Shown here piece after piece: positions 1 through 64,000 of a stretch of DNA of 64,000 bases. The position numbers and the translations under genes were made by a program. The stretch covers positions 48,488 through 112,487 of the forward strand of contig DASZRT010000032.1 of the NCBI GenBank assembly GCA_035549075.1, written 5' to 3'. Source of the DNA: Polyangia bacterium (lineage in GTDB: Bacteria > Myxococcota_A > Polyangia > Fen-1088). The number at the start of each line of letters is the position of its first letter. Positions within the stretch are counted from its first letter, which is position 1. The notes below the pieces were generated by a model that did no database searches, was not told where the DNA came from, and saw only the letters and a program-made list of their open reading frames with translations.

Positions 1-113
1 GACCGCGACACCGAGATCGCCGTGGACATCTTCTGCGAGTACCTCGGCGAGGCCTTCGACGTTCTCAAGACGCGTGCCGAAGCGGGAACGCCCGCAGGTC
101 AGCGCGTGCTCTG
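1..113 (+). CDS. 3' end of a CDS entering from upstream (partial)
   Basis: Frame 1 shows high GC3 for about 60 nt (DRDTEIAVDIFCEYLGEAFD...) and stops at 112-114. Coding signal then continues in frame 2 (see 74..376). No family recognised. Confidence 0.3.
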
Positions 114-376
114 AGGCCGAGTCGGTTCAGCAGGGAAACAAGCAGTGGTGGACCGAGCACACCATGTCCTACGACCGGCACAACGAGATCGCGGCGCCGC
201 GTTTGTCCGCCGAATGCTACGACGCGATTACTCGATCCTCGTGCGCGTCGGAGCTCATGGGGCAAGAGAGCGACGTCGTTCCTCTTCCGCGCCAGGTCCG
301 CAAGCTCGCCATCAAGCTGCTGCGCGAGCGGTATCAGAAGCGCGCGCAGACCCGTCGCGGAACTTCATCTTCCTGA
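74..376 (+). CDS. hypothetical protein (possibly the continuation of the upstream CDS after a frame change)
   Basis: 100-aa ORF with strongly GC3-biased codons. No recognisable motif. Confidence 0.4.
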   Translation: MPKRERPQVSACSEAESVQQGNKQWWTEHTMSYDRHNEIAAPRLSAECYDAITRSSCASELMGQESDVVPLPRQVRKLAIKLLRERYQKRAQTRRGTSSS

Positions 377-448
377 CGGCGAGTCACCCCAACGTCTGAG
401 AACGCTTCTTCAGAAGGCGCCGCGCATCTCGGCCCGGCGTGACGCGGA

Positions 449-2644
449 TTACGTCGTGGCCTTCTGATCGGGCCCGTTGCCGTAGGTGTACCCGTACCGG
501 TAGTAGTTCCGGTAGTAGTACTCATAGCCGTAGGCGGGATTGGAGAAGTCGATGGCGTTGACGACGACGCCGACCATGCGTGCCTTCGCCGACGTGAGCT
601 GACGTCGCGCATGGATCGCCGAGTCGCGCGTGGTCTCGCCCGCCTTGATGATGAGGACGACGCCGTCGACGAGGTTGCCGAGGACGGCGGGGTCGGTCAC
701 AGCCGATGTCGGCGGTGAGTCGAGGATGACACGATCATAGAGCTTCGCGCAGTCGGCGAGCACGAGCGCGAAGCGATCGGTGTGGAGGAGCTCCGACGGG
801 TTCGGCGGTACGGGGCCGCAAGGCAGGACGTCGAGGTTCGGGACGTCGGTGTGCTTGATGGCCTCGGTAAGCGGTGACTTGCCGACGATGACGGTCGAGA
901 TGCCCGTCTGGTTGGGCACGCCGAACGAGCGGTGGAGGCGCGGGCGGCGCATGTCGGTGTCGACGATGAGCACGCGGCCGCCGGCCTCGGCCATCGTGAC
1001 GCCGAGGTTGATGGCCGTCGTCGTCTTGCCCTCCTGCGGGCTCGGGCTCGTGATGACCATCGTGCGGATCGGGTGATCCGGCGACATGAAGAGGATGTTC
1101 GTGCGGATGGAGCGGCAGCACTCGGCGGCCACCGACTTCGGGTCGAGGAAGACGCCGAGGTCGCGCTCGCGTAGGTTGTCGTTGACCTGCTGCTGCTGGT
1201 CGCCCGCGGCGGCGGCGCCGATGACGGGCACGAGGCCGAGCACGGGCACGCCGAGGAACTGCTCGACGTCCTGCTGGGTCTTGAGCGTGTTGTCGAGCGC
1301 CTCGATCGCGAACGCGAGCGCGATGCCCGTCGCGAGGCCGAGCATGAGGCCGACCATGAGGTTCTGCACGGGCTTCGGCCGCACGGGCGCGCCCGGCACG
1401 ACGGCGCGCTCGAGCACGCGCACGTTGTTCGTGCGCATGGGACCGGTGATGTCGATCTCCTTCTGGCGCGTCGCGATGAGGCTGTACATCTTGTCGTTCT
1501 GGCTCGCGGCGCGCATGAGCGGCCGGTACTCGACCTCGATCTTCGAGAGATCGATCGCCTCGGTCTTCTGCTGCTCCATCATGGCGTGGAGCGATTTTTC
1601 GTTGTCGACGATCTCCTGATAGCTCTTCTCGAAGGTCGTGAGCGTCTCGTCGAGCTCCTTGCGGTACGCCTTGCGCATCTCCTCGATCTGGCCCTGGAGG
1701 CTCTTCATGCGCGGGTGCTCGGGCCCGTACTTCGACGAGAGGTCGGCGTAGTCCTTGGAGTACTGCAGGAAGTTCTCGCGCAGCTTCGAGATCGCCTCCT
1801 TGTCGCGGATCTCCGGGAGCGTCTCGCGTTCCTCGATGTTGTCGCGCGCGCTCACGATCATGCGGCGCTTGGCCTCGAGCTGGAGCCGCTGGATGCGCAG
1901 CTCGGTCAGCTTCGTGTTGACGACGGCGAGGTTGCTGCTGAGCATGCTCTGCTTGTCGTCGAGGCTTACGGCGAGCAGGTTGCGGTCCTTCTTGAACTGG
2001 TAGAGCTTGAGCTCCGAGTCCTCGAGCTGCTTCTTGAGGTCGGCCTCTTGCTCGGCGAGCCACGCCATGGCGGATCGCGCGCCCTCGAGCTTGTAGTCGA
2101 GGTTGTACTCGATGTACGTGTCGGCGATCGTGTTGGCGATGAGCGCCGCGCGCTGTGGCTTGCGGTCGGTGACCGTGATGGTCGCGATGCGCGAGTCCTT
2201 GAGCGGCTTCGCGGCGACCTGGGCCGAGAGCGCGCGGCCGAGCGCGACGAGATCGTGGTTCGGCCCCATGAGGCCCATGTAGTCCGGATCGTATTGAAGC
2301 CCGAGCTTCTCGGCCGTGCGCTGGCCGACGCCCGTCGACTGAATGATGCGGTACTGCGTCTCGTAGAACTCCTTGTTCGCCCAGAACGAGCCCGTGCCGA
2401 GCTCGACGACGTCCTTCGAGCCGGGGAGCACCTGCGGCGCCTGCGACTCGATGATGATTTGGCAGGTCGCCTCGTAGACCTTCGCCTGTCGGTACGTGTA
2501 GACGAACGCGATGACCGTCGCGATGATCATCGACAGCACGACGAACGGCCATCGCTTGCGGACGGTGCGCCAGTAGGAGCGCAGGTCGCGTTGCGGAGCG
2601 GCGGCTCCCGGGTCGTTCGCGGGCAGATCAGACGACGGTGTCAC
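449..2644 (-). CDS. polysaccharide co-polymerase / BY-family tyrosine kinase (Wzc-like)
   Basis: 731 aa. N-terminal TM segment, long coiled-coil periplasmic region, second TM, then a CpsD/CapB-type ATPase with Walker A (SPSPQEGKTTTAINLG...VDTDMRRP). The C-terminal tail is Tyr-rich (GYEYYYRNYYRYGYTYG). Confidence 0.9.
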   Translation of the reverse strand: MTPSSDLPANDPGAAAPQRDLRSYWRTVRKRWPFVVLSMIIATVIAFVYTYRQAKVYEATCQIIIESQAPQVLPGSKDVVELGTGSFWANKEFYETQYRIIQSTGVGQRTAEKLGLQYDPDYMGLMGPNHDLVALGRALSAQVAAKPLKDSRIATITVTDRKPQRAALIANTIADTYIEYNLDYKLEGARSAMAWLAEQEADLKKQLEDSELKLYQFKKDRNLLAVSLDDKQSMLSSNLAVVNTKLTELRIQRLQLEAKRRMIVSARDNIEERETLPEIRDKEAISKLRENFLQYSKDYADLSSKYGPEHPRMKSLQGQIEEMRKAYRKELDETLTTFEKSYQEIVDNEKSLHAMMEQQKTEAIDLSKIEVEYRPLMRAASQNDKMYSLIATRQKEIDITGPMRTNNVRVLERAVVPGAPVRPKPVQNLMVGLMLGLATGIALAFAIEALDNTLKTQQDVEQFLGVPVLGLVPVIGAAAAGDQQQQVNDNLRERDLGVFLDPKSVAAECCRSIRTNILFMSPDHPIRTMVITSPSPQEGKTTTAINLGVTMAEAGGRVLIVDTDMRRPRLHRSFGVPNQTGISTVIVGKSPLTEAIKHTDVPNLDVLPCGPVPPNPSELLHTDRFALVLADCAKLYDRVILDSPPTSAVTDPAVLGNLVDGVVLIIKAGETTRDSAIHARRQLTSAKARMVGVVVNAIDFSNPAYGYEYYYRNYYRYGYTYGNGPDQKATT

Positions 2645-2704
2645 CGGGTGAGCGTACAGCAGCCTACCAGGGGGCGCAAGACGAGGCGGGATCGGGACTT
2701 ACGT

Positions 2705-3745
2705 CTACTTCACCAGGTCGAGCCGGTCCCTCGGCGAGCGAGGTTGGACGCGGGTTTTCCACAGCTCGCGCGCGTTGCGGCGCGCCTGGACGGCGAGGTA
2801 GCGGGCGGCGTCGAGCCGCGTGTCGAAGTGCTCGAGCTTGCGGCGCAGCTGCTCGAGCCGCGCCACGTGAGCGATCGCCCCGTAGCCGTCGACGATGCGT
2901 CGGGCGCGCGGCGTCGGAGGCGCGGGCCGTTGCCCTCGCGCCCACGTCGGAAGGAACGCCGCCGCGAGCGCGAGCGCTGTCTCGAGCGGCCGCGCGACGC
3001 GCCACGCGCGCGCGATCTCGGCGGCGCGCGCCGTCGACGACGCGTCGGGGAGGAGGCGCGCGAGGTCGACGAGCGCGAGCGCCGGCACGTCGAAGTGATC
3101 GATCGCCATGTGCAGCGTGTGAAAGACGGCCGCATGCGTTTCGGAGAGGCGCGAGACCGGCGCGCCCGCAAGCTCGAGCGGCGCGCGCCGCGCCCACACG
3201 TCGCCGAGATCGATCGCGGCGCGCGCCCTGGGCGCGAGGCCGAGGTGCAGATCGAGCTCGACGCCGCCGCGGTTCCAGGCGACCTCGTGGTAGTCGGGCT
3301 CGTCGAAGCCCGGCGCCGCGGCGCGCGGCTCGTAGCCCATGCGATCGAGCGCCTCGAAGGCCGCGCGCCTGCGGTCGGCGGGCACGAGCAGATCGACGTC
3401 CGACGTCGGGCGCACGCCGCTCGCGCCGTAGAGGACGGCTTCGTACGCGACACCTTTGAGGACGATCGTGTCGACGCCGGCGGCGGCGAGGGCGCGGGCC
3501 GCGTCGGCGGCGGCGTCGCGGAACACGAGGTTGCGCGCGACGGTCTGCATGCGATCGGCGCGCGCCGCGGCGGCGAGCTTCGCCGGCAGCGCCGCGCCCG
3601 CGATCGACGAGAGCAGAGGCGTCAGCCGGTGGCGCCGCGCGACGGCGAGCGCGCGGGTCTCGTCGCCGAGCGCGCCGGCCGCCGCAGGGTCCTCGACGAG
3701 CGCGAGCAGCGCCCGCAGCGTCTCGCGCTCAGCGGGGGCGTCCAC
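2705..3745 (-). CDS. nucleotidyltransferase-fold protein (MNT-like, NTP_transf_5-like)
   Basis: 346 aa with G..x9..DVDLLV, typical of minimal nucleotidyltransferase folds. Overlaps the upstream GT2 by 17 nt and is co-oriented with the Wzc-like gene. Confidence 0.5.
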   Translation of the reverse strand: MDAPAERETLRALLALVEDPAAAGALGDETRALAVARRHRLTPLLSSIAGAALPAKLAAAARADRMQTVARNLVFRDAAADAARALAAAGVDTIVLKGVAYEAVLYGASGVRPTSDVDLLVPADRRRAAFEALDRMGYEPRAAAPGFDEPDYHEVAWNRGGVELDLHLGLAPRARAAIDLGDVWARRAPLELAGAPVSRLSETHAAVFHTLHMAIDHFDVPALALVDLARLLPDASSTARAAEIARAWRVARPLETALALAAAFLPTWARGQRPAPPTPRARRIVDGYGAIAHVARLEQLRRKLEHFDTRLDAARYLAVQARRNARELWKTRVQPRSPRDRLDLVK

Positions 3746-4493
3746 GGCGCACGCCGTACTTCACGATGCAGACCATGGCGCGCACGCCGTCCTTCCAGCC
3801 GATCTTCTTGCCCTCGGCATAGGTGCGCCCCTGGTAGCTGATGGGCACCTCGTAGATGCGCACGCGCATCTTGGCGACCTTGGCCGTCAGCTCGGGCTCG
3901 ACGCCGAAGCGGTCCTCCTCGATCGTGACCGACTGGATGATCTCGCGGCGGAAGGCCTTGTAGCAGGTCTCCATGTCGGTGATGTTGATGTCGTTGAGCA
4001 TGTTCGACGCGAGCGTGAGCGTGTGGTTGACCACGGCGTGCCAGAAGTACAGCGCGCGGCGCGGCGTCCCGATGAAGCGCGAGCCGAACGTCACGTCGGC
4101 GATGCCGTCGCGGATCGGCTGGATGAGCGGCACGAGGTCGCGTGGGTCGTACTCGAGGTCGGCGTCCTGGATGACGACGATGTCGCCCGTCGCGAGCGAG
4201 AAGCCCGTGCGCAGCGCCGCGCCTTTGCCCATGTTGTGGGGCTGCAGGTGCGCGCGCACTTCGTTGTGGCCGCGCATGGCCTCGGGGCGCGGCAACCAGC
4301 CGGCGAGGCCTCGCTCGCCGAGCGCGGCGACCAGCTCGCGGCTGCCGTCGGTCGAGCCGTCGTCGACGACGATGATCTCCTTGTCGAGGTCGACGGCCGC
4401 GACGCGCTGGATCGACTCGCGCAGCGTGGGTGCCTCGTTGTACACGGGCATGACGATCGAGAGCTTCACGGGCGCCGCCCGCCAGGAGACCAC
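3729..4493 (-). CDS. family 2 glycosyltransferase (polyprenol-phosphate sugar synthase-like)
   Basis: 254 aa. SIVMPVYNE...IIVVDDGSTDGS...IQDADLEYDP are GT2 DXD-type motifs. The size fits DPM1-like enzymes. Confidence 0.8.
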   Translation of the reverse strand: MVSWRAAPVKLSIVMPVYNEAPTLRESIQRVAAVDLDKEIIVVDDGSTDGSRELVAALGERGLAGWLPRPEAMRGHNEVRAHLQPHNMGKGAALRTGFSLATGDIVVIQDADLEYDPRDLVPLIQPIRDGIADVTFGSRFIGTPRRALYFWHAVVNHTLTLASNMLNDINITDMETCYKAFRREIIQSVTIEEDRFGVEPELTAKVAKMRVRIYEVPISYQGRTYAEGKKIGWKDGVRAMVCIVKYGVRRGRPR

Positions 4494-4526
4494 TCCGCGC
4501 AGCGCCCGTCAACGCGGAGCCGCGTT

Positions 4527-5651
4527 TTGAGCGACGACGTCGACGAGGCCTCGGGCGTCCCGAGCGCCGATCTGACGGCGTTGCACGCGCCGCTCGCCGG
4601 CGAGCTCGAGGCGGCCGCGCGGCGCGTGCTCGCGTCGGGGCGCTTCATCCTCGGCGCCGAGGTCGCGGCCTTCGAGCGCGAGCTCGCGGCGGCGCTCGGC
4701 GTCGCTCGCGCCGTGGGCATCTCGTCGGGCACGGACGCGCTGCTCGCGCTGCTCATGGCCCACGGCGTGGGGCCGGGCGACGAGGTCGTGACGACGCCGC
4801 TGTCGTTCTTCGCGACGGCGGGCGTGATCGCGCGCGTGGGCGCGCGCCCCGTGTTCGCCGACGTCGAGCCCGACACGCTCAACCTCGCTCCGGACCGTGC
4901 GATCGAGAAGCTCGGCCCGCGCGCGCGCGCGATCGTCGTCGTCCATTTGTTCGGGCGAGCCGCGCGCACGGCGCCGCTCGCGGCGGCCTGCACCTCGCGC
5001 GGGCTCGCGCTCATCGAAGACGCCGCGCAAGCGATCGGCGCGACGAGCGACGGGCGGCCCGTGGGCTCCGTCGGCGCCGCGGCGCTGTCGTTCTTCCCGT
5101 CGAAGAACCTCGGCGGCTTCGGCGACGGCGGCGCGGTCGTCACCGACGACGCCGCGCTCGCCGATCGCGTCGCGCTGCTGCGATCGCACGGGGCGACCGC
5201 GCGCATGCGCCACGAGCTCGTGGGCGGCAACTTCCGGCTCGACGAGCTGCAGGCGGCGCTCTTGCGCGTGAAGCTCCCGCATCTTTCACGCTGGACCGAG
5301 CGGCGTCGCGGGCACGCGCGTCGCTACCGCGCGGCGCTCGCGAACTTGCCCGGGCTCGCGCTGCCGCCCGACGACGATACCTGCGTGTGGAACCAGTTCG
5401 TCGTACGCGTGCGCGACGGGCGCCGCGACGAGCTCGCGCGTGCGCTCGCAAAGCGAAAGATCGCGACGGCGATCTACTACGCGACGCCGCTGCACCTGCA
5501 GCCGGCGCTCGCGTCGCTCGGCCACGGTGCGGGCGACTTCCCCGTCGCCGAGGCCGCGGCCGCCGAAGTTCTGGCGTTGCCCGTCGCTGCCGAGCTCGAC
5601 GACACGGCGATCGACCGCGTCGCCGACGCCGTCAGGCAATTCTTTCCTTAG
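4527..5651 (+). CDS. DegT/DnrJ/EryC1/StrS-family sugar aminotransferase (WbpE/PglE-like)
   Basis: ASGRFILG near the N-terminus, the SFFPSKNLGGFGDGG PLP-lysine motif, and ATPLHLQPA near the C-terminus. Start assigned to the TTG at 4527 (the in-frame ORF upstream is antisense to the GT2). Stop overlaps the convergent acetyltransferase stop by 4 nt. Confidence 0.8.
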   Translation: MSDDVDEASGVPSADLTALHAPLAGELEAAARRVLASGRFILGAEVAAFERELAAALGVARAVGISSGTDALLALLMAHGVGPGDEVVTTPLSFFATAGVIARVGARPVFADVEPDTLNLAPDRAIEKLGPRARAIVVVHLFGRAARTAPLAAACTSRGLALIEDAAQAIGATSDGRPVGSVGAAALSFFPSKNLGGFGDGGAVVTDDAALADRVALLRSHGATARMRHELVGGNFRLDELQAALLRVKLPHLSRWTERRRGHARRYRAALANLPGLALPPDDDTCVWNQFVVRVRDGRRDELARALAKRKIATAIYYATPLHLQPALASLGHGAGDFPVAEAAAAEVLALPVAAELDDTAIDRVADAVRQFFP

Positions 5652-6220
5652 GCGGGCGCGAGCCGCGACTTGATCACACGATACGCGGCGCCGCAAGCCG
5701 CGCAGAGCGTGCCGCCGCGCGCGCGCGGCTTGGGCAAGATCTCGCCGCACGCGCAGGCCCAGCCCGTCGCGCGCGCGGGCACGCCCGCGACGAGCGCGTA
5801 GGGCGCGACGTCGCGCGAGACGACGGCGCCCGCGGCGACGAACGCGTGCGCGCCGATCGAGACGCCGGCGACGATCGTCGCGTTGGCGCCGATGGTCGCG
5901 CCGCGGCCCACGCGCGTCGCGACGTAGGCGCCGCGCCGGCTCACCGTCGCGCGCGGCGTGCGCACGTTCGTGAACACGGCCGACGGCCCGACGAACACGT
6001 CGGCCTCGAGCGCGACGCCGTCGTAGATCGAGACGTTGTTCTGCACGCGGCAGCGATCGCCGACGACGGCCGCGGCGGCGACGAAGACGTTCTGCCCGAG
6101 CACGACGTCGGCGCCGACGCGCGCGCCGGACATCACGTGACAGAAGTGCCAGATCTTCGTCCCGTCGCCGATCGTCGCCGGCGCGTCGACGACGGCCGTC
6201 GCGTGCGCCCAGAACGTCAT
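5648..6220 (-). CDS. hexapeptide-repeat sugar N-acetyltransferase (WbpD/PglD-like)
   Basis: 190 aa of left-handed beta-helix repeats (GARVGADVVLGQNVFV..., IGANATIVAGVSIGAHAFVAAGAVV). ATGA start/stop overlap with the oxidoreductase upstream. Confidence 0.8.
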   Translation of the reverse strand: MTFWAHATAVVDAPATIGDGTKIWHFCHVMSGARVGADVVLGQNVFVAAAAVVGDRCRVQNNVSIYDGVALEADVFVGPSAVFTNVRTPRATVSRRGAYVATRVGRGATIGANATIVAGVSIGAHAFVAAGAVVSRDVAPYALVAGVPARATGWACACGEILPKPRARGGTLCAACGAAYRVIKSRLAPA

Positions 6221-7224
6221 CGAGCGACCGGCACCGGCGCGCCGCCCACGCGCATCGATCGTTCGCCCGCCTCGAGCACGCGCAGCACGTCGAGAGCGCG
6301 CGCGCCGTCGCCGGGCGGGGTCGCGCCGCGCGCGATCGCCTCGACGAAGCGCTCGCACTCGACGAGCAGCGGCTCGGCGTCGCCGACGGGGGGCACGTCG
6401 ATCTCGCCCACGTGCGCGACGAAACCAGCGGCCCCGGGCGCGCGCGCGAACGCGCGATCGAGCACGCGAAGCGGCCGCTCGTGATTTGTCTCGTCGAAGG
6501 TCAGCATGCGGCGATCGCCGACGACGACGAGCGAGCGTCGCTTGTCGGGCGCGAGCCACGACACGTGGACGTGCGCGACGCGCCCGTCGGCGAAGCTCAG
6601 CGTCGCGAACGCGACGTCGGGCGTGTCGGGCTGCAGATAAGCCGCGCCCGTGGCGCTCACCGTCACCGGCGTCGCGTCGAACAAGTGCAACGCGACGGCG
6701 ACGTCGTGCGGCGCCACCGACCACCACGCGCTCTCCGACGGGCGCACGGTGCCGAAGCCGACGCGCGTCGCCTGCAAATACAGCACGCGTCCCAGCGCGC
6801 CTTCGGCGAGGAGCGCGCGCGCCCGCTCGACGCCCGGGTGGTGCAGCAGCACGTGGCCCACCATGAGGACGCGGCGATCGCGCGCGGCCCGTGCGACGAG
6901 GGCCTCGCCCGCGACGACCGACAGCGCCATCGGCTTCTCGACGAGCACGTGCTTGCCGGCGTCGAGCGCCCGCAGCGCGACCTCGTGGTGGCGCGGCGAA
7001 TCGACGGCGACGGCGACGGCGTCGAGGCCGGGCGCCGCCAGCAGCCGGTCGAGCTCGGGCGTGAGGAGGATCCCGGCGTGGGCGGCGCCCGCGCGCGCCA
7101 GCCGCTCGCCGTCGAGGTCGGCGACGCCGACGAGCCGCGCGCCGCGCGCCCGCGCGAAGGCCCGCGCCAAGGTGAGCCCCCACGGGCCCGCGCCCACGAC
7201 GCCGACGTTGATCGTCAGCTGCAT
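6217..7224 (-). CDS. Gfo/Idh/MocA-family NAD-dependent sugar oxidoreductase (WbpB/GnnA-like)
   Basis: Rossmann motif INVGVVGAGPWG directly after Met MQLT, followed by EKPMA. Start chosen at the internal ATG at 7224; the longer ORF to 7410 has an Arg/Pro-rich N-terminus with no signal. Confidence 0.75.
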   Translation of the reverse strand: MQLTINVGVVGAGPWGLTLARAFARARGARLVGVADLDGERLARAGAAHAGILLTPELDRLLAAPGLDAVAVAVDSPRHHEVALRALDAGKHVLVEKPMALSVVAGEALVARAARDRRVLMVGHVLLHHPGVERARALLAEGALGRVLYLQATRVGFGTVRPSESAWWSVAPHDVAVALHLFDATPVTVSATGAAYLQPDTPDVAFATLSFADGRVAHVHVSWLAPDKRRSLVVVGDRRMLTFDETNHERPLRVLDRAFARAPGAAGFVAHVGEIDVPPVGDAEPLLVECERFVEAIARGATPPGDGARALDVLRVLEAGERSMRVGGAPVPVAR

Positions 7225-7297
7225 TTGGAAGCTGCACATCCTAGCAGTGACGCGGCCGTACAGAAACGCCGCGAGTCGGACGATACTTCGACCGCCC

Positions 7298-7861
7298 ATG
7301 CGCCGCGCTCTCTTCGTCTCCGCTCTCCTGGCCATTGGTTGTGGCTTCGCGGGCTGCGGCCACGCCGCGCCCGAGATGATCGCGGGCGGCGGCTCGCGCG
7401 AGCTGGTCATGGCCTACGACGACGCGCACGCGACGGGCACGCTCGCGTTCCCATCGACGACCTACGAGAGCGTCGTGCGCTTCGCGCTGCCCGAGGGGGA
7501 GCACCAGCCCCTGCGCCTGCGCCTGCAGGCCGAGGCCGCCGGGCAGCTCGAGATCACGATCTACGACACCACGATCCTCGAGACCCCCGGCGAAGCCATC
7601 CGGACGATGTCTCGCGCGCTCGCCAAGGAGGACCTCTCCGACGGCAAAGACGGCCGCTGGGTCGTGCAAGACCTCGCGTCGATGCACCCGCTCAAGGGCA
7701 TCGTCTGGGTCGGCGTGCGCAAGTCGGGCGGCGAGCCGACGATCTGGGCCAGCAGCGTCGTCTCGGGCCAGGCCTTCGTGCGCAACAACGACCCGACGAA
7801 CCTCATGGGCCTGCTGCCGACGAAGCGCACGCCCATGATTCGCCTCGAAGTCGCTCCTTGA
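7298..7861 (+). CDS. hypothetical lipoprotein
   Basis: Signal peptide with lipobox (MRRALFVSALLAIGCGFAGC). High GC3. Confidence 0.65.
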   Translation: MRRALFVSALLAIGCGFAGCGHAAPEMIAGGGSRELVMAYDDAHATGTLAFPSTTYESVVRFALPEGEHQPLRLRLQAEAAGQLEITIYDTTILETPGEAIRTMSRALAKEDLSDGKDGRWVVQDLASMHPLKGIVWVGVRKSGGEPTIWASSVVSGQAFVRNNDPTNLMGLLPTKRTPMIRLEVAP

Positions 7862-7867
7862 TCTGAC

Positions 7868-7933
7868 GGGGGCGTGGCTCGCTGCCGCTCGCACGCCCCC
7901 GGACCCCCCTCACTCCGCGCGGCAAAGCCGCGC
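7868..7933. terminator. two GC-rich hairpins between convergent genes
   Basis: gggggcgtg-N15-cacgccccc (9-bp perfect stem) and gcgcggc-aaa-gccgcgc (7-bp stem), between the lipoprotein stop (7861) and the thiD stop (7944). Neither has a U-tract. Confidence 0.35.
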
Positions 7934-7943
7934 TGCGCTCGCG

Positions 7944-8711
7944 TCACGGGAGATGGCGTTCGTGGCCCACGTTGATCGCTCTTCCGAGCGCGTCCACGAG
8001 CCAGGCCGTCGCGGCGTCGATCGCGTCCGTCAGAGAGGCGCCGCGCGCGAGCTCGACGGCGATGGCGGTCGCGAGCGCGCAGCCCGTGCCGCGGACGTCG
8101 CCGCCGCCGACACGCGCGTGCGCGAAGCGGTTCACCTCGGTGGACGTGGCGAGCACATCGATCGCCTCGCTGCCCGCGACGTGTCCGCCTTTGACGAGCG
8201 CCGCCGCGATGCCCGCCTGGACCAGCGCGGCCGCCGCCTTGGCCGCGTCGTCGACGGTGACCACGCGTCGGCCGGTGAGCGCCTCGGCCTCTGCCGCGTT
8301 GGGCGTCACGAGCGTCGCGCGTCGCAGCAGCCCCCGCAGCCCCGACGGCTCGCCGCGAAAGAGCGCGCCGCCCCGCGATGTCTTTAGAACCGGGTCGAAG
8401 ACGACCGCCCCTGTGTAACCCGAAAGCCCCGCCTCGATGGCCTCGGCGCAGGCGGCGTCGGGCACCATGCCGATCTTCACGGCGCTTGGCCCCGAGGCGA
8501 CCGCACGCGCGAGCGCGGCCCGCAGAGCGTTCGCTGCGCGCGGCTCGATCTCATGGATGCCGTCGCCCTGCTCGGTCCATGCCGTCCCGACGGCGATCGG
8601 TTGCGCGCCGCGCGCCCGAGCCGTGAGGACGTCACGCAGCAACCCGGCGCCCCCACCTGGGTCGAGGCCCCCCACGACGACGAGGCAGGACCCTATTTGC
8701 GGCGCTCGCAC
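7944..8711 (-). CDS. thiD: hydroxymethylpyrimidine/phosphomethylpyrimidine kinase
   Basis: VVGGLDPGGGAG anion-hole motif and the ribokinase-like fold pattern (GGDVRGTGCALATAIA). Confidence 0.85.
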   Translation of the reverse strand: MRAPQIGSCLVVVGGLDPGGGAGLLRDVLTARARGAQPIAVGTAWTEQGDGIHEIEPRAANALRAALARAVASGPSAVKIGMVPDAACAEAIEAGLSGYTGAVVFDPVLKTSRGGALFRGEPSGLRGLLRRATLVTPNAAEAEALTGRRVVTVDDAAKAAAALVQAGIAAALVKGGHVAGSEAIDVLATSTEVNRFAHARVGGGDVRGTGCALATAIAVELARGASLTDAIDAATAWLVDALGRAINVGHERHLP

Positions 8712-8735
8712 GGGGCGTTATCATAGATCGCTCTT

Positions 8736-10313
8736 TTGGATGGAACGGCCGCCCGTGGCACAACCATCCAGCGGCAAGGCCCTCCCGTGGCGGTCCAACT
8801 CTCGGAGCCGATTCAGTTCGGCAAATACACGCTCTTCGAGCGCATCGGCCGCGGTGGCATGGCGGATGTGTACAAGGGACGTGTGTCCGGGCCCCAGGGC
8901 TTCGAGCGCGTCTTCGTCGTCAAGCGCATCCTCCCGCACCTGTCCGACGACGCGACCTTCATCAAGATGTTCGTCGAGGAGGCGAAGCTCTCGGCGCGCC
9001 TCGCCCACCCGAACATCGTCCAGATCTTCGAGCTCGGCGCCGTCGACGGCGAGTACTTCATCTCGATGGAGTACATCCGCGGCCACGATCTCGCCGAGAC
9101 GATGCGCGCCATCTGGAAGACGATGGGCCCGCCGCGGCCCGAGCTCGTCGCCTACATCGGTCGCGAGGCCTGCCGCGCGCTGAGCTACGCGCACAGCCTC
9201 GCCGACGAGCGCGGCCGCCCGCTGGGCATGATCCACCGCGACGTCTCGCCCTCGAACATCATGATCTCGTACGAGGGCGCGGTGAAGCTCCTCGACTTCG
9301 GCATCGCCAAGGCGCTGGGCGAGGCGCCCGAGACGACGAAGAGCGGGACGATGAAGGGCAAGTACGCCTACATGGCGCCCGAGCAGACCGAGGGTGACGA
9401 CGTCGATCACCGCATCGACATCTTCTCGTGCGGCATCGTGCTGCACGAGGTGCTCACGGGGCGACGCCTCTTCAAAGGCACGAACGACGTGCTCACGATC
9501 GAGCGCGTGCGCCGCTGCGAGGTGCCGCCGCCGTCGCAGCAGAACCCGATGGTGCCGCCGGAGCTCGACGCCATCATCCTGCGCGCGCTCTCGCGCGATC
9601 GCGACAAGCGGTTCGCGACGGCGGCCGACATGGCCGACGCGCTCGACGACGTCGTGCACGCGGCGCGCTTCCAGCCGACGCACCTCGCGCAGCTGCTGCA
9701 CGACCTCTTCCCCGTCGAGGGCGGCGCGCCGTCGCCGCGCCTTTCGGTGAACGCGAGCCAGCAGGTCACGAGCTCGAGCATCCGCGCGCTGCGCTCGCCG
9801 ACGGTGCCGCCCGTGACGCGCACGAGCACGGCGACGGCGACGCCTTCGCGCTCGGCCGTCGCCGACATGCGCGCCGCCGAAGAGGTCTCGCTCAAGCCGA
9901 AGCCGAAGTGGCGCGGCGCCGCGGCGGCCGTGCTCGTCCTGGGCGCGGGCGGGCTCTTCGTGTGGAAGGGCGGCGTCGCCAAGAAGCTCATGCCGCAGGA
10001 GGATCCCGCGCGGCTCGCGCCCGCGGGCGATCCGTCGAAGCGCTTCCACGTCTTCGTGAAGTCGGATCCGTCGGGCGCCGACATCTTCATCGACGGCGAG
10101 CTCATCGGCGCGACGCCCGTCACGCTGCCGATCGATCTCAACGGCAAGACGGCCGTGAAGATGATCCTGCGCAAGGACGGCTTCGAGGACTACGAGCAGC
10201 GGGTCATCAACGAGATGCCGCTGTCGATCAACCTCAAGGCGAAGCCCGTCGAGCCGCCGCCCAAGGCCGAAGACACGCCACCGCCGGCCGCGCCGGCTCC
10301 CGCCACGGAGTGA
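8736..10313 (+). CDS. Ser/Thr protein kinase with C-terminal PEGA domain
   Basis: Hanks kinase motifs: GRGGMADVYKG, VVKRIL, HRDVSPSNIM, DFGIAK, APEQ. C-terminal PEGA-like segment (VKSDPSGADIFIDGELIGATPVTL). Confidence 0.9.
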   Translation: MDGTAARGTTIQRQGPPVAVQLSEPIQFGKYTLFERIGRGGMADVYKGRVSGPQGFERVFVVKRILPHLSDDATFIKMFVEEAKLSARLAHPNIVQIFELGAVDGEYFISMEYIRGHDLAETMRAIWKTMGPPRPELVAYIGREACRALSYAHSLADERGRPLGMIHRDVSPSNIMISYEGAVKLLDFGIAKALGEAPETTKSGTMKGKYAYMAPEQTEGDDVDHRIDIFSCGIVLHEVLTGRRLFKGTNDVLTIERVRRCEVPPPSQQNPMVPPELDAIILRALSRDRDKRFATAADMADALDDVVHAARFQPTHLAQLLHDLFPVEGGAPSPRLSVNASQQVTSSSIRALRSPTVPPVTRTSTATATPSRSAVADMRAAEEVSLKPKPKWRGAAAAVLVLGAGGLFVWKGGVAKKLMPQEDPARLAPAGDPSKRFHVFVKSDPSGADIFIDGELIGATPVTLPIDLNGKTAVKMILRKDGFEDYEQRVINEMPLSINLKAKPVEPPPKAEDTPPPAAPAPATE

Positions 10314-10372
10314 CGATCGATCGCGCCTTGGCCGTTGACACGGCGGGCGGTCGATCCCAATGCTTGCCGAGC

Positions 10373-11167
10373 ATGTTTCGTGGGCGCAGCGTGGCCGTCG
10401 TCGTCCCGGCCTACAACGAGCGGGACAAGATCGCCGCGACGGTTCGATCGATCCCCGGCTACGTCGATCACTTGATCGTCGTCGACGACGGCAGCGCCGA
10501 CGACACGGCCGACGTCGCGCGCGCGCAGGCCGCGCGTCGCCAGGCCGGCCGCGCCGAGATCATCCGCCACGCCGAGAACCGCGGCGTCGGCGCCGCGATC
10601 GCGACGGGCTACGCGCGCGCGCTCGAGCTTGGCGTGTTCGCGACGGCGGTCATGGCGGGCGACGGCCAGATGGATCCCGTCGATCTGCCGCACCTGCTCG
10701 AGCCCGTCGTCGCGGGCGAAGCCGACTACGCCAAGGGCAACCGCTTCGCGTGGCCCGGCGGCTGGCGCGACATGCCGCGCGCGCGCCTCTTCGGCAGCGT
10801 CGTGCTCTCGCTTGCGACGCGCGTCGCCTCGGGCTACTGGCGCCTCTTCGATTCGCAGTGCGGGTACACGGCGGCGTCGCGGCGCGCGCTGCTCGCGATC
10901 GATCCCGCGCGCATGTTCGGCCGCTACGGCTACCCCAACGACGTGCTCGCACGCCTCGGCGCGAGCCGCGCCCGCGTCGTCGACGTGCCCGTGCGCCCGA
11001 TCTATGGGCCGGCGTGGCGCTCGGGGCTGCGGCCGACGCGCGTCGCGCTGCCGATCGCGGGCTTGCTGCTGCGCGGGTGGTGGCGGCGGATGACCTCGCC
11101 GCGCGTCGCACAGGCGAACGAGGCGATCGCGCCGGCCGCGGTTTCCGTGTCGCGCGAGGTCGCCTGA
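10373..11167 (+). CDS. family 2 glycosyltransferase
   Basis: VVVPAYNE...LIVVDDGSADDT...GDGQMDP are GT2 motifs. Start chosen at the ATG reading MFRGRSVAVVV. Confidence 0.8.
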   Translation: MFRGRSVAVVVPAYNERDKIAATVRSIPGYVDHLIVVDDGSADDTADVARAQAARRQAGRAEIIRHAENRGVGAAIATGYARALELGVFATAVMAGDGQMDPVDLPHLLEPVVAGEADYAKGNRFAWPGGWRDMPRARLFGSVVLSLATRVASGYWRLFDSQCGYTAASRRALLAIDPARMFGRYGYPNDVLARLGASRARVVDVPVRPIYGPAWRSGLRPTRVALPIAGLLLRGWWRRMTSPRVAQANEAIAPAAVSVSREVA

Positions 11168-11172
11168 GCGGC

Positions 11173-12270
11173 GTGCGCGTCGGCGTCGTCACGACGTCAT
11201 ACCCGCGCGGGCCGGGCGACGCCGCGGGCGCGTTCGTCGCCGATCGCGTCGAGGCGCTGCTCGCCGACGGGCACGACGTCGACGTCATCGCCGCGGGCGC
11301 GCCGTCGCGCACGAGCGCCGTCTCGCGCGGCGGACGCCTCACGATCACGCGGCTGCCCGCGCATGTGGGCGACGGCCCCGATCTCTTCGCGGGCGCGGGG
11401 GCGCCCGAGACGCTCGAAGCGGGCGCCGCCGCGGCGTGGCTCGGCGCCGCGCGCTTCTCGGCGGCGCTCGCGGCCGAGGTGCGCGCGCGCGCTTCGGGGT
11501 GGGCGCGCGTCGAGAGTCATTGGCTCGCGCCGTGCGCGCTCGCCGTCGCCGCGGGCGCGCCCGCGCTCGCGCACCGCGCGACGGCGCACTCGGGCGACGT
11601 CGCGCTTCTCGAGCGCGTCCCGTTCGGCCGCACGCTCGCGCGTGCCCTCGTCGCGAGCGGCGCGACGCTCGTGTTCGTGAGCGAGGCGCTGCGTCGTCGC
11701 TTCTCCGCGCTCGTCGGGAGCCATATAGAAGTCGGCGACGTCGAGCGGCTGCGCGTGCCCGCACTTTTTACGCGCGCTTCGCGGCCCGATCGCGCGATGC
11801 GCGCGGCGCTCGGCCTCTCGTCGCCGACCGTCGTCGCCGTGGGCCGTCTCGTGCCGATCAAGGGGTTCGATCTGCTCGTGCGCGCGTGCGCGTCCACCGA
11901 GGGCGGTCGGGTTCCGCTCGTGATCGTGGGCGACGGTCCCGAGCGCGCGCGCCTTCGCCGCCTCGCCGATGGCCTCGGCGTGGATTTGAAAACGCCAGGC
12001 CACGTCGCGCGCGCCGAGGTCGGTGCGTGGCTGCGGGCCGCCGATCTCTACGCACAGCCGTCGCGGGTCTTGCCGAACGGCCGCACCGAAGGGCTCCCGG
12101 TCGCGACCCTCGAGGCGCTCGCGACCGGATTGCCGGCCGTCGTCTCCGACTCGGGTGGCTTGGGCGAGCTCGCGGCGGTGGATTCCAGCGTCGAGGTCGT
12201 GCCGGCGGGCGACGTCCCGGCCCTCGCGCGCGCCGTCCGCCGGGGTCTCGGCCTCGCTCGCGCGGCGTGA
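11173..12270 (+). CDS. family 4 (GT-B, group 1) glycosyltransferase
   Basis: C-terminal EGLPVATLEALATGLPAVVSDSGG is the GT4 E-x7-E-type motif. GTG start 6 nt after the GT2 stop. Confidence 0.8.
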   Translation: MRVGVVTTSYPRGPGDAAGAFVADRVEALLADGHDVDVIAAGAPSRTSAVSRGGRLTITRLPAHVGDGPDLFAGAGAPETLEAGAAAAWLGAARFSAALAAEVRARASGWARVESHWLAPCALAVAAGAPALAHRATAHSGDVALLERVPFGRTLARALVASGATLVFVSEALRRRFSALVGSHIEVGDVERLRVPALFTRASRPDRAMRAALGLSSPTVVAVGRLVPIKGFDLLVRACASTEGGRVPLVIVGDGPERARLRRLADGLGVDLKTPGHVARAEVGAWLRAADLYAQPSRVLPNGRTEGLPVATLEALATGLPAVVSDSGGLGELAAVDSSVEVVPAGDVPALARAVRRGLGLARAA

Positions 12271-12409
12271 GTCAACCTGCGCGATTGTAACGCCCGTGTA
12301 ACCAACTACGCACCGCACCGCGGCTGAAACCGCGCAGCGGGCTACGCAGTGCCCTTGAATAAAGGCCGCAAGTCACTGAAATGACGGTGTTCAATTTTCG
12401 GCACATCGC

Positions 12410-12997
12410 GTGCTGGAGAGACGGGACATGGCCGAGGCAAGCCCCCGCCCGACAGCCGAGCCCGAGATCTCGGTGGTTCTCTCCGTCGGCAACGACGAGG
12501 ACCGCGTCGGACATCACGTTCGTTCGGTCGCCGACCACCTTCGCCGCCTGGGGCGCTCGTTCGAAATCGTCGCCGTCAACGACGGCTCGACCGACAACAG
12601 CCTCTCGATCGCGACGCTGCTCGCGGGCACCGTACCCGAGCTTCGCGTCCTGGCCCGCAATTCGGCGGGACGCGCGTTCTTGCGCGGCGCTTCCGAGGCG
12701 CGTGGCTCGGTTCTCGTGCTGCTTTCGGCCAACAGCGGCCCGTCACTCGCGCCGCTCGGGTGGGCGCTGTCGCGCCTCGCCGCCGGCCGCGACGCCGTCA
12801 TCCTGCGTGGCCGCTACATCGTGGCGCGCCGGCTGGCCACGCTTCCCGTGATCGTTCGCGCCACCGGTCCGGGGTTGTTCTTCGAGTCGATCTTCGAGCG
12901 CCGGGCGCAGGACTTGGGCGTCGACGTCGTCGGATCGCGCCCTCGCCGGCAGACGCCGTTGCTGCTGCGCCCCGTTCTGCGGTTCCTGGCCGCCTGA
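12410..12997 (+). CDS. small GT2-like glycosyltransferase-fold protein
   Basis: ISVVLSVGNDEDRV...EIVAVNDGSTDNS resembles the GT2 N-terminal half. The protein is only about 190 aa. An alternative start lies at 12428. Confidence 0.5.
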   Translation: MLERRDMAEASPRPTAEPEISVVLSVGNDEDRVGHHVRSVADHLRRLGRSFEIVAVNDGSTDNSLSIATLLAGTVPELRVLARNSAGRAFLRGASEARGSVLVLLSANSGPSLAPLGWALSRLAAGRDAVILRGRYIVARRLATLPVIVRATGPGLFFESIFERRAQDLGVDVVGSRPRRQTPLLLRPVLRFLAA

Positions 12998-13081
12998 GCC
13001 GGCCGGTGTCCGGGCGACGTAAGCATTCCTCGTTGCTGGCCGCGCCTCGCCCCGTCCCCGGGGTGGTGGTAACCTAGCGCG

Positions 13082-14110
13082 ATGCTTTCGATCCTAGAGG
13101 CGGTCTTCGGCCTCGGTCTCCTCATCGTGCTGCACGAGGGCGGTCACTTCCTCGTGGCGTGCCTGTGCGGCATGCGCGTCGAGCGGTTCTCGATCGGCTT
13201 CGGTCCGACGCTGCTGGGTTTCAAGCGCGGTGAGACCTTGTTTCAGGTCGCGCCGATTCCTCTGGGCGGCTTCGTCCAGATCACGGGTCTCAATCCGAAC
13301 GAAGAGTTCGATAAGAACGATCCCTACGTTTATCCGAACCGCCCGCGCTGGATGCGCCTGCTGACGATCCTCGCGGGGCCGGCGGCGAACTACGTCACGG
13401 CTTTCGTGCTCATGCTGCTCGTGCTGCTGACCTTCGGCATGCCGTCGAAGACGCAGAAGATCATCGAGCCCGTGCCCGGCAAGCCGGCGGCGCTCGCTGG
13501 CCTGCAGGCGGGCGACGTGCTCGTCGCGGCGAACGGCCAGCCCGTCTCGGCCGACGCGCCCATCAGCGAGATCATCCGCGCGGGCGCGGGCGCGGCCGTG
13601 AAGATCGACGTCAAGCGCGCGGGCCAGCCGATGTCGTTCAACGTGACGCCCGAGCACCAGTCGTCGGGCGCCTACCAGGTCGGCATCCAGATCGGTCCCG
13701 TCGACGAGCGCACGCCCGTCTCGCCGGTGACGGCCGTCAAGGAAGCGCTCGTCTACCCGTACTACACGTCGCTCGGCATCCTCGGCGGGCTCTACGACAT
13801 GATCCGCGGGCGCGTGCACGCCGATCTGTCGGGCCCCATCGGCATCACCAAGCAGATTGCCAAGGCGGCGGACCGTGGCGTCGTCGACTTTCTGGGGATG
13901 ATCATCCTGCTGTCGGTCTACCTCGGGCTCTTCAACCTGCTGCCGCTGCCGGCGCTCGACGGCGGGCGCGCGTTGTTCCTCGCGATCGAGGCGATGACGC
14001 GGCGGCGCGTGAACCCGCGCGTGGAAGCCGCCGTGCACACGGCGGGCTTCGTGCTGCTGCTCGGCGTGCTCGTGATCGTCAGCATCAAGGACGTCTTCGG
14101 CAAGGGCTGA
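13082..14110 (+). CDS. rseP: RIP site-2 zinc metalloprotease
   Basis: HEGGHF (HExxH) in TM1, a central PDZ domain, and the LLPLPALDGG motif. Confidence 0.9.
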   Translation: MLSILEAVFGLGLLIVLHEGGHFLVACLCGMRVERFSIGFGPTLLGFKRGETLFQVAPIPLGGFVQITGLNPNEEFDKNDPYVYPNRPRWMRLLTILAGPAANYVTAFVLMLLVLLTFGMPSKTQKIIEPVPGKPAALAGLQAGDVLVAANGQPVSADAPISEIIRAGAGAAVKIDVKRAGQPMSFNVTPEHQSSGAYQVGIQIGPVDERTPVSPVTAVKEALVYPYYTSLGILGGLYDMIRGRVHADLSGPIGITKQIAKAADRGVVDFLGMIILLSVYLGLFNLLPLPALDGGRALFLAIEAMTRRRVNPRVEAAVHTAGFVLLLGVLVIVSIKDVFGKG

Positions 14111-14113
14111 GCC

Positions 14114-15076
14114 GTGTCGCGGGCGCCGCGCGGATCGCGGATTCACCGCGGGCTCGTCGGCGAACGCGCGCTCGTGGGCACGCCGTACCTCGCCGACGCG
14201 GGGCTGCGGCGCGAGTACGCCGACGAGATCGCGCCGCGCACGACGGCGGCGCTCGGCAAGATCCTCGACGAGGTCTACGCCGAGGCGCCGGCGCCGACGC
14301 GCGCGCTCGATCTCGGCGCGGGCACAGGCGCCGCGGGCGCGACGCTGCGGGCGCGCTTCGGCGCGGCGCTCGAGGTCGTCGCCGTCGATCGCGTCCGTGC
14401 ACCGGGGATCGTCGTCATCGATCTAGAGCTCGAGCGCGAGCTGCCGCGCGATCTCGGGCGCTTCGATCTCGTCGTCGCGGCGCACGTGCTCAACGAGCTG
14501 TTCGGTCGCCGCGACGAGGCGACGCGCGTGGCCGAGCGCGCGGCGCGCGTGCTGGCGTGGGCGCGCGCGCTCGCGCCCGGCGGCACGTTGATCCTCGTCG
14601 AGCCCGCGCTGCGGGAGACGTCGCGCGCGCTGCTCGCCGTGCGCGATCGCGTGCTCGCCGCGGGACTGCACGTCGTCGCGCCGTGCTTCTTCACGGGCCC
14701 GTGCCCGGCGCTCGCGCGCGAGCGCGACTGGTGCCACGACGCCGCGAAGGTGCCGTCCTCGCCGCGCGTCGACTTCAGCTGGCTCGCGCTGCGCCCGTCG
14801 CCGCCGCCCGCGCGCCTCGGAGAGCCGTTGCGCGTCGTGAGCGACGCGCTCGTCGAGAAAGGGCGCCTCAAGATCTTCGCGTGCGGCGCCGGCGGCCGCG
14901 GCGCCTACGTGCGGCTCGACCGCGCGGCCAGCGAAGCGAACGCCGACTTCGCGCGCCTCGAGCGCGGCGACGTGTTCGCGTTCGAGGGCGAGCCGCCGGC
15001 GGCGACCGCCGACGGCGCGCGCGTCGCCGCCGACGCGGTCGTCACGCGCCGAGCTGGCGCTTCGCCTCGCGGATGA
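14114..15076 (+). CDS. class I SAM-dependent methyltransferase (Rsm22-like)
   Basis: LDLGAGTGAAG SAM-binding motif. C-terminal cysteine cluster (APCFFTGPCP...WCHD). Confidence 0.55.
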   Translation: MSRAPRGSRIHRGLVGERALVGTPYLADAGLRREYADEIAPRTTAALGKILDEVYAEAPAPTRALDLGAGTGAAGATLRARFGAALEVVAVDRVRAPGIVVIDLELERELPRDLGRFDLVVAAHVLNELFGRRDEATRVAERAARVLAWARALAPGGTLILVEPALRETSRALLAVRDRVLAAGLHVVAPCFFTGPCPALARERDWCHDAAKVPSSPRVDFSWLALRPSPPPARLGEPLRVVSDALVEKGRLKIFACGAGGRGAYVRLDRAASEANADFARLERGDVFAFEGEPPAATADGARVAADAVVTRRAGASPRG

Positions 15077-15665
15077 TCGGGCGGACGTCGATGCCGAGCA
15101 TGCCGGCGCGGCGCGCCGCCTCGAGGCCGAGATCGGTGTCTTCGTAGACGGTGCACACGGCGGGCGCGACGCCGAGCCGGCGCGCCGCTTCGAGGAAGAC
15201 GTCGGGCTCGGGCTTGTGGCGGACGGTGTCCTCGGAGGCGACGACGGCCGAGAACCACCCGGTGATGCCGATCGTCCGGAGGGCGTTCTCGACGACGCGG
15301 CGCGAGCTGCCCGACGCGACGGCCAGCGGCCCGGCGCGCTCGGCGCGCAGCCCGCGCGCGATCGCGACGACGGGCTCGATGGCGGCGAGCGCGAGCGCGC
15401 CGCTCGCGAGGCCTTCGACGTAGGCCTGCTCCTTCTCGTGCGCGATGACGACGGGATCGTGCGGCAGGCCCGCGCGCTCGAGCAGCAGCGCCGCGATCTT
15501 CGGCGTCGGCACGCCCCCCAGCTCGTAGAAGAGCGTCTCGGGGAAGTCGAGGCCGTACTTCGCGGCGACGTCCTGCCACATCCGGTAGTGCGTCGGCATG
15601 GTGTCGACGAGCGTGCCGTCGAGGTCGAAGATGAACGCGCGCGCGGCGCCGGGCGGGGTCGTCAC
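15042..15665 (-). CDS. HAD-superfamily hydrolase (beta-phosphoglucomutase-like)
   Basis: FIFDLDGTLVDT motif I, a cap domain, and a C-terminal GxDxxxG-type motif. Confidence 0.85.
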   Translation of the reverse strand: MTTPPGAARAFIFDLDGTLVDTMPTHYRMWQDVAAKYGLDFPETLFYELGGVPTPKIAALLLERAGLPHDPVVIAHEKEQAYVEGLASGALALAAIEPVVAIARGLRAERAGPLAVASGSSRRVVENALRTIGITGWFSAVVASEDTVRHKPEPDVFLEAARRLGVAPAVCTVYEDTDLGLEAARRAGMLGIDVRPIIREAKRQLGA

Positions 15666-15754
15666 GTTCGTCGACTCTGGAGAGGCCCGCGCGATCTGTC
15701 AACGGCGCGCCGCGCGAGCGCCGCCCGTGCCGTGCGCTGCTAGACTGGCGTCGC

Positions 15755-17164
15755 TTGGACGAGACGGAAGACATCGCGAAGGACGCGACGGTCGCGGTGA
15801 CGAAGGTGACCGCGCCGCCCGTCGCCTCATCCGGCGACGCGTCGCCAGCGGTGCCGCCTGTCGCGCCGCCGCCGCCCGCGGGAACGTTCGATCCGCTCGT
15901 CGGCGCGACGCTCGCGGGCCGCTACGAGATCGTGCGTCGCATCGGCGAGGGCGGCATGGGCGCCGTCTACGAGGCCAAGCACGCCGTCATCGGCAAGCGC
16001 GTCGCCGTCAAGGTGCTGCTCGAGAAGTTTCTCACGAAGAGCGACTTCGTGGCGCGCCTGCTGCAAGAGGCGCGGCTCGCGAGCTCGATCGGCCACGAGA
16101 ACATTGTCGACGTCACCGACTTCGGCACGACCGACGACGGCCGCTCGTTCGTCGTCATGGAGTTCCTCGACGGCGAGGCGCTCTCGCAGCTGGTGATGCG
16201 CGAGGCGCCGCTGCCGATCGAGCGCAGCCTGCGCATCGCGCGTCAGGTCGCCTCGGCGCTGGGCGCCGCCCACGCCAAGGGCATCTTCCACCGCGACGTG
16301 AAGCCCGAGAACGTCTACCTCGTGCGCCGCGCCGACGCCGACTTCGTCAAGGTCGTCGACTTCGGCATCTCGAAGGCCGTCAAACAAGGCGGCCAACCGG
16401 GCGACGACGGGCCCGACCCGTACCGCCTCACGCACACGGGGCTGTTGCTCGGCACGCCGCTCTACATGTCGCCCGAGCAGGCGCGCGGCGACGAGGACCT
16501 CGACCACCGCGTCGACATCTGGGCGCTGGGCGTGATGATGTACGAGTGCCTCACGGGCGAGGTCCCGTTTCGCGCCAACAACTACCTCGGCATCATCTCG
16601 CAGGTGCTGACGCACACGGCGCCGGCGCCGTCGAAGCTGCGGCCCGAGCTCGGCATCCCCGAGGCCGTCGAGGCCGTCGTCATGCACGCGATGGAGAAGG
16701 ATCGCGCGCGCCGCTATCAAGAGATGGCGGATCTCGAGCGCGACCTCGAGCGGCTGCTCGCGGGCGATCAGAACGTCGGGTTGCCGATCGTCGACGCGCC
16801 CGCGGCGCCCGTCGCCGAGCCGCCGCGGCGGTGGCACCTCGGGGTCGTCGCGGCCGTCGTGCTCGCGGGCGGCGTCGCGCTCGCGCGCGGGCGGCCGTCG
16901 GGCGGGCGAGCGCCCGCGGCCGTGGCGGCCCCCGTCGTCGCCCCACCTCCCGCGGCGATGACGACGACGCTCGATCGCGCGCGCGTCGAGCCGCCCGAGC
17001 CGACGATGCCGACGTCGCCGCCCGCGCACACGGCGAAGTCGCCTCACGCGCGCGCTCGATTAGTTCCTCACGCGCCCGCGGCGCCGGGCGCCGCGCCCGC
17101 CAGCGACTCCGTCAAGCGCGGCGTGCTCCCGTCGGGCTCGCGCGAGGCGTACCCCGACCAGTAG
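15755..17164 (+). CDS. Ser/Thr protein kinase
   Basis: GEGGMGAVYEA, VAVKVL, HRDVKPENVYL, DFGISK, SPEQ. Pro/Ala-rich C-terminus. Confidence 0.9.
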   Translation: MDETEDIAKDATVAVTKVTAPPVASSGDASPAVPPVAPPPPAGTFDPLVGATLAGRYEIVRRIGEGGMGAVYEAKHAVIGKRVAVKVLLEKFLTKSDFVARLLQEARLASSIGHENIVDVTDFGTTDDGRSFVVMEFLDGEALSQLVMREAPLPIERSLRIARQVASALGAAHAKGIFHRDVKPENVYLVRRADADFVKVVDFGISKAVKQGGQPGDDGPDPYRLTHTGLLLGTPLYMSPEQARGDEDLDHRVDIWALGVMMYECLTGEVPFRANNYLGIISQVLTHTAPAPSKLRPELGIPEAVEAVVMHAMEKDRARRYQEMADLERDLERLLAGDQNVGLPIVDAPAAPVAEPPRRWHLGVVAAVVLAGGVALARGRPSGGRAPAAVAAPVVAPPPAAMTTTLDRARVEPPEPTMPTSPPAHTAKSPHARARLVPHAPAAPGAAPASDSVKRGVLPSGSREAYPDQ

Positions 17165-17238
17165 GACCAGCGACGTAGCTTTGCCGCGGCGCTGGGCGGG
17201 CGGTCCCCTCATTTAGTTGTTATTCTGGCGGCGCTCAC

Positions 17239-19092
17239 GTGCGCGTTCGCTCCGTCGCCTGGCTCCTGCTCGTTCTCGTCGTGACGCTGACGGCGCGCTC
17301 GCCATCCGCGCGCGCGGACGACGCGACGGCGCAGGCGCGTTCGCACTACGAGATGGGGCTGCAGCTCTTCGACGCGCGCGAGCACGAGCAGGCGCTCATC
17401 GAGTTCGAGCGCGCCAACGAGCTGAAGTCGCGCCCGGCGGCGCTCTTCATGATGGCCCAGTGCGAGTACTTGCTCGGTCGTCTCAAAGACGCGCGCGCGC
17501 ACTACGCGCGCTATGTCACCGAGAACCCGACCGGCGAGTTCGTCGAGCTCGCCAAGGACCGCGTCGACAGCATCGACAAGCGCCCGAGCACCTTCGTCAT
17601 CAACACGGTTCCCGACGACGTCACCGTGCTCATTCGCCGAGAGCCGGCCGCGGGGCCCGTCGCGGCGCCCGACGTCACGGGCCAGGCGCCCAACAACTTC
17701 CAGGTGCCGCGCGGCCGCTACCGCATCGACGTCACGAAGCCGAACTACCAGGGGCAGACGCGCATCGTCGAGGTCGACGTCGCCGAGACGAAGCCGCTGT
17801 TCTTCAAGCTCGACCCGATCCCTGCGCGCCTCGAGATCACGACGGCGCCCGAGGGCGCGACGCTCTACGTGAACGGCAACCGCGCGCGCAACCCGTACGC
17901 GCAGGACGTTCCCCCGGGCCGCTACGAGATCTTCGCCGAGGCGGCGCAGCACGACAGCCGCACCGTCGAGCTCACGCTGTCGCCCGGTGAGCAGCGAAAG
18001 CTCGTCGGACCGAACCTGCTCTCCCTGCCGTACGTCCGCCGGTCGGGACGCCCCGAGATCATCGTCGCGTCGGGCGTCATCGGCGCGTTCATCGGCGCGG
18101 GCGCCGTCGCGGCGGCGATCGGCAAGCCGCTGCAGAGCCCGGGCGTCGCGTCGGTCTTCCTCGTGACGGGCGGCGGGCTCGCGGGCGCCGTCGGCGGCGC
18201 GCTCATCGCGGCGCCGCTCGTCCCGCGCTACATCCCCGATAACCGCGCGCTCTACGTCATCGGCGGCATGTGGATCGGCGGCGCCGAGGGCGCGGGCCTC
18301 GGCATGGTGTGGAACCAGGTCTCGACGCGCCGGGAGACCGTCGTGGGTCCGTGCACCGGGCCGAGCCCGTGCCGCCCCGCGCTCGGCGAACAGCTGCGCG
18401 CGGGGTTCATCGGCAGCTTGCCGGGCCTCGCGCTCGGCCTCACGGCCGCGGGCCTCACGTCCGAGCGCGCGCCGACCTACGGGCGCGCCGCGCTCATCCA
18501 GAGCGCCGCGCTCGGCGGCATGTTCACGGGCGCGCTCACGCAGCTCGCGCTGAAGTGGCAGCCGTACGGCGCCGGCTGGGAGGAGACCGTGCGCGCGCCT
18601 ACGACGGACGACGCGACGAAAGCGATCAGCGGCGAAGCGCCTCAGATGAGCTGCACGTTCGGGCTCAGCCAGAACTGTGTCTATCGCGAGACCAGCGTGA
18701 TGGATCTCGCGCCGGGCGCGCTCATCGGGCTCAACGTCGGGCTCGCCGCGGGCCTTCTCGGCGCCTACGTGCCAGATCAGTCGAAGTACGGGCCCACGTG
18801 GAGGCGCGTGCTCATCGTCGACCTCGCCGTCGGCACGGGCATGCTCGCGGGCGGCATCACGGGCTGCGTCGCCAACACCGATCACTGCTTGCTCGGCGAG
18901 CCGGACAACCAGGCGCGCGCGATCGTCGGCGCGTCGGCGCTCGCGGGCGGCGCCATCGGCCTCGTGAGCGGCCTCGTGCTCACGCGCCACTTCGACGACG
19001 ACACGAGCGCGCCCAGCGGCCCGTCGTCGATCACCGTCGCGCCCCTCACGTTGAAAGACGGCGCGGGCTTCGTCGCCCTCGGCTCGTTCTAG
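17239..19092 (+). CDS. secreted TPR/PEGA-domain protein with C-terminal Gly-rich membrane region
   Basis: Signal peptide, a TPR-like N-terminal region, two PEGA-like segments (TVPDDVTVLIRREPAAGP..., TTAPEGATLYVNGN...), then long Gly/Ala-rich hydrophobic stretches. Confidence 0.7.
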   Translation: MRVRSVAWLLLVLVVTLTARSPSARADDATAQARSHYEMGLQLFDAREHEQALIEFERANELKSRPAALFMMAQCEYLLGRLKDARAHYARYVTENPTGEFVELAKDRVDSIDKRPSTFVINTVPDDVTVLIRREPAAGPVAAPDVTGQAPNNFQVPRGRYRIDVTKPNYQGQTRIVEVDVAETKPLFFKLDPIPARLEITTAPEGATLYVNGNRARNPYAQDVPPGRYEIFAEAAQHDSRTVELTLSPGEQRKLVGPNLLSLPYVRRSGRPEIIVASGVIGAFIGAGAVAAAIGKPLQSPGVASVFLVTGGGLAGAVGGALIAAPLVPRYIPDNRALYVIGGMWIGGAEGAGLGMVWNQVSTRRETVVGPCTGPSPCRPALGEQLRAGFIGSLPGLALGLTAAGLTSERAPTYGRAALIQSAALGGMFTGALTQLALKWQPYGAGWEETVRAPTTDDATKAISGEAPQMSCTFGLSQNCVYRETSVMDLAPGALIGLNVGLAAGLLGAYVPDQSKYGPTWRRVLIVDLAVGTGMLAGGITGCVANTDHCLLGEPDNQARAIVGASALAGGAIGLVSGLVLTRHFDDDTSAPSGPSSITVAPLTLKDGAGFVALGSF

Positions 19093-19098
19093 GCGGTT

Positions 19099-20523
19099 CT
19101 AGACTTCGAAGCCGAGTGACTTCAGCTCGGCTTCCAGAGCTTCGAGCTCTTTCCGCACGTTCTCGGGCGCGGGGCCGCCCTTGACGGTGCGCGCGGCGAC
19201 GGCGCGCGCGGGATCGAGCGCCTGCATGACGGCGGGCGTGAGCTTGGGATCGATCGCCGCGAGCGCCTTCGCGTCGAGACTGCGCAGGGATACGCCGCTT
19301 TCGCCAGTCTCCTCTGCGGCGCGCACGAGCTTGCCGACGATCTCGTGCGCCGAGCGGAACGGCAGCCCGCCGCGCACGAGCTCCTCGGCGAGGTCCGTCG
19401 CGCCGAGCGCCGGATCGCCCGCGGCCGCCTGCATGCGCTCGACGTTGAACTCGAGGCTGTCGACGAGGCCGGGCAGCACGGCCAGCACTTGCCGCGCCGT
19501 CTCGACGGCGTCGTAGAACGGCTCCTGCGTCTCCTGCAGATCCTTGTTGTAGGCGAGCGTGAGGCCCTTGCTGATCGTGAGCAGCGCGACGAGATCGCCC
19601 ATCACGCGCGCCGGCTTCGCGCGCAAGAGCTCGGCGATGTCGGGGTTGCGCTTCTGCGGCATGAGCGAGCTGCCCGAGCAGTAGCCCTCGCCGAGGCGCA
19701 CGAAGCCGAACTCCGTCGTCGACCACAGCACGAGCTCTTCGCCGAGGCGAGAGGCGTGCACGCCCATGAGCGCGCACGCGAAGGCGATCTCGGCGGCGAA
19801 GTCGCGGTCGGAGACGGCGTCGAGGCTGTTGCGCGTGGGGCCGCCCTCGAACGCGAGGGCGGCGGCCGTGTTGGCGCGATCGATCGGCAGGCCCGTCGAC
19901 GCGAGCGCGCCCGAGCCGAGCGGTGACTCGCCGGCGCGCTTGGCCGCGTCGAGCAGGCGCCCGCGATCGCGGCGCAGCATCTCGGCGTAGGCGAGCAGGT
20001 GGTGGCCCAGCGTCACGACCTGCGCGCGCTGTAGGTGCGTGTAGCCCGGCAGCAGCGTGCCCGCGTGCTCGCGCGCGCGCCGCGCGAGCGCGAGGCGCGT
20101 GCGGTCGATGCCCGCGACGAGATCGACGCACGAGCGCAGCGCGTAGAGCCGCAGGTCGGTCGCGACCTGATCGTTGCGGCTGCGCGCCGTGTGAAGGCGC
20201 CGCGCCGGATCGCCGACGAGCTCGGTGAGCCTCGACTCGACGTTCATGTGCACGTCCTCGAGCGCAGCGTCCATCTTGCGCTCGCCGCGCTCGAACTCTC
20301 CCGCGACCTGGTCGAGGCCGGCGACGATCGCGTCGGCGTCGGCCGCGCTGATGAGGCCGACCGACGCGAGCATGCGCGCGTGCGCTTGGCTGCCGCGAAC
20401 GTCGTCGCGCAGCAAGCGACGGTCGAAGTCGATCGACGCGTTGAGCGCCGCCGCCGCCGGATCCATGGCGCCCGAGAACCGCGCGCCGCGTCCTCCCGCG
20501 ACAGCTTTCTCCTGCTTCGTCAT
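19099..20523 (-). CDS. argH: argininosuccinate lyase
   Basis: Fumarase/aspartase-family signatures ([21 protein letters not shown]) and the overall ArgH architecture. Confidence 0.9.
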
Positions 20524-20683
20524 GCTGCGCTTTTACCGTTGCGTCTCGCAGAGCGCGACACATTTCGGACGCGTAACTTCGTCACGATCGTCGCGCGCAA
20601 ACGTGGCGCGTGCGCGACCTGCAAGCTACTCTGAAATCGAGGGCACCGTGACCGGCTGGCCCACAAAAGGAGGACAAGAACGC

Positions 20684-20767
20684 ATGAGTAAACGCACCCA
20701 AACGCACGGTACGGATTCTCACCGCACTCTCTCCCGCTTCGGCGCCAAGGAGCCCGGGCGAAGCTGA
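20684..20767 (+). CDS. candidate small ORF (27 aa) with consensus RBS
   Basis: AAAGGAGG sits 8 nt upstream of an ATG (MSKRTQTHGTDSHRTLSRFGAKEPGRS). It lies in a low-GC 514-bp intergenic region with mixed codon bias. Confidence 0.3.
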   Translation: MSKRTQTHGTDSHRTLSRFGAKEPGRS

Positions 20768-20903
20768 GCCTCCAGTTCGACTGACACAGGGTTTTCGAGC
20801 TCGTAGCACCCGAAACCGGTCCCGCGACGAAAGCTCGCGTCAAAGGCCATAAATCGGGCGGCGCCTCGAGGCGCTAGCTCTCGACCAGCCCAATAGCGGT
20901 CCC

Positions 20904-20947
20904 GAAACGCGCCGAGGAGAATGTTCTCCCGGCGCGTTTCCTTTTAG
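20904..20947 (+). terminator. Rho-independent terminator-like hairpin
   Basis: gaaacgcgccgAggagaa-tgt-ttctcccggcgcgtttc: a 17-bp stem with one bulge and a 3-nt loop, followed by cttttag. Confidence 0.55.
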
Positions 20948-21037
20948 AGCAAGTGAGCGCAGCGCGGCTTTGCCGCGCGGAGCGAAGGGGGTTCGGGGGC
21001 ACCCGAGCGAAGCGAGCGGTACCCCCGACGACTACGA

Positions 21038-21811
21038 CTACGATGCGCGCTTGACGCGGAGGCCGTTGAGCTCGTCGAGGAACTTCGCCGTCGTCTCGAT
21101 GCTGTTCTCGAGCGACTCGATGACCAGGTTCAGCAGGCCGTCGTTCTCGAAGCGCAGCACCTCGTAGTAGCGCTGACGATCGATCGAGTGGATGACCGCC
21201 GGCAAATAGCCGTGGCGAATCAGGATGTAGTTCATCAGCAGGCGCGCCAGCTTCCCCGAGTTCTTCGTCCACGGGTAGATGTTGAGCAGCCGGAAGTGCG
21301 CCTTCGTCGCGCGCGTGATCGGGTGCAGCTCGTTGAACTCGTCCGAGTGCATCCACTCGTCCAGCTTCTTCATCTTCGCCGTGATCTTCTCGGGCGGCGC
21401 GATCTCGTGATAGTAGAGCCGGTGCAAGGGGTTCTCCTTGCGGAACGGGAAGCCCTTCGCCGCCGCCTCGGGCGTGATGAGCCCGTAGAGCTTCTTGATG
21501 AGCTCGAGGTCGATGGGCGTCGGCTTCTTGCCCGAGTTGGCGTCGCGCACGAAGTCGACGGCCAGCTTGTGGTTCCGAACCTCCTCGTACATCGGGATCA
21601 GCGTGACATCACTGATGATGCGCTGATCGATCGCGGCCTTGAGCTCGGAGTACGAGAGGACGACGCCCTCGAGCGCGTTGTCGTGGAAGATCCACGAGAC
21701 ATCGAGACGGTCCTGATACGTTTTGAGGATGCTCGCCGGGAACGAATTCTGCTTCCCACGCAAACTCTCCATCTTGGCGTCGAGCTCGAAGAACTTCGCG
21801 TCCATCCCCAT
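21038..21811 (-). CDS. Fic-family protein with degenerate catalytic motif
   Basis: AHFRLLNIYPWTKNSGKLARLLMNYILI aligns to the Fic core a-H-x-x-f-x-x-IHPFxDGNGRxxRLLmNxlL. The catalytic His is Tyr here, and D, N and R of DGNGR are K, S and K. Confidence 0.7.
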   Translation of the reverse strand: MGMDAKFFELDAKMESLRGKQNSFPASILKTYQDRLDVSWIFHDNALEGVVLSYSELKAAIDQRIISDVTLIPMYEEVRNHKLAVDFVRDANSGKKPTPIDLELIKKLYGLITPEAAAKGFPFRKENPLHRLYYHEIAPPEKITAKMKKLDEWMHSDEFNELHPITRATKAHFRLLNIYPWTKNSGKLARLLMNYILIRHGYLPAVIHSIDRQRYYEVLRFENDGLLNLVIESLENSIETTAKFLDELNGLRVKRAS

Positions 21812-22112
21812 CTCCTAAGTTCCTTCCTTTTGAACGTGGCGAGTTCCGGGATTAACGAGGGGCCGGTTCAGTTACCAGCAGCGGGAAATCGTATTTCGCG
21901 AGAACCCTTTGGTCAAGCGGGGTTAGGAGACTTTTTCCCCAGGTTACAGAGTCTGGCCGACGTGTCTTGTTGCTTCCAAGTTTCGGGATGTCAGGGCCCT
22001 CACCACGTAGATCGCGCTTTTTGCAGGGCCAAAGCACCCGCACCAGCTGGCGGACTTAGATTCGTAGAGCCGATATACATAAAATCATTAGAAAATTCGC
22101 CTTGTTCAAAAC

Positions 22113-22140
22113 TTGACTCGCCGCCCTCCTGGGCAAGAAT
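22113..22140 (+). promoter_or_regulatory. candidate sigma70-type promoter of the dcw cluster
   Basis: TTGACT (22113-22118), a 16-nt spacer, then AAGAAT (22135-22140). It ends about 8 nt before the rsmH ATG and is preceded by an AT-rich stretch. Confidence 0.3.
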
Positions 22141-22148
22141 GACCGGAC

Positions 22149-23102
22149 ATGCGGGCCGAGCGCCGTATCGCCTCCGGTCCCGGTGCCCCAGACGCATCGG
22201 TTGACGGAATTCGGGCGCTGCACGAACCGGTGCTGCTGCAAGAGGTGCTCACCTACCTCGAACCGCGGTCTGGCGGCCTTTATTGCGACGGGACCGTCGG
22301 CATGGGCGGACACGCGCGCGCGATCCTGGAACGGGCCGCGCCCGACGGGCGGCTCGTCGGCATCGATCGCGATCGCGACGCGCTCGCCGAGGCGAAGGCG
22401 ACGCTCGAGCCGTTCGGCGATCGCGTCACGCTGGTGCACGCGCCGTTCGCGCGCGCGCGCGCCGTGCTCGAAGAGCTGGGCGTCGTGCCGGTCGACGGGT
22501 TCCTCGTCGACCTCGGCGTGTCGTCGCCGCAGCTCGACCGCGCGGAGCGCGGCTTCTCGTTCCGCGGCGCGGGTCCGCTCGACATGCGCATGGATCAGAG
22601 CGGCGGCGAGACGCTCGCAGAGCTGCTGCGACGCGTGGACGAGGGCGAGCTCGAGCACATCATCCGCGAGTACGGCGAAGAGCGGTACGCGCGCCGCATC
22701 GCCGCGGCGATCATGCGCGAGCGCGACGCGCTCGACTCGACGGCGGCGCTCGCGGCCGTCGTCGCGCGCGCGATGCCGGCGCACGAGCGGCACAAAAACC
22801 CGGCGACGCGCACGTTCCAGGCGTTGCGCATCGCCGTCAACGACGAGCTCGGCCAGCTCGCGTCGTTCCTCGACGGCGTGACCGACTGCCTCAAGCCGGG
22901 CGGCCGGCTGTGCGTCATCGCGTTTCACTCGCTCGAGGACCGCATCGTCAAGCAGCGGCTGCGGCGGCTCGCGGGCAAAGACGGCAGCGGGCCGGCGCGC
23001 CTGCGCCTGCTCAACAAGCACGTCGTCGTCGCCGGCGAAGAAGAGCGCCTGCGCAACCCGCGCGCGCGATCGGCGAAGCTGCGCGCCGTGGAGAAGCTCT
23101 GA
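22149..23102 (+). CDS. rsmH: 16S rRNA (cytosine1402-N4)-methyltransferase
   Basis: HEPVLLQEVL...DGTVGMGGHARAIL...VDLGVSSPQLD are MraW motifs. First gene of the dcw cluster. Confidence 0.9.
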   Translation: MRAERRIASGPGAPDASVDGIRALHEPVLLQEVLTYLEPRSGGLYCDGTVGMGGHARAILERAAPDGRLVGIDRDRDALAEAKATLEPFGDRVTLVHAPFARARAVLEELGVVPVDGFLVDLGVSSPQLDRAERGFSFRGAGPLDMRMDQSGGETLAELLRRVDEGELEHIIREYGEERYARRIAAAIMRERDALDSTAALAAVVARAMPAHERHKNPATRTFQALRIAVNDELGQLASFLDGVTDCLKPGGRLCVIAFHSLEDRIVKQRLRRLAGKDGSGPARLRLLNKHVVVAGEEERLRNPRARSAKLRAVEKL

Positions 23103-23103
23103 C

Positions 23104-23598
23104 GTGAGCTCTCCCACGGCGTCTTCGATCGTCGAGACCGACGCGCGCCACCGGCGCGGCATCGGCGTCGGCGCGTTCCTGCTCGCGATCGCGACGGTGG
23201 GCGCGGTCGCGCACGTCGGCGTGCGCGGGCAGGGCATCGAGGTCGCCTACGCGCTGGGCCGCGAGAAGCAGATCAACACGAAGCTCGAAGAGGAGCGGCG
23301 CCGCCTCAACATCGAGATCGGCATGCTCAAGGATCCCGTGCGCGTCGTGAGCTTCGCGCGCGACAAGCTCAAGATGGGCCCGCCCGCGCCGGCCGACATC
23401 GTGCGCCTCGTGCCGGGGCAGGTGCTGGGCGCGCCGCCCGCCGTGACCGCGCCGGCCGCGCCGAAGCGCGCGCCGCGCAGGCCGGCCGCCGCGAGGCCCG
23501 TGGTCGCGAAGCCCGTCAAGGTCGAGGCGAAGGCCGCGCCCGCATCGGAAGATGCGCCGGCCGCCGACGAGGCGCCGCGAACGGACGGTGACGAGTGA
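23104..23598 (+). CDS. ftsL: cell division protein FtsL-like
   Basis: Position between rsmH and ftsI. A single TM (GVGAFLLAIATVGAV) followed by a coiled coil, with a Pro/Ala-rich C-terminus. GTG start. Confidence 0.6.
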   Translation: MSSPTASSIVETDARHRRGIGVGAFLLAIATVGAVAHVGVRGQGIEVAYALGREKQINTKLEEERRRLNIEIGMLKDPVRVVSFARDKLKMGPPAPADIVRLVPGQVLGAPPAVTAPAAPKRAPRRPAAARPVVAKPVKVEAKAAPASEDAPAADEAPRTDGDE

Positions 23599-25676
23599 CG
23601 TTCCCCGGGCGGTGGACGCGCGTCCGCATCGTCGCCTTCGGCGCGATCCTGGGCGGCCTCTTCTTCGCCGTCGCGAAGCGCTCGTACAACCTGCAGGTGC
23701 TCGAGGCCGATCGCCTGCGCGGCATGGCCGAGGAGCAGTACCTGCGCGAGGTCGAGCTGCCGCCGCGGCGCGGGCGCATCCTCGATCGCAACGGCGCCGA
23801 GCTGGCGTCGACGGCCGACGTCGACTCGATCTACTGCAACCCGCGGCGCCTGCCCGATCCGCGCGAGGCGTCGCGCCTGCTCGCGAAGGTGCTCGATCTC
23901 GATCGCCACGAGCTCGAGAAGAAGCTCTCGCAGCGACGCTTCTTCGCGTGGGTCAAGCGCAAGGTCACGCCCGACGAGGCCGCGGCCGTGAAGTCGCTGG
24001 ATCTGCCGGGCGTCGCCTTCGTGCGCGAGCCGCGCCGCTTCTACCCGAACCGCGCGCTCGCGGCGACGGTCATGGGCCTCGCGGGCTCCGACGGGCGCGG
24101 CCTCGACGGCGTCGAGCTCGCCTACGACAAGGCGCTGCGCGGGACGACGTCGTCGGTCGTCGGCGTGCGCGACGCGCTCGGGCGCGAGCTGGCCGTCGAC
24201 GGCTTGCCCGACGCGCCCACGGGCGCGGGCGCCGACGTCGTGCTCTCGATCGATCGCTACCTCACCTTCGTCACCGAGCGCGCGATCGCCGACGGCCAGG
24301 CGCGCACGCACGCGAAGGACGTCGTCGCCGTCGTCATGGATCCGGGCACGGGCGAGATCCTCGCGATGGCGTCGGTGCCGACGTTCAACCCCAACGATCC
24401 CGGCGAGGCGGCGAACGGCGCGCGCGATCGCGCCATCACCGACTCGTACGAGCCGGGCTCGACGATGAAGACCTTCACGCTGGCGTCGGCGCTCGACGCG
24501 GGCGTCATCCGCGCCGACGATCGCTTCGACTGCCTGCAGGGCAAGATGATGGTCGGCAAGTACTCGATCCACGACACGCACCCGCACGGCGTGCTCACGG
24601 CGGCCGAGGTGTTCAAGTTCTCGAGCAACATCGGCGCGACGAAGATCGCGCGGCGGCTCGGGCGCGAGGGGCTCGCCGACGCGCTCGATCGCTTCGGCTT
24701 CGGGCACCCGACGGGCGTGGGCCTGCCGGGCGAGCGCTCGGGCATCATCCGCCCCGTCGACAAGTGGGGCGACATCGGCTTCGCCAACGTGTCGTTCGGG
24801 CAGGGCCTCACGGTGACGCCGCTGCAGATGGTGAGCGGCGTGAGCGCCATCGCCGCGGGCGGCGTGTACCGCGCGCCGCGCGTCGTGTCGCGCGTCGTGG
24901 CCGCCGACGGCAGCGTCGAGACGCCGACGGTCACGCCCGATCGCCGCGTGATGTCCGAGCACGCGGCGCGCACGATGCTGCAGATCATGCGCGGCGTGAC
25001 CGAGGAGGGCGGCACGGCCAAGCAGGCGGCCATCGACGGTTACGTCGTCGGCGGCAAGACGGGCACGGCGCAGAAGGTCGCCAACGGCCACTACGACCCG
25101 GACAAGTGGGTGTCGTCGTTCGTGGGCGTCGTGCCGCTCGAGGCGCCGCGCCTCGCGATCATCGTCGTCGTCGACGAGCCGCAGGGCGGTCACCTGGGCG
25201 GCGCCGTCGCGGCGCCCATCTTCAAGGACATCGCCGAGCAAGCGCTGCGCTACCTGCACGTCCCGCCGTCGCCCGACGCCGCGGTCGCGGCGCGCGTGCC
25301 GAAGGGCGGGCGCGCGCCGCTGGCCGATGCCGACGACGCGCCGGCCGCGGAAGGTTCTCCGACGGATTTGCCCGTGTACGCCGACGCCGACGGGCCCGGC
25401 GACGATCCGGCGATGGCCGAGCAGTGGAACGCCGTCGCGGGCGCCGAGGGCGGCGCTTCGGACCACGCGAGCGCCGCGCCGCCGCCGACGGCGATCCCGA
25501 GCTTCGCGGGCATGACGCTCGGCGAGGCGGTGCGCGCCGCGCGCCGCAGCGGCGTCGAGCTGGCCTTCGACGACGTGACGGGCACGGCGGGCGGCGTCGT
25601 CTTGTCGCAGACGCCGGGGCCAGGGCCTTCGTCGCGCGGGACGCTGTGCCGCGTGACGCTGGGACACGTCGAATGA
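23595..25676 (+). CDS. ftsI: peptidoglycan D,D-transpeptidase (class B PBP)
   Basis: N-terminal TM and dimerisation domain, transpeptidase motifs STMKT, SSN and KTGTA, and a C-terminal PASTA-like domain. Confidence 0.9.
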   Translation: MTFPGRWTRVRIVAFGAILGGLFFAVAKRSYNLQVLEADRLRGMAEEQYLREVELPPRRGRILDRNGAELASTADVDSIYCNPRRLPDPREASRLLAKVLDLDRHELEKKLSQRRFFAWVKRKVTPDEAAAVKSLDLPGVAFVREPRRFYPNRALAATVMGLAGSDGRGLDGVELAYDKALRGTTSSVVGVRDALGRELAVDGLPDAPTGAGADVVLSIDRYLTFVTERAIADGQARTHAKDVVAVVMDPGTGEILAMASVPTFNPNDPGEAANGARDRAITDSYEPGSTMKTFTLASALDAGVIRADDRFDCLQGKMMVGKYSIHDTHPHGVLTAAEVFKFSSNIGATKIARRLGREGLADALDRFGFGHPTGVGLPGERSGIIRPVDKWGDIGFANVSFGQGLTVTPLQMVSGVSAIAAGGVYRAPRVVSRVVAADGSVETPTVTPDRRVMSEHAARTMLQIMRGVTEEGGTAKQAAIDGYVVGGKTGTAQKVANGHYDPDKWVSSFVGVVPLEAPRLAIIVVVDEPQGGHLGGAVAAPIFKDIAEQALRYLHVPPSPDAAVAARVPKGGRAPLADADDAPAAEGSPTDLPVYADADGPGDDPAMAEQWNAVAGAEGGASDHASAAPPPTAIPSFAGMTLGEAVRAARRSGVELAFDDVTGTAGGVVLSQTPGPGPSSRGTLCRVTLGHVE

Positions 25677-27229
25677 GCCACGCGCTCGCCGAGCTGCTTC
25701 GCGGCGTCGAGCTCGTGTCGACCTCGGGTGCGATCGAGAACGTACGCGTCGCCGAGGTACGCGACGACTCGCGCAAGGTGCAGCCCGGCGACCTCTTCGT
25801 CGCGGCGCCTGGACCCGTCGCCGACGGTCGCGCGTTCGTCACCGACGCGATCGCACGCGGCGCGACGGCGCTCGTCACCGAGGGCGCGGCGCCGACGAGC
25901 TTCCCCGGCCTCGTCGTGCTCGTGCCGCAGGCGCGCCACGCGCTCGGCCTCATCGCGGCGAACCGCTTCGGCGCGGCGGCGGCGCTCTCGCTCCACGCCA
26001 TCACGGGCACGAACGGCAAGACGACGACGAGTTACCTCGTCGAGGGTATGCTGCGCGCCGCGGGGCGTGTCCCGGGCGTCGTCGGCACGGTCGCGTACCG
26101 CTCGGCGGCGCCTGGCTTCGCGACCGTCGACGCGCCCAACACGACGCCGGGTGCGCTGCTGCTGCACTCGGTGCTGGCCGACATGCGCGCCGCCGGCACG
26201 ACCGACGTCGCGCTCGAAGCGACGTCGCAGGCGCTCGATCAAAATCGCCTCGACGGCTGCGCCTTTCGCGTGGCGGCGCTCACCAACGTCACGCAGGACC
26301 ACCTCGACTATCACGGCACGATGGACCGCTACTTCGACGCCAAGGCGATCCTGTTCGAGAGGATGCTCGCGCCGAACGGGGTCGGCGTCGTCTTCGTCGA
26401 CAAAGACGAAGGCGTGCGCATGCGCGCGCGCTGCCCGCGGCCCGTCGTCGGCGTCGCCACCCAAGCGATGAAGACGGCCGGTGCCGACGTCGTCGCCGGC
26501 ATCGCCGTCATGGACGACCGCGGCGTGCGCGTGTCGTTCTCGACGCCAATGGGGCCCGTGAAGATCGACTCGCCGCTCGTGGGCGACTTCAACCTCGAGA
26601 ACCTCGCGATCGCCGTCGGCATGGGCGTCGCCGCCGATCTGCCGGTGTCGGCCATCGAGTCCGGCCTCGCGGGCGTCGCGGGTGTGCCGGGCCGGCTCGA
26701 GCGCGTGCCCAACGGGCGCGGAGTCCTTTGCGTCGTCGACTACGCCCACACGCCCGACGGCCTCGCGCGCGCGATCGCCGCGCTCAAGCCCTACGCACGC
26801 GGGCGCCTCGTCGTCGTGTTCGGCTGCGGCGGCGATCGCGATCGTCGCAAGCGGCCCATGATGGGGAAGATCGCCGGCGCGGGCGCCGATCTCTCGATCG
26901 TCACGTCGGACAACCCACGCACGGAAGACGCCGACGCGATCATCGATATGATCGTCCCCGGCCTCGAGGAGGGGCTCGCGCGGCCCGTGTCGACGGCGCA
27001 AGCGCGCAGCTGGATCCGCCCGTCGGAGGCCATGGGGCGCACTTACTGCCGCGTCACCGATCGCCGCGCGGCGATCCAGCTCGCGACGGCCCTCGCGCTC
27101 CCGGGCGACGTGCTCCTCATCGCCGGCAAGGGACACGAGGATTACCAGATCGTCGGCACGACGAGATCGCACTTCGACGATCGCGAGGAGGCCGCCGTCG
27201 GCTTCGCCCTCGCCGAGGCGAACGCGTGA
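25673..27229 (+). CDS. murE: UDP-N-acetylmuramoyl-L-alanyl-D-glutamate--2,6-diaminopimelate ligase
   Basis: Mur ligase P-loop ITGTNGKTTTSYL and the MurE domain order. ATGA overlap with ftsI. Confidence 0.9.
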   Translation: MSHALAELLRGVELVSTSGAIENVRVAEVRDDSRKVQPGDLFVAAPGPVADGRAFVTDAIARGATALVTEGAAPTSFPGLVVLVPQARHALGLIAANRFGAAAALSLHAITGTNGKTTTSYLVEGMLRAAGRVPGVVGTVAYRSAAPGFATVDAPNTTPGALLLHSVLADMRAAGTTDVALEATSQALDQNRLDGCAFRVAALTNVTQDHLDYHGTMDRYFDAKAILFERMLAPNGVGVVFVDKDEGVRMRARCPRPVVGVATQAMKTAGADVVAGIAVMDDRGVRVSFSTPMGPVKIDSPLVGDFNLENLAIAVGMGVAADLPVSAIESGLAGVAGVPGRLERVPNGRGVLCVVDYAHTPDGLARAIAALKPYARGRLVVVFGCGGDRDRRKRPMMGKIAGAGADLSIVTSDNPRTEDADAIIDMIVPGLEEGLARPVSTAQARSWIRPSEAMGRTYCRVTDRRAAIQLATALALPGDVLLIAGKGHEDYQIVGTTRSHFDDREEAAVGFALAEANA

Positions 27230-28659
27230 ACGCGCCCGCGTCGCACGCGTTCGACTTCGCGGCGCGCGCCATGCGCGGGGTGATCATCCAGAAAGGAACG
27301 CGTGGCGACGCGTTCGCGGGCGGCGCGTCCGACTCGCGCGAGGTGAAGGCAGGCGCGATCTTCTTCGCGTTCCCGGGCGAGCGCGTCGACGGCTTCGCGT
27401 TCGCGGCGCAGGCGGCGGCGAACGGCGCGGCAGGCGTCGTCGTCGCGCGCGGGCGCGGCGTGCCCGCGGGCTGCGAAGCGCTCACGGTCATCGAGGTCGA
27501 CGACGCGCGCCTCGCGATGGGCGATCTCACGCGCGCGGTGCGCGCACAATTCGGCGGCAAGGTCGTCGGCGTCACGGGCTCGAACGGCAAGACGACGACG
27601 AAGGAGCTGGTCGCGGCCGCGCTCGCGCCCATGGGGGACGTGCTGCGCACGCCGGCTAGCCTCAACACCGACGTCGGCTTGCCGCTCACCGTGCTCGGCG
27701 CGACGGGGCGCGAGGCGGCGTGGGTGCTGGAGATGGCGATGCGCGGGCGCGGCGAGATCGCCTACCTCGCCGACATCGCGTCGCCGCACGTCGGCGTCAT
27801 CACCAACGTCGGCGGCGCGCACCTCGAGCGCCTCGGGACGATCGAAGAGGTCGCGCGCGCCAAGGGCGAGCTGTTCGCGGGCCTCGGGCCCGACGCGGTC
27901 GCGGTGCTGCCTGCGGGCGATCCGCTCGTCGAGCCGCAGGCGGCGCACATCCCGCGCGCGCGTCGCGTGACGTTCGACGGCGGCGTCGCGGGTTCGAAGC
28001 CCGACGTGCGCGTGCTCGAGCTTCTGCCCGCGGGCGCCGCGGGCTCCGTCGTGCGCTACGCCGTGGGTGATCTCCCGGTCGTTGCCCGGCTGCCGCTCGC
28101 GGGCCTTCACAACGCGAAGAACGGCGCCGCCGCGCTCGCCGTCGCGCGCGCTCTCGGCGTGTCCGCACCCGAGGCAGCTCTCGCGCTCGAAAAAGTCGCG
28201 CTGCCGCCGCACCGTTCAGCCGCCGTTCCGGCCGGCGGTCGCGTCGTGCTCGACGACTGCTACAACGCCAACCCCGATTCGATGAAGGCCGCGCTCGCCT
28301 CGGTCGTCGCGTCGGCGACGCCCGCGCGCGCCTTCGCGATCCTGGGCGACATGAAAGAAGTCGGTTCACATTTGGCCGAGTCCGAGGCGCTCCACCGCGA
28401 GGTCGGGCGCGCCGCGGGCCAACGCCTCGCCGGGCTCGTCGCGATGGGTGCGCTCGCTGATGCGCTGATCGCGGGCGCGCGTGACGCGGGCCTGCCCGCC
28501 GACAGAGCCGTCGCCGCCGCGACGCCCGAAGAGGCCGCGGCGCGCGCCGCCGCCTGGACGGCGCCTGGCGATTGGATCCTCGTCAAAGCTTCCCGTGGCA
28601 TGAAACTCGAGCGCGCCGTCGACGCGCTCGTCGCAACCCTCTCGTCGGGGGCCAGATAA
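27226..28659 (+). CDS. murF: UDP-N-acetylmuramoyl-tripeptide--D-alanyl-D-alanine ligase
   Basis: VTGSNGKTTTKEL P-loop. GTGA overlap with murE. Confidence 0.9.
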   Translation: MNAPASHAFDFAARAMRGVIIQKGTRGDAFAGGASDSREVKAGAIFFAFPGERVDGFAFAAQAAANGAAGVVVARGRGVPAGCEALTVIEVDDARLAMGDLTRAVRAQFGGKVVGVTGSNGKTTTKELVAAALAPMGDVLRTPASLNTDVGLPLTVLGATGREAAWVLEMAMRGRGEIAYLADIASPHVGVITNVGGAHLERLGTIEEVARAKGELFAGLGPDAVAVLPAGDPLVEPQAAHIPRARRVTFDGGVAGSKPDVRVLELLPAGAAGSVVRYAVGDLPVVARLPLAGLHNAKNGAAALAVARALGVSAPEAALALEKVALPPHRSAAVPAGGRVVLDDCYNANPDSMKAALASVVASATPARAFAILGDMKEVGSHLAESEALHREVGRAAGQRLAGLVAMGALADALIAGARDAGLPADRAVAAATPEEAAARAAAWTAPGDWILVKASRGMKLERAVDALVATLSSGAR

Positions 28660-28663
28660 CGAG

Positions 28664-29776
28664 ATGCTCTTTCACCTCTTCAACGCGCTCCGCGAGACCA
28701 TCCCGGGCGCCAACGTCTTTCGCTACGTCTCGACGCGCATCGCGCTCGCGACGCTGACGTCGTTGCTCATCACGTTCATCGTCGCGCCGTGGTTCATCCG
28801 CCGGGCGCGCGCGCGTCAGCTGGGCGAGGTCATCCGCGAGGACGGCCCCGCGGGCCACGCCAGCAAGCGAGGCACGCCGACGATGGGCGGCGCCCTCATC
28901 ATCTTGGCCCTCGTGGCGGCGACCGTGCTGTGGTGCGACCTGCGCAGCACGCTGGTTTGGCTCGCGCTGTTCGTCACCGTCGGCTACGGCGTCATCGGCT
29001 TCGTCGACGACTACATCAAGATCGTCAAGAAAAACAAAAAAGGCTTGCCGGGGCGCGTGAAGCTCTTGGGCCAGCTGATCATCGGCGGCGTCGCCGCGGC
29101 CTGGCTCTACGCGACCGACGCGCTGCCGCCCGAGGTTCGCCTCCACGTCGCGCTGCCGCTCGTGAACTTCCACCACGCGCACCTCACGCTGCCGCTCGTG
29201 GCGTTCGTCGCCTTCGGCGTCTTCGTGCTCATGGCGGAGTCGAACGCCGTCAACCTCACCGACGGCCTCGACGGCCTCGCGATCGGCCCCGTCATCATCT
29301 GCTCGTTCACGCTGCTGCTGCTCGCCTACGCGGCGGGCACGACGCTGCGCAACTTCAACATCGCCGACTACCTGGGCATGCCACACGTGCCGGGCACGGG
29401 CGAGCTGGCCGTGTTCTGCGGCGCCATGGGCGGCGCCGGCATCGGCTTTCTCTGGTTCAACACGCACCCGGCGCAGGTCTTCATGGGCGACGTCGGCGCC
29501 CTCGCGCTCGGCGGCGCCATCGGCTTCGTGGGCCTCGCCACCAAGACCGAGATGTCGCTGCCCATCATCGGCGGCGTCTTCGTGGCCGAGGCCGTCAGTG
29601 ACATCATCCAGGTGGCCTACTACAAGCGCACGAAGAAGCGCGTCTTCTTGATGGCGCCCATCCACCACCACTTCGAGAAGCTGGGCTGGCCCGAGTCGCG
29701 CATCGTGGTGCGTTTCTGGATCGTCTCGTTCGCCTGCGCGATCCTGGGCCTCGTCGTCACGCTCAAAGTCCGCTGA
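28664..29776 (+). CDS. mraY: phospho-N-acetylmuramoyl-pentapeptide-transferase
   Basis: Polytopic membrane protein with MraY-family motifs (NAVNLTDGLDGLA, PTMGG). Confidence 0.9.
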   Translation: MLFHLFNALRETIPGANVFRYVSTRIALATLTSLLITFIVAPWFIRRARARQLGEVIREDGPAGHASKRGTPTMGGALIILALVAATVLWCDLRSTLVWLALFVTVGYGVIGFVDDYIKIVKKNKKGLPGRVKLLGQLIIGGVAAAWLYATDALPPEVRLHVALPLVNFHHAHLTLPLVAFVAFGVFVLMAESNAVNLTDGLDGLAIGPVIICSFTLLLLAYAAGTTLRNFNIADYLGMPHVPGTGELAVFCGAMGGAGIGFLWFNTHPAQVFMGDVGALALGGAIGFVGLATKTEMSLPIIGGVFVAEAVSDIIQVAYYKRTKKRVFLMAPIHHHFEKLGWPESRIVVRFWIVSFACAILGLVVTLKVR

Positions 29777-29784
29777 AACCAGGG

Positions 29785-31158
29785 ATGCCGCCCGAGCTCA
29801 AAGGAAAGCGCGTTCTCGTCGTCGGTCTCGGGCGCTCCGGGACGGCGGTCGCGATCCTGTGCGCGGCCCACGGCGCCGTCGTCACCGTGACCGACAAGCG
29901 CGGCATCGACGTGCTCGGGCCCGCGCTCGCCGAGCTGCCGCGCAACGTCGCCGTCGAGATCGGCGGCCACGAGACCGAGACCTTCCTCGCGACCGACCTC
30001 ATCGTCTTGTCGCCGGGCGTGCCCGAGATCCCCGAGCTGAAGGCGGCGCGCGCCGCGGGCGTCGCCGTCACGGGTGAGATGGAGCTCGCCTCGCGCTTCA
30101 TCGAGGCACCCATCATCGCCATCACGGGCACGAACGGAAAGTCGACGACGACGACGCTCGCGGGCGCGATGACGATGGCCAGCGGGCGGCCCACGTTCGT
30201 GGGCGGCAACCTCGGCGACCCGCTCGCGCTCGCCGTGGGCACGCCCGCGGGCGACGCCGGCGGCGCGTGCGTCGTCGAGGTGTCGAGCTTCCAGCTCGAG
30301 ACGACGCAGACCTTCCACCCGCGCGTCGCCGTGCTGCTCAACATCACGGCTGATCACCTCGATCGCTACGTCGACCTCGACGACTACGCGCGCACGAAGG
30401 GGCGCATCTTCGCGGCGCAGGCGTCGTCGGACTTCGCCGTCGTCAACCTCGACGACCCGCTGGCCGTGAAGCAGACCGAGGGCATCCGCGCGCGTCGGCT
30501 CGGCTTCTCGCTCGAGCAGCGCCTGTCCGAAGGCGCGTGGCTCGACGGCGAGGAGCTCGTCGTGCGCCTGCCGGGCGCGCGCACCGAGGCGTACCCGACA
30601 ACGGTGCCCGCGCTCGTGGGCCGCCACAACCAGGCCAACGCGCTCGCGGCGCTGCTCGCGAGCCGCCTCGCGGGCGCGACCCACGCCGAGGCGCTGCGCG
30701 CCCTCAACGAGTTCCAGCCGCTCGCGCACCGCATGGAGCTCGTCGCCAACGTCGGCGGCGTCATGTTCTACGACGACTCGAAGGGCACGAACGTCGGCGC
30801 CGTCGTCGCGGCGCTCGACGGCTTCCCGCGGCCCGTCGTGCTCATCGCCGGCGGGCGCGACAAGGGGGGAGACTACGCGCCGCTCGCCGAGGCGATGCGC
30901 CGCGTGGGCCGCGCCGCCGTGCTCATCGGCGAGGCCGCGGACAAGATCGAGGCGGCGTTCCGCGGCGTCGTGCCCGTCTCGCGCGCGGCGACGATGGAGG
31001 CCGCCGTCGGCGAGGCGACGCGGCTCGCCGAGCCGGGCGACGCCGTCGTGCTGTCGCCGGCCTGCTCGAGCTTCGACATGTTCCGCGACTACGCGCACCG
31101 CGCGCAGGTGTTCCGCGCCGCCGTCGAGGCCGTCGTGCAGAAAGAGCAGGGCGCGTGA
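29785..31158 (+). CDS. murD: UDP-N-acetylmuramoylalanine--D-glutamate ligase
   Basis: N-terminal Rossmann VVGLGRSG and Mur ligase P-loop ITGTNGKSTTTTL. Confidence 0.9.
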   Translation: MPPELKGKRVLVVGLGRSGTAVAILCAAHGAVVTVTDKRGIDVLGPALAELPRNVAVEIGGHETETFLATDLIVLSPGVPEIPELKAARAAGVAVTGEMELASRFIEAPIIAITGTNGKSTTTTLAGAMTMASGRPTFVGGNLGDPLALAVGTPAGDAGGACVVEVSSFQLETTQTFHPRVAVLLNITADHLDRYVDLDDYARTKGRIFAAQASSDFAVVNLDDPLAVKQTEGIRARRLGFSLEQRLSEGAWLDGEELVVRLPGARTEAYPTTVPALVGRHNQANALAALLASRLAGATHAEALRALNEFQPLAHRMELVANVGGVMFYDDSKGTNVGAVVAALDGFPRPVVLIAGGRDKGGDYAPLAEAMRRVGRAAVLIGEAADKIEAAFRGVVPVSRAATMEAAVGEATRLAEPGDAVVLSPACSSFDMFRDYAHRAQVFRAAVEAVVQKEQGA

Positions 31159-32594
31159 GGACGACCCGGGTCGCTCCGACGACGCGCTCGACGCGCGCGA
31201 GCCGCCGCGAGGCCCTCGCGTCGACGGCCATCACGCCCGCGTCGCGCCGCCTGCCGACGCCCGAGCGCGAGCCGCGCCGCTGGCCCGCGCTCGAGAAGCT
31301 GCGCGCGCGCTGGGCCGCGCTCATGACCAAGCTCGCGCGCGCCTTCGACGGCTCGCCGCACATCCGGCCCAGCGAGGTCGGCGTCGATCGCGTCCTCGTC
31401 GGCACCGTGCTCGCGCTGTGCGCGTTCGGCATCGTCATGGTCTATTCGTCGGGCGCCGTGTTCGCGGCCAAGAAGTACGGCGACTCGGCCTACTTCCTCA
31501 AGCGCGAGGTCATCTACGCGACGCTCGGCCTGGTCGCGATGTCGTTCGCGGCGCGCTTCGACTACGCCCACTACCGGCGCATCGCCTACCCGCTGCTGTT
31601 CGCGAGCATCCTCTTCCTCGCCGTCGTCTTGAAGATCGGCTCACGCGCGGGCGGCGCCATCCGCTGGTTCCGCTTGGGCCCGCTGTCGTTCCAGCCCAGC
31701 GAGCTCGCGAAGTTCGCGCTCGCCGTCTACCTCGCGTCGCTGCTGGCGCGTCAGGCCGAGAAGGTGAAGGTCTTCTCGATCGGCTTCGCGCCGCCGCTGC
31801 TCGTCACGGGCGTGATGATGGGCCTGCTGCTCAAGCAGCCGGACCTCGGCACGGCCGTGATCTTCGGCGTCGTCGCGCTCGGCCTGCTGTGCGTCGCCGG
31901 CACGCGCACGAGCTACCTCATCCTCGCCGTGCTCGTGGCCGCGCCCGCGGGCTGGAAGTTCATCGTGTCGACGCCGTTCCGCATGCGCCGCATGCTGGCC
32001 TTCCTAGATCCGTGGGCCTTCCGCCGCGACGTCGGCTACCAGATCACCGAGTCGCTCATCAGCGTCGGCTCGGGCGGCACGACGGGTCTCGGCCTCGGCG
32101 ACGGCCGGCAGAAGCTCTTCTTCCTGCCCGAAGCGCACACCGACTTCATCCTCTCGATCGTGGGCGAAGAGCTGGGCCTCATCGGCATCGTGTGCGTCGT
32201 GCTCGGCTTCTCGATCCTCGTGTGGCGCGGGCTGCGCGCGGCGTTCCGGGCGCGCGACGTGTTCGGCTGCTACCTCGCCTTCGGCATCACGGCGATGTTC
32301 GGCCTGCAGGCGCTCGTCAACATCGGCGTCGTGCTCGGCTCGCTGCCGACGAAGGGCCTGCCGCTGCCGTTCATCAGCTACGGCGGCACGTCGCTCGTCG
32401 TGAGCCTCTTCATGGCGGGCGTGCTCGCCAACATCTCGGCGCGCAACCCCGAGCCGGGCGAGGGCCTCGAGGGCCTGCTCGCCGAGGTGCGCGCGCGCGC
32501 CCGCAAGGCGCGCAACCGCCGCGCCGAGGGCGGCCCAAAGATCATCGTCGAGCTCGACGACGGCCCGCGCGGTCCCGAGCCCACCGCCTCGTGA
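31155..32594 (+). CDS. ftsW: SEDS-family peptidoglycan glycosyltransferase
   Basis: Ten-TM SEDS topology. Start assigned to the GTG overlapping the murD stop (GTGA); the alternative internal ATG is at about 31322. Confidence 0.85.
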   Translation: MRTTRVAPTTRSTRASRREALASTAITPASRRLPTPEREPRRWPALEKLRARWAALMTKLARAFDGSPHIRPSEVGVDRVLVGTVLALCAFGIVMVYSSGAVFAAKKYGDSAYFLKREVIYATLGLVAMSFAARFDYAHYRRIAYPLLFASILFLAVVLKIGSRAGGAIRWFRLGPLSFQPSELAKFALAVYLASLLARQAEKVKVFSIGFAPPLLVTGVMMGLLLKQPDLGTAVIFGVVALGLLCVAGTRTSYLILAVLVAAPAGWKFIVSTPFRMRRMLAFLDPWAFRRDVGYQITESLISVGSGGTTGLGLGDGRQKLFFLPEAHTDFILSIVGEELGLIGIVCVVLGFSILVWRGLRAAFRARDVFGCYLAFGITAMFGLQALVNIGVVLGSLPTKGLPLPFISYGGTSLVVSLFMAGVLANISARNPEPGEGLEGLLAEVRARARKARNRRAEGGPKIIVELDDGPRGPEPTAS

Positions 32595-33703
32595 TGACCG
32601 CCGCCGCGCCTCGCCCCCTTCGTGTCCTCATCGCCGGCGGCGGCACGGGCGGGCATTTGTATCCGGGCATCGCGCTCGCCGAGGCGCTCACATCGTCGGG
32701 CGGAGGCGAAGTCTTGTTCGTCGGCACGGCGAAAGGTCTCGAGACGAAGCTCGTTCCCGAGGCGGGCTTTCCGCTCGAGCTCATGGACGTCACGGGCCTC
32801 AAGCGCACGGGGCTGATGGCGCTCGTGCGTGGCCTCGCGCGGTTGCCCGGCGCGTTCTTCCAGGCGCGCGCGATCCTGCGGCGGTTCCGGCCCGATCTCG
32901 TCGTCGGCGTCGGCGGCTACGCGTCGGGCCCCCTCGTCTTCGCGGCCGCGCTGTCGGGCTACCCGACGGCGATCCAAGAGCAGAACAGCAAGCCTGGCTT
33001 CACGAACCGCGTGCTCGGTCGCGTCGTGCGCCGCGTGTTCGTCGCCTTCGAAGAGGCGAAGCGCTCGTTCTCAGCGCGCAAGACGCGCCTCTTCGGCAAC
33101 CCGGTGCGCCGGCGCTTCCTCGAAAAGGTCGCGCGCGCGGGCGCGACGCCGCCCGCCCCCACGAAGTCGATCCTCGTGCTCGGCGGCAGCCAGGGCTCGC
33201 ACGCCGTCAACGAGCTGCTCTCGACGACGATCCAGGTGCTCAAGGCGCGCGACGTGTTGCCGCCCGTCGTGCACCAGACGGGGCCGGCCGAAGAGGTCCG
33301 CATGAACCTCTACTACGAGGCGCTCGGCCTGTCCGACAAGGTCACCGTGCGCGCGTTCATCGACGACATGCCGGCGGCGCTCGCCGACGCCGCGCTCGTC
33401 GTGGCGCGCGCGGGCGCGCTCACGCTCGCCGAGCTGGCCATCATGGGGCGCCCCGCGATCCTCGTGCCGCTGCCGACGGCCACCGACGATCACCAGACGC
33501 GCAACGCGCTCGAGTTCGCGCACGCGGGCGCGGCCGTCGTCGTGCCGCAATACGAAACGGCCGCCACGCAGCTCGCCGACATCATCGTCGCTCTGTTCAA
33601 CGAGCCGGGCCGCCTCGAAAACATGGGCGAGGCCATGCGCTCGCTCGCGAAGCCGGCGGCGACCGAAGAGATCGTCGCCGAGCTGCGCTCGCTCGTGAAG
33701 TAG
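32594..33703 (+). CDS. murG: UDP-N-acetylglucosamine--N-acetylmuramyl-(pentapeptide) pyrophosphoryl-undecaprenol N-acetylglucosamine transferase
   Basis: LIAGGGTGGHLYPGIALAE N-terminal motif. GT28 C-terminal domain. Confidence 0.9.
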   Translation: MTAAAPRPLRVLIAGGGTGGHLYPGIALAEALTSSGGGEVLFVGTAKGLETKLVPEAGFPLELMDVTGLKRTGLMALVRGLARLPGAFFQARAILRRFRPDLVVGVGGYASGPLVFAAALSGYPTAIQEQNSKPGFTNRVLGRVVRRVFVAFEEAKRSFSARKTRLFGNPVRRRFLEKVARAGATPPAPTKSILVLGGSQGSHAVNELLSTTIQVLKARDVLPPVVHQTGPAEEVRMNLYYEALGLSDKVTVRAFIDDMPAALADAALVVARAGALTLAELAIMGRPAILVPLPTATDDHQTRNALEFAHAGAAVVVPQYETAATQLADIIVALFNEPGRLENMGEAMRSLAKPAATEEIVAELRSLVK

Positions 33704-33709
33704 CGCGGT

Positions 33710-36217
33710 TCAGTACATGCGGAAGCGGTAGCCGAGCGAGAAGCGCAGGCCCCAGTTGCCGTCGACGAGGGCGTGCGGGTTGTCGTGCTGCGACGACGCG
33801 ACCTGTGTGCAGCGGTTGTTGTTGGCGCAGTCGTCGAAGGGATAGAAACTCGCGACGAGGTCGAAGGTGAGGCGCTGGAAGAACGCCGCTCCGAAGATCA
33901 GCTCGGGGCCTTCGCGTTGCAGCAAGAGGCCGTCGAACGTGCTGAGCCTATCGATGGCCCAACCGCCGCCGAAGTGCAGCTGCACCAGAGACTGAAACGT
34001 ATTGCCCGCGCAGCGCTGCAGCTGCAGCTCGTCGGTGAGGTGCACCGCGCCTCCGTACGTGAAGGCGAGCGAGCGCCCTTCGCCGACCGGGTCGTAGTCC
34101 TGGGTCGCGTGCACGCCCGTGATGCGCAGCTCGACATCGGCCATGAGGTGCAGCTCGCGCGGCATGCGGTCCCACGGCACGCGATGCGCGGCGCTGAACG
34201 AGAGGCCACGATCACTCACGAACGCCAGGTCGAGCGTCATCGTCGGTGGCTGGTAGACGTAGGCGAAGTTGAGCGCCGCCTTGGCGAGATCGCCGACGAC
34301 GAGGCGGCCAGGGACGTCGAGCAACGGCTGCGCCGTCGTCGTGCGGTGCACGATGACCTGGAGGTCGTCGCGGATGGCGAGATCGACGGTGCCGGCGGTC
34401 GCGGGCAAGTGGTGGTACTTGAGGTCGCGGTACACGTAGGGCGCGGGCGCGTCGTTGGTGGTCGGGCCGGGCGCCTCGCCCAGCGCGCGCAGGAAAGTTT
34501 CCTGCTCGCCGGTGATCGTCGACGACAGCGACGGCGCTTGCTTCTCGCGCCAGGCGAGCGTCGCTTCGCTCGCGTAGGCGAGCGCCTCGACGTTGCGGCG
34601 GAAGGCGTCGCCGTCGGGTAGTCCCGTCCCCACGGCGGCGCACGCGGCCGGCGCGCCCGTGCCCGGCGCGCCGAAGCGCCGCGCGCGGTAGGCCATGAGG
34701 CAGTCGAGCTCGGGCGCGTTCTCGAAGGCGGGACCTGCGCCCGTCGCGCGCATCACCTGGAACGCGAGCGACGTCTGCGCGAGGTTTTGCCAGGCGTCGA
34801 CCATGCCCGCGTAGAAGTCGTAGACGCGAAAGTCGCCCTCGGCGAAGGCGAGGAACTCCATGAGGTACGCGCCGGCGACGGGCTCTTGCCGTGGCGGGCT
34901 CTCGAGCTCTTGCAGCAAGCCCGGCTCGCGTTCGAGCACGTCGAGCAGCGCGACCTCGAACGAAGTGCTCATGAAGTCACCCGCGAAGGTGCTCCACGTG
35001 TCGAGGAACGTTCCGCGCGACGGTTCCTCGGCGCGCTCGTTGTCCTTCGGGTCGATCGGGCGCGACACGGTGACGTCCGGATCCTGCACGATGTAGCGGG
35101 TGGGTGTCTTTGGATCGCGACCTTCGGCCAACAAGCGCCAGCGTCGCATTTCGACGGCGAGGCCCACGGGCCGATCGTCGAAGACGCCGCCATCCGTGTA
35201 CCAGCCGTCGTCGTGCGGGGCCCGCGGGTCGTCGGTGAGCAGGTGCAACCAACGCGGCGGGAACGCAAACGAGAACGCCGACGAGGCTGCGAGCGTCTTC
35301 GTGACCGAATCGACGTCGTACGATTCGAGTCGGCGCAGCTCGAGCTCGAGCAGATCGTGGCTCGGATCGTTGGGCGGCGGCTCGAGGGGCCGCAGCGTCG
35401 GCGCGGCCTCGCCGCTCGCCTTCGTGAGCGAGAACGTCAGCTTCTCCGTCTGCACGGGCAACACGAGGCCCACGCCGTCGAGCGGTTGGATCTGCCGGGC
35501 GTGCACGCGCGTCGTCGTGAGGCCCATATCGATCCGGCACGCGTCGCTCCACTTCGTCTTCTTCCACTCTCGGCTGAGGTAGTCGGCCGAGGCGTCGATG
35601 GGCTTCGTCGAGAGCAGCCCATCGCGTTTGACGCCGTCGGCGTCGATGAGCTCCTTCTCGCCCACGGGGACCCAGACGTTCCAGAACAAGCTCTCGCGCG
35701 GGCGTGGGTTGGGCGCCTGGCAGGCCGTCATCGCCGAGACGAAGGCGTTGATCGAGCCCGACGAGGCGCCCGTGACGAGCGCGAGCGGCGCCGTGCCCTC
35801 GGCGGGTTTCCAGTCGCGCTTGGTCGCGGCGGCGCGCGCGCCGGCGCGCGGCTCGAGCGCGCGCAGCTCGCTGAAGGCCGCCAGCAGGTAATAGAGGTAG
35901 CCGCCCTGGTAGTTGCCGAGGCTCACGGCGCCCGAGATGCTGAGCGCGAGCGGGCGCGACAGCTCCTCGTCGAGCAGCGCGATCTCGTCGGGGCTCGCGG
36001 CGGCGTCGTCGCCGCCGAGCCACGCCGCGAGGTGATGCACCGTCCGACCGTCCCAAGGCGGCGCATCTTTGCCGCGGATGACGGTGCCCCGCGCGGCGTG
36101 GTGATCGGCGATGGCGGCCAGCGCGGCCCGGTCGTCGGGCGCGTGAGGCGCCGCGCGCGCCGTGCCGGAGAGTCCGACCATCAGCCCGAAGAGTGCGACG
36201 CGGCCTCGTCTCGACAC
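33710..36217 (-). CDS. patatin-like phospholipase with C-terminal outer-membrane beta-barrel-like domain (PlpD/type Vd-like candidate)
   Basis: Signal peptide, a Gly-rich oxyanion region (LALSISGAVSLGNYQGG), a GxSxG nucleophile (VTGASSGSINAF) and the DGG aspartate (WYTDGGVFDD). The C-terminus ends ...LRFSLGYRFRMY, an aromatic-terminated OMP-like strand. Confidence 0.55.
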   Translation of the reverse strand: MSRRGRVALFGLMVGLSGTARAAPHAPDDRAALAAIADHHAARGTVIRGKDAPPWDGRTVHHLAAWLGGDDAAASPDEIALLDEELSRPLALSISGAVSLGNYQGGYLYYLLAAFSELRALEPRAGARAAATKRDWKPAEGTAPLALVTGASSGSINAFVSAMTACQAPNPRPRESLFWNVWVPVGEKELIDADGVKRDGLLSTKPIDASADYLSREWKKTKWSDACRIDMGLTTTRVHARQIQPLDGVGLVLPVQTEKLTFSLTKASGEAAPTLRPLEPPPNDPSHDLLELELRRLESYDVDSVTKTLAASSAFSFAFPPRWLHLLTDDPRAPHDDGWYTDGGVFDDRPVGLAVEMRRWRLLAEGRDPKTPTRYIVQDPDVTVSRPIDPKDNERAEEPSRGTFLDTWSTFAGDFMSTSFEVALLDVLEREPGLLQELESPPRQEPVAGAYLMEFLAFAEGDFRVYDFYAGMVDAWQNLAQTSLAFQVMRATGAGPAFENAPELDCLMAYRARRFGAPGTGAPAACAAVGTGLPDGDAFRRNVEALAYASEATLAWREKQAPSLSSTITGEQETFLRALGEAPGPTTNDAPAPYVYRDLKYHHLPATAGTVDLAIRDDLQVIVHRTTTAQPLLDVPGRLVVGDLAKAALNFAYVYQPPTMTLDLAFVSDRGLSFSAAHRVPWDRMPRELHLMADVELRITGVHATQDYDPVGEGRSLAFTYGGAVHLTDELQLQRCAGNTFQSLVQLHFGGGWAIDRLSTFDGLLLQREGPELIFGAAFFQRLTFDLVASFYPFDDCANNNRCTQVASSQHDNPHALVDGNWGLRFSLGYRFRMY

Positions 36218-36274
36218 GCGCCGACCGTAGCGCGGGCCGCGCGCGCCTCAAAGAAAGGACCTTCGGCGGGATGC

Positions 36275-36907
36275 TTACGGCGCCCGCCCGGCGGCCCGCG
36301 CGCCGACGAGCGCGAGATCGCGCGCGAGCAGCTCGCGCAGCTCGCGCCGGCGCTCGGGCGTGGGCGCGCGCAGCGCCGCCGACGGGTGAATCGTCACGAC
36401 GACGTCGGGCGCGGGCGCGCCGAGCTCACGCGCGAGCGGAAACACCTGGCCGCGATCGCGCAGGACGCGCACGCTCGGGCCCAGCAGCGAGCCGGCCGCC
36501 GTCGCGCCGAGCGCGGCGACGACGCGCGGCCGCACGAGCCGGAGCTCGTCGTCGAGCCACTGACGGCAGGCCGCCGCCTCGCGCGCGCTCGGCTTCTCGT
36601 GCAGGCGGCGCTTGCCGCGCTCGACGAACTTGAAGTGCTTCACGGCGTTGGTGACGTAAACGCTCGCGCGCGGCAGGCCCGCCAGGGCGAGCGCCTCGTC
36701 GAGCAGCGCGCCCGCCGGCCCCACGAACGGGTGGCCGCGGCGATCCTCTTCGTCGCCGGGTTGCTCACCCACGAGCATGACGGCCGCTCGGGGCGGGCCC
36801 TCGCCGAACACGGCCTGCGTCGCCGCCGCGTACAGCGGGCAAGCGCGGCACGTGGCGCAGGCCGCGGCCGCTTGTGCGAGCGATGCGGAGGGCGCGCCCG
36901 CCGGCAT
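36275..36907 (-). CDS. family 4 uracil-DNA glycosylase (4Fe-4S type)
   Basis: CxxC...C, GEGP, VMLVGEQPGxxED, PFVGPAGxLLD, VYVTNAVKH, and HPSA. Start placed at internal Met MPAGAP. The longer ORF has an Arg-rich N-terminal artefact. Confidence 0.8.
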   Translation of the reverse strand: MPAGAPSASLAQAAAACATCRACPLYAAATQAVFGEGPPRAAVMLVGEQPGDEEDRRGHPFVGPAGALLDEALALAGLPRASVYVTNAVKHFKFVERGKRRLHEKPSAREAAACRQWLDDELRLVRPRVVAALGATAAGSLLGPSVRVLRDRGQVFPLARELGAPAPDVVVTIHPSAALRAPTPERRRELRELLARDLALVGARAAGRAP

Positions 36908-36915
36908 CACGGCCT

Positions 36916-38256
36916 CTAGGGCGGCGCGGCCTCGATGCGCCAGATGCAGTTGCCGACGTCGTCGCTCACGAGCAGGCCGCCGTCGCCGTCGACGGCGATG
37001 CCCACGGGGCGGCCCCACGCCTCGCCGTCGGCGTTCGCGAAGCCCGTCATGAAGTCCTCGTAGCCGCCGAGCGCCCGGCCTTTGTCATCGACGGGAATGC
37101 GCACGACCTCGTAGCCGGCCAGGGCGCTGCGGTTCCACGAGCCGTGCTGGGCCGCGAAGATGTTGCCGTTGTACGCGGCCGGGAATTGCTCGCCGTCGTA
37201 GAAGACGAGCTGCATCGAGGCCGCGTGCGGCTCGACCAGCACGTCGGGCACGATGACCTTCGACGCGAGCTCGGCGTGCTTGCCGCCGAGGCGCGGGTCG
37301 GCGTGGCCGCCGATGTAGAAGTACGGCCAGCCGTAGAAGCCGCCGTCGACGACGCGCGTGACGTAGTCGGGCACGAGCTCGTCGCCCAGCTCGTCGCGCT
37401 CGTTGACCGACGCCCACAGCGCGCCGTCGCGCGGCGAGATCGCGAGGCCGACGGCGTTGCGGATGCCCGACGCGTAGACGCGGCGATCTTTGCCGTCATT
37501 GTTGCCATCGATGGTCATCTCGAGGATGTCGGCGCGCTCTTTCTCGCCGGGGTGGTCGTCGGGATCGTCCACATTCGAAAATGACCCGACGGACACGTAG
37601 AGCTTCTTGCCGTCGGGCGAGATCGCGAGGTCGCGCGTCCAGTGGCCGCCGCCGCGGAGCAGGCCGCCGCCCGGCAGGTCGGCGATCTTCGTGGGCGCGC
37701 CGCGCGCCTTGAGATCGCCGTAGTAGTAGGGGAAGCGGAGCACGGCGTCGGTGTCGCCGACGTAGAGCGCCTGCGGCCGCTTGCCCGGCGGCCAGAACGC
37801 GAGGCCGAACGGCTTCTCGAGATCGGAGGCGAACGTCTCGATCTGCGCGGCGCGGCCGTCCTTGCCGACGCCGCGCAAGACGCGCACGCGGCCCGACCAG
37901 CTCTCGCTCACGAAGACGTCGGCGTTGGGGGCGACGCGCAGCGCGCGCGGGCGCTCGAGGCCCTCGGCGTAGAGCGAGACGCGGAAGCCGCGCGGCACCT
38001 GCGGCCACGCTTTTTCGGGGCGCGGCACGACGTGCGGCGAGCGATCCGCCGAGCGCGTCGCAAACGGCTTCGGCAGCGGATCGGCCGCGATCTTGTGCGC
38101 CGCGCCGGGCGTTTGCGCCGACGCGTCGTTCGCGCGCTGCCGCGCCGAGCTCTTGAGCTTCGCGGCGGCGAGGCCCCCGGCGAGCGCGAGCACGCCGACG
38201 GCGACGGTGACGACGCGCGAGGAGATCCGCCCGGCCATGATCTTGAAGCTACTCAC
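36916..38256 (-). CDS. PQQ-dependent sugar dehydrogenase (soluble aldose/sorbosone dehydrogenase family)
   Basis: N-terminal TM/signal, then a beta-propeller with motifs typical of the sorbosone dehydrogenase / YliI family. GTG start. Confidence 0.75.
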   Translation of the reverse strand: MSSFKIMAGRISSRVVTVAVGVLALAGGLAAAKLKSSARQRANDASAQTPGAAHKIAADPLPKPFATRSADRSPHVVPRPEKAWPQVPRGFRVSLYAEGLERPRALRVAPNADVFVSESWSGRVRVLRGVGKDGRAAQIETFASDLEKPFGLAFWPPGKRPQALYVGDTDAVLRFPYYYGDLKARGAPTKIADLPGGGLLRGGGHWTRDLAISPDGKKLYVSVGSFSNVDDPDDHPGEKERADILEMTIDGNNDGKDRRVYASGIRNAVGLAISPRDGALWASVNERDELGDELVPDYVTRVVDGGFYGWPYFYIGGHADPRLGGKHAELASKVIVPDVLVEPHAASMQLVFYDGEQFPAAYNGNIFAAQHGSWNRSALAGYEVVRIPVDDKGRALGGYEDFMTGFANADGEAWGRPVGIAVDGDGGLLVSDDVGNCIWRIEAAPP

Positions 38257-38316
38257 GCGGCGCGCGATCGCAAGCTATCCGTTGACGCGCGCCCGCGCGC
38301 CGTCGAAAGTGCGCGC

Positions 38317-39681
38317 ATGTTTCGCAAGCGCGACGTCGCCATCCACTTCGTCGGCATCGGCGGCATCGGCATGTCGGGCATCGCCGAGGTGTTGCTCGAC
38401 CTCGGGTATCCGGTGTCGGGCTCCGACGTGAAGGAGAGCGACGTCACGCGGCGGCTCACGTCGCTGGGCGCGCGCGTCACCGTCGGCCACCGCGCCGAGA
38501 ACGTCGCCGCCGCCGACGTCGTCGTCGTGTCGAGCGCCGTCAAGGCCGACAACCCCGAGGTCGCGGCGGCGCGCGCGCGCGACGTGCCCGTGATCCCGCG
38601 CGCCGAGATGCTGGGCGAGCTCATGCGCGTCAAGGACGGCGTCGCCGTCGCGGGCAGCCACGGCAAGACGACGACGACGACGATGATCGCGACCATCCTC
38701 GCGCGCGCCGGGCTCGATCCCACCGTCGTCATCGGCGGCAAGGCGCGCGCCTTCGGCTCGAACGCGCGCCTCGGCGGCGGCGAGCTGCTCGTCGCCGAGG
38801 CTGACGAGAGCGACGGCTCGTTTCGCCACCTGTTGCCGATGGTCGCGGTGGTCACCAACATCGATCGCGAGCACATGGACCACTTCGGGACGGAGGCGGC
38901 GCTCGAGGCGGCCTTCCTCGACTTCGCCGATCGCGTACCGTTTTACGGGCTCGTCGTCGTGGGCGCCGACAGCCCGCTCGCCGCGCGGCTGCCGCCGAAG
39001 CTCACGAAGCGCCACGTCACCTACGGCCTGCGCGCCGGCGACTACCGCGGCGAGATCGTCGACGCGCGCCCCGACGGCACGCGCTTCCGCATCCGCGTGC
39101 GCGGCGCCGAGCGCGGCGAGGCGCGCATTCGCATGCCCGGCGTGCACTACGCCGAAAACGCGCTCGCGGCGTTGTGCGTGGCGGACTTCCTCGGCGTTTC
39201 GTTCGCCGACACGTGCGGCGCGCTCGAGGCGTTCGAGGGCGTCGACCGGCGCTTCAGCGTGCGCGGCGAGGCGGGCGGCGTGCTCGTCGTCGACGACTAC
39301 GGCCACCACCCCACGGAGCTCGCGGCGACGATCGCGGCGGCGCGGCTGCACGGCCGGCGGTTGGTCGTCGCGTTTCAGCCGCACCGCTACTCGCGCACGA
39401 AGGACCTGATGGACGCGTTCGCGCCCGCGCTCGCCGGCGCCGACGAACTCGTGCTCACCGACATCTACGCCGCGGGCGAGGCGCCGCTCGCCGGGGTGAA
39501 CATCGAGGCGATGTTGGCGACGTTCCCGCGGGTCGGCGGGCGGAAGGTGTCGTACGCCCCGCGCGGCGAGCTGGTCGCGGCGTTGGTCGCCGCGGCGCGA
39601 CCGGGGGACCTGATCCTTTGTTTGGGCGCGGGCGACATCACGAATGCCGCGGCGGACGTGCTGGGGCGGCTGGGCAGATAG
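38317..39681 (+). CDS. murC: UDP-N-acetylmuramate--L-alanine ligase
   Basis: FVGIGGIGMSGIAE N-terminus. P-loop VAGSHGKTTTTTMIA. Confidence 0.9.
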   Translation: MFRKRDVAIHFVGIGGIGMSGIAEVLLDLGYPVSGSDVKESDVTRRLTSLGARVTVGHRAENVAAADVVVVSSAVKADNPEVAAARARDVPVIPRAEMLGELMRVKDGVAVAGSHGKTTTTTMIATILARAGLDPTVVIGGKARAFGSNARLGGGELLVAEADESDGSFRHLLPMVAVVTNIDREHMDHFGTEAALEAAFLDFADRVPFYGLVVVGADSPLAARLPPKLTKRHVTYGLRAGDYRGEIVDARPDGTRFRIRVRGAERGEARIRMPGVHYAENALAALCVADFLGVSFADTCGALEAFEGVDRRFSVRGEAGGVLVVDDYGHHPTELAATIAAARLHGRRLVVAFQPHRYSRTKDLMDAFAPALAGADELVLTDIYAAGEAPLAGVNIEAMLATFPRVGGRKVSYAPRGELVAALVAAARPGDLILCLGAGDITNAAADVLGRLGR

Positions 39682-39733
39682 TCCGTCTGTCGTTTTCTGG
39701 ACAGACGCCCGCGCTCGTCGTTCGATCGTGGGA

Positions 39734-40666
39734 ATGGGCGAGCCGCTGCCTCAACGCACGCGTGTGACCGCGGTCGAGGTGCCGCGGCGCGGGTTGTTGC
39801 GCCGGCGGTCGAACCGGCGCGTGCTCGTCGTGAAGCGCTCGCCGCTCGTGTGGTTCGGCGAGGTGGCCAAGGCGGTCGCGTCGCGGCTCGCCGTGCTCGG
39901 CAAGCTCGTCGTCGTGTGCGCGTTGGTCGCGGGCGCGGTCTACGGCGGGCGCGCGCTCGTGCGCCACGTCGTCGCGTCGCCGCGCTTCGACCTGCGCGAG
40001 ATCCGCGCCGACGCGACCCTGCACATCTCGCACGACGACGTCGTCGAGCTGTCGGGCCTCTCGCCGGGCGACCACCTGCTGGCGATCGACACCGACGCCG
40101 TCGCGGCGCGCGTCGCGGCGCACCCGTGGGTCGCGAGCGTGCGCGTGCGGCGCCAGCTGCCGTCGGCGCTCGCGATCGACGTCGTCGAGCGGCGCGCGGC
40201 GGCGACGGCGCTGCTCGGCACGCTGTACCTGCTCGACGAGACGGGCCGCCCGTTCAAGCGCGCGACGCTCGAGGAGGCCGACGGCCTACCCATCGTCACG
40301 GGCCTCTCGCGCGAGCAGTACACGCTGGCGCGCAACGCGAGCGAGGCCGCCTTCCGCGAGGGCCTGAGCCTCCTCGCCGCGTACCGCGCCGTCGATTCTC
40401 TGTCCGCCGCGCACGGTCCGTCGAGCCGCCCCGCGCTCTCGGAGATTCACATCGATCCGCGCGCGGGCTTCTCGCTCGTGTTCTACGACGGCGGCGGCGA
40501 AGTCTTGCTCGGCCGCGGCGATTGGGCCGGCAAGCTCGCGCGCCTCGACGAGATCCTGGGCGCGCTCGGCCCGCGCGGCGCGAGCGCGCTGCGGGCCGTG
40601 CACCTCGACGGCCCCACGCACGATCGAGTGACGGTGCGCCTCGCGGCGACGCCCTCACCCGGTTAG
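39734..40666 (+). CDS. ftsQ: cell division protein FtsQ/DivIB
   Basis: Single TM followed by a POTRA domain (FDLREIRADATLHISHDDVVELSGLSPGDHLLAIDTDAVAARVAAHPWVASVRV). Sits immediately after murC. Confidence 0.75.
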   Translation: MGEPLPQRTRVTAVEVPRRGLLRRRSNRRVLVVKRSPLVWFGEVAKAVASRLAVLGKLVVVCALVAGAVYGGRALVRHVVASPRFDLREIRADATLHISHDDVVELSGLSPGDHLLAIDTDAVAARVAAHPWVASVRVRRQLPSALAIDVVERRAAATALLGTLYLLDETGRPFKRATLEEADGLPIVTGLSREQYTLARNASEAAFREGLSLLAAYRAVDSLSAAHGPSSRPALSEIHIDPRAGFSLVFYDGGGEVLLGRGDWAGKLARLDEILGALGPRGASALRAVHLDGPTHDRVTVRLAATPSPG

Positions 40667-42435
40667 TGGTTGCCGCGGAAGACGCGCGCGCCGCTGCCGC
40701 CCACGAGGAAGTCGAGGTCGGCGCCGCGGTCGGCCTGCTGCACGTGATCGAGGTAGAGCTTGAGGTACCCGCGTGGCTCGTGTGGTGCGGGCGGCGTCCA
40801 GCGCGCGCGGCGGCGCGCGAGCTCGTCGTCGGCGACGTCGAGGTGCAACCTGCGCGCTTCGACGTCGAGCTCGATGACGTCGCCCGTCTCGACGAGCGCG
40901 AGCGGCCCGCCCGCCGCTGACTCCGGCGCCACCTGCACGACGACCGTCCCCGCGGCCGTGCCGCTCATGCGCGCGTCGGAGAGGCGCACCATGTCCGTCA
41001 CGCCGCGCGCGAGCAGCTTCTTCGGCAGCGAGAGCAGCCCCACCTCCGGAAAGCCCGGGTAGCCGCGCGGCCCGCAGTTCTTGAGCACCAGCACCGATTC
41101 GGGCCCGACCTCGAGCGCGGGATCGTCGATGCGCCGATCGTAGTCGTCGATGTCGGCGAACACGACGGCGGGCCCGCGGTGCTTCATGAGCGCGGGCGTC
41201 GCCGCCGACGGCTTGATGAGCGCGCCACCCGGCGCGAGGTTGCCCATGAGCACGGCGATCCCGCCGCGCGGCTTGAAGGGCGCGTCGGCCGTGAAGATGA
41301 CGTCGCGGTTCCAGCAGGGCGCGTCGGCGATCTCCTCGCCGAGCGTCCGCCCCGTGACCGTGAGCGCGCCGCCGTGCAGGCGCGGCGCGAGCTCGCGCAG
41401 CAGCGCCGCGAGGCCGCCCGCGTAGAAGAAGTCCTCCATGAGGTGCTTCCCCGAAGGCACGAGGTTCGCGAGGCACGGCACGTCGCGGCCCAGCCGATCC
41501 CAGTCGTCGAGCGACAGCGGCACGCCGAGGCGCCCCGCGATCGCCAGCAGGTGCACGACGGCGTTGGTCGAGCCGCCGAGGCCCGCGTTGGTGACGATCG
41601 CGTTCTCGAACGCCGCGCGCGTCAGGATGTGCGAGAGGCGCACGTCGTCCTTGACGAGCCCGACGATGCGGCGGCCCGCGAGGTGCGCCAGCGTGCTCCG
41701 CCGCGCGTCGGGCGCCGGGATCGCCGCGTTGCCCGGCAGCGCGACGCCCATCGCCTCGCACAGCGCCGCCATGGTCGACGCCGTGCCCATTGTCATGCAC
41801 GAGCCCGCCGAGCGCGCCATGCACGCCTCGGCGTCGCGCGCGTCCGCAAGGGTGATCTCGCCCGTCTTCAGCTGATCGCCCAGCTTCCACAGCATCGTGC
41901 CCGAGCCGACGTCGCGGCCGCGCCACTTGCCGTTGAGCATGGGCCCGCCCGACACGAAGATCGCCGGCAGATCGCAGCTGGCCGCGCCCATGAGCAGCGC
42001 GGGCGTCGTCTTGTCGCAGCCGCCCAGCAAGATGACGCCGTCGATCGGGTTCGCGCGGATCGACTCCTCGACGTCCATGCTCGCGAGGTTGCGGAACAGC
42101 ATCGTCGACGGGCGCATGAGGCTCTCGCCCAGGCTCATCACGGGGAACTCGAGCGGGAAGCCGCCCGCCTCCCACACGCCGCGCTTCACGCGCTCGGCGA
42201 GCGCGCGCAGGTGGCCGTTGCACGGCGTGAGCTCCGACCACGTGTTGCAGATGCCGATGACGGGCCGGCCGTCGAACACGTCGTCGGGCACGCCCTGGTT
42301 CTTCAGCCAGCTGCGGTGAAGGATGCCCTCGCGCCCCGGGGCGTCGAACCACGCCGCGCTCCGCAGCCGGCGCCTGCCGCCCTTTGAGTCGTCCGCCACG
42401 GCGGCAGTGTATCGAAGCCGCCGCGCGGTTGGCAT
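40663..42435 (-). CDS. IlvD/EDD-family dehydratase (sugar-acid dehydratase-like)
   Basis: GGCDKTTPALLMGAASCDLPAIFVSGGPM and SAGSCMTMGTASTM Fe-S cluster motifs. Start taken at the first ATG, MPTARRL; a GTG alternative lies at 42399. Confidence 0.75.
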   Translation of the reverse strand: MPTARRLRYTAAVADDSKGGRRRLRSAAWFDAPGREGILHRSWLKNQGVPDDVFDGRPVIGICNTWSELTPCNGHLRALAERVKRGVWEAGGFPLEFPVMSLGESLMRPSTMLFRNLASMDVEESIRANPIDGVILLGGCDKTTPALLMGAASCDLPAIFVSGGPMLNGKWRGRDVGSGTMLWKLGDQLKTGEITLADARDAEACMARSAGSCMTMGTASTMAALCEAMGVALPGNAAIPAPDARRSTLAHLAGRRIVGLVKDDVRLSHILTRAAFENAIVTNAGLGGSTNAVVHLLAIAGRLGVPLSLDDWDRLGRDVPCLANLVPSGKHLMEDFFYAGGLAALLRELAPRLHGGALTVTGRTLGEEIADAPCWNRDVIFTADAPFKPRGGIAVLMGNLAPGGALIKPSAATPALMKHRGPAVVFADIDDYDRRIDDPALEVGPESVLVLKNCGPRGYPGFPEVGLLSLPKKLLARGVTDMVRLSDARMSGTAAGTVVVQVAPESAAGGPLALVETGDVIELDVEARRLHLDVADDELARRRARWTPPAPHEPRGYLKLYLDHVQQADRGADLDFLVGGSGARVFRGNH

Positions 42436-42465
42436 CGGCGTTGCTGGTTCGACGCCCCGCGCACC

Positions 42466-43074
42466 ATGGACCTCCCTCCTTCCCCGTTCGGCGGCCCCGT
42501 TCCCGTGGTTCGGCCGCTCGACCCTGATCGCAATGTCCCGATCGCGTCGCGCGCGCCAACCCGCATCGTCCGCGAGCCCGACGTCCTCGCGCGCGTGACG
42601 CTCGCTTTCTTCACCGTCGCCGTCGCCGCGTGGATCGTCCTCTCGTGGACGGGCTACCGCGGCGACTACGTCGGCGCGCAGCAGGCGTGGCACCGCGGCG
42701 CGCACAACCTCGTCGAGATCACGCTCGTGCGCGAGGACGAGACGAAGCTCGCCTGCGCGTCCGGCGTGTCGCTGGGCGCGCTCGCCTGCGCGTTCGACGG
42801 CGACCGCCACCCCCGCGCCGTCGCGCCGCCCGACCCGGACTTGCTGCGGCCGTACTCGACGACGGGCGGCGACGTGATCGTGGGGGCGGGCTTGTGGAGT
42901 GCGGCGACGTTGCGGCGCCCGCTGCCGGCCGAGCGCTTCACCGTCGTGTGCGACTTCGAGGTCGTCGACCTCGTGCGCTCGCTGTCCCTTCGTTGGGCGC
43001 CGGACGCGGCGTTCGACGCCGCGACGAAGAGCCTGCCCGTGGGACGCCTCACCGGCTGCACGGTCCCGCCGTGA
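42466..43074 (+). CDS. hypothetical membrane-anchored protein
   Basis: 202 aa, high GC3, one TM (LAFFTVAVAAWIVLSW). Its stop overlaps the start of the downstream GT-C gene (GTGA). Confidence 0.55.
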   Translation: MDLPPSPFGGPVPVVRPLDPDRNVPIASRAPTRIVREPDVLARVTLAFFTVAVAAWIVLSWTGYRGDYVGAQQAWHRGAHNLVEITLVREDETKLACASGVSLGALACAFDGDRHPRAVAPPDPDLLRPYSTTGGDVIVGAGLWSAATLRRPLPAERFTVVCDFEVVDLVRSLSLRWAPDAAFDAATKSLPVGRLTGCTVPP

Positions 43075-44330
43075 GCGAGTCGTGGCGGCGGCTCTCGCGC
43101 GCCGAGCGCGTCACGACGATCGCGCTCGTCGTCATGATCGCGGGCGGCGTCGCGCTGCGGCTGTGGAACGTGGGCTTTCCCACGAAGATGCAGTTCGACG
43201 AAGACCACTTCGTCTTGAACGCGCGCGCCTACCTCACGCACGGAGACGACGGCAACAACCACCCGCCCCTAGGCAAGCTGGCGATCGCCGTCGGCATGCT
43301 CGCGTTCGGCGACGACTCGCTCGGGTGGCGCGCCGCCTCGGTCGCGTGGGGCTTGCAGACGATCATCCTCGCGGCGGCGCTCGCGCGCGAGCTGTTCGAC
43401 GATCGGCGCGCCGGCCTCTTCGCCGCGGCGTTCGTCGCCGCCGACGGGTTCTTCATCGCGTACTCGCGCTCGGCCGTGCTCGACGGCGGGCTCGCGTGCC
43501 TCGTGCTGTGGAGCGTGCTCGCGGCGGCGTGCGCGCGCTCGTGGCGCGGCGTGCTCGCGAGCGCCGTGCTCGTCGGGCTCGCAGCCTCGGTGAAATGGAG
43601 CGGCGGCTTCGCCGTCGTGCCCGCGGCCGTCGCCTTGGTGTGGCGGCGCCGCGTGCCGAAGCGCGCGCTGCTGCTCTTCGGCCTGGCGCCGATCGTCCAC
43701 CTCGGGCTGTGGACGGCGGCGCTGCGCCTCACGGGCCACGCGGCCGATCCGGCGGCGCTGCTCGCGGTCATGCGCCGCGCGCTGCAGAGCCACGTCGACA
43801 ACGGGCACCTCTCGCACGGCGTCGCCTCGCGCTGGTGGAGCTGGCCCATCTTCTGGCGGCCCATCGTCATCAAGGACGCCACGCACGGCGTCTGGCACCA
43901 CTACGCGTCGTGCGTCGGGAACCCGCTGCTGTTCTTGGGCGCGGCGCTCACGTGTGCCGGTGTCATCGGTGCCGCGATCGTTTCTCTGCGCTCACAGCTG
44001 GCGCGGGCGTTTCTCTGCGCCTTCGACGGCGGCTCGGGCTTCGTGCGGGCGTGCGGCGTGCTCGTCGTCGGCTGGCTCGCGCTCATCGCGCCGTGGACGG
44101 GGCCGCGCTCGTACACGTTCATCTATCACTACCTGCCGTCGTACGGCTTCGCGCTCGTGCTGCTCGCGGGCGTCGTCGCGCGCCTCGAGCGCCGCTGGCC
44201 CGCGCGCGTCGCGTACTTCGCGTGCAGCGTGCTGGTCGTGGCCGCGTTCTACGCGCCCGTGTGGGCCGAGCTGCCGATCTCGGCCGAGGCCGCCGTTTGG
44301 CGCCTGCCGTTTCCGCTATGGCGGCCTTAG
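43071..44330 (+). CDS. GT-C glycosyltransferase, PMT/GT39-like (polyprenol-phosphate-sugar dependent)
   Basis: FDEDHFVLNARAYLTHGDDGNNHPPLGKL matches the PMT-family loop-1 DE motif. At least 10 predicted TM segments. Confidence 0.65.
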   Translation: MSESWRRLSRAERVTTIALVVMIAGGVALRLWNVGFPTKMQFDEDHFVLNARAYLTHGDDGNNHPPLGKLAIAVGMLAFGDDSLGWRAASVAWGLQTIILAAALARELFDDRRAGLFAAAFVAADGFFIAYSRSAVLDGGLACLVLWSVLAAACARSWRGVLASAVLVGLAASVKWSGGFAVVPAAVALVWRRRVPKRALLLFGLAPIVHLGLWTAALRLTGHAADPAALLAVMRRALQSHVDNGHLSHGVASRWWSWPIFWRPIVIKDATHGVWHHYASCVGNPLLFLGAALTCAGVIGAAIVSLRSQLARAFLCAFDGGSGFVRACGVLVVGWLALIAPWTGPRSYTFIYHYLPSYGFALVLLAGVVARLERRWPARVAYFACSVLVVAAFYAPVWAELPISAEAAVWRLPFPLWRP

Positions 44331-45349
44331 GGCGCGGTCGCGCCGCAGCCGATGCGCGCGTGGCTCACGCGGACATCATCAATCCAGACGTCGGCGAGCG
44401 TGGGCGTCGGGTGGTACTGCAGGACGCCGATCGACACGAGCGAGAACGTCGGTGGCTTGCGATCGGAGAAGTCGCTCTTCTGTTCGGGAAGCTCGACGCC
44501 GTCGACCCAGACGCGCCGGTGCGTCGTCGTCGCGTCGCCGCCCTGCATGAGCTCGAGGCACGTCCACGTCTTCGGCACGACGCGCGTGTCGGAGCGCGGC
44601 CCGAACTCCGTGAACGTCGGGCCGTGCGCGTGCACGTCGGGCCCGTCGCCGTAGTACTCCGAGTACCCGAGCCATTGCTTGTCGCCCGCCGAGCCGAGCC
44701 CCGCCTCGACGAAGCCGAGATCGTTGTTCCCCGTCGCGAGCAGGTAGGCCATGTGAAAGCCGCCCATCTGATCGGCGGGAAGATCGGGATCGAAGTAGAT
44801 CCACGCCCGCGTGTAGAAGGTGTTGTCCTTCGCCGGGAAGGTGACGGCGTCGGTGATCTGCGCCGTTTGCTGGCCGCCCGCTTTCAGCTTCACGTGCAGC
44901 GCGAACGCCGAGCCGTTCCGCGTGTGCGCGCCGTCGACGACGATCGACGCGCCGCCGCTCGCGTGCTGCCCCCAGATTTTCGGATCGAGCGCGCCGCTCT
45001 CGAAGTCTTCGCACAGCTCCGTGCCCGAGGTCGTGCAGGTGGACGCTGGGGAGTCGTGCGCGACGTCGGCGACGGCGTCCGGTGCGCTCGCGTCGTGGGC
45101 GCCGCCGCTGCCGCCCGTCGCCGTCGCACCGCCGTTCGCGTCCGGCGACGCGCCGCCCGTCGCGGCGTCGAGCACCTCGCCGCCCGTGCCGCCCGTCTGG
45201 CCGCCCGTCGCGACGACGCCGCCCGCGCCGACGACGCCACCGGTCGGCGTCGCGCCGCCGGTGCCGCCGATTTTCTCCCCGCCCGCGCAAGCCGCGCCCG
45301 CGAGGAGCGCCCCCGCGAGCATCACCGCCGAGAGCTTCGCCATGGCCAT
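44327..45349 (-). CDS. secreted lipoprotein with Gly/Thr-rich linker and C-terminal beta-rich domain of unknown function
   Basis: Start at MAMAKLSAVMLAGALLAGAAC (lipobox). The linker GGTGGATPTGGVVGAGG... is at 45064..45277. Confidence 0.6.
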   Translation of the reverse strand: MAMAKLSAVMLAGALLAGAACAGGEKIGGTGGATPTGGVVGAGGVVATGGQTGGTGGEVLDAATGGASPDANGGATATGGSGGAHDASAPDAVADVAHDSPASTCTTSGTELCEDFESGALDPKIWGQHASGGASIVVDGAHTRNGSAFALHVKLKAGGQQTAQITDAVTFPAKDNTFYTRAWIYFDPDLPADQMGGFHMAYLLATGNNDLGFVEAGLGSAGDKQWLGYSEYYGDGPDVHAHGPTFTEFGPRSDTRVVPKTWTCLELMQGGDATTTHRRVWVDGVELPEQKSDFSDRKPPTFSLVSIGVLQYHPTPTLADVWIDDVRVSHARIGCGATAP

Positions 45350-45443
45350 CTCCGTAGAGACGTCGGCTCGTGTCTCGACAGGCACGTTTCTTCGACCCAC
45401 CGACGCAACTCGACGCGCCGGTGGTAGATAAGTCGCGGCGGCG

Positions 45444-46490
45444 ATGGCGATCCGGGCGAACAGTGGGCAAAGGCGGTCGAGCGTCTTGGTGACGATCGTG
45501 GTTTTTCTGGCGAGCGCTTCGGCGTGCGTCGTCCCTCGCGACACGCCGCTCGATTCGTCGGCCGACGCACCAACCGAGGTCGCGCTCGAAGGGCCGCAAG
45601 CATTCGACGCCCCTGATTCGAGCGCCGCCGACGCACCAGCGACGGATCGCGAGACAACCGACGCTCCATCGACATCGACCGGCGATGCGGCGATCGACAT
45701 TTCCGACGTGCCTGTCGACGCCACCGTCGACACGGCCATGGACGCACCAGCTTGCCAAGGCGGCTATCGGACGTGCCCGGGCTCGACCGCCTGCATTCGA
45801 ACCGCCCCCGCCGCGTGCTGTGCCGACAAAGAGTGCCCCTCCGCGAAGCCTTCCTGCGTCGACAACGTCTGCAAGGCGCGCGCGCTCAACGACTCATGCT
45901 CGGCCGACACCGAGTGCGGCAGCGGCCACTGCGCCCCGACCGCATCCGGCGCGACGACGAAGGTCTGCTGCAGCACCGCCTGCGACGGCCCCTGCAACGC
46001 CAGCTGCGCCGGCGGCACCTGCGAGCACAAACCGTTCAGGACGTCCTGCGGCGAGATCGACAACAACGATTATGCTCCGCGGTTCTACCTGTGTGACGGC
46101 AATGGAAATTGCAATCCACCGGTATTCCCATGTGGAACGGGAAGTTCGTGCGCCGCGAAGAGCGACGTCGCTTGCTGCGGCGACCCCAACAACAATCTTC
46201 GACCCGCCTGCTTGCCGCCGGCGACCTGTGCGCAGGGAGCGGGCAACTTTGCCCAGAATTGCCGAGCGACGATAGATTGTCCGGTGGGCAACTTCTGTTG
46301 CGTCATCCAAAACCTGGACGTGCAGCTCACTGCGTGTTCAGCAAATTGCCAGACTTACGCACCCGCAGAGTGGGATTCAACGGCCTACGCCCACGGCCAG
46401 TCCTGTGACTATTTGAGGGATTCGAGTTGTCCCGCAGGGCAGCACTGCGGCGTCGCGAACGACTACACGGGGATCAGCTTGTGTGAGTAG
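45444..46490 (+). CDS. cysteine-rich secreted lipoprotein
   Basis: Signal/lipobox (VFLASASAC). More than 40 Cys in repeated C-x-x-x-C / CC patterns. Confidence 0.6.
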   Translation: MAIRANSGQRRSSVLVTIVVFLASASACVVPRDTPLDSSADAPTEVALEGPQAFDAPDSSAADAPATDRETTDAPSTSTGDAAIDISDVPVDATVDTAMDAPACQGGYRTCPGSTACIRTAPAACCADKECPSAKPSCVDNVCKARALNDSCSADTECGSGHCAPTASGATTKVCCSTACDGPCNASCAGGTCEHKPFRTSCGEIDNNDYAPRFYLCDGNGNCNPPVFPCGTGSSCAAKSDVACCGDPNNNLRPACLPPATCAQGAGNFAQNCRATIDCPVGNFCCVIQNLDVQLTACSANCQTYAPAEWDSTAYAHGQSCDYLRDSSCPAGQHCGVANDYTGISLCE

Positions 46491-47703
46491 AGCGTTGACC
46501 ACGTAGGACGCGCCGCTTCGCGCGGCGCGCACGAAGTGCGAGCGCGATCAATGAGGCAGCGGAGAACCACAGCGGTCGCTCCGGTCCACTTGAGCCGCTA
46601 ATCGCACAACCAGAACCTCCGCCGCTCCTCGTGCCCGATGAGCCGCCGCCGCCTGCCGCGCCACCTGCGGCCGTCGCACCGCCCTCGCCGACTGAGCTGC
46701 CCGCGGAACCACCGGTGCTTCCGGTCGCGCCGCCTGAGCTGCCCGTCGAACCAGCGGCGCTCCCCGTCGTGCCGCCTGTCGTCGTCGACCCACCGTCGCC
46801 CGTCGTGCCACCGCTCGCGGCTGCGCCACCAGCGCCTGTGCTGCCGCCGTTTCCCGCGGTGCCGCCGCCGTCGCTGCCGCCAGTTGCGCCTCCATCGGGA
46901 GTGCCGTCCGTCGGTGCGCCGATTTTGATGTCGGATTGCGCATCGGCCTCGATGAAGTCGTCGAAGTAAATCGTCTCGGTGTACGGCTGCGTGAGGACGC
47001 GGTGGAGGCCGGTTAGAAAGTAGAGGTCGTTGGCGTTCGGCTTGGTCTTGTGCTTGTACCCCGTGACGACTTGTTGACCGTCGAGCCAGAAGTCGACGAG
47101 GCCCTTTGTCGCGTCCTGTGACCAGTGGAAGTGAATCGCGATCTGGTGCCAGTGGCCGGGCGTGAAGTCGCCGGACCAGATGTGAACAGAGCCGAGATTC
47201 GCGCCGTTCGACTCGATGCCGAGGTTGATCGTCGTGCCGCCGCCCGTCTTCGGCTCGAACCAGATGTCGAACCAGTTCAGGCTGTTCGTGGTCTCGAACA
47301 TGCCGAATTCGTCGCGCGTCTGCGCATCGGCGGCGAGGTAGTAGTGGCCGGACAAGTACATGTCCTTTCCTTCGCCGGTGAGCGTGCTGTTGTGGCGGAC
47401 GTCGATGCGATCCTGGTAGTACTGACCGTAAATATCGTCTGGGTGAACCGTGAGCTTGCACGCCAGGTTGCCGGAGTAGACCCGCTCGCCGAGGACCTCG
47501 GCTTCGAGGCGTCCGTTAAACTCGACCATGGAGCCGACGTTGAACTCGACACCCGGGGCGCCGCTTCCACAAGGGTCGCCGCTCTTGTTCTTCTCGAAGC
47601 CTGCCGTCCACACGACGGTCGCGTGTGCGGATCTCGCGGCTCCTACGGCGAGCACGGACGTGGCGAGGGCGAGGGCCAGGCGGGGGCGCGCGGTGGTCTT
47701 CAT
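46474..47703 (-). CDS. secreted protein with jelly-roll-like domain, Gly/Ser/Thr linker and MYXO-CTERM-like sorting tail
   Basis: Signal peptide at MKTTARPRLALALATSVLAVGAARSAHA. The linker is at 46593..46911. The C-terminus reads GC-AISGSSGPERPLWFSAASLIALALRARRAKRR (Cys, then a hydrophobic stretch, then basic residues). Confidence 0.6.
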   Translation of the reverse strand: MKTTARPRLALALATSVLAVGAARSAHATVVWTAGFEKNKSGDPCGSGAPGVEFNVGSMVEFNGRLEAEVLGERVYSGNLACKLTVHPDDIYGQYYQDRIDVRHNSTLTGEGKDMYLSGHYYLAADAQTRDEFGMFETTNSLNWFDIWFEPKTGGGTTINLGIESNGANLGSVHIWSGDFTPGHWHQIAIHFHWSQDATKGLVDFWLDGQQVVTGYKHKTKPNANDLYFLTGLHRVLTQPYTETIYFDDFIEADAQSDIKIGAPTDGTPDGGATGGSDGGGTAGNGGSTGAGGAAASGGTTGDGGSTTTGGTTGSAAGSTGSSGGATGSTGGSAGSSVGEGGATAAGGAAGGGGSSGTRSGGGSGCAISGSSGPERPLWFSAASLIALALRARRAKRRVLRGQRSTHTS

Positions 47704-47769
47704 GGTGCTCCCGGATGCGGGTGAGGGCACAAACGGCTCAGGCGCCTAGCGGCGCGACGTCCGATCATT

Positions 47770-49029
47770 CTATTTGATCTGGGCCTCGGCGAAGTCGACG
47801 AGCATTTGGTTTCCGACGGTGCGCGTAATGGTTTTGGGGATTCGCCGCAAATACCAGCGTACGGGCCAGTCGATCTTCTGGCCGGGGGCGAAGGTCGCTT
47901 GCTCGTGGTGGTCCTCGACCTCCTCGTAGCTGCGGTCCTCGCGGTAGTAGACCTCGACCTCGCCGTGGCCGGTGCCGGCGGTCTTGTCGGGGATGTCCTT
48001 GAACGTCTTGATCAACATGATGTCGCCGGCGCCGGTCGTGTCGGGCACGACGTGCGCAACCCAGCCGCCCGACGCGTCGGTCGAGTACTTGCCGTACGTG
48101 GCCGGTGTACCTGGCACGTACTTCGTGTGGTCGAGCCACACGACGCCGTTCACGACGCTGACGCACGCCTTGATCGGCGAGCTCGTCGGCGGTCCGTAGA
48201 GCGGCGCGCTCGACGCGGCTGGCGGCGCGGGGAAGAAGGTGAGGCCGTTCGGGTAGACGCGCGTGACCTCCCAGTGGCCCGTCGTCATCGACGCCGTGCC
48301 CGTGTTCGTGATCGAGTAGACGATGTCGATGGCGCCGGCCGCCAGGTTCGCGGCGAACTTCTTGGTCACGGTGAACGTCATGTTCGCGAACGCGACGGTC
48401 GGGCCCGTGCCCGAGAACGAGTCGTCGTCGGCGACGGTCATCGGGTAGGTCATCGTGTCGAAGGCGGGGACGAGCATCATGTTGGCGCCGCCCTTGGCCT
48501 GCGCGCTGCCCATCCACTGGCCTTCTGGCGCGGTCCAGAACGTCGAGCCCCAGTAGCTGGCGTTCGCGGTCGCGTCGGTGAGGACGTTCTTGCCGTCGAG
48601 GCTGTACTCGACGATGCGCCCGCCCGGCGCGGGATCGACGGTGAACTTCGTCGTGCCGAATTCCAGCGTGTAGACGCCCGCGCGCATGACGGGCAGCGTG
48701 AGGGTCGCGCCGCCCGCGCCGCCTGTACTCGACGAGCCGCCGGCGCCGCCTGAACCACCGGCGCTCGTCGAACCGCCCGTGCCGCCCGCGCCCCCGACGC
48801 TGGTCGATCCGCCGCTACCGCCGCTGCCGCCAACGCCGCCAACGCTGGTCGTGCCGCCGGTACCGCCCGAGCTCGTCGCACCAGCCGTCCCGCCGGTTCC
48901 ACCTGTGCTCGTCGTCGAGCCGACGCTCCCGCCGGTTCCACCGCCGCCGTCGTCGCTCGACGAGCCGCCGCCCGAGCAGCCAACCACCAACAAAACGCCA
49001 AACGAAACCAAGCTCGTCCTGACGCTCAT
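47770..49029 (-). CDS. lipoprotein with Gly/Ser/Thr linker (possible mutarotase-like beta-sandwich domain)
   Basis: Lipobox MSVRTSLVSFGVLLVVGCSGG. Linker GGGTGGSVGSTTSTGG... at 48729..48978. Confidence 0.55.
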   Translation of the reverse strand: MSVRTSLVSFGVLLVVGCSGGGSSSDDGGGGTGGSVGSTTSTGGTGGTAGATSSGGTGGTTSVGGVGGSGGSGGSTSVGGAGGTGGSTSAGGSGGAGGSSSTGGAGGATLTLPVMRAGVYTLEFGTTKFTVDPAPGGRIVEYSLDGKNVLTDATANASYWGSTFWTAPEGQWMGSAQAKGGANMMLVPAFDTMTYPMTVADDDSFSGTGPTVAFANMTFTVTKKFAANLAAGAIDIVYSITNTGTASMTTGHWEVTRVYPNGLTFFPAPPAASSAPLYGPPTSSPIKACVSVVNGVVWLDHTKYVPGTPATYGKYSTDASGGWVAHVVPDTTGAGDIMLIKTFKDIPDKTAGTGHGEVEVYYREDRSYEEVEDHHEQATFAPGQKIDWPVRWYLRRIPKTITRTVGNQMLVDFAEAQIK

Positions 49030-49083
49030 GCGATCGTCGATAGCACGATCCGAACTTTCGTCCTAGCGAGCCCGAGACGTACA

Positions 49084-49827
49084 ATGAGGGCGGTGAGCGC
49101 GCCCACTCCGTCGCTGGAGTCGACATCTTCGCCGTCTCCATGGCGAACGGCGCTCGCGCTCGGGCGCGTCGCGACGCTGCCGACGGTATGGACGAACGTC
49201 CTCGCGGGCGTCGCGTTCGCGGCCGATCCATCGGCGGGCGTCGTGCTCCCCGTCGCGCTCGCGGCGTCGCTGCTCTATTTCGCCGGCACGTTCCTCAACG
49301 ACGCGTTCGACGCGAAGGCCGACGCCGCCAACCGCCCCGATCGGCCGATCCCGCAGGGCCAGGTCACGGCGCGCACCGTCTTCGCCGCGGGCTTCGGCTT
49401 CATGGCGCTCGGCCTGGCGATCCTGTGGGTCGGGCCGGGCGGCGATCGCGCGATCGCGCCCGGCGTCGCGCTCGCCGCGCTCGTCGTGTTTTACGACGTC
49501 GCCCACCGCAAGCTCGCGCTCGCGCCGGTGATCCTCGGCCTGTGCCGCGTCGCCGCCTACGTCGTCGCGTCGCGTGCCGCCGCGCCGGGCCTGCCGCCGC
49601 CGCTCGTCGTCGGCGCGCTGCTGATCCTGTCGTGTCAGGTGACGCTCGGCGTGGTCGCGCGCCGCGAGGCGGCCGAGCCGACGGCGCCGCGCCGCTTCGA
49701 CTTGCTCACGGCGGGCCTCTCGCTCGTCGACGGCGCACAGTTGCTCGCGCTCGGCCACTGGGGCCACCCGCTCCTGTGCGTGGGCGCGTTCTTGCTTGCG
49801 CGCCGCCTGCAGCGCGCGGTGCCTTAG
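49084..49827 (+). CDS. UbiA-family prenyltransferase
   Basis: NDAFDAKADAANRPDRPIPQG (the NDxxDxxxD Asp-rich motif) and multiple TM segments. Confidence 0.7.
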   Translation: MRAVSAPTPSLESTSSPSPWRTALALGRVATLPTVWTNVLAGVAFAADPSAGVVLPVALAASLLYFAGTFLNDAFDAKADAANRPDRPIPQGQVTARTVFAAGFGFMALGLAILWVGPGGDRAIAPGVALAALVVFYDVAHRKLALAPVILGLCRVAAYVVASRAAAPGLPPPLVVGALLILSCQVTLGVVARREAAEPTAPRRFDLLTAGLSLVDGAQLLALGHWGHPLLCVGAFLLARRLQRAVP

Positions 49828-50790
49828 TCAGCGCGCGCGGGCCGCGGCGATCATGTCGCGCGCGACGTCTTTCATGTGGTGCTGCGCCGTCCACCCGAGC
49901 CGCTCGCGCGCCTTGGCTGGCGAGCCGAGGCTCACGCGCAGGTCGCCCGGGCGGAAGAGCGAGCGATCCTGATCGACGTGGTCGGCGGCGCGCAGGCCCA
50001 CGGCCGCGAACGCCTCGTCGACGAACGCCGACAGCGGGTGCGTCTCGCCCGTACAGATGACGTAGTCGTCGGGCTGCTCTTGCTGCAGCATGCGCCACAT
50101 CGCCTCGACATACTCGGGCGCCCAGCCCCAGTCGCGGCGAATCGCGAGATCGCCGAGCAAGAGGCGCTCGCGGCTGCCGTCGGCGATGCGGCACGCGGCC
50201 GCGACGACCTTCTGCGTGACGAAGCGCTCGGGCCGCAGCGGCGACTCGTGGTTGAAGAGGATGCCCGACGACGCGTGGATGCCGTAGGCGCGGCGGTAGC
50301 TGCTGACCTGCCAGAACGCCGCCGCCTTCGCGACGCCGTAGGGGCTGCGCGGGCGGAAGGGCGTCTGCTCGTCCGCGGGCGACTCCGTCTCGCCGAAGCA
50401 CTCGCTCGAGCACGCGTTGTAGAAGCGCACCGGCCGCTTGAGCAGGCGAATCGCCTCGAGCAGGTTGAGCGTCCCGAACGCGATGCTCTCGAGCGCCTCG
50501 GCCGGCTGATCGAACGACAGCCCGACCGACGTCTGCCCCGCGAGGTTGTAGATCTCGTCGGGCTCGACCTCGAGCATCACGCGGATGACGCTGCGAAAGT
50601 CCGTGAGCGCCGCCGACTTGATCGCGATGCGCTCGCGCACGTCGAGCCGCGTGAGGCTCGAGAACGACGCGACGGCCGCGTCGCGGGAGGTGCCGACGAC
50701 CTTGTAGCCGCGCTCGACGAGCAGCTTCGCGAGGTAAGCGCCGTCCTGCCCGCCCACGCCCCAGATGAGAGCGGTCTTCACTGACGACAC
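49828..50790 (-). CDS. gmd: GDP-mannose 4,6-dehydratase
   Basis: LIWGVGGQDGAYLAKLL, FYNACSSECFG, SPYGVAKAAAFWQ, GILFNHESP, LRDWG, QQEQPDDYVI. These match Gmd closely. Confidence 0.85.
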   Translation of the reverse strand: MSSVKTALIWGVGGQDGAYLAKLLVERGYKVVGTSRDAAVASFSSLTRLDVRERIAIKSAALTDFRSVIRVMLEVEPDEIYNLAGQTSVGLSFDQPAEALESIAFGTLNLLEAIRLLKRPVRFYNACSSECFGETESPADEQTPFRPRSPYGVAKAAAFWQVSSYRRAYGIHASSGILFNHESPLRPERFVTQKVVAAACRIADGSRERLLLGDLAIRRDWGWAPEYVEAMWRMLQQEQPDDYVICTGETHPLSAFVDEAFAAVGLRAADHVDQDRSLFRPGDLRVSLGSPAKARERLGWTAQHHMKDVARDMIAAARAR

Positions 50791-50865
50791 TGTACAAGCA
50801 CCCCGCGGGAGGGCGCCACTGCCAAGCGCGCCTGACTTGACTCGTGAGGCGGAGAGAACATTATC

Positions 50866-51720
50866 TTGAATCCGCTAGGAATGACTGCCTCAAACACACA
50901 CGAGCGCGTGCTCGTCATTCGCCCGACGACTGCGCTGTCCTGGCAGGACTTCCGTGATGCCTGGGACTACCGGGAGCTCCTGTGGATCCTCGCGCTGCGG
51001 GACGTGCGTGTCCGCTACAAGCAAGCGTCGCTCGGCGTGGCGTGGGCACTTCTCCAGCCGCTCACGCAGATGCTCGTCTTCACGGTCCTCTTCAACAAGC
51101 TGGCGGGCATCAAGGCCGATGCCGCCGTTCCTTACTCGGTCTTTTGCTTCGCGGGTCTCACGGTGTGGGGCTTGTTTGCCAACGGCCTCTCCCACTCGAG
51201 CGAGAGCCTCATCGGCAGCGCCAACCTCGTGACGAAGGTGTACTTCCCGCGCGTGTTGATCCCGCTCGCGGCCATCGTGACCGCGGTCGTCGACGCTGGC
51301 ATCACGAGCGTCTTGCTCGTCGCGCTCATGATCTGGAAGCACGTGCCATTTCACGCCTCGATCGTCTTCGCGATCCCGATCGCCGCCGTCGCGGCGCTCT
51401 GTGCGGCGGCGCTCGGGTTGTGGATGTCGGCGCTCAATCTGCGGTACCGCGACGTGCGCTACGCCTTGCCGTTCTTCATTCAAATGCTCGTCTACGCGAC
51501 GCCGGTCTTCTATTCGGCGTCGCTCTTGCCCGAGCGCTACCGTGTGTGGCTCACGCTCAACCCCATGGCAGCCGTCGTCGACGGGTTTCGAGCCGCACTT
51601 TTCGGCACGCCGATCCCTTTCGCTCGTCTTGGCGTCGCCGCCGCTATCGCCCTCGTCGTCGGCGCCCTGGGCTTTGTGCGCTTTCGCCAGCTCGAGCAGA
51701 CGTTCGCGGATCGGATCTGA
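50866..51720 (+). CDS. wzm: ABC-2 type polysaccharide exporter permease
   Basis: Six-TM ABC-2 permease. Stop overlaps the ATG of the downstream ATPase. Confidence 0.85.
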   Translation: MNPLGMTASNTHERVLVIRPTTALSWQDFRDAWDYRELLWILALRDVRVRYKQASLGVAWALLQPLTQMLVFTVLFNKLAGIKADAAVPYSVFCFAGLTVWGLFANGLSHSSESLIGSANLVTKVYFPRVLIPLAAIVTAVVDAGITSVLLVALMIWKHVPFHASIVFAIPIAAVAALCAAALGLWMSALNLRYRDVRYALPFFIQMLVYATPVFYSASLLPERYRVWLTLNPMAAVVDGFRAALFGTPIPFARLGVAAAIALVVGALGFVRFRQLEQTFADRI

Positions 51721-53018
51721 TGTCGAACCCGATCATCGAGGCTCGCGGACTCGGCAAGGAGTACGTTCTCGGTGCAAGCGGACGCTCGACGTTCCGTGAG
51801 GCGATCATCGGGGGGCTCGCTGCGCCGTTGAAGATGCTCGGCCGCAAGCGGCCATCGAGGGAGACGTTCTGGGCGCTCAAAGACGTCTCGTTCGACATCG
51901 CGCGCGGCGAAGCCGTGGGAATCATCGGGCGCAACGGCGCTGGAAAGTCGACGCTTCTCAAGATCCTGTCGCGGATCACCGCGCCCACGAACGGCGAGGT
52001 TCGCCTTCACGGAAACATCGCCTCTCTGCTCGAGGTGGGCACCGGCTTTCATCCCGAGCTCAGCGGGCGAGACAACATCTTCCTCAACGGCGCGATCATG
52101 GGCATGTCGCGCGCCGAAGTACGGCGGCAGTTCGACGAGATCGTCGCGTTCTCCGAGGTCGAGAAGTTCCTCGACACGCCCGTCAAGCGCTACTCCTCGG
52201 GCATGTACGTGCGCCTCGCGTTCGCCGTCGCGGCGCACCTGCAGCCGGAGATCCTCGTCGTCGACGAGGTCCTGGCCGTCGGTGACGCGTCTTTTCAGCG
52301 CAAGTGCCTCGGCAAGATGCAGTCGGTGGCATCGGGGGGACGCACGGTCCTTTTCGTGAGCCACAACATGGCCGCCATCACGCGGTTGTGCACGCGCGCC
52401 ATTCTTCTCTCGCACGGCTCCGTCGCTGCCGACGGCCCGGTCGCCAAAGTGGCCGCGGTCTACGCCGGTGGCACCACCGGCGAGAGCCCGACGGAGGTCG
52501 ACTTCCGCAAGCGTGGCAAAGCACCAGGCTCGGAGCACGCCAAGCTGCTCGCGGCTCGTATCATCGGGGATCAACCGGGCTCACCTTCCATCGACATCCG
52601 ACGGTCGTTCTCCGTACAAATGGACTTCGAGGTCCTCACCGACAAGTACGCCGTGAACCCGAACCTTCACTTCTTCAACGAAGAAGGCGCGTGCGTGTTC
52701 ATCACGGGCGACGGATACCTCCGCGAGAACCAACGGCCGCGGTCGCCCGGCGTCTATCGGTCGACCACGACGATCCCCGGCAACTTCATGTCCGAGGGGA
52801 TGTTCTCCGTCGACGTCGCGATCTCGACGTCCGATCCGGTGCTCGTTCACGCGCACGAGCGCGGCTTACTGTCGTTCAACGTCTACGATCCGGGCGAGGG
52901 CGACTCTTTGCGCGGACACTACGCGGGCCCGTTCCCGGGCGCCGTGAGACCGATGTTACCTTGGACGACAGAAAGGCTCGGCGCCGTCGTCAACCTCAGG
53001 GAGAGCGGAGAAGCATGA
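51720..53018 (+). CDS. wzt: polysaccharide ABC exporter ATP-binding protein with C-terminal glycan-binding domain
   Basis: Walker [13 protein letters not shown] signature YSSGM, Walker B ILVVDE. An extra ~180-aa C-terminal domain follows. Confidence 0.85.
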
Positions 53019-53785
53019 AGGCGGTGATCCTCGCGGGCGGCCTCGGCACCCGAATCAGCGAAGAGACGCAGGTGCGGCCCAAGCCCATGGTCGAGATCGG
53101 GGGGCGCCCGATCCTCTGGCACATCATGAAGCTCTACGCGCACCACGGCGTGACGGAGTTCGTCGTGTGCCTCGGCTACAAGGGCTACGTCATCAAGGAG
53201 TACTTCGCGAATTACTTCGTTCACAACTCGGACGTGACGTTCCACCTCGCCGACAACCGTGTCGAGGTTCACCAACGCAAGGCCGAGCCGTGGCACGTCA
53301 CGCTCGTCGATACGGGTGAGAAGACGCAGACGGGCGGTCGACTCAAGCGCGTGCGCCAGTACGTCGGCAACGAGACGTTCTGCCTCACTTACGGCGACGG
53401 CGTGTCGAACGTCGACATCGGCGCGTCGATCAAGTTCCACGAGTCGCAGGGCCGCCTCGCTACGGTCACGGCCATCACGCCGCCGGGTCGCTTCGGCATG
53501 CTGACAATGGAAGACCGGCGCATCACGGGCTTCTCCGAGAAGCCGCCCGGCGACGGCGCGCGCGTCAACGGCGGCTTCTTCGTGCTCTCGCCCAAGGTGT
53601 TCGACTACGTCGCGGGCGACGCGACCGTGTGGGAGCGCGAGCCGCTCGAACGCCTCGCCGCCGACGGTCAGCTGTCGGCGTTCATCCACGAGGGCTTCTG
53701 GCAGCCCATGGATCACCTGCGCGACAAGGTGCTGCTCGAGGAGCTGTGGAGCTCCGGCGCGGCGCCGTGGAAGATCTGGGAGTGA
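53015..53785 (+). CDS. rfbF: glucose-1-phosphate cytidylyltransferase
   Basis: [18 protein letters not shown] and overall RfbF/DdhA similarity. ATGA overlap with wzt. Confidence 0.9.
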
Positions 53786-54855
53786 CCAACCTGGGCGCGA
53801 CGGACTCGTTCTGGAAGGGCCGGCGCGTCTTCCTCACGGGCCACACCGGCTTCAAGGGCGGTTGGCTCGCCGTCATGCTCGAGCGCCTCGGCGCCGTCGT
53901 CACGGGCTATTCGCTCGCGCCCGAAGGCGACCGGACACTGTTCGCGAGCGCGCGCGTCGATCGGCACGCGAAATCAATCATCGCCGACATTCGCGATCTC
54001 TCGGTGCTGCGCGCAGCGGTCTCCGCGGCGGCGCCCGAGGTGGTGCTGCACCTCGCGGCGCAAGCGCTCGTGCTGACGTCTTACGAGCGGCCGCTCGACA
54101 CGTTCTCGACCAACGTCGTCGGCACGGCGAACGTGCTCGAAGCGGCGCGCGAGACGTCGTCGGTGCGCGCCGTCGTCGTCGTCACGAGCGACAAGGTCTA
54201 CAAGAACCGCGAGTGGGCGTGGGGCTACCGCGAGAACGACGAGCTCGGCGGGCGCGATCCGTATTCGAGCAGCAAGGCGTGCACCGAGCTCGTCGCGGCC
54301 TCGTACCGCGACTCGTTCCTCGCGGCGCGCGGCGTGGCGCTGGCGACGGCGCGCGCGGGCAACGTCATCGGCGGCGGCGACTGGGCGGCGAACCGCATCG
54401 TGCCCGACTTCGTGCGCGCGACCATCGCGGGCGAGCCGCTGCGCGTGCGTAACCCGGCGAGCACACGACCCTGGCAGCACGTGCTCGAGCCCATCGAAGG
54501 CTATCTCGTGCTCGCGCGCCGCCTGCTCGAAGATCCGAAGGCGTACGCCACAGGGTGGAACTTCGGTCCGCCGCCGGACGCCGTGCAGCCGGTGCGGCGC
54601 CTGGCGGACGATCTCGTGGCGGCCTGGGGTGACGGTGCTTCCTGGCGCGCCGAGACGGTCGACCAGCCGCACGAGGCCGGCCTGCTGACGCTCGACGCGA
54701 CCAAGGCGCGGCGCGAGCTCAGTTGGACACCGCGGCTCGGGTACGAACGGGGCGTCCGCGCCACCGTCGACTGGTACCGGGCCTATGCGCGCGGCGCCGA
54801 TTGCGAGGCAAAAACGATCGAACAGGTTGACGCGTATCTCGACCCACAGTCATGA
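53782..54855 (+). CDS. rfbG: CDP-glucose 4,6-dehydratase
   Basis: [20 protein letters not shown], an SDR YSSSK catalytic motif, and RfbG-length C-terminus. GTGA overlap with rfbF. Confidence 0.85.
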
Positions 54856-56009
54856 TCGCGACGCCCATGTCGCATCCTTCGGCGCCTCCTCACCTCCCCG
54901 TCTTCATCCCCTCGATCGGCGTTGACACGCTCAAGGCGGTCACGGACGCGTTCCACGTCGGCTGGCTCGGCATGGGCGCCTCGACGCTCGAGCTCGAGAC
55001 GAAGATCGGCGCCTACCTCGGCATCGGCGAGCGGCGCGTTCTCGCGACGAACACCGGAACGTCGGCGCTGCACATCGCGCTCAAGCTCGCGGGCGTCGGC
55101 CCCGGCGACGAGGTCATCGTGCCCTCGTTCAACTTCATCGCCGACCACCAGGCGATCAAGCAGTGCGGCGGCGTCCCCGTGCTGTGCGACATCTGCGACG
55201 ACGACCTCGGCGCCGATCCCGCGGCCGTCGAGGCGCTCGTCACGCCGCGCACGAAGGCGATCCTGCCGCTTCACTACGCGGGCATCCCGTGCCGCATCGA
55301 CGCGCTCCGCGCCGCCGCGCGCAAGCACAACCTGCGCATCGTCGAGGACGCGACGCACGCGTTCGGCAGCGTCGCGCGCGGCAAGAAGGTCGGTAGCGAC
55401 GGCGACCTCGTCTGCTTCAGCTTCGATCCCGTCAAGATCATCACGTCGATCGACGGCGGCGCCGTCGTCCTGCCGTCGTCGGACGACATGGCGCCAGCGC
55501 AGCGCCTGCGCCTGCTCGGCATCGATAAAGACACCGTCGAGCGTTACAAGAACACGCGCTCGTGGGAGTACGACGTCCTCGACGAGGGCTACCGCTACCA
55601 CCTCACGAACATCAACGCCTCTATCGGCCTGTCACAGCTCGCGCGCGTCGACGAGTTCATCTCGTCGCGCCAGCGCGCCTGCCGCCGCTATTCGGCGGCG
55701 CTGAAGGACGTCCCGGGCCTGCGCGTCCCGCAGAGCGACTACGAGGGTGTGTCGCCCTTCATTTACTTCGTGCGCGTCGACAAAGATCGCCGCCTAGGCC
55801 TCATCGACGCGCTCAAGAAACAGAACATTGCCACCGGCATCCATTTCCTACCGACGCATAAGTTCACGATCGCGCGTCAATGGCCGCGCGGCCCCATGCC
55901 CGTGACCGAGCGGGTGTGCGACGAGGTCGTCACGCTGCCGCTGCACTCGGGCATGAACAACGAGACGGTCGACCGGGTCGTCGAGGCGATCCGGTCGTAC
56001 CTGACGTAG
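54852..56009 (+). CDS. DegT/DnrJ/EryC1/StrS-family PLP-dependent sugar aminotransferase (acting on a CDP-4-keto-6-deoxyhexose by context)
   Basis: SFDPVKII PLP-lysine region and the family fold. At 385 aa it is aminotransferase-sized, not E1 (RfbH)-sized. Confidence 0.75.
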   Translation: MIATPMSHPSAPPHLPVFIPSIGVDTLKAVTDAFHVGWLGMGASTLELETKIGAYLGIGERRVLATNTGTSALHIALKLAGVGPGDEVIVPSFNFIADHQAIKQCGGVPVLCDICDDDLGADPAAVEALVTPRTKAILPLHYAGIPCRIDALRAAARKHNLRIVEDATHAFGSVARGKKVGSDGDLVCFSFDPVKIITSIDGGAVVLPSSDDMAPAQRLRLLGIDKDTVERYKNTRSWEYDVLDEGYRYHLTNINASIGLSQLARVDEFISSRQRACRRYSAALKDVPGLRVPQSDYEGVSPFIYFVRVDKDRRLGLIDALKKQNIATGIHFLPTHKFTIARQWPRGPMPVTERVCDEVVTLPLHSGMNNETVDRVVEAIRSYLT

Positions 56010-56016
56010 CGTCGTG

Positions 56017-56763
56017 CTACTTGACGCGCTTGAGGAAGCCCTCGGGCGCGACCGAGATCAGCAACTTGTGATCGTAGCCCTCGTCGACGACGAACGCGTC
56101 CGTCTCCGTCAGAAACTTCCGCACGGCCGACAGCGGGCTGTTGCCCGGACCCCACGGGCGATTCGGGAACAGCTCTTTCGGCGCGTGCTCGACGGACGTG
56201 TCCATGACGACGATGTACGAGCCGACACTGACGAGCTTCGCGTAGCGCCTCAGCTCGTCGAGCACGTGCTCCTCGGTGTGGTTCGAGTCGAGCACGACCA
56301 GGACGGGGCCGTCCTGGCCGACCTGCGCGATGACTTTCCCGACGGTCTCATCGCTCACCGACGAGCCTTGGATGAGCCGGATTCGCTTCGCCATCGGGTG
56401 CGCCTCAATGGCCTGGCGGTTGTGCTCGCGGATATCGATGTCGACCGCGATGACGCGGGCTCTCGGATCGCCTATGAGCTCGAGCATCGACGCGAAGAAG
56501 ACCGCCGAGCCGCCGTGCGCGACGCCCGTCTCGACGATGACCTTCGGTTGCACCGCCCAGACGACCTCCTGCAGCGCGACGATGTCCTGCGGGAATTGGA
56601 TGATGGGCCGCCCCATCCACCGGAAGTTGTAGGTGTATCCGTGGCGAGCGGTGTCGAGCATCCACTTGCGGCTGAGGGCGAGGAGCTCTTTGTCCGCGCC
56701 TTGCTCCGCGAGCGCCTTCTCACGCTGCGCCTTGAATTCTTCTTCAGGAGTCATGGGCCTCAC
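56017..56763 (-). CDS. CmcI/cephalosporin-hydroxylase-family sugar O-methyltransferase-like protein
   Basis: IVETGVAHGGSAVFFAS...VLDSNHTEEHV is characteristic of the CmcI-family class I methyltransferase fold. Confidence 0.65.
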   Translation of the reverse strand: MRPMTPEEEFKAQREKALAEQGADKELLALSRKWMLDTARHGYTYNFRWMGRPIIQFPQDIVALQEVVWAVQPKVIVETGVAHGGSAVFFASMLELIGDPRARVIAVDIDIREHNRQAIEAHPMAKRIRLIQGSSVSDETVGKVIAQVGQDGPVLVVLDSNHTEEHVLDELRRYAKLVSVGSYIVVMDTSVEHAPKELFPNRPWGPGNSPLSAVRKFLTETDAFVVDEGYDHKLLISVAPEGFLKRVK

Positions 56764-57359
56764 TTATACAAATAGATCGTGAACTCCCACAGCGGGTAGT
56801 CGTGCCGGAGGGCGACTTTCGGGGTCATGTTCTTCCCCATTCGCAAGAGCTCGGACGGATCGTAGTGAAAATTTCGAGGGTGCTGGTAGTTGACGTAGGT
56901 GCTGAGGAAGTTCGCGGCAACACCCTTGGTCGACAGCTCGAGCATTCGTTCGAGCATCCGCCGCGTAAACGACAGATTGTCCTCGAGCTTGAAGCTGAGT
57001 GCGCCGCTCAGCAGGTGCCAATCGGCCGTCGCCGAGTAGCCCTCGTCGAGGATGTCGGCGCGCGTGAAGCGAAGCTCCGGGTGTCGCGCGCGCGCGACGG
57101 TAAGGAGCTCATCCGAAATGTCGACGCCCGCGTACCGTACGGGTCCGATCGTCGACGTGAGGTACGGCTCGAGGTCGCCGAACCCACAGCCGACGTCGCA
57201 CACCGAGTCCCCAGCGCGTACGCCGATTTCCGAGAGGACCTTGAACCGCAGCACCTGATCCTCGACGCTCTTCCACCCGACCGAGCGGACGTCGTAGCCC
57301 ATCTCGGCGACGCGGTCGGCGTAGAGCTTCAGGAGGGCGTCGCGCTCGTTCGTCTCCAC
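56760..57359 (-). CDS. class I SAM-dependent methyltransferase
   Basis: VCDVGCGFGDL motif I. ATGA overlap with the downstream gene. Confidence 0.75.
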   Translation of the reverse strand: METNERDALLKLYADRVAEMGYDVRSVGWKSVEDQVLRFKVLSEIGVRAGDSVCDVGCGFGDLEPYLTSTIGPVRYAGVDISDELLTVARARHPELRFTRADILDEGYSATADWHLLSGALSFKLEDNLSFTRRMLERMLELSTKGVAANFLSTYVNYQHPRNFHYDPSELLRMGKNMTPKVALRHDYPLWEFTIYLYK

Positions 57360-57363
57360 GGCT

Positions 57364-58518
57364 TCACTTGTTCGCGTCGATCAGCTTGCGCATCTTGCCG
57401 AGCGCGACGTCGATGGCGTCGAGAGGCTCCGTGCCGAACGAAACGCGCACGAACGCATCGCACGAAGCGCCGTACCCTGAGCCGGGAACGACAGCGATAT
57501 GATCCTCTTTGAGGAGGCGGGTCGCGAACTCTTCGGACGACAGCTTGGACGGCGCTGTCGACACGAAGAAGTAGAAGGTGCTGCTGCCGGGTAGCACGCC
57601 GAGCCCATGCTTCTCGAGGAGGCGCGCCACCTGCGCGCGCTTCTCGGAGAGCGTGACGATCTGCGGGCGACACACCTGTTGCAGCTCGTCCCAGTGCTTC
57701 GCGACGTAGTACTGAAGGATCGTCGCGGGGCACGTCACGACGTGCTGGTTGATCTTGAGGATTTGATAGATGAGGTCGGAGCGCGAGAAGACGTATCCGA
57801 GGCGCCAGCCCGAGATCCCGAAGTTCTTCGAGATCGAATTGCACACAATCGTGTTGCGTAGCTCGGGATCGATCTTGCCGAACGACGTGAAGCCGTCGTC
57901 GAGCACGAAGTCACTGTAAGCCTCATCGGCGAGGATGAACGCGCCGTGCTCCCGCGCGACGCCGAGCAGGTGCTCCATGTCGGCCCGCGACAGAACCTCG
58001 CCGCGTGGGTTGTGCGGGTTGTTGACGATGATGAGCTTCGTTCGCTCGGTCACATAGCGCGCGTAATCTTTGACGCCGCATGAGTACGGCATCATGACGG
58101 GCTTCGCACGCAGCAGCTTGACCTGTTCGGGGTAGCTGACCCAGGTTGGCTCGTGGATCAACACCTCGTCGCCCGGGTTGAGGACGGCCATCATCGCGAA
58201 GTAGATGGCCGCCTTCGAGCCCACCGTCATGATGAGCTGAGTCGAGGGGTCGACCTCGACCTTGAACTCACGCTTGTAGTGGCGCGCGACAGCGTCGCGC
58301 AGCTCGGGGATGCCGCGCGAGTGCGAGTAGTGGTACAGCGTCGGGAAAGGCAGATCGTCGAACGTCCGCAGCGGGACGTCGAAGTACGCCTCGCCCAACG
58401 AGAGCACCGTCACATGGACACCGTTGCGCTTGAGATCGTAGACGAGGTTGTTGAAGCGGATCGAGACGGCCTCGATCGAATCGGAAACAGCTTGATTGAG
58501 GGGAAAATCTGACTTCAT
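57364..58518 (-). CDS. class I/II PLP-dependent aminotransferase
   Basis: NPHNPRGEV and SISKNFGISGWRLGY (the Schiff-base lysine). Start at MKSDFPL. Codon GC3 is slightly lower than its neighbours. Confidence 0.8.
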   Translation of the reverse strand: MKSDFPLNQAVSDSIEAVSIRFNNLVYDLKRNGVHVTVLSLGEAYFDVPLRTFDDLPFPTLYHYSHSRGIPELRDAVARHYKREFKVEVDPSTQLIMTVGSKAAIYFAMMAVLNPGDEVLIHEPTWVSYPEQVKLLRAKPVMMPYSCGVKDYARYVTERTKLIIVNNPHNPRGEVLSRADMEHLLGVAREHGAFILADEAYSDFVLDDGFTSFGKIDPELRNTIVCNSISKNFGISGWRLGYVFSRSDLIYQILKINQHVVTCPATILQYYVAKHWDELQQVCRPQIVTLSEKRAQVARLLEKHGLGVLPGSSTFYFFVSTAPSKLSSEEFATRLLKEDHIAVVPGSGYGASCDAFVRVSFGTEPLDAIDVALGKMRKLIDANK

Positions 58519-59267
58519 CGTAGGAGCTCGCCGCCTTTGACAGAGGACCACAGTCTCTTAGAGTTTTCCAACAGCTGCATTCCGAGCGCGTCCGACGCGA
58601 GCCCACCCTCGGCCGCGAGACGAATCGCAGACTCGAGTTGGGGCTCGGCCTCGGCGCTCGGCCAGTCGCTGCCGAAGAGGATCCGGTTTCGTCGCTTCTG
58701 AACGTACTGAACCCACGGACGCAGGAAGTCGGTCCCCGCGAACGTCGCGAAGGTGATGGAGAAGTCGTAGTACACGTTGCCGAGCCGAGCTGTGTGCGCT
58801 CGCAGATGCCAGCTCTCGTAGCCGCCGCCGTGGGTTGCGACGATGGGCAGTTCGGGGAAGGCGCGGGCGAGCTCAATCACGAGCTCAAGGCCCGTGTTGT
58901 GCTCGAGCCGGTCGCCCCAGGGGAAGTGGTGAACCATGAAGCCGGCCGCACCCACCTGACGTAGCTTTTCGACGACGGCTGGGATGCGCGCCCGCGTGAT
59001 CGCGTGCAACGTCGGGTGGATCTTCCACCAACTGCTCGCCGCGAGCGGCGCCGGCACCTCGAGTTCGAGCGGGACGGGCGGGATCACGACGACGTTGGCG
59101 GGAAGCTCGTCCCGGCGCCGCGCGACGACGGAAATCTCATCAGCTGTGTTGAGGACGAGGTTGCAGCCGACGAGGTCGGGCCGCTGGCGAACGTAGGTGA
59201 CGAACTTCGTGAATCCCGCGTCGTCGGGGGACGCTAGGTGCACGTGACAGTCGAAGTAGCGCATCAC
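58515..59267 (-). CDS. amidohydrolase-2-family metal-dependent hydrolase
   Basis: FDCHVHL metal-binding motif and TIM-barrel hydrolase pattern. ATGA overlap with the aminotransferase. Confidence 0.65.
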   Translation of the reverse strand: MMRYFDCHVHLASPDDAGFTKFVTYVRQRPDLVGCNLVLNTADEISVVARRRDELPANVVVIPPVPLELEVPAPLAASSWWKIHPTLHAITRARIPAVVEKLRQVGAAGFMVHHFPWGDRLEHNTGLELVIELARAFPELPIVATHGGGYESWHLRAHTARLGNVYYDFSITFATFAGTDFLRPWVQYVQKRRNRILFGSDWPSAEAEPQLESAIRLAAEGGLASDALGMQLLENSKRLWSSVKGGELLR

Positions 59268-60463
59268 GGTTTAGGTGCTGCCGCGTAGCGAACGCGCACC
59301 CTCCGCTTGATGGCCTCAGCCCGCCGATCGACGTCGTCACGATCGGCGCCGAGCGCAATGAAGTAACCTGGGCGGTTGCGGTCGTCGGTCGCGGCGCGGA
59401 TGATGTCGCCCGGCTGGTATGGCACCTCGATGCGATGCCCGATCCCTTCGGCGAGGCAAGCGTCAACGCCCTCGACGGCGGCGACCACGCCGGGCGCGAA
59501 GTTGAAGAACTCAAGGATCGCGGCGCGCGCCTGCACGGCCGGCAACGCCACGCGCTCACCGCGCAGGCGGCGAATCACGAGGTCGTAGGTGTCGAGGCCG
59601 CTGATGTGCGGGACGATGATCGAGGCGATGCCGTTGCCGCCGCCGCGCGCCGCGACCTCGACCAGGTGAGGGACGCCGTCTCGCACGCGATACTCGGCGT
59701 GCGAGACGCCCGTCTCCAAGCCAAGCGACTCGACAACAAGCTTGGCCGTGTCACGCAGCCGATGAAGGATTTCGGGAGCGAAGCGCGGCGGGTATGCCAA
59801 CAACCGGGCGACGCAAGGTCGGTGTGCGTAGTGCGCCTTCTCGGACATCGCGAGGATCGTGCAGTTACCGTCGAGGCTGATGCCCTCGACGGTAACTTCG
59901 GTCCCGTTCACGAACTCCTCGATGAGCACCTGTTCTTGCGACCCTATCGCGCGCGCCCCCAGGAAAGCTTCGGCGACGTCATCGAGGCGCTCGACCAGCG
60001 TCACGCCCATCGATGACTGAGCTTGGAGAGGCTTGACGATCACGGGCAGCCCGAAGGTCTGCGCCGCTTCGCTGGCCTCGTTGGCCGACGAGACGGGCCG
60101 GAACCTCGGCATGGGCACACCCTTGCCTTCGAGGGCTCGGCGCATCACGAGCTTGTTCGTGAATCGCTCGGCGACGGCCCGCGTGATGCCCGGCAGACCC
60201 AATGCCTCATTGATGAACCCCGCGATCGGGACGAGGCGATCGGTTTGCTCGGCGAGAACGAGCCGAGCGTTCACCCGCCGGGCGATCGTGAGCAGCCCCT
60301 CGCGATCGTTCGTGTCGATCCGGACGAACTCGTCGGCGATCTGCCGACCCGGCGCATCACCCGAGATGTCGGCCACGACGGTTCGGACTCCGAGCGCCCG
60401 CGCCGCTTCGATGATGCGGAGCTGCCAGCGACCTCCCCCAAGCACTAGGAACGTGTCAGTCAT
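59264..60463 (-). CDS. ATP-grasp domain protein (carboxylate-amine ligase-like)
   Basis: Pre-ATP-grasp and ATP-grasp pattern (ERFTNKLVMRRALEGKGVPMP...LPVIVKPLQAQSSMGV...IEEFVNGTEVTVEG). ATGA overlap with the amidohydrolase. Confidence 0.7.
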   Translation of the reverse strand: MTDTFLVLGGGRWQLRIIEAARALGVRTVVADISGDAPGRQIADEFVRIDTNDREGLLTIARRVNARLVLAEQTDRLVPIAGFINEALGLPGITRAVAERFTNKLVMRRALEGKGVPMPRFRPVSSANEASEAAQTFGLPVIVKPLQAQSSMGVTLVERLDDVAEAFLGARAIGSQEQVLIEEFVNGTEVTVEGISLDGNCTILAMSEKAHYAHRPCVARLLAYPPRFAPEILHRLRDTAKLVVESLGLETGVSHAEYRVRDGVPHLVEVAARGGGNGIASIIVPHISGLDTYDLVIRRLRGERVALPAVQARAAILEFFNFAPGVVAAVEGVDACLAEGIGHRIEVPYQPGDIIRAATDDRNRPGYFIALGADRDDVDRRAEAIKRRVRVRYAAAPKP

Positions 60464-60542
60464 GCGGATAAGACGCGTCAGATTAACACGGCTCGTCGCT
60501 GGGCGCGCGCCGCGATGTCAGCGTTGCGATGTTCCGTAGGGC

Positions 60543-61811
60543 GTGGTAGCGGATCATGCGCGTATCGTGTCGTCGACCACCTTGAGCTTCTCTTGCCGTT
60601 CGTGTGGCTCTGTTCGATCGGAGCTCGTCCTATCGCTCGGTTCGACGCCTCTCGCGAACTCGCTCGTACTCGGTCCGCAGTCCATGGTCGCCGAGCCGCG
60701 GTTTCCGCTCGACCTCGTGTTCTGCCCCGATTGCACGCTCGTGCAGATCACCGAGACGATTCCGCCCGAGCAGCTGTTCTCGGACTATCTCTATTTTTCG
60801 TCGTTCTCGGACGGGATGCTCAAGCACGCGCGTGAGCTCACGGCGCGTTTCGCGACGAGCGCGAAGTTGGGCCCGACGTCGCTCGCCGTCGAGGTCGCGA
60901 GCAACGACGGTTACCTCCTGCAGTACTATAAGGAAGCCGGAATCCCTGTGCTTGGCATCGAGCCCGCGCAAAACGTCGCCAAGGTCGCCGTCGAGAAGCG
61001 AGGGATCCCCACGGTCGTCGAGTTCTTCGGACGGGAGGTTGCGACGCGCCTCGCCCGAGAGGGGAGGCGCGCCGACATCCTGCACGCTAACAACGTGCTG
61101 GCGCACGTCGCCGATCTCAACGGATTCGTCGCGGGCATCCGCGAGATCCTCACCGACGACGGCATCGCCGCGCTCGAGTTTCCGTACCTCGGCGAGATGA
61201 TCGATCGCTGTGAGTTCGACACGATCTATCACGAGCACCTCTGCTACTACTCGCTGCACGCGCTCAAGCACCTCTTCGAGAAGCACGGCCTCAAGCTCAT
61301 CGGCGTCGAGCGCGTGGCCATCCACGGCGGTTCGCTGCTTTTGCAAGCGGCGCGCGCCGGCTCCTCTCACGCGCCGGCTCCGGCGGTCGCCGCGTTCCTT
61401 GCGGAGGAGTTTGGCCGCGGCATGACGACGATCGGCTTCTACCGTGACTTTGCGCGCCGCGTGCACGCGCTCAAGGACACGCTGGGCGCGCTGCTCGGAA
61501 GCCTCAAGGCCGAAGGCAAGCGCGTCGCTGCCTACGGCGCCGCCGCGAAGGGCAGCACGCTGCTCAACGTCTTCGGTATCGGGCGCGAGACGCTCGAGTT
61601 CGTCGCCGATCGTAGCACCTACAAGCAGGGCCGCTACATGCCCGGTGTCCACATTCCCATCGTCGCGCCAGACGCGCTTCTCGCCGAGATGCCGGACTAT
61701 ACGTTGCTCCTCACGTGGAACTTCGCCGACGAGATCCTCGATCAGCAGAAGGAGTACCGGCGTCGAGGGGGGAAGTTCATCATCCCCGTTCCGGACGCGA
61801 GGATCGTGTGA
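60543..61811 (+). CDS. NDP-hexose C-methyltransferase (TylCIII-like)
   Basis: N-terminal zinc ribbon (CRSCGS...CPDC), a SAM-MTase core, and the C-methyltransferase C-terminal domain (EFDTIYHEHLCYYSLHAL). Confidence 0.8.
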   Translation: MVADHARIVSSTTLSFSCRSCGSVRSELVLSLGSTPLANSLVLGPQSMVAEPRFPLDLVFCPDCTLVQITETIPPEQLFSDYLYFSSFSDGMLKHARELTARFATSAKLGPTSLAVEVASNDGYLLQYYKEAGIPVLGIEPAQNVAKVAVEKRGIPTVVEFFGREVATRLAREGRRADILHANNVLAHVADLNGFVAGIREILTDDGIAALEFPYLGEMIDRCEFDTIYHEHLCYYSLHALKHLFEKHGLKLIGVERVAIHGGSLLLQAARAGSSHAPAPAVAAFLAEEFGRGMTTIGFYRDFARRVHALKDTLGALLGSLKAEGKRVAAYGAAAKGSTLLNVFGIGRETLEFVADRSTYKQGRYMPGVHIPIVAPDALLAEMPDYTLLLTWNFADEILDQQKEYRRRGGKFIIPVPDARIV

Positions 61812-62335
61812 CCTTCGAGCCGACGAAGCTCGCCGGCGTGTTCGTCATCCGTCTCGAACGTCGCGAGGACGAGCGCGGCTTCTTCGCCCGCACGTACTGC
61901 GCTCGAGAGCTGCGGCAGGCAGGTCTCGATCCGGAGATCGTCCAGAGCAGCGTCTCCTACAACCGAGTGCGGGGCACGCTGCGCGGGCTCCACTATCAAG
62001 CGGAACCGTACGAAGAGAACAAGATCGTCTCGTGCATTCGGGGTGCCGTTCATGATGTCGTGGTCGACATTCGCCGCGATTCGCCAACTTACAAAGAGTG
62101 GCTCGGCGTCGAACTGTCGGCGGACGCCGGAACGGCCCTCTACGTTCCGAAGGGTTTCGCGCATGGGTTTCTCACGCTCGAAGACGACGCCATGGTCACC
62201 TATGACATTTCGACCTACTACGAGCCGTCTTCGGTGCGCGGCATTCGTTACGACGACCCCGCGATTGGCGTCGCCTGGCCCACGAAGCCGACCGTCGTTT
62301 CCGCACAAGACCTCGCTCGTCCGAGCTTCGAGTAG
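61808..62335 (+). CDS. dTDP-4-dehydrorhamnose 3,5-epimerase-family (RmlC-like cupin) sugar epimerase
   Basis: FEPTKLAGVFVI...RGFFARTY...GLHYQ...VVVDIRRDSPTYKEW...YVPKGFAHGF. GTGA overlap with the C-methyltransferase. Confidence 0.85.
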   Translation: MTFEPTKLAGVFVIRLERREDERGFFARTYCARELRQAGLDPEIVQSSVSYNRVRGTLRGLHYQAEPYEENKIVSCIRGAVHDVVVDIRRDSPTYKEWLGVELSADAGTALYVPKGFAHGFLTLEDDAMVTYDISTYYEPSSVRGIRYDDPAIGVAWPTKPTVVSAQDLARPSFE

Positions 62336-62357
62336 ACATTTTATGGGAGCCCATTAG

Positions 62358-63365
62358 GTGTCAGCTCGTCGGGTCAGCATCGGGATGCCCGTCTACAACA
62401 GCAATCCCGCCCGTTTCCAGTTAGCGCTAGAAGGCATCCTAGGGCAGAGCTTCGGTGACTTCGAGCTGTTCATTTCCGACAACGGTTCGGGTGACGAAGC
62501 TCGCCAGCTCTACGAGAACGCCGTGAAGTTGGACTCGAGGGTGAGATACAGCCGGCACGAGCGAAACTACGGGGCGGGGCTGAACTTCACGTATGCATTT
62601 ACGAATACGAGCGGCGAGTACTTCATGTGGGCCGCAGACGACGATGTGCGCGGGAAGGACTACCTGGCCCGAACCGTCGAACGGCTCGATCGCGATGCGA
62701 CGGCGGTGTCGGCGGGCACCGATACGATTCTGGTAGACGACAATGGAAACCGTGTTGGCAAAGTCTCGTTTTCCGAGTCCTTCGAATTGCCGACGCCTCA
62801 TCAACGGATTCCGGTGCACGGGTTCGTCAGCGAAGGCGATTACTTCGACATTTACTCGCTTCACCGTCGTCCGGCCCTCCTTCGAACGCACATCGCCGCG
62901 CCCATGCATGGTGCGGACTGCTTGCTTGTTCGGGAGCTGCTCTTGCAAGGCAAGATCGTCCGCACGCACGAGGAGCTGTTTTTCTACCGCGTTCCGATGT
63001 CGTACTCGATGAGCGGGCTCGCGGTGGCGGCCTATGGTGAGCAGGCCTTGCCTTTCCTTTTCCGCCACCCCCACACGTACCTGGCGCTGCAGATGGTCAT
63101 TGCGGTTCTGACGAACGACATTCCGATCAGCGAGGTGGAACGAACGCGCTGCGTGGTGGCGTTAGCGTCGTCATTGGTGCTCCACGGGTGGCTGACCCGT
63201 GATCCCAACTTTCGCACCCGCGCCGAGGCGAAAGAGGCGTGGGGAAGAGGCGATTTCGTCAGGGTGGCCATGCTCATGGCCAAATCATTCGCGCTCGCGC
63301 CCAAAGCAGCGTTGGACCCGTCCGCGTGGCGACGTCTGATCGGCCGGCTCACCCCCGGTTCCTAA
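62358..63365 (+). CDS. family 2 glycosyltransferase
   Basis: VSIGMPVYNS...ELFISDNGSGDEA...AADDD are GT2 motifs. GTG start; the alternative ATG is at 62385. Confidence 0.75.
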   Translation: MSARRVSIGMPVYNSNPARFQLALEGILGQSFGDFELFISDNGSGDEARQLYENAVKLDSRVRYSRHERNYGAGLNFTYAFTNTSGEYFMWAADDDVRGKDYLARTVERLDRDATAVSAGTDTILVDDNGNRVGKVSFSESFELPTPHQRIPVHGFVSEGDYFDIYSLHRRPALLRTHIAAPMHGADCLLVRELLLQGKIVRTHEELFFYRVPMSYSMSGLAVAAYGEQALPFLFRHPHTYLALQMVIAVLTNDIPISEVERTRCVVALASSLVLHGWLTRDPNFRTRAEAKEAWGRGDFVRVAMLMAKSFALAPKAALDPSAWRRLIGRLTPGS

Positions 63366-64000
63366 GCACGAGCTCGACGCCTGTCGGCACCGGCCGTCCC
63401 GCGGCGCGCCTCGCTTCGACGTCGGTTGTCACCAACCTGCCCAGCGTGGGCGTCACGCGCGATGCGAGACCCTCGACGCGCGCGAGCGAGAGGTTGCGAG
63501 ACAGGCACCTCAGGATCATCTGGTTGAACGCGGCTTCGGTGAACCAACGCGCGGGGTAGGGGTTCTCGCAGGCGATGGCTTCGATCACGGACGCGACGTC
63601 GTTCCGAAGCGCCTCGACGCCCGTCGTGACGAAGCGCGCCGGGTCGGGGAGCAGCGGCAGCGCGCAGCACGGCCTGGCGCTCGCGCAGGTCGCCGGTCAC
63701 GAACAGCTCGTGCACCAGGGCGGCGTGCACCTCGGGCAGGCGCGCGTCGAGCACGGCCAGCAGCAGGTGCGCGCGGCCGTATTCGTCGACGGGCCAACCC
63801 AGGGGAAGAACGGGAGGCGCGCTCGGCCGGCGTCGGGCTCTCGATCGGCGTTTGTCCGAGGCAGCGGCTCGCGCCCGTCCACATGATCAAGAACGCGTCG
63901 GTCGCCTCACCGCGCGCGCGCACCTTGTTCAGCGCCTGCCCGAACCAACGCGCGGCCGCGTCGGGTACGCGCGTCGTCAGGATCGATTCGGCGGTGGCTT
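63349..64000 (-). pseudogene. 3' portion of a minus-strand gene running off the window; coding signal switches frame twice
   Basis: The last frame (ending at 63349) reads ...LPLLPDPARFVTTGVEALRNDVASVIEAIACENPYPARWFTEAAFNQMILRCLS...LVLRNRG*. Upstream, a second frame reads ...VDEYGRAHLLLAVLDARLPEVHAALVHELFVTGDLRERQAVLRA. Further upstream a third frame reads ...ESILTTRVPDAAARWFGQALNKVRARGEATDAFLIMWTGASRC. Both switches fall in G/C runs (near 63660-63675 and 63800-63815). Family not recognised. Confidence 0.3.

What the first reader, a model, noticed from the sequence alone, without database searches (positions are those of the whole stretch)
33710..36217. Patatin-like phospholipase fused to a putative outer-membrane barrel (PlpD/type Vd-like)
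The N-terminal half carries a complete patatin catalytic apparatus: a Gly-rich oxyanion hole, a GASSG nucleophile elbow and the DGG aspartate, behind a signal peptide. The 835-aa protein ends with an aromatic-terminated beta-strand signature (GNWGLRFSLGYRFRMY), typical of proteins inserted by BAM. Patatin passenger plus C-terminal barrel is the architecture of type Vd autotransporters such as PlpD/FplA.
Basis: partly seen in the sequence, partly recalled or inferred. Interest (0 to 1): 0.55.

Follow-up and report, generated by a model that had tools for sequence, protein, structure and literature searches.

The report
Patatin lipase on small membrane barrel

Summary
The 835-aa ORF at 33710-36217 (-) is a real gene: GC3 is 0.91, there are about 30 full-length homologs, and the AF2 model has pLDDT 81.5 and pTM 0.82. 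The patatin domain is confirmed (Pfam PF01734, E 1.7e-9). Its GxSxG serine (S152) and DGG aspartate (D342) are invariant in 32 homologs, and a Sec-type signal peptide is present.

A conserved beta-signal, a variable hydrophobic face opposite a conserved polar face (p = 4e-5), and three conserved Cys pairs support an outer-membrane barrel. With an even number of strands, the enzyme should sit in the periplasm.

The C-terminal module is found in at least 113 clusters (50% identity), and all ten checked carry a patatin domain. It is essentially restricted to Myxococcota. A Myxococcus xanthus homolog is probably MXAN_3780, which was detected in purified outer membrane.

This is a new variant of barrel-anchored patatin lipase, of moderate interest.

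The parts
33710..36217 (-). Complete CDS of 835 codons plus a TGA stop. The start codon is GTG at 36217.
   Evidence: ORF listing. GC1/2/3 = 0.69/0.50/0.91. 38 homologs were found, about 30 of them full length.
36152..36217 (-). Predicted Sec signal peptide, residues 1-22 (VSRRGRVALFGLMVGLSGTARA | AP). There is no lipobox cysteine.
   Evidence: Read from the sequence. A hydrophobic N-terminus followed by A-x-A is conserved in complete homologs (columns 1-150). The twin arginine is not conserved, so the Sec route is more likely than Tat. No signal-peptide predictor was run.
35954..36148 (-). Family-specific N-terminal helical extension, residues 24-88, ahead of the patatin core.
   Evidence: AF2 helices at 27-39, 57-67 and 76-87. 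A37 and H40 are nearly invariant. No Pfam match.
35084..35950 (-). Patatin-like phospholipase domain, residues 90-378 (alpha/beta core plus a beta-hairpin insertion at 227-300).
35900..35932 (-). Gly-rich oxyanion-hole block GAVSLGNYQGG, residues 96-106.
   Evidence: G96, S99, G101, Y103 and G106 are invariant. It aligns to the start of the Pfam patatin profile. Translation checked.
35756..35770 (-). Nucleophile elbow GASSG, residues 150-154. S152 is the putative catalytic serine.
   Evidence: G150, S152 and G154 are invariant in 32 sequences. The motif is also kept in distant members and in the Myxococcaceae clade. Translation checked.
35186..35194 (-). DGG motif, residues 342-344. D342 is the putative catalytic aspartate of the Ser-Asp dyad.
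   Evidence: D342, G343 and G344 are invariant. Translation checked.
34262..35008 (-). All-helical middle domain, residues 404-652, with the strongly conserved motif PVAGAYLMEFLAFAExDFRVFDFxxGMVDAW (residues 446-478; 34784-34882) and a conserved Cys pair C506/C526.
33713..34240 (-). C-terminal 8-stranded beta-barrel, residues 660-835. Strands: 660-667, 671-679, 689-706, 715-731, 745-760, 763-779, 783-791 and 822-834.
33755..33844 (-). Long loop between strands 7 and 8, residues 792-821. It would be extracellular under standard outer-membrane protein topology. It carries the conserved DDCAGNNRC motif (C797 and C803).
   Evidence: Both cysteines are conserved in the 27 close homologs. Distant members carry similar C-x5-C motifs. 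The disulfide and the loop's location are inferred.
33713..33739 (-). Beta-signal-like C-terminal motif SLGYRFRMY, residues 827-835. G829 is invariant.
   Evidence: G829 is invariant. The motif [S]xG[WYF]R[FW]x[hydrophobic] lies at or near the C-terminus of 72 family members, and many end exactly on an aromatic residue (..SLGWRFLY..SAGWRFLW..SMGLRFF).

Best explanation
The gene encodes an outer-membrane-anchored patatin-like (phospho)lipase with an architecture not previously described: signal peptide, short helical extension, patatin domain with a Ser152-Asp342 dyad, a ~250-aa helical domain, and an 8-stranded OmpA/OprF-class beta-barrel.

Proposed pathway (inferred):
1. The precursor is exported by Sec and cleaved after A22.
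2. Three conserved cysteine pairs are oxidised in the periplasm.
3. BAM recognises the C-terminal beta-signal (S-x-G-x-x-aromatic-x-hydrophobic) and inserts the 176-residue barrel into the outer membrane.

Outer-membrane barrels with an even number of strands have both ends in the periplasm, and an 8-stranded barrel has no usable pore. The ~630-residue patatin-plus-helical module therefore stays in the periplasm, tethered under the inner leaflet of the outer membrane. There it would hydrolyse acyl esters of (lyso)phospholipids, serving outer-membrane lipid turnover or remodelling. The barrel is an anchor, not a translocator. This is the role now proposed for the Omp85 barrel of PlpD, reached here with a different barrel.

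Shown: the gene, the patatin fold and motifs, the 8-strand barrel prediction and its membrane-type conservation pattern, the absence of POTRA and Omp85, and the family distribution.

Inferred: membrane insertion, orientation, disulfides, substrate and physiological role.
For: - **Real, conserved gene:**
- **Patatin domain with an invariant dyad:**
- **Confident full-length model** (pLDDT 81.5, pTM 0.82) with three domains.
- **Eight strands**, reproduced in a second run.
- **Membrane signature:** over 107 strand positions, the hydrophobic face (KD +1.72, 22% aromatic) is more variable (1.50 bits) than the Gly/Ala/Arg/Glu-rich face (0.93 bits); Mann-Whitney p = 3.7e-5.
- **Beta-signal** conserved at or near the C-terminus across 72 members.
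- **Extracytoplasmic life:** a signal peptide and three conserved Cys pairs (C166/C227, C506/C526, C797/C803).
- **Obligate fusion:** the C-terminal module always follows a patatin domain (10 of 10 distant members; 113 clusters at E <= 1e-10).
- **M. xanthus link:** profile-profile homology (probability 100%, E 8.6e-52, 649 columns reaching into the barrel) to a Myxococcaceae clade that includes M. xanthus Q1D5W1. Patatin-like MXAN3780 and MXAN4295 were found by LC-MS/MS in purified M. xanthus outer membrane and classed as beta-barrel proteins (PMC3222651).
- **Precedent:** the PlpD PL-domain is periplasmic and is linked to membrane lipid composition (PMC11116518).
Against: - There is no experimental localisation or activity for this protein or its close clade.
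- I could not read model coordinates, so barrel closure, which face points outward and the disulfide geometry rest on DSSP, fold matches and sequence statistics.
- Three of the four putative extracellular loops are very short (2-8 residues) and one periplasmic turn carries a helix (734-744). That is less typical of outer-membrane proteins.
- In the close clade the beta-signal is followed by 1-2 non-aromatic residues.
- The M. xanthus homolog Q1D5W1 was also detected in culture supernatants (PMC5158114). That could mean release, or outer-membrane vesicles.
- The Q1D5W1 = MXAN_3780 equation is only inferred from accession order.
- The oxyanion block lacks the usual basic residue, so the substrate could differ from phospholipids.
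- There is no conserved gene neighbourhood to hint at function.
Confidence: 0.6

Rival explanations
1. It is a genuine type Vd autotransporter (PL-Omp85, PlpD/FplA family). A POTRA domain and a 16-stranded Omp85 barrel would translocate or hold the patatin domain.
Against: - There is no POTRA or Omp85/Bac_surface_Ag hit in Pfam, even at E <= 10, in 12 members, and none in NCBIfam.
- The same Pfam tool does detect the POTRA_1 domain of FtsQ in this window.
- The barrel region is only 176 aa with 8 strands, too short for 16 strands.
- The region between the patatin domain and the barrel is all-helical.
Confidence: 0.02
2. It is a surface-displayed or delivered lipase used against prey or non-kin cells. 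The barrel would anchor the protein in the outer membrane or in outer-membrane vesicles, and the patatin module would reach target membranes. That could happen by exposure on the cell surface (autotransporter-like, N-terminal passenger before a C-terminal barrel), or by vesicle fusion or outer-membrane exchange that implants the whole protein into another cell's outer membrane.
For: - Myxococcota are predators that use vesicles and outer-membrane exchange.
- The M. xanthus homolog Q1D5W1 was found in secretomes (PMC5158114).
- The other outer-membrane patatin-like protein, MXAN_4295, rose 4.9- to 7.6-fold at colony boundaries between incompatible strains (PMC6627406).
- One homolog (P0004) lies directly downstream of tssF-tssG in a T6SS cluster.
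- A helix (635-652) immediately precedes strand 1, as in type Va linkers.
Against: - An 8-stranded barrel has no pore able to pass or hold a polypeptide. Known autotransporter barrels have 12 strands, or 16 in types Vb and Vd.
- The patatin and helical domains contain conserved Cys pairs, and the model packs them together (pTM 0.82), so they would have to cross the membrane unfolded.
- The T6SS adjacency appears in 1 of 8 loci examined.
- The protein has a Sec signal peptide, unlike T6SS effectors.
- MXAN_4295 was not shown here to belong to this family.
Confidence: 0.15
3. It is a soluble periplasmic or secreted lipase whose C-terminal domain is a soluble 8-stranded lipid-binding barrel (avidin, YceI or lipocalin-like). 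That barrel would bind the substrate or the product, not span the membrane.
Against: - Foldseek (3Di+AA) reports the domain's significant hits as outer-membrane barrels.
- Four strands are 16-18 residues long.
- The hydrophobic face is the variable one, and the Gly/Ala/charged face the conserved one. A soluble barrel core would show the opposite.
- A beta-signal is conserved at the C-terminus.
- Patatin-like proteins, one of them probably the M. xanthus homolog (MXAN_3780), were recovered in purified outer membrane (PMC3222651).
Confidence: 0.1

Closest known systems
PlpD (Pseudomonas aeruginosa) and FplA (Fusobacterium nucleatum): PL-Omp85, 'type Vd'
   Different: This protein has no POTRA domain, and its barrel has 8 strands, not the 16 of Omp85. 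A 250-aa helical domain replaces the POTRA linker. Sequence identity is only about 16% in the patatin domain, and there is no detectable sequence relationship in the rest. It is therefore an independent fusion, not a family member.
8-stranded outer-membrane barrels: OmpA and OprF N-terminal domains, OmpX, Ail, NspA, OmpW, PagL, PagP, Thermus TtoA
   Different: Domain order is inverted relative to OmpA and OprF: here the barrel is C-terminal and the periplasmic module N-terminal. The partner is a lipase, not a peptidoglycan-binding domain. Sequence identity is 7-16%, and there is no Pfam hit to OmpA_membrane, OMP_b-brl, Ail_Lom, OmpW or PagL. Unlike in PagP and PagL, the barrel itself is not predicted to be the enzyme.
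CapV/CapE (CBASS patatin effectors) and potato patatin Pat17
   Different: They are cytoplasmic (or vacuolar) soluble enzymes with no signal peptide for export across a bacterial inner membrane, no barrel and no helical domain of this kind. CapV and CapE are activated by cyclic nucleotides. There is no PADLOC defence hit here.
OMPLA/PldA (outer-membrane phospholipase A)
   Same: It is an outer-membrane-embedded phospholipase involved in outer-membrane lipid homeostasis, which is the functional niche proposed here. This comparison rests on general knowledge and on the PlpD paper's discussion.
   Different: OMPLA is a 12-stranded barrel whose Ser-His-Asn active site sits on the barrel exterior and acts on the outer leaflet after dimerisation. 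Here the catalytic unit is a separate patatin domain on the periplasmic side. There is no structural hit to OMPLA in the top lists.
Myxococcus xanthus Q1D5W1 (probably MXAN_3780) and its Myxococcaceae orthologs, annotated only as 'patatin-like phospholipase family protein'
   Same: It is homologous over patatin, helical domain and barrel (hhalign probability 100%, E 8.6e-52, 649 columns). It shares the motifs GGISLGAYQAG, GASAG, DGG and DFYRGMxDA, and ends ...LLTRW. MXAN3780 was detected in purified outer membrane and classed as a beta-barrel protein.
   Different: Identity is only about 26% over the N-terminal 440 residues. It lacks the C-x5-C loop of the barrel. It belongs to a different class of Myxococcota (Myxococcia, not Polyangia). 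No paper found here describes its domain architecture.

Membership tests
Patatin-like phospholipase superfamily (PF01734) | A match to the patatin profile above Pfam's gathering threshold | tested here: met
   38.6 bits against a 27.7-bit cutoff, E 1.7e-9, profile positions 1-190 of 191. All ten distant relatives tested also match.
Patatin-like phospholipase superfamily (PF01734) | A Ser-Asp catalytic dyad in GxSxG and DG[GA] motifs, plus a Gly-rich oxyanion block | tested here: met
   GASSG at 150-154, DGG at 342-344 and GAVSLGNYQGG at 96-106. The key residues are invariant in 32 sequences. The oxyanion block lacks the usual Arg/Lys.
Patatin-like phospholipase superfamily (PF01734) | The patatin alpha/beta fold | tested here: met
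Patatin-like phospholipase superfamily (PF01734) | Lipid acyl-hydrolase (phospholipase A or lysophospholipase) activity | not testable with these tools
   This needs an enzyme assay of the purified domain with S152A and D342A controls.
PL-Omp85 / type Vd (PlpD, FplA) | A POTRA domain between the patatin domain and the barrel | tested here: not met
   There is no POTRA family hit at E <= 1 for the full protein, or at E <= 10 for 12 C-terminal halves. Residues 404-652 are all-helical in the model. The FtsQ POTRA in the same window is detected by the same tool.
PL-Omp85 / type Vd (PlpD, FplA) | A 16-stranded Omp85-type (Bac_surface_Ag) beta-barrel | tested here: not met
PL-Omp85 / type Vd (PlpD, FplA) | An N-terminal patatin-like domain behind a signal peptide | tested here: met
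PL-Omp85 / type Vd (PlpD, FplA) | Homodimer with a dynamic lid that swaps onto the barrel (PMC11116518) | not tested
   No multimer prediction or coordinate analysis was available.
Small (8-stranded) outer-membrane beta-barrels, OmpA/OmpX/OprF-N class | A closed antiparallel barrel of 8 strands with outer-membrane-barrel geometry | tested here: met
Small (8-stranded) outer-membrane beta-barrels, OmpA/OmpX/OprF-N class | A lipid-facing hydrophobic surface with aromatic residues, and a polar or small lumen | tested here: met
   Face analysis: KD +1.72, 22% aromatic and variable, against KD -0.71, Gly/Ala/Arg/Glu-rich and conserved; p = 3.7e-5. Which face points outward is inferred from the conservation pattern, not seen in coordinates.
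Small (8-stranded) outer-membrane beta-barrels, OmpA/OmpX/OprF-N class | A C-terminal beta-signal for BAM (polar-x-G-x-x-aromatic-x-aromatic/hydrophobic) | tested here: met
   S827-L-G829-Y-R-F832-R-M834, then Y835. G829 is invariant. The motif is conserved in 72 members, many of which end exactly on F, W or Y. In the close clade 1-2 extra residues follow it.
Small (8-stranded) outer-membrane beta-barrels, OmpA/OmpX/OprF-N class | Sequence membership of a curated outer-membrane barrel family (OmpA_membrane, OMP_b-brl, Ail_Lom, OmpW, PagL) | tested here: not met
   No Pfam hit at E <= 10 in 12 members. No PDB sequence hit with either the protein or the profile. The resemblance is at the fold level only.
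Small (8-stranded) outer-membrane beta-barrels, OmpA/OmpX/OprF-N class | Physical integration in the outer membrane | not testable with these tools
   The only support is indirect. M. xanthus MXAN3780, probably the homolog Q1D5W1, was found in purified outer membrane (PMC3222651).

The most novel reading that the evidence does not exclude
This is a second, independently evolved class of barrel-anchored patatin lipases: patatin, then a helical domain with no detected sequence or structural relatives, then an 8-stranded barrel. It is widespread in Myxococcota, including Myxococcus xanthus, and has gone unrecognised in domain databases. An 8-stranded barrel cannot secrete anything. Its existence would therefore be independent evolutionary support for the recent and still contested view that outer-membrane barrels fused to patatin domains (PlpD, 'type Vd') are anchors for periplasmic outer-membrane lipid-processing enzymes and not secretion devices.
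Probability: 0.5. Interest if true: 0.55.

Novelty: new variant of a known kind. Interest (0 to 1): 0.45.

Why it matters
- **Annotation.** Reading 'patatin plus barrel' as type Vd would mis-annotate this family as a secretion system.
- **The type Vd debate.** If a lipase of the same superfamily has been fused twice to unrelated outer-membrane barrels, one of which cannot form a channel, the argument strengthens that such barrels tether the enzyme to the periplasmic face of the outer membrane. That in turn supports treating 'type Vd secretion' as outer-membrane lipid homeostasis.
- **A tractable model.** The M. xanthus homolog, probably MXAN_3780, makes localisation, lipidomics and predation or vesicle phenotypes directly testable.

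Tried and rejected
- **NCBIfam and PDB sequence searches** gave nothing useful: NCBIfam scan, PDB search with the protein and with the family profile.
- **PADLOC defence models** gave no hit, so a CBASS/CapV-type defence role was dropped. The signal peptide also argues against it.
- **Re-modelling residues 400-835 alone** reproduced the barrel but degraded the helical domain (pLDDT 30-60). That model was used only for the barrel.
- **Conserved gene neighbourhood:** eight loci were compared (the window). No neighbour recurs beyond near-identical genomes. Operon-based inference was abandoned, and the single T6SS adjacency was treated as anecdotal.
- **Tat export** was considered because of the 'SRRGR' motif. 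It was rejected as the main route because the twin arginine is not conserved among homologs.
- **Lipoprotein anchoring** was rejected because there is no lipobox cysteine.
- **tRNA and Rfam scans** of the window found nothing.
- **Literature searches** for a described patatin plus 8-stranded-barrel architecture found none. The library is limited to open-access papers.
- **Direct confirmation that Q1D5W1 is MXAN_3780** failed. The link rests on UniProt accession order, using the Q1D6F1 = MXAN_3582 and Q1D4F3 = MXAN_4295 pairs and my own recollection that Q1D5Y4 and Q1D5Y1 are MXAN_3757 and MXAN_3760.
Full report

Yes, with corrections. An uninterrupted ORF of 835 codons lies at exactly 33710-36217 on the minus strand. 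In this ~70% GC window long spurious ORFs are common, and two of them overlap the gene. The annotated frame has the codon-position signature of a real high-GC gene (GC1/2/3 = 0.69/0.50/0.91). The overlapping ORFs do not (GC3 0.74 and 0.54).

The translated N-terminus, VSRRGRVALFGLMVGLSGTARA|AP, has a basic n-region, a hydrophobic core and an A-x-A site. Pfam's Patatin model (PF01734) matches residues 92-354 over its full length (E 1.7e-9, 38.6 bits against a 27.7-bit cutoff).

A database search returned 38 relatives. About 30 are full length (800-860 aa, 45-60% identity), all from Polyangia or Myxococcales metagenome bins. One is 100% identical, annotated 'patatin-like phospholipase family protein [Polyangia bacterium]'. 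In a 32-sequence alignment G96, S99, G101, G106, G150, S152, G154, D342, G343 and G344 are invariant.

Two details of the observation need correcting:
- The C-terminal aromatic residue is peculiar to this protein within its close clade, whose other members end ...GYRFF(V/L)(D/N).
- The barrel is not 'residues ~400-835'.

**2. What is actually there?**

An AlphaFold2 model built on the 32-sequence alignment is confident (mean pLDDT 81.5, pTM 0.82). It divides the mature protein into four parts:

| Residues | Part |
|---|---|
| 24-88 | Short helical extension |
| 90-378 | Patatin alpha/beta domain |
| 404-652 | All-helical domain |
| 660-834 | Eight long beta-strands (660-667, 671-679, 689-706, 715-731, 745-760, 763-779, 783-791, 822-834) |

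A second, independent run on residues 400-835 with a 12-sequence alignment gave the same eight strands. The helical domain lost confidence there, which suggests it depends on packing against the patatin domain, although the shallower alignment may also contribute.

Fold searches agree with one another:
- **Foldseek against the PDB.** The patatin part matched CapV-like lipases (E about 1e-6). The C-terminal part matched Ail, PagL, NspA, OmpA-TM, OmpX, PagP, OprF-N and OmpW (probability about 1.0).

**3. Is the barrel a membrane barrel?**

| Face | Strand positions | Mean KD | Entropy (bits) | Character |
|---|---|---|---|---|
| Hydrophobic | 55 | +1.72 | 1.50 | 22% aromatic; L/F/V/A interchange freely |
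| Other | 52 | -0.71 | 0.93 | G 17%, A 12%, R 12%, plus T, E and D |

The difference in entropy is significant (Mann-Whitney p = 3.7e-5). A variable hydrophobic face with a conserved small or charged face is what a lipid-facing exterior and a packed polar lumen predict. A soluble barrel with a hydrophobic core predicts the opposite.

The last strand carries S827-L-G829-Y-R-F832-R-M834, which fits the BAM beta-signal pattern (polar-x-G-x-x-aromatic-x-hydrophobic). G829 is invariant. Across 72 family members that reach the end of the barrel, the motif [S]xG[WYF]R[FW]x is always at or within two residues of the C-terminus. Many distant members end exactly on an aromatic residue (..SLGWRFLY..SAGWRFLW..SMGWRFLF..SMGLRFF).

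Six cysteines form three conserved pairs: C166/C227 in the patatin domain (invariant), C506/C526 in the helical domain, and C797/C803 in the 30-residue loop between strands 7 and 8, within the DDCAGNNRC motif. This is expected for a protein that folds outside the cytoplasm. The disulfides themselves are inferred.

**4. Family and distribution**

A profile of the C-terminal half (helical domain plus barrel) was searched against 1.84 billion cluster representatives. It found 266 proteins at E <= 1e-3, 113 at E <= 1e-10 and 30 at E <= 1e-30. Nearly all are 700-1100 aa long, with the module beginning 350-550 residues in. All ten distant members tested carry a Pfam patatin domain and nothing else. 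No Pfam model touches the C-terminal half, even at E <= 10. Public names are only 'patatin-like phospholipase family protein', 'RssA' or 'hypothetical'.

A scan of one genome per GTDB species found 18 species, all uncultured. Seventeen are titled Polyangia, Myxococcales, Myxococcota, Myxococcaceae, or only Deltaproteobacteria or 'proteobacterium'. One Bacteriovoracaceae bin gave a partial match.

A divergent hit from a Myxococcaceae bin (L017, 931 aa) led to a clade present in cultured Myxococcus xanthus, M. virescens, Corallococcus, Melittangium and Pyxidicoccus. Profile-profile comparison of the two clades gives probability 100%, E 8.6e-52, with 649 aligned columns running from the patatin domain through barrel strand 7. 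These proteins end ...LLTRW.

The DK1622 member is ABF87987.1, UniProt Q1D5W1. By UniProt accession order it should be MXAN_3780. This mapping is inferred, not verified. It rests on two known pairs (Q1D6F1 = MXAN_3582 and Q1D4F3 = MXAN_4295). It also rests on my recollection that Q1D5Y4 and Q1D5Y1, which appear, are MXAN_3757 and MXAN_3760.

Bhat et al. found MXAN3780 and a second patatin-like protein, MXAN4295, by LC-MS/MS in purified M. xanthus outer membrane and classified both as beta-barrel proteins (PMC3222651). Q1D5W1 was also seen in M. xanthus culture supernatants (PMC5158114). MXAN_4295 rose 4.9- to 7.6-fold at colony boundaries (PMC6627406).

**5. Genomic context**

In the window the gene converges on murG: the two stop codons are 6 bp apart. 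It follows a UDG-family gene (36275-37018) and a glucose/sorbosone-dehydrogenase-like gene (36916-38256) on the minus strand. These three genes interrupt an otherwise plus-strand dcw cluster: murE, murF, mraY, murD, (ftsW), murG, then murC and ftsQ.

None of this is conserved. Seven other loci have unrelated neighbours. One homolog sits just after tssF-tssG of a T6SS cluster. The gene behaves as a stand-alone unit, so context gives no functional lead.

**6. Most likely mechanism**

Shown:
- An exported patatin hydrolase with an intact, invariant Ser-Asp dyad.
- A fusion to a helical domain and to a predicted 8-stranded outer-membrane-type barrel with a beta-signal.

Inferred:
- Sec export, signal-peptide cleavage after A22, periplasmic disulfide formation and BAM-dependent insertion of the barrel.
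- All known outer-membrane barrels with an even strand count place both termini in the periplasm, and 8-stranded barrels have no translocation pore. The ~630-residue catalytic module should therefore remain periplasmic, held against the inner leaflet of the outer membrane, where it would deacylate (lyso)phospholipids.

This is the arrangement Hanson et al. demonstrated for PlpD. There the PL-domain is exclusively periplasmic and phospholipid levels change in a deletion strain, which led them to propose a role in outer-membrane lipid homeostasis (PMC11116518). I put 0.6 on this overall picture. Its components differ:

| Claim | Confidence |
|---|---|
| Not type Vd | ~0.95 |
| Patatin hydrolase | ~0.9 |
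| 8-stranded outer-membrane barrel | ~0.85 |
| Periplasmic orientation | ~0.7 |
| Lipid-homeostasis role | ~0.35 |

**7. Rivals**

- **True type Vd (0.02).** It fails both defining features.
- **Surface-exposed or delivered lipase for predation or kin conflict (0.15).** Myxobacterial biology, the secretome detection and the lone T6SS adjacency favour it. An 8-strand barrel offers no route across the membrane. Delivery by vesicle fusion or outer-membrane exchange, with the enzyme still periplasm-facing, remains possible and is compatible with the anchor model.

**8. Comparison with known systems, and novelty**

Functionally it looks like PlpD/FplA as now understood: a barrel-tethered periplasmic patatin lipase. 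It is not a member of that family, because both defining features were tested and not met (POTRA and the 16-strand Omp85 barrel).

Its barrel belongs, at the fold level only, to the OmpA/OprF-N/OmpX class. Domain order is inverted relative to OmpA. Its catalytic domain is nearest to CapV, CapE and patatin. I found no paper or database model describing this architecture. The only trace is the 2011 classification of the M. xanthus proteins as predicted beta-barrel outer-membrane proteins.

I therefore rate it a new variant of a known kind, of moderate interest (0.45). The enzyme class and the idea of barrel anchoring are known. An independent fusion to a non-translocating barrel bears directly on the type Vd debate, it defines two uncatalogued domains, and it has a genetically tractable representative.

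Noticed in passing
window 33710-38256 (- strand), within 23552-40666: Three minus-strand genes (the patatin-barrel gene, a UDG-family glycosylase at 36275-37018 and a glucose/sorbosone-dehydrogenase-like gene at 36916-38256) split an otherwise plus-strand dcw cell-wall cluster between murG and murC. The cluster runs murE, murF, mraY, murD, ftsW, murG, then murC and ftsQ. The patatin and murG stop codons are only 6 bp apart. The closest homolog (L003, 61% identity) does not share this position.
   Followed up: partly
window 36182-36217: The public annotation of the identical protein (P0001, 823 aa) starts 12 codons downstream, at M13. That start would remove the basic n-region and half of the hydrophobic core of the signal peptide. 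Homolog N-termini support the longer GTG start at 36217.
   Followed up: partly
homolog P0004 (JGI sample 3300047160, 70.6-kb contig; no DNA held): This 47%-identical homolog lies 46 bp downstream of tssG, on the same strand, at the end of a T6SS cluster (tssM, dotU, tssK, sciN, hcp, tssE, tssF, tssG). This was seen in one of eight loci. It may be coincidence or a clue to a conflict role.
   Followed up: partly
Myxococcus xanthus MXAN_4295 (UniProt Q1D4F3); not in the window: A second patatin-like protein was detected in purified M. xanthus outer membrane and rose 4.9- to 7.6-fold at colony boundaries. I did not establish whether it belongs to this 8-strand-barrel family or is a PL-Omp85.
   Followed up: no
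window 34784-34882 (residues 446-478): The motif PVAGAYLMEFLAFAExDFRVFDFxxGMVDAW at the start of the helical domain is the most widely conserved part of the C-terminal half. Many distant patatin proteins of 700-1100 aa match only these first ~80 profile positions. It may mark a broader accessory element of this patatin subfamily with different C-termini.
   Followed up: no
window 20001-22000, 46001-48000 and 50001-64000: GC content drops to 0.63-0.67 in these stretches, against 0.70-0.75 elsewhere in the window. They were not examined. No tRNA or Rfam family was found anywhere in the window.
   Followed up: no
window 36916-37018: As listed, the UDG-family ORF (36275-37018) and the dehydrogenase-like ORF (36916-38256) overlap by about 100 bp. 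The upstream GTG start of the UDG ORF is probably too long, because the Pfam match begins at residue 71.
   Followed up: no

Follow-up and report, generated by a model that had tools for sequence, protein, structure and literature searches.

A recurrent ten-gene cassette in a soil myxobacterial genome predicted to build an acylated, methyl-branched amino sugar

A ten-gene set that recurs across several bacterial phyla, found here in a soil myxobacterial genome, most likely directs the synthesis of a rare amino sugar with a methyl branch and an amino-acid-type side group, predicted from the sequence to decorate a cell-surface glycan. Within the 64,000-nucleotide stretch of DNA that we analyzed (henceforth termed the window), positions 53015-62335 are likely to represent a horizontally mobile cassette of ten genes, arranged in three tightly packed transcription units and building a CDP-activated 4-acylamino-4,6-dideoxy-3-C-methyl-hexose. 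This sugar product is a prediction, and the identity of its acyl group and the role of the amidohydrolase can only be inferred. In line with the original prediction that the gene set matches no known pathway, a literature search retrieved no paper describing this combination, and comparison with PDB structures gave no close solved homologue for the ATP-grasp ligase, the amidohydrolase or the small methyltransferase (MT). The GC content of the block at 45.5-63.4 kb is 0.66, compared with 0.717 for 1-45 kb.

The grouping into a cassette rests on synteny: five minus-strand genes travel with rfbF, rfbG and genes for a C-methyltransferase (C-MT), an RmlC-like epimerase and a DegT-family aminotransferase. 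In an Achromobacter-labelled MAG (L012), all ten are contiguous on one strand at 31-67% identity, in the order rfbF, rfbG, RmlC-like, C-MT, DegT, ATP-grasp, amidohydrolase, class-I aminotransferase, small MT and CmcI-MT. An unclassified Proteobacteria MAG (L013) carries the first nine genes in the same order at 30-64% identity, on a contig that stops ca. 750 bases past the small MT, before any CmcI gene could show. All ten occur in rearranged order in a further Polyangia locus (L009). Other versions are reduced or altered: two Planctomycetota loci (L006/L011) lack an rfbF homologue and have the small MT replaced by another methyltransferase, L003 is without CmcI, the C-MT and amidohydrolase were not detected in L004, nor the amidohydrolase in an actinomycete (L010), and a short Terriglobia contig (L008) holds the five tailoring genes only. 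The ATP-grasps of the cassette loci form one clade. DegT identity between the window and L012/L013 is only ca. 31%, and therefore C4 stereochemistry, and even the exact substrate, may differ between versions.

Beyond these loci, the ligase belongs to a much broader family of uncharacterized loci, in which it occurs with DegT, amidohydrolase and small MT genes and often with an RraA-like aldolase and an ArnC-like GT2. Of 81 loci with an ATP-grasp homologue, 59 have a DegT gene at a distance of no more than 8 kb, 36 have a member of the amidohydrolase family, 30 have class-I aminotransferases and 30 have the small MT; the small MT homologues adjoin the ATP-grasp, usually beside an aminotransferase or the aldolase. 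Several loci are flanked by a type of transferase for 4-acylamido sugars (GT56, WecF-like). The recurrence of the ten genes together and the proximity of DegT to the ATP-grasp lend support to the earlier proposal that the minus-strand genes tailor the adjacent CDP-hexose.

Table 1. Features of the cassette and its surroundings, in window coordinates.
Feature	Position	Strand	Basis
gmd-like GDP-mannose 4,6-dehydratase	49828..50790	-	Pfam GDP_Man_Dehyd E 1e-103, 348 bits
Wzm-type ABC-2 permease	50866..51720	+	Pfam ABC2_membrane; top NCBIfam match galactan export permease Wzm
Wzt-type ATPase, 432 aa, ~180-aa C-terminal extension	51720..53018	+	ABC_tran; top NCBIfam matches TagH, Wzt
RfbF, glucose-1-phosphate cytidylyltransferase	53015..53785	+	TIGR02623 460 bits vs cut-off 300, full-length alignment
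RfbG, CDP-glucose 4,6-dehydratase	53782..54855	+	TIGR02622 468.5 bits vs cut-off 278
DegT-family sugar C4-aminotransferase	54852..56009	+	Pfam DegT E 2e-97
CmcI/rhamnosyl-O-methyltransferase-family MT	56017..56754 (alternative GTG start 56763)	-	Pfam RMNT_CmcI E 5e-85
Small class-I SAM methyltransferase, 199 aa, substrate-unassigned	56760..57359	-	Methyltransf_25 and _31
Class-I (aspartate-aminotransferase-fold) alpha-amino-acid aminotransferase	57364..58518	-	Aminotran_1_2 E 7e-64
Metal-dependent amidohydrolase-superfamily enzyme	58515..59264 (alternative GTG start 59267)	-	Amidohydro_2 E 2e-13
ATP-grasp ligase, L-amino-acid-ligase type	59264-60463	-	ATP-grasp_4 E 4e-17 + LAL_C2 E 1e-14
Divergent intergenic region, 79 nt	60464..60542	.	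Between ATP-grasp operon and C-MT operon
NDP-4-keto-hexose C3-methyltransferase, TylC3/TcaB9/MtmC/KijD1 family	60543..61811	+	Methyltransf_13, Methyltransf_23, Methyltransf_14
RmlC-like NDP-4-keto-6-deoxyhexose epimerase	61808..62335	+	TIGR01221 175 bits vs cut-off 155.75; Pfam dTDP_sugar_isom
GT2 glycosyltransferase	62358..63365	+	Glycos_transf_2 E 1e-20

All eight open reading frames of the original prediction are present, in place or shifted by a few bases, and Pfam backs the domain assigned to each (Table 1). Among the genes for the sugar core, the start of rfbG is uncertain: the GTG at 53782 overlaps rfbF by GTGA, the MAG annotation implies 53746, and the profile alignment starts from residue 61 in the ORF that opens at 53629. 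The closest solved structures to the DegT protein are ArnB (4lc3, 1mdo, E 1e-66 to 1e-62) and perosamine synthetase. For the C-MT, the zinc domain (Methyltransf_13, residues 18-79) is complete and the solved relatives MtmC (4rv9, E 1e-95), KijD1 (5t64, E 1e-83) and TcaB9 (3ndi, E 5e-77) align from residue 16; the MAG annotation calls a protein of 375 aa, in which this domain is truncated. The RmlC-like epimerase has 3ryk as a solved relative (E 2e-39).

The closest solved structures to the ATP-grasp ligase are the L-amino acid ligases BL00235 (3vot, E 8e-20), 4wd3 and BacD. Its many invariant residues include the lysines and glutamates K104, K144, E182, E189, E257 and E269 and an RGGG run (R273-G276); substrate specificity cannot be read from the sequence. 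The amidohydrolase belongs to a small family (19 representatives at E<=1e-30 among 1.84 billion) that is nearly restricted to the ATP-grasp/sugar module; Lys81, His83, His145, His157 and Asp200 are invariant, and each of His7, His9 and His112 is shared by at least 90% of sequences. Its AF2 model (pLDDT 92.6) adopts a TIM-barrel fold, with TatD, dihydroorotase and isoaspartyl dipeptidase as best matches (TM 0.55-0.67, at most 16% identity). The class-I aminotransferase resembles common Asp/aromatic aminotransferases. Its closest solved relative is one of these, 1gd9 from Pyrococcus (E 1e-61); the window enzyme keeps the PLP lysine (SISKNFG) and the arginine for the alpha-carboxylate (VRVSF), and a lysine aligns with that of GGKQA in Thermus AspAT. 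It is 49-88% identical to its homologues in cassette loci; for those of the reduced module the range is 51-56%. In the PDB, the small MT finds weak matches only (CouO/NovO, E 6e-5) and the CmcI-MT matches CmcI alone (E 1e-7); the latter scores 103 bits against the NCBIfam rhamnosyl O-MT model, under its cut-off. A CmcI-MT is present in seven cassette loci of relatives, namely L004, L006, L008, L009, L010 and L012 by ORF clustering, and L007, a duplicate contig of L006.

The minus-strand genes had been described as overlapping by ATGA at every junction. We found ATGA only between amidohydrolase and aminotransferase; the sequence ccGTGATGc joins ATP-grasp and amidohydrolase by a GTGA or a 1-nt TGATG overlap, aminotransferase and small MT are separated by 4 nt (TGAagccGTG), and the small MT/CmcI junction is either GTGA or an ATG start 5 nt past the stop codon. 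Because the genes are nonetheless tightly packed, the single transcript suggested earlier is still plausible; within the operon, neither promoter nor terminator signals exceeded chance. The plus-strand wzm-wzt-rfbF-rfbG-degT operon carries a TGATG overlap at wzm/wzt, ATGA at wzt/rfbF and rfbG/degT, and probably GTGA; translational coupling is a feature of both operons. The predicted GTGA overlap of C-MT and epimerase can be read directly in the sequence. The divergent region presumably holds the promoters of both operons it separates; a sigma-70 scan of it found no consensus match and an Rfam search returned nothing. A lower GC3 claimed for 57364-58518 was not borne out (0.86 versus 0.82-0.89 in operon neighbors); its total GC is the lowest (0.613), owing to codon positions 1 and 2.

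The neighbors named in the original prediction (rfbF, rfbG, DegT, Wzm, Wzt and a gmd-like gene) are all present. Near the other full cassettes no credible gmd homologue was seen, the only matches being weak ones (28-33%) in L003 and L013, and by this comparison gmd adjoins the cluster and lies outside the conserved cassette; it scores 317 bits against TIGR01472, under the cut-off of 415. The glycan is probably exported via Wzm/Wzt. The C-terminal 182 aa of Wzt match Wzt_C weakly (E 8.6e-4, 19.8 bits versus a cut-off of 30.4), and L004 encodes a 57% identical Wzt ca. 3.2 kb from its ATP-grasp gene, with rfbF and one other gene between. The GT2, which may be the enzyme that transfers the modified sugar, follows the epimerase gene after 22 nt with a GGGAG motif upstream, and is the final sugar gene before unrelated ones; it contains no hydrophobic 19-mer above threshold and no predicted transmembrane segment. 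It is the single glycosyltransferase of the cluster, where no initiating transferase was seen.

In the pathway that we propose, RfbF and RfbG, both above curated family cut-offs, would form CDP-4-keto-6-deoxy-D-glucose, which the TylC3/TcaB9-type enzyme would methylate, presumably at C3. The RmlC-like enzyme would epimerize C5 and possibly also C3 before methylation. The ArnB/perosamine-synthetase-like DegT enzyme, with its catalytic lysine, would then turn the 4-keto into a 4-amino group: because of operon coupling and because the cassette contains no 4-ketoreductase, uronic-acid genes or UDP-sugar dehydrogenase, DegT most simply consumes the 4-keto group, and the amine thereby formed makes an obvious partner for the ligase. 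Synteny suggests that the ATP-grasp enzyme makes the acyl phosphate of an amino-acid-type acid and joins it to this amine. The class-I aminotransferase and small MT may supply or modify the acid, at best guess a methylated glutamate- or aspartate-type acid derived from a 2-oxo acid, and the amidohydrolase might, speculatively, act on the amide just formed or on its acyl group, e.g., by lactam closure or opening, or by trimming; these two steps are guesses, since the small MT lacks informative relatives and structural comparison gave none close to the amidohydrolase. The CmcI-family enzyme would O-methylate a sugar hydroxyl, probably O-2, and the "O-methyl capping" proposed earlier cannot be told apart from such nucleotide-sugar O-methylation. 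Finally, transfer of the sugar would fall to the adjacent GT2 and export of the glycan to Wzm/Wzt, which might recognize the decorated sugar as a cap at the chain end.

Other readings of the same genes were weighed. Bacilysin-like pathways typically pair an aminotransferase with an L-amino-acid ligase, a pairing also seen here, and the ligase's best solved relatives, BacD included, form dipeptides; the five minus-strand genes might thus make a free small molecule, for instance a dipeptide or modified amino acid, and lie beside sugar genes by accident. We give this very little credence, since the five genes stay joined to sugar genes across phyla, occupy the co-oriented L012 block from DegT to its end and share their operon with a CmcI/rhamnosyl-O-MT-family gene, while the ligase family is pervasively associated with DegT and glycosyltransferase genes. 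The least probable reading takes DegT as a PMP-dependent 3-dehydratase (E1/RfbH or ColD type) yielding a CDP-3,6-dideoxyhexose, which would leave the ATP-grasp without a sugar amine. It draws on the fact that the classical CDP-3,6-dideoxyhexose pathway begins with rfbF and rfbG, and on the existence of DegT-fold dehydratases, with the "4-dehydrase" 2po3 among the weaker matches. However, E1 and ColD have histidine where the window DegT keeps its PLP lysine (SFDPVKIIT), the protein scores 131 bits against the RfbH model (cut-off 423) versus 258-268 bits against ArnB and PseC-type aminotransferase models, and an E3 reductase gene is absent.

A 4-amino sugar is retained in two further alternatives that are modeled on known systems. 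In the Arn pathway, formylation by ArnA pulls an unfavorable C4 transamination and ArnD later removes the group. Transient acylation by the ATP-grasp could similarly drive transamination, with the amidohydrolase deacylating later, so that the mature glycan would keep a free or differently substituted 4-amino-3-C-methyl sugar. ArnB enzymes being the nearest solved relatives of DegT fits this account, as do the many loci in which ATP-grasp adjoins amidohydrolase, an ArnC-like polyprenyl-phosphate GT2 beside the module in 35 wider-family loci (full-length alignment to the ArnC model, 125 bits, C-terminal hydrophobic helices) and a PMT_2/ArnT-like GT-C 12 kb upstream within the window. We nevertheless judge it unlikely: devoting an aminotransferase and a methyltransferase (elsewhere an aldolase) to building a protecting group that is later discarded would be wasteful, ArnD, with its polysaccharide-deacetylase fold, is no relative of the amidohydrolase, and the window GT2 is not ArnC-like and lacks a transmembrane segment. 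Very unlikely, in our view, is that the ATP-grasp couples an amine, produced by the aminotransferase, to the carboxylate of a uronic acid, the 4-amino sugar being acylated otherwise. A distant locus (L088) has a UDP-glucose/GDP-mannose dehydrogenase ca. 4.4 kb from its ATP-grasp, on the opposite strand, yet a dehydrogenase forming uronic acids is absent from the window and the collinear cassettes, the ATP-grasp co-occurs with DegT rather than with dehydrogenases, and with no acyltransferase in the cassette the DegT product would otherwise go unacylated. The characterized precedent is Cj1438C, an ATP-grasp-fold enzyme of Campylobacter jejuni that amidates capsular GlcA at its C6 carboxylate (PMC11800379); the window ligase, by its LAL_C2 domain, is of the LAL type and not TupA-like.

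The original prediction held that the minus-strand tailoring genes act on the adjacent CDP-hexose, and gene order in other genomes backs this reading. A protein search with the ATP-grasp ligase returned about 57 relatives at 47% identity or more, nearly all metagenomic, whose contigs carry the same partners; the identical protein occurs on contig CAZPSI010000157.1 of GCA_964589105.1, named as a Polyangia (Myxococcota) metagenome-assembled genome (MAG). A scan of one genome per species yielded 80 ligase loci, against which the window proteins were run by tblastn. The resulting order is rfbF, rfbG, RmlC-like epimerase, C-methyltransferase, DegT, ATP-grasp ligase, amidohydrolase, class-I aminotransferase, small methyltransferase and CmcI-type methyltransferase. 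All ten genes are contiguous on one strand in L012, a locus from a MAG labelled Achromobacter sp. (31–67% identity), and the first nine follow the same order in L013, from a proteobacterial MAG, where the contig ends about 750 bases past the small methyltransferase gene. Rearranged sets were found in a second Polyangia MAG (L009, 60–90% identity, with the divergent layout of the window), in the Planctomycetota loci L006 and L011 (no rfbF homologue, and another methyltransferase substituting for the small one), in L003 (no CmcI-type gene), in L004 (no C-methyltransferase or amidohydrolase match) and in the actinomycete MAG locus L010 (no amidohydrolase detected), while the short Terriglobia contig L008 carries the five tailoring genes only. 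In a neighbour-joining tree, the ligases of these cassette loci group together as a single clade. On this clade and on conserved synteny rests our chief case for placing the five minus-strand genes in the CDP-sugar pathway rather than in an adjoining amino-acid operon. The nearby gmd gene was rejected as a pathway member, since no convincing counterpart turned up at the other cassette loci. We also noted in L003 a 770-amino acid DegT–GT2 glycosyltransferase fusion (L003:14020-16332) encoded two genes downstream of the tailoring-module aminotransferase.

The open reading frames originally listed all exist, and every domain call made for them is backed by Pfam (see table for coordinates). Tight packing of the minus-strand tailoring genes was apparent, with no above-chance promoter or terminator signal between them in promoter and terminator scans. 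ATGA overlaps had been proposed at every minus-strand junction; the amidohydrolase/aminotransferase junction is indeed ATGA, but the other three differ. Ligase and amidohydrolase meet at ccGTGATGc, readable as a GTGA overlap or a one-base overlap; aminotransferase and small methyltransferase are separated by a 4-nt gap (TGAagccGTG); and the small and CmcI-type methyltransferases share GTGA, or the latter starts at an ATG after a 5-nt gap behind the stop codon. On the plus strand, wzm, wzt, rfbF, rfbG and degT are coupled via TGATG, ATGA, probably GTGA, and ATGA, and the C-methyltransferase is translationally coupled to the RmlC-family epimerase. The degT and ligase operons are convergent, their stop codons lying 7 nt apart, and the ligase and C-methyltransferase operons diverge from a 79-nt spacer. 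A proposed dip in GC3 at the aminotransferase gene had to be dropped, its value of 0.86 lying within the 0.82–0.89 of its neighbours.

Coordinates of the sugar genes and surrounding features in the window
Feature	Position	Strand	Remark
MraY, MurD, FtsQ	28664-31158 and 39644-40666		upstream; part of a division/cell-wall cluster
ilvD	40663-42810		upstream
PMT_2-family multi-spanning GT-C	42630-44330	plus	12 kb upstream
Secreted/lipoprotein genes (three or four)	44327-49029		long Gly/Ser/Thr-rich linkers
Cysteine-rich protein	45444-46490		Gly/Ser/Thr-rich linker group
Polysaccharide-lyase-domain protein	46474-47730		Gly/Ser/Thr-rich linker group
DUF4380 protein	47770-49029		Gly/Ser/Thr-rich linker group
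EboC-like UbiA prenyltransferase	49084-49827	plus	just before gmd
wzm	50866-51720	plus	
CmcI-type methyltransferase	56017-56754	minus	
Small methyltransferase	56760-57359	minus	
Class-I aminotransferase	57364-58518	minus	
Amidohydrolase	58515-59264	minus	
ATP-grasp ligase	59264-60463	minus	
C-methyltransferase	60543-61811	plus	422 amino acids, GTG start
RmlC-like epimerase	61808-62335	plus	
GT2	62358-63365	plus	
EboA-domain fragment (79 amino acids)	about 63349-63588	minus	just past GT2

The window is rich in GC, with a content of 0.717 over 1–45 kb and a lower value of 0.66 over 45.5–63.4 kb. The upstream MraY, MurD, FtsQ and ilvD genes have common housekeeping functions and represent the native genome with its higher GC content. 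Next come three or four genes for secreted proteins or lipoproteins, whose repetitive linkers account for imperfect direct repeats at 45.1–48.9 kb; two of their reading frames (44327-45739 and 45444-46490) overlap, so that one start is probably wrong. Further along, the EboC-like prenyltransferase gene and the EboA-domain fragment stand on either side of the sugar genes, which end after the GT2 and give way to this unrelated fragment and to SGL, MFS and porin genes. An ebo-type cluster may have received the lower-GC sugar block as an insertion, either within it or alongside. Neither flanking repeats nor tRNA genes were detected around the block, and promoter, terminator, Rfam, tRNA and repeat searches of the DNA returned nothing that marks the operon or the borders of the island.

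The sugar-building half of the cassette can be assigned largely from family membership. RfbF scores 460.4 bits against the glucose-1-phosphate cytidylyltransferase model TIGR02623 (equivalog cut-off 300.25) and RfbG 468.5 bits against the CDP-glucose 4,6-dehydratase model TIGR02622 (cut-off 278.45), and together they would deliver CDP-4-keto-6-deoxy-D-glucose. The C-methyltransferase shows the three-domain build of the NDP-4-keto-hexose C3-methyltransferase family (TylC3, TcaB9, MtmC, KijD1): a complete Methyltransf_13 zinc domain (1–62 of 62) at residues 18–79 with its four cysteines visible as CRSC...CPDC, a SAM-binding Methyltransf_23 domain, and Methyltransf_14 (E 3e-58). Its residues 16–421 align with 11–415 of MtmC (4rv9, E 1e-95), and KijD1 and TcaB9 are homologous as well (weakest E 5e-77). 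Since the alignment to the solved homologues begins at residue 16, the originally proposed start at the GTG at 60543 is confirmed; the 375-amino acid form of the public MAG annotation (L001:8653-9780) was rejected, as it removes the first CxxC pair of the zinc domain. By analogy with TylC3 and TcaB9, the enzyme would methylate C3 of the NDP-4-keto sugar. The RmlC-like protein reaches 175 bits against TIGR01221 (cut-off 155.75) and matches 3ryk at E 2e-39. The histidine in LRGLHYQ, the lysine in ENKIV and the tyrosine in YDISTYY, picked out by eye rather than by structural alignment, occupy what we take to be the catalytic positions of RmlC. The protein also matches the mono-epimerases NovW and the 3-epimerase 4hn0, and it would invert C5, possibly after C3.

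DegT, encoded at 54852-56009, retains the PLP lysine (SFDPVKIIT) and is closest to ArnB and perosamine synthetase (E 1e-66 to 1e-59), while scoring just 131 against the RfbH model, whose cut-off is 423. Its lysine and its nearness to these C4 aminotransferases, far from RfbH, imply that it should make a 4-amino sugar, that is, convert the 4-keto to the 4-amino form. The cassette contains no 4-ketoreductase, consistent with this role. DegT is 88% identical to the window protein in L009, 58% in L010 and 30–33% in L003, L006, L012 and L013; for the remaining cassette proteins, identities in L012 and L013 lie mostly around 40–67%. The aminotransferase may thus have been swapped during the history of the cassette, possibly altering C4 stereochemistry.

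For the acylating half, no close solved relative exists for the ligase, the amidohydrolase, the small methyltransferase (which lacks any informative relative among solved structures) or the CmcI-type methyltransferase. The ligase exceeds the cut-offs of both ATP-grasp_4 (62.7 bits) and LAL_C2 (54.9 bits), and its closest solved relatives are the L-amino acid ligases 3vot (E 8e-20), 4wd3 and BacD, at low identity and E-values of 8e-20 to 2e-9. Invariant positions of its family include K104, K144, E182, E189, E257, E269 and R273–G276. Enzymes of the L-amino-acid-ligase type turn a carboxylate into an acyl phosphate and then transfer the activated acyl group to an amine. Synteny favours the sugar amine as nucleophile, and we therefore do not class the protein as a dipeptide ligase: it would join an acid to the sugar amine, the sole amine that the cassette appears to make. 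We know of no ATP-grasp enzyme with demonstrated N-acylation activity on a nucleotide-linked amino sugar. The class-I aminotransferase (Aminotran_1_2, 216.7 bits) has the PLP lysine (SISKNFG) and the arginine for the α-carboxylate (VRVSF) and was aligned to 1gd9 and 1bkg. Judged by these motifs, it is a normal fold type I α-amino-acid enzyme of the Thermus/Pyrococcus aspartate aminotransferase subgroup, although specific NCBIfam models all fall below their cut-offs. One of its lysines matches the GGKQA-loop lysine of the Thermus enzyme, a residue that binds the distal carboxylate of acidic substrates.

The amidohydrolase combines the features of its superfamily. An AF2 model (pLDDT 92.6) is a TIM barrel of alternating strand-helix topology; the HxH histidines of strand 1 (H7, H9) are at least 90% conserved, and K81/H83 (Lys-x-His), H145, H157 and the strand-8 aspartate D200 are invariant. 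Foldseek gave generic matches to TatD, dihydroorotase and isoaspartyl dipeptidase (TM 0.55–0.67, at most 16% identity among the significant amidohydrolase-fold matches). The one match among PDB sequences was an uncharacterised protein (E 5e-5), and no NCBIfam model matched. Membership in the ACMSD, LigI, LigJ, LigW, dihydroorotase or TatD families was rejected for want of close sequence or fold likeness, and the family itself counts 19 representatives at E<=1e-30 among 1.84 billion. The CmcI-type methyltransferase is retained in cassette loci whatever their export system, and on that ground we assign it a putative role in O-methylation of the sugar, not in capping of chain ends.

Clustering of all ORFs around 81 ligase loci revealed a wider module. 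DegT lies within 8 kb of the ligase at 59 of the 81 loci, alongside an RraA-like aldolase (40 loci), the amidohydrolase family (36), an ArnC/PgfS-like membrane GT2 (35), class-I aminotransferases (30) and the small methyltransferase (30); one frequent arrangement runs ligase, amidohydrolase, methyltransferase, aldolase, DegT. Aldolase and aminotransferase tend to exclude each other (both at 7 loci, aminotransferase only at 23, aldolase only at 33), and their distribution tracks the ligase tree. The aldolase is nearest to 4-carboxy-4-hydroxy-2-oxoadipate/4-hydroxy-4-methyl-2-oxoglutarate aldolases, below their cut-offs. Several ligase loci encode a WecF-like GT56; the WecF type transfers a 4-acetamido-4,6-dideoxyhexose. 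A search from a distant RraA-type member, 36% identical to the window ligase, returned 371 protein clusters at E<=1e-30, and carriers of the module include gut Firmicutes, Akkermansia and methanogens. The block of ATP-grasp ligase, Amidohydro_2 protein, small methyltransferase, RraA-like aldolase and DegT recurs in 40 loci (L015, L020, L021, L028, L031, L034, L037, L039, L041, L043, L047, L048 and others) from hosts that also include Methylophilus and Herbaspirillum, often with the membrane GT2, and has the look of a widespread, as yet unnamed system for decorating amino sugars.

This distribution hints at how the acyl group might arise. Either the aldolase or the aminotransferase would supply a dicarboxylic 2-oxo or amino acid, which the small methyltransferase would modify and the ligase attach, with the amidohydrolase processing the resulting amide. 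The O-antigen of Vibrio anguillarum bears a 2,4-dihydroxy-3,3,4-trimethylpyroglutamoyl group on viosamine, and other amino sugars carry 3-hydroxy-(2,)3-(di)methyl-5-oxoprolyl groups (PMC10609480). Such branched methyl-hydroxy-5-oxoprolyl groups would fit this supply scheme. Taken further, the module might be the machinery for branched, methylated glutamate/5-oxoproline-type N-acyl groups on O-antigen amino sugars, a tentative proposal that we regard as unlikely: the RraA-like pyruvate aldolase or the aminotransferase would make the 2-oxo or amino diacid, the small methyltransferase would C-methylate it, the ATP-grasp enzyme would join it to the sugar amine, and the amidohydrolase would close the lactam. 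If so, the version in the window would attach a group of this kind to a 3-C-methyl-4-amino sugar, giving a so far undescribed monosaccharide. Vibrio, Plesiomonas and Ochrobactrum, genera with 5-oxoprolyl sugars, were absent among the few named matches of a search with the enterobacterial-type ligase of L041; a DNA-level search of 5,426 E. coli genomes gave no match, and matches in a plasmid collection were distant, at 31% or less.

The main competing explanation borrows from lipid A modification, where ArnB, ArnA, ArnC, ArnD and ArnT act in series: the acyl group would be transient and later removed by the amidohydrolase. The ArnB-like DegT, N-acylation after transamination and the ArnC-like polyprenyl-phosphate GT2 beside the module in 35 other loci of the wider family all resemble the Arn pathway, as does a GT-C of PMT_2/ArnT kind near the window's cassette. 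Arn enzymes, however, use UDP-arabinose and a formyltransferase where the window has a CDP-6-deoxyhexose and an ATP-grasp ligase, and the window lacks an ArnC-like GT2. As a dedicated acid-building branch also seems wasteful for a protecting group, we consider transient acylation improbable. Three further rivals, namely uronic-acid amidation, formation of a free dipeptide and DegT acting as a dehydratase, each conflict with gene content, synteny or motifs. A lasting N-acylation of the CDP-linked 4-amino sugar is the reading we retain; the general pathway is likely correct, whereas the specific acyl chemistry is doubtful.

How the sugar is used appears to vary between hosts. In the window, Wzm and Wzt directly precede rfbF, as in L004, whose Wzt is 57% identical; permease and ATPase have the hallmarks of an ABC-transporter-dependent polysaccharide pathway. 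The C-terminal extension of Wzt (about 180 amino acids) matches Wzt_C below threshold (E 8.6e-4, 19.8 bits, cut-off 30.4, covering 6–130 of 143), which would fit recognition of a terminal residue. The cluster contains no initiating transferase or polymerising glycosyltransferases; a single GT2 lies between 49.8 and 63.4 kb, of a soluble type with no hydrophobic segment and outside the ArnC-like cluster. With one glycosyltransferase, the sugar may be a cap or side decoration instead of a backbone unit. In L012, a 1137-amino acid methyltransferase–TPR–GT41 fusion (L012:1866-5279) directly precedes the collinear cassette. This build is typical of protein (flagellin) O-glycosyltransferases and suggests that the L012 cassette serves protein O-glycosylation rather than an O-antigen. 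Set against the Wzm/Wzt pair of the window, the L012 arrangement makes the cassette seem a portable source of sugar on which different glycoconjugate systems draw. The PMT_2-family GT-C upstream in the window has weak matches to protein O-mannosyltransferases and ArnT and might act in the periplasm, transferring a lipid-linked sugar.

Each enzyme is from a known superfamily, and the logic of nucleotide-sugar tailoring is familiar. What appear to be undescribed are the gene combination, the CDP carrier for a C-methyl-branched amino sugar, N-acylation by an ATP-grasp enzyme and the module-specific amidohydrolase; a literature search found no paper describing the combination, in keeping with the original view that the set could not be assigned to a known pathway. 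Sugars with a 3-C-methyl branch are rare in bacterial polysaccharides (PMC9912281). The cassette offers a defined, portable ten-gene unit for ATP-grasp N-acylation chemistry, and a monosaccharide new to science could come of it. Carriers of the wider module are found among human and animal gut bacteria, methanogens and hard-to-culture soil phyla, and given this spread, a functional assignment would annotate hundreds of surface-glycan loci and might explain the origin of unusual N-acyl epitopes on O-antigens.

Among characterized systems, the actinomycete NDP-hexose C3-methylation pathways (TylC3, MtmC, KijD1, TcaB9) share the full-length homology and three-domain build of the C-methyltransferase, and its coupling to an RmlC-family epimerase recalls their TylK/EvaD-type partners. 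They differ in using a dTDP rather than a CDP carrier and in residing in polyketide clusters, whereas the window gene belongs to a Gram-negative surface-glycan cluster with Wzm/Wzt. The window also lacks 2- or 3-deoxygenation genes, so that the 2-hydroxyl should be kept, and its product is proposed to be further N-acylated by the ATP-grasp ligase. With the CDP-3,6-dideoxyhexose pathway to abequose, tyvelose and paratose, the window shares the RfbF and RfbG steps to CDP-4-keto-6-deoxy-D-glucose. Vinelose, a CDP-linked 6-deoxy-3-C-methyl-2-O-methyl-L-hexose on which our search found no paper, is the non-aminated counterpart of the predicted sugar. Compared with both, the window has no E1/E3 deoxygenation or 4-ketoreductase genes and instead carries a C4 aminotransferase and the acylation module.

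In its predicted decoration pattern (6-deoxy, 3-C-methyl, 4-acylamino, O-methyl), the sugar resembles N-acylkansosamine of the Mycobacterium kansasii lipooligosaccharide, a 4,6-dideoxy-2-O-methyl-3-C-methyl-4-(2'-methoxypropionamido)-L-manno-hexose. We know of no study that has established the carrier nucleotide or genes of kansosamine, a sugar that is mentioned in PMC4403928. The window acyl group is probably amino-acid-derived, a point of difference, and no mycobacterial homologue appeared among the matches of the ligase searches; the resemblance is one of product and serves as a lead, not as evidence of membership. At the level of enzyme logic, BacD pairs with the aminotransferase BacF in bacilysin biosynthesis, and the division of labour in which an aminotransferase makes an acid and a ligase activates it is shared by the L-amino acid ligases and the window, but the nucleophile is a second amino acid there and, as proposed here, a nucleotide-sugar amine. 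A further parallel is Cj1438C, an amidoligase of ATP-grasp fold from the Campylobacter jejuni HS:2 capsule (PMC11800379). Both are ATP-dependent amide-forming ligases with dedicated partner-making enzymes and a role, predicted in our case, in decorating a surface glycan. Cj1438C is a TupA-like ATP-grasp enzyme whose sugar gives the carboxylate and whose partner gives the amine, whereas the window ligase is of the LAL type with LAL_C2, and the sugar should give the amine.
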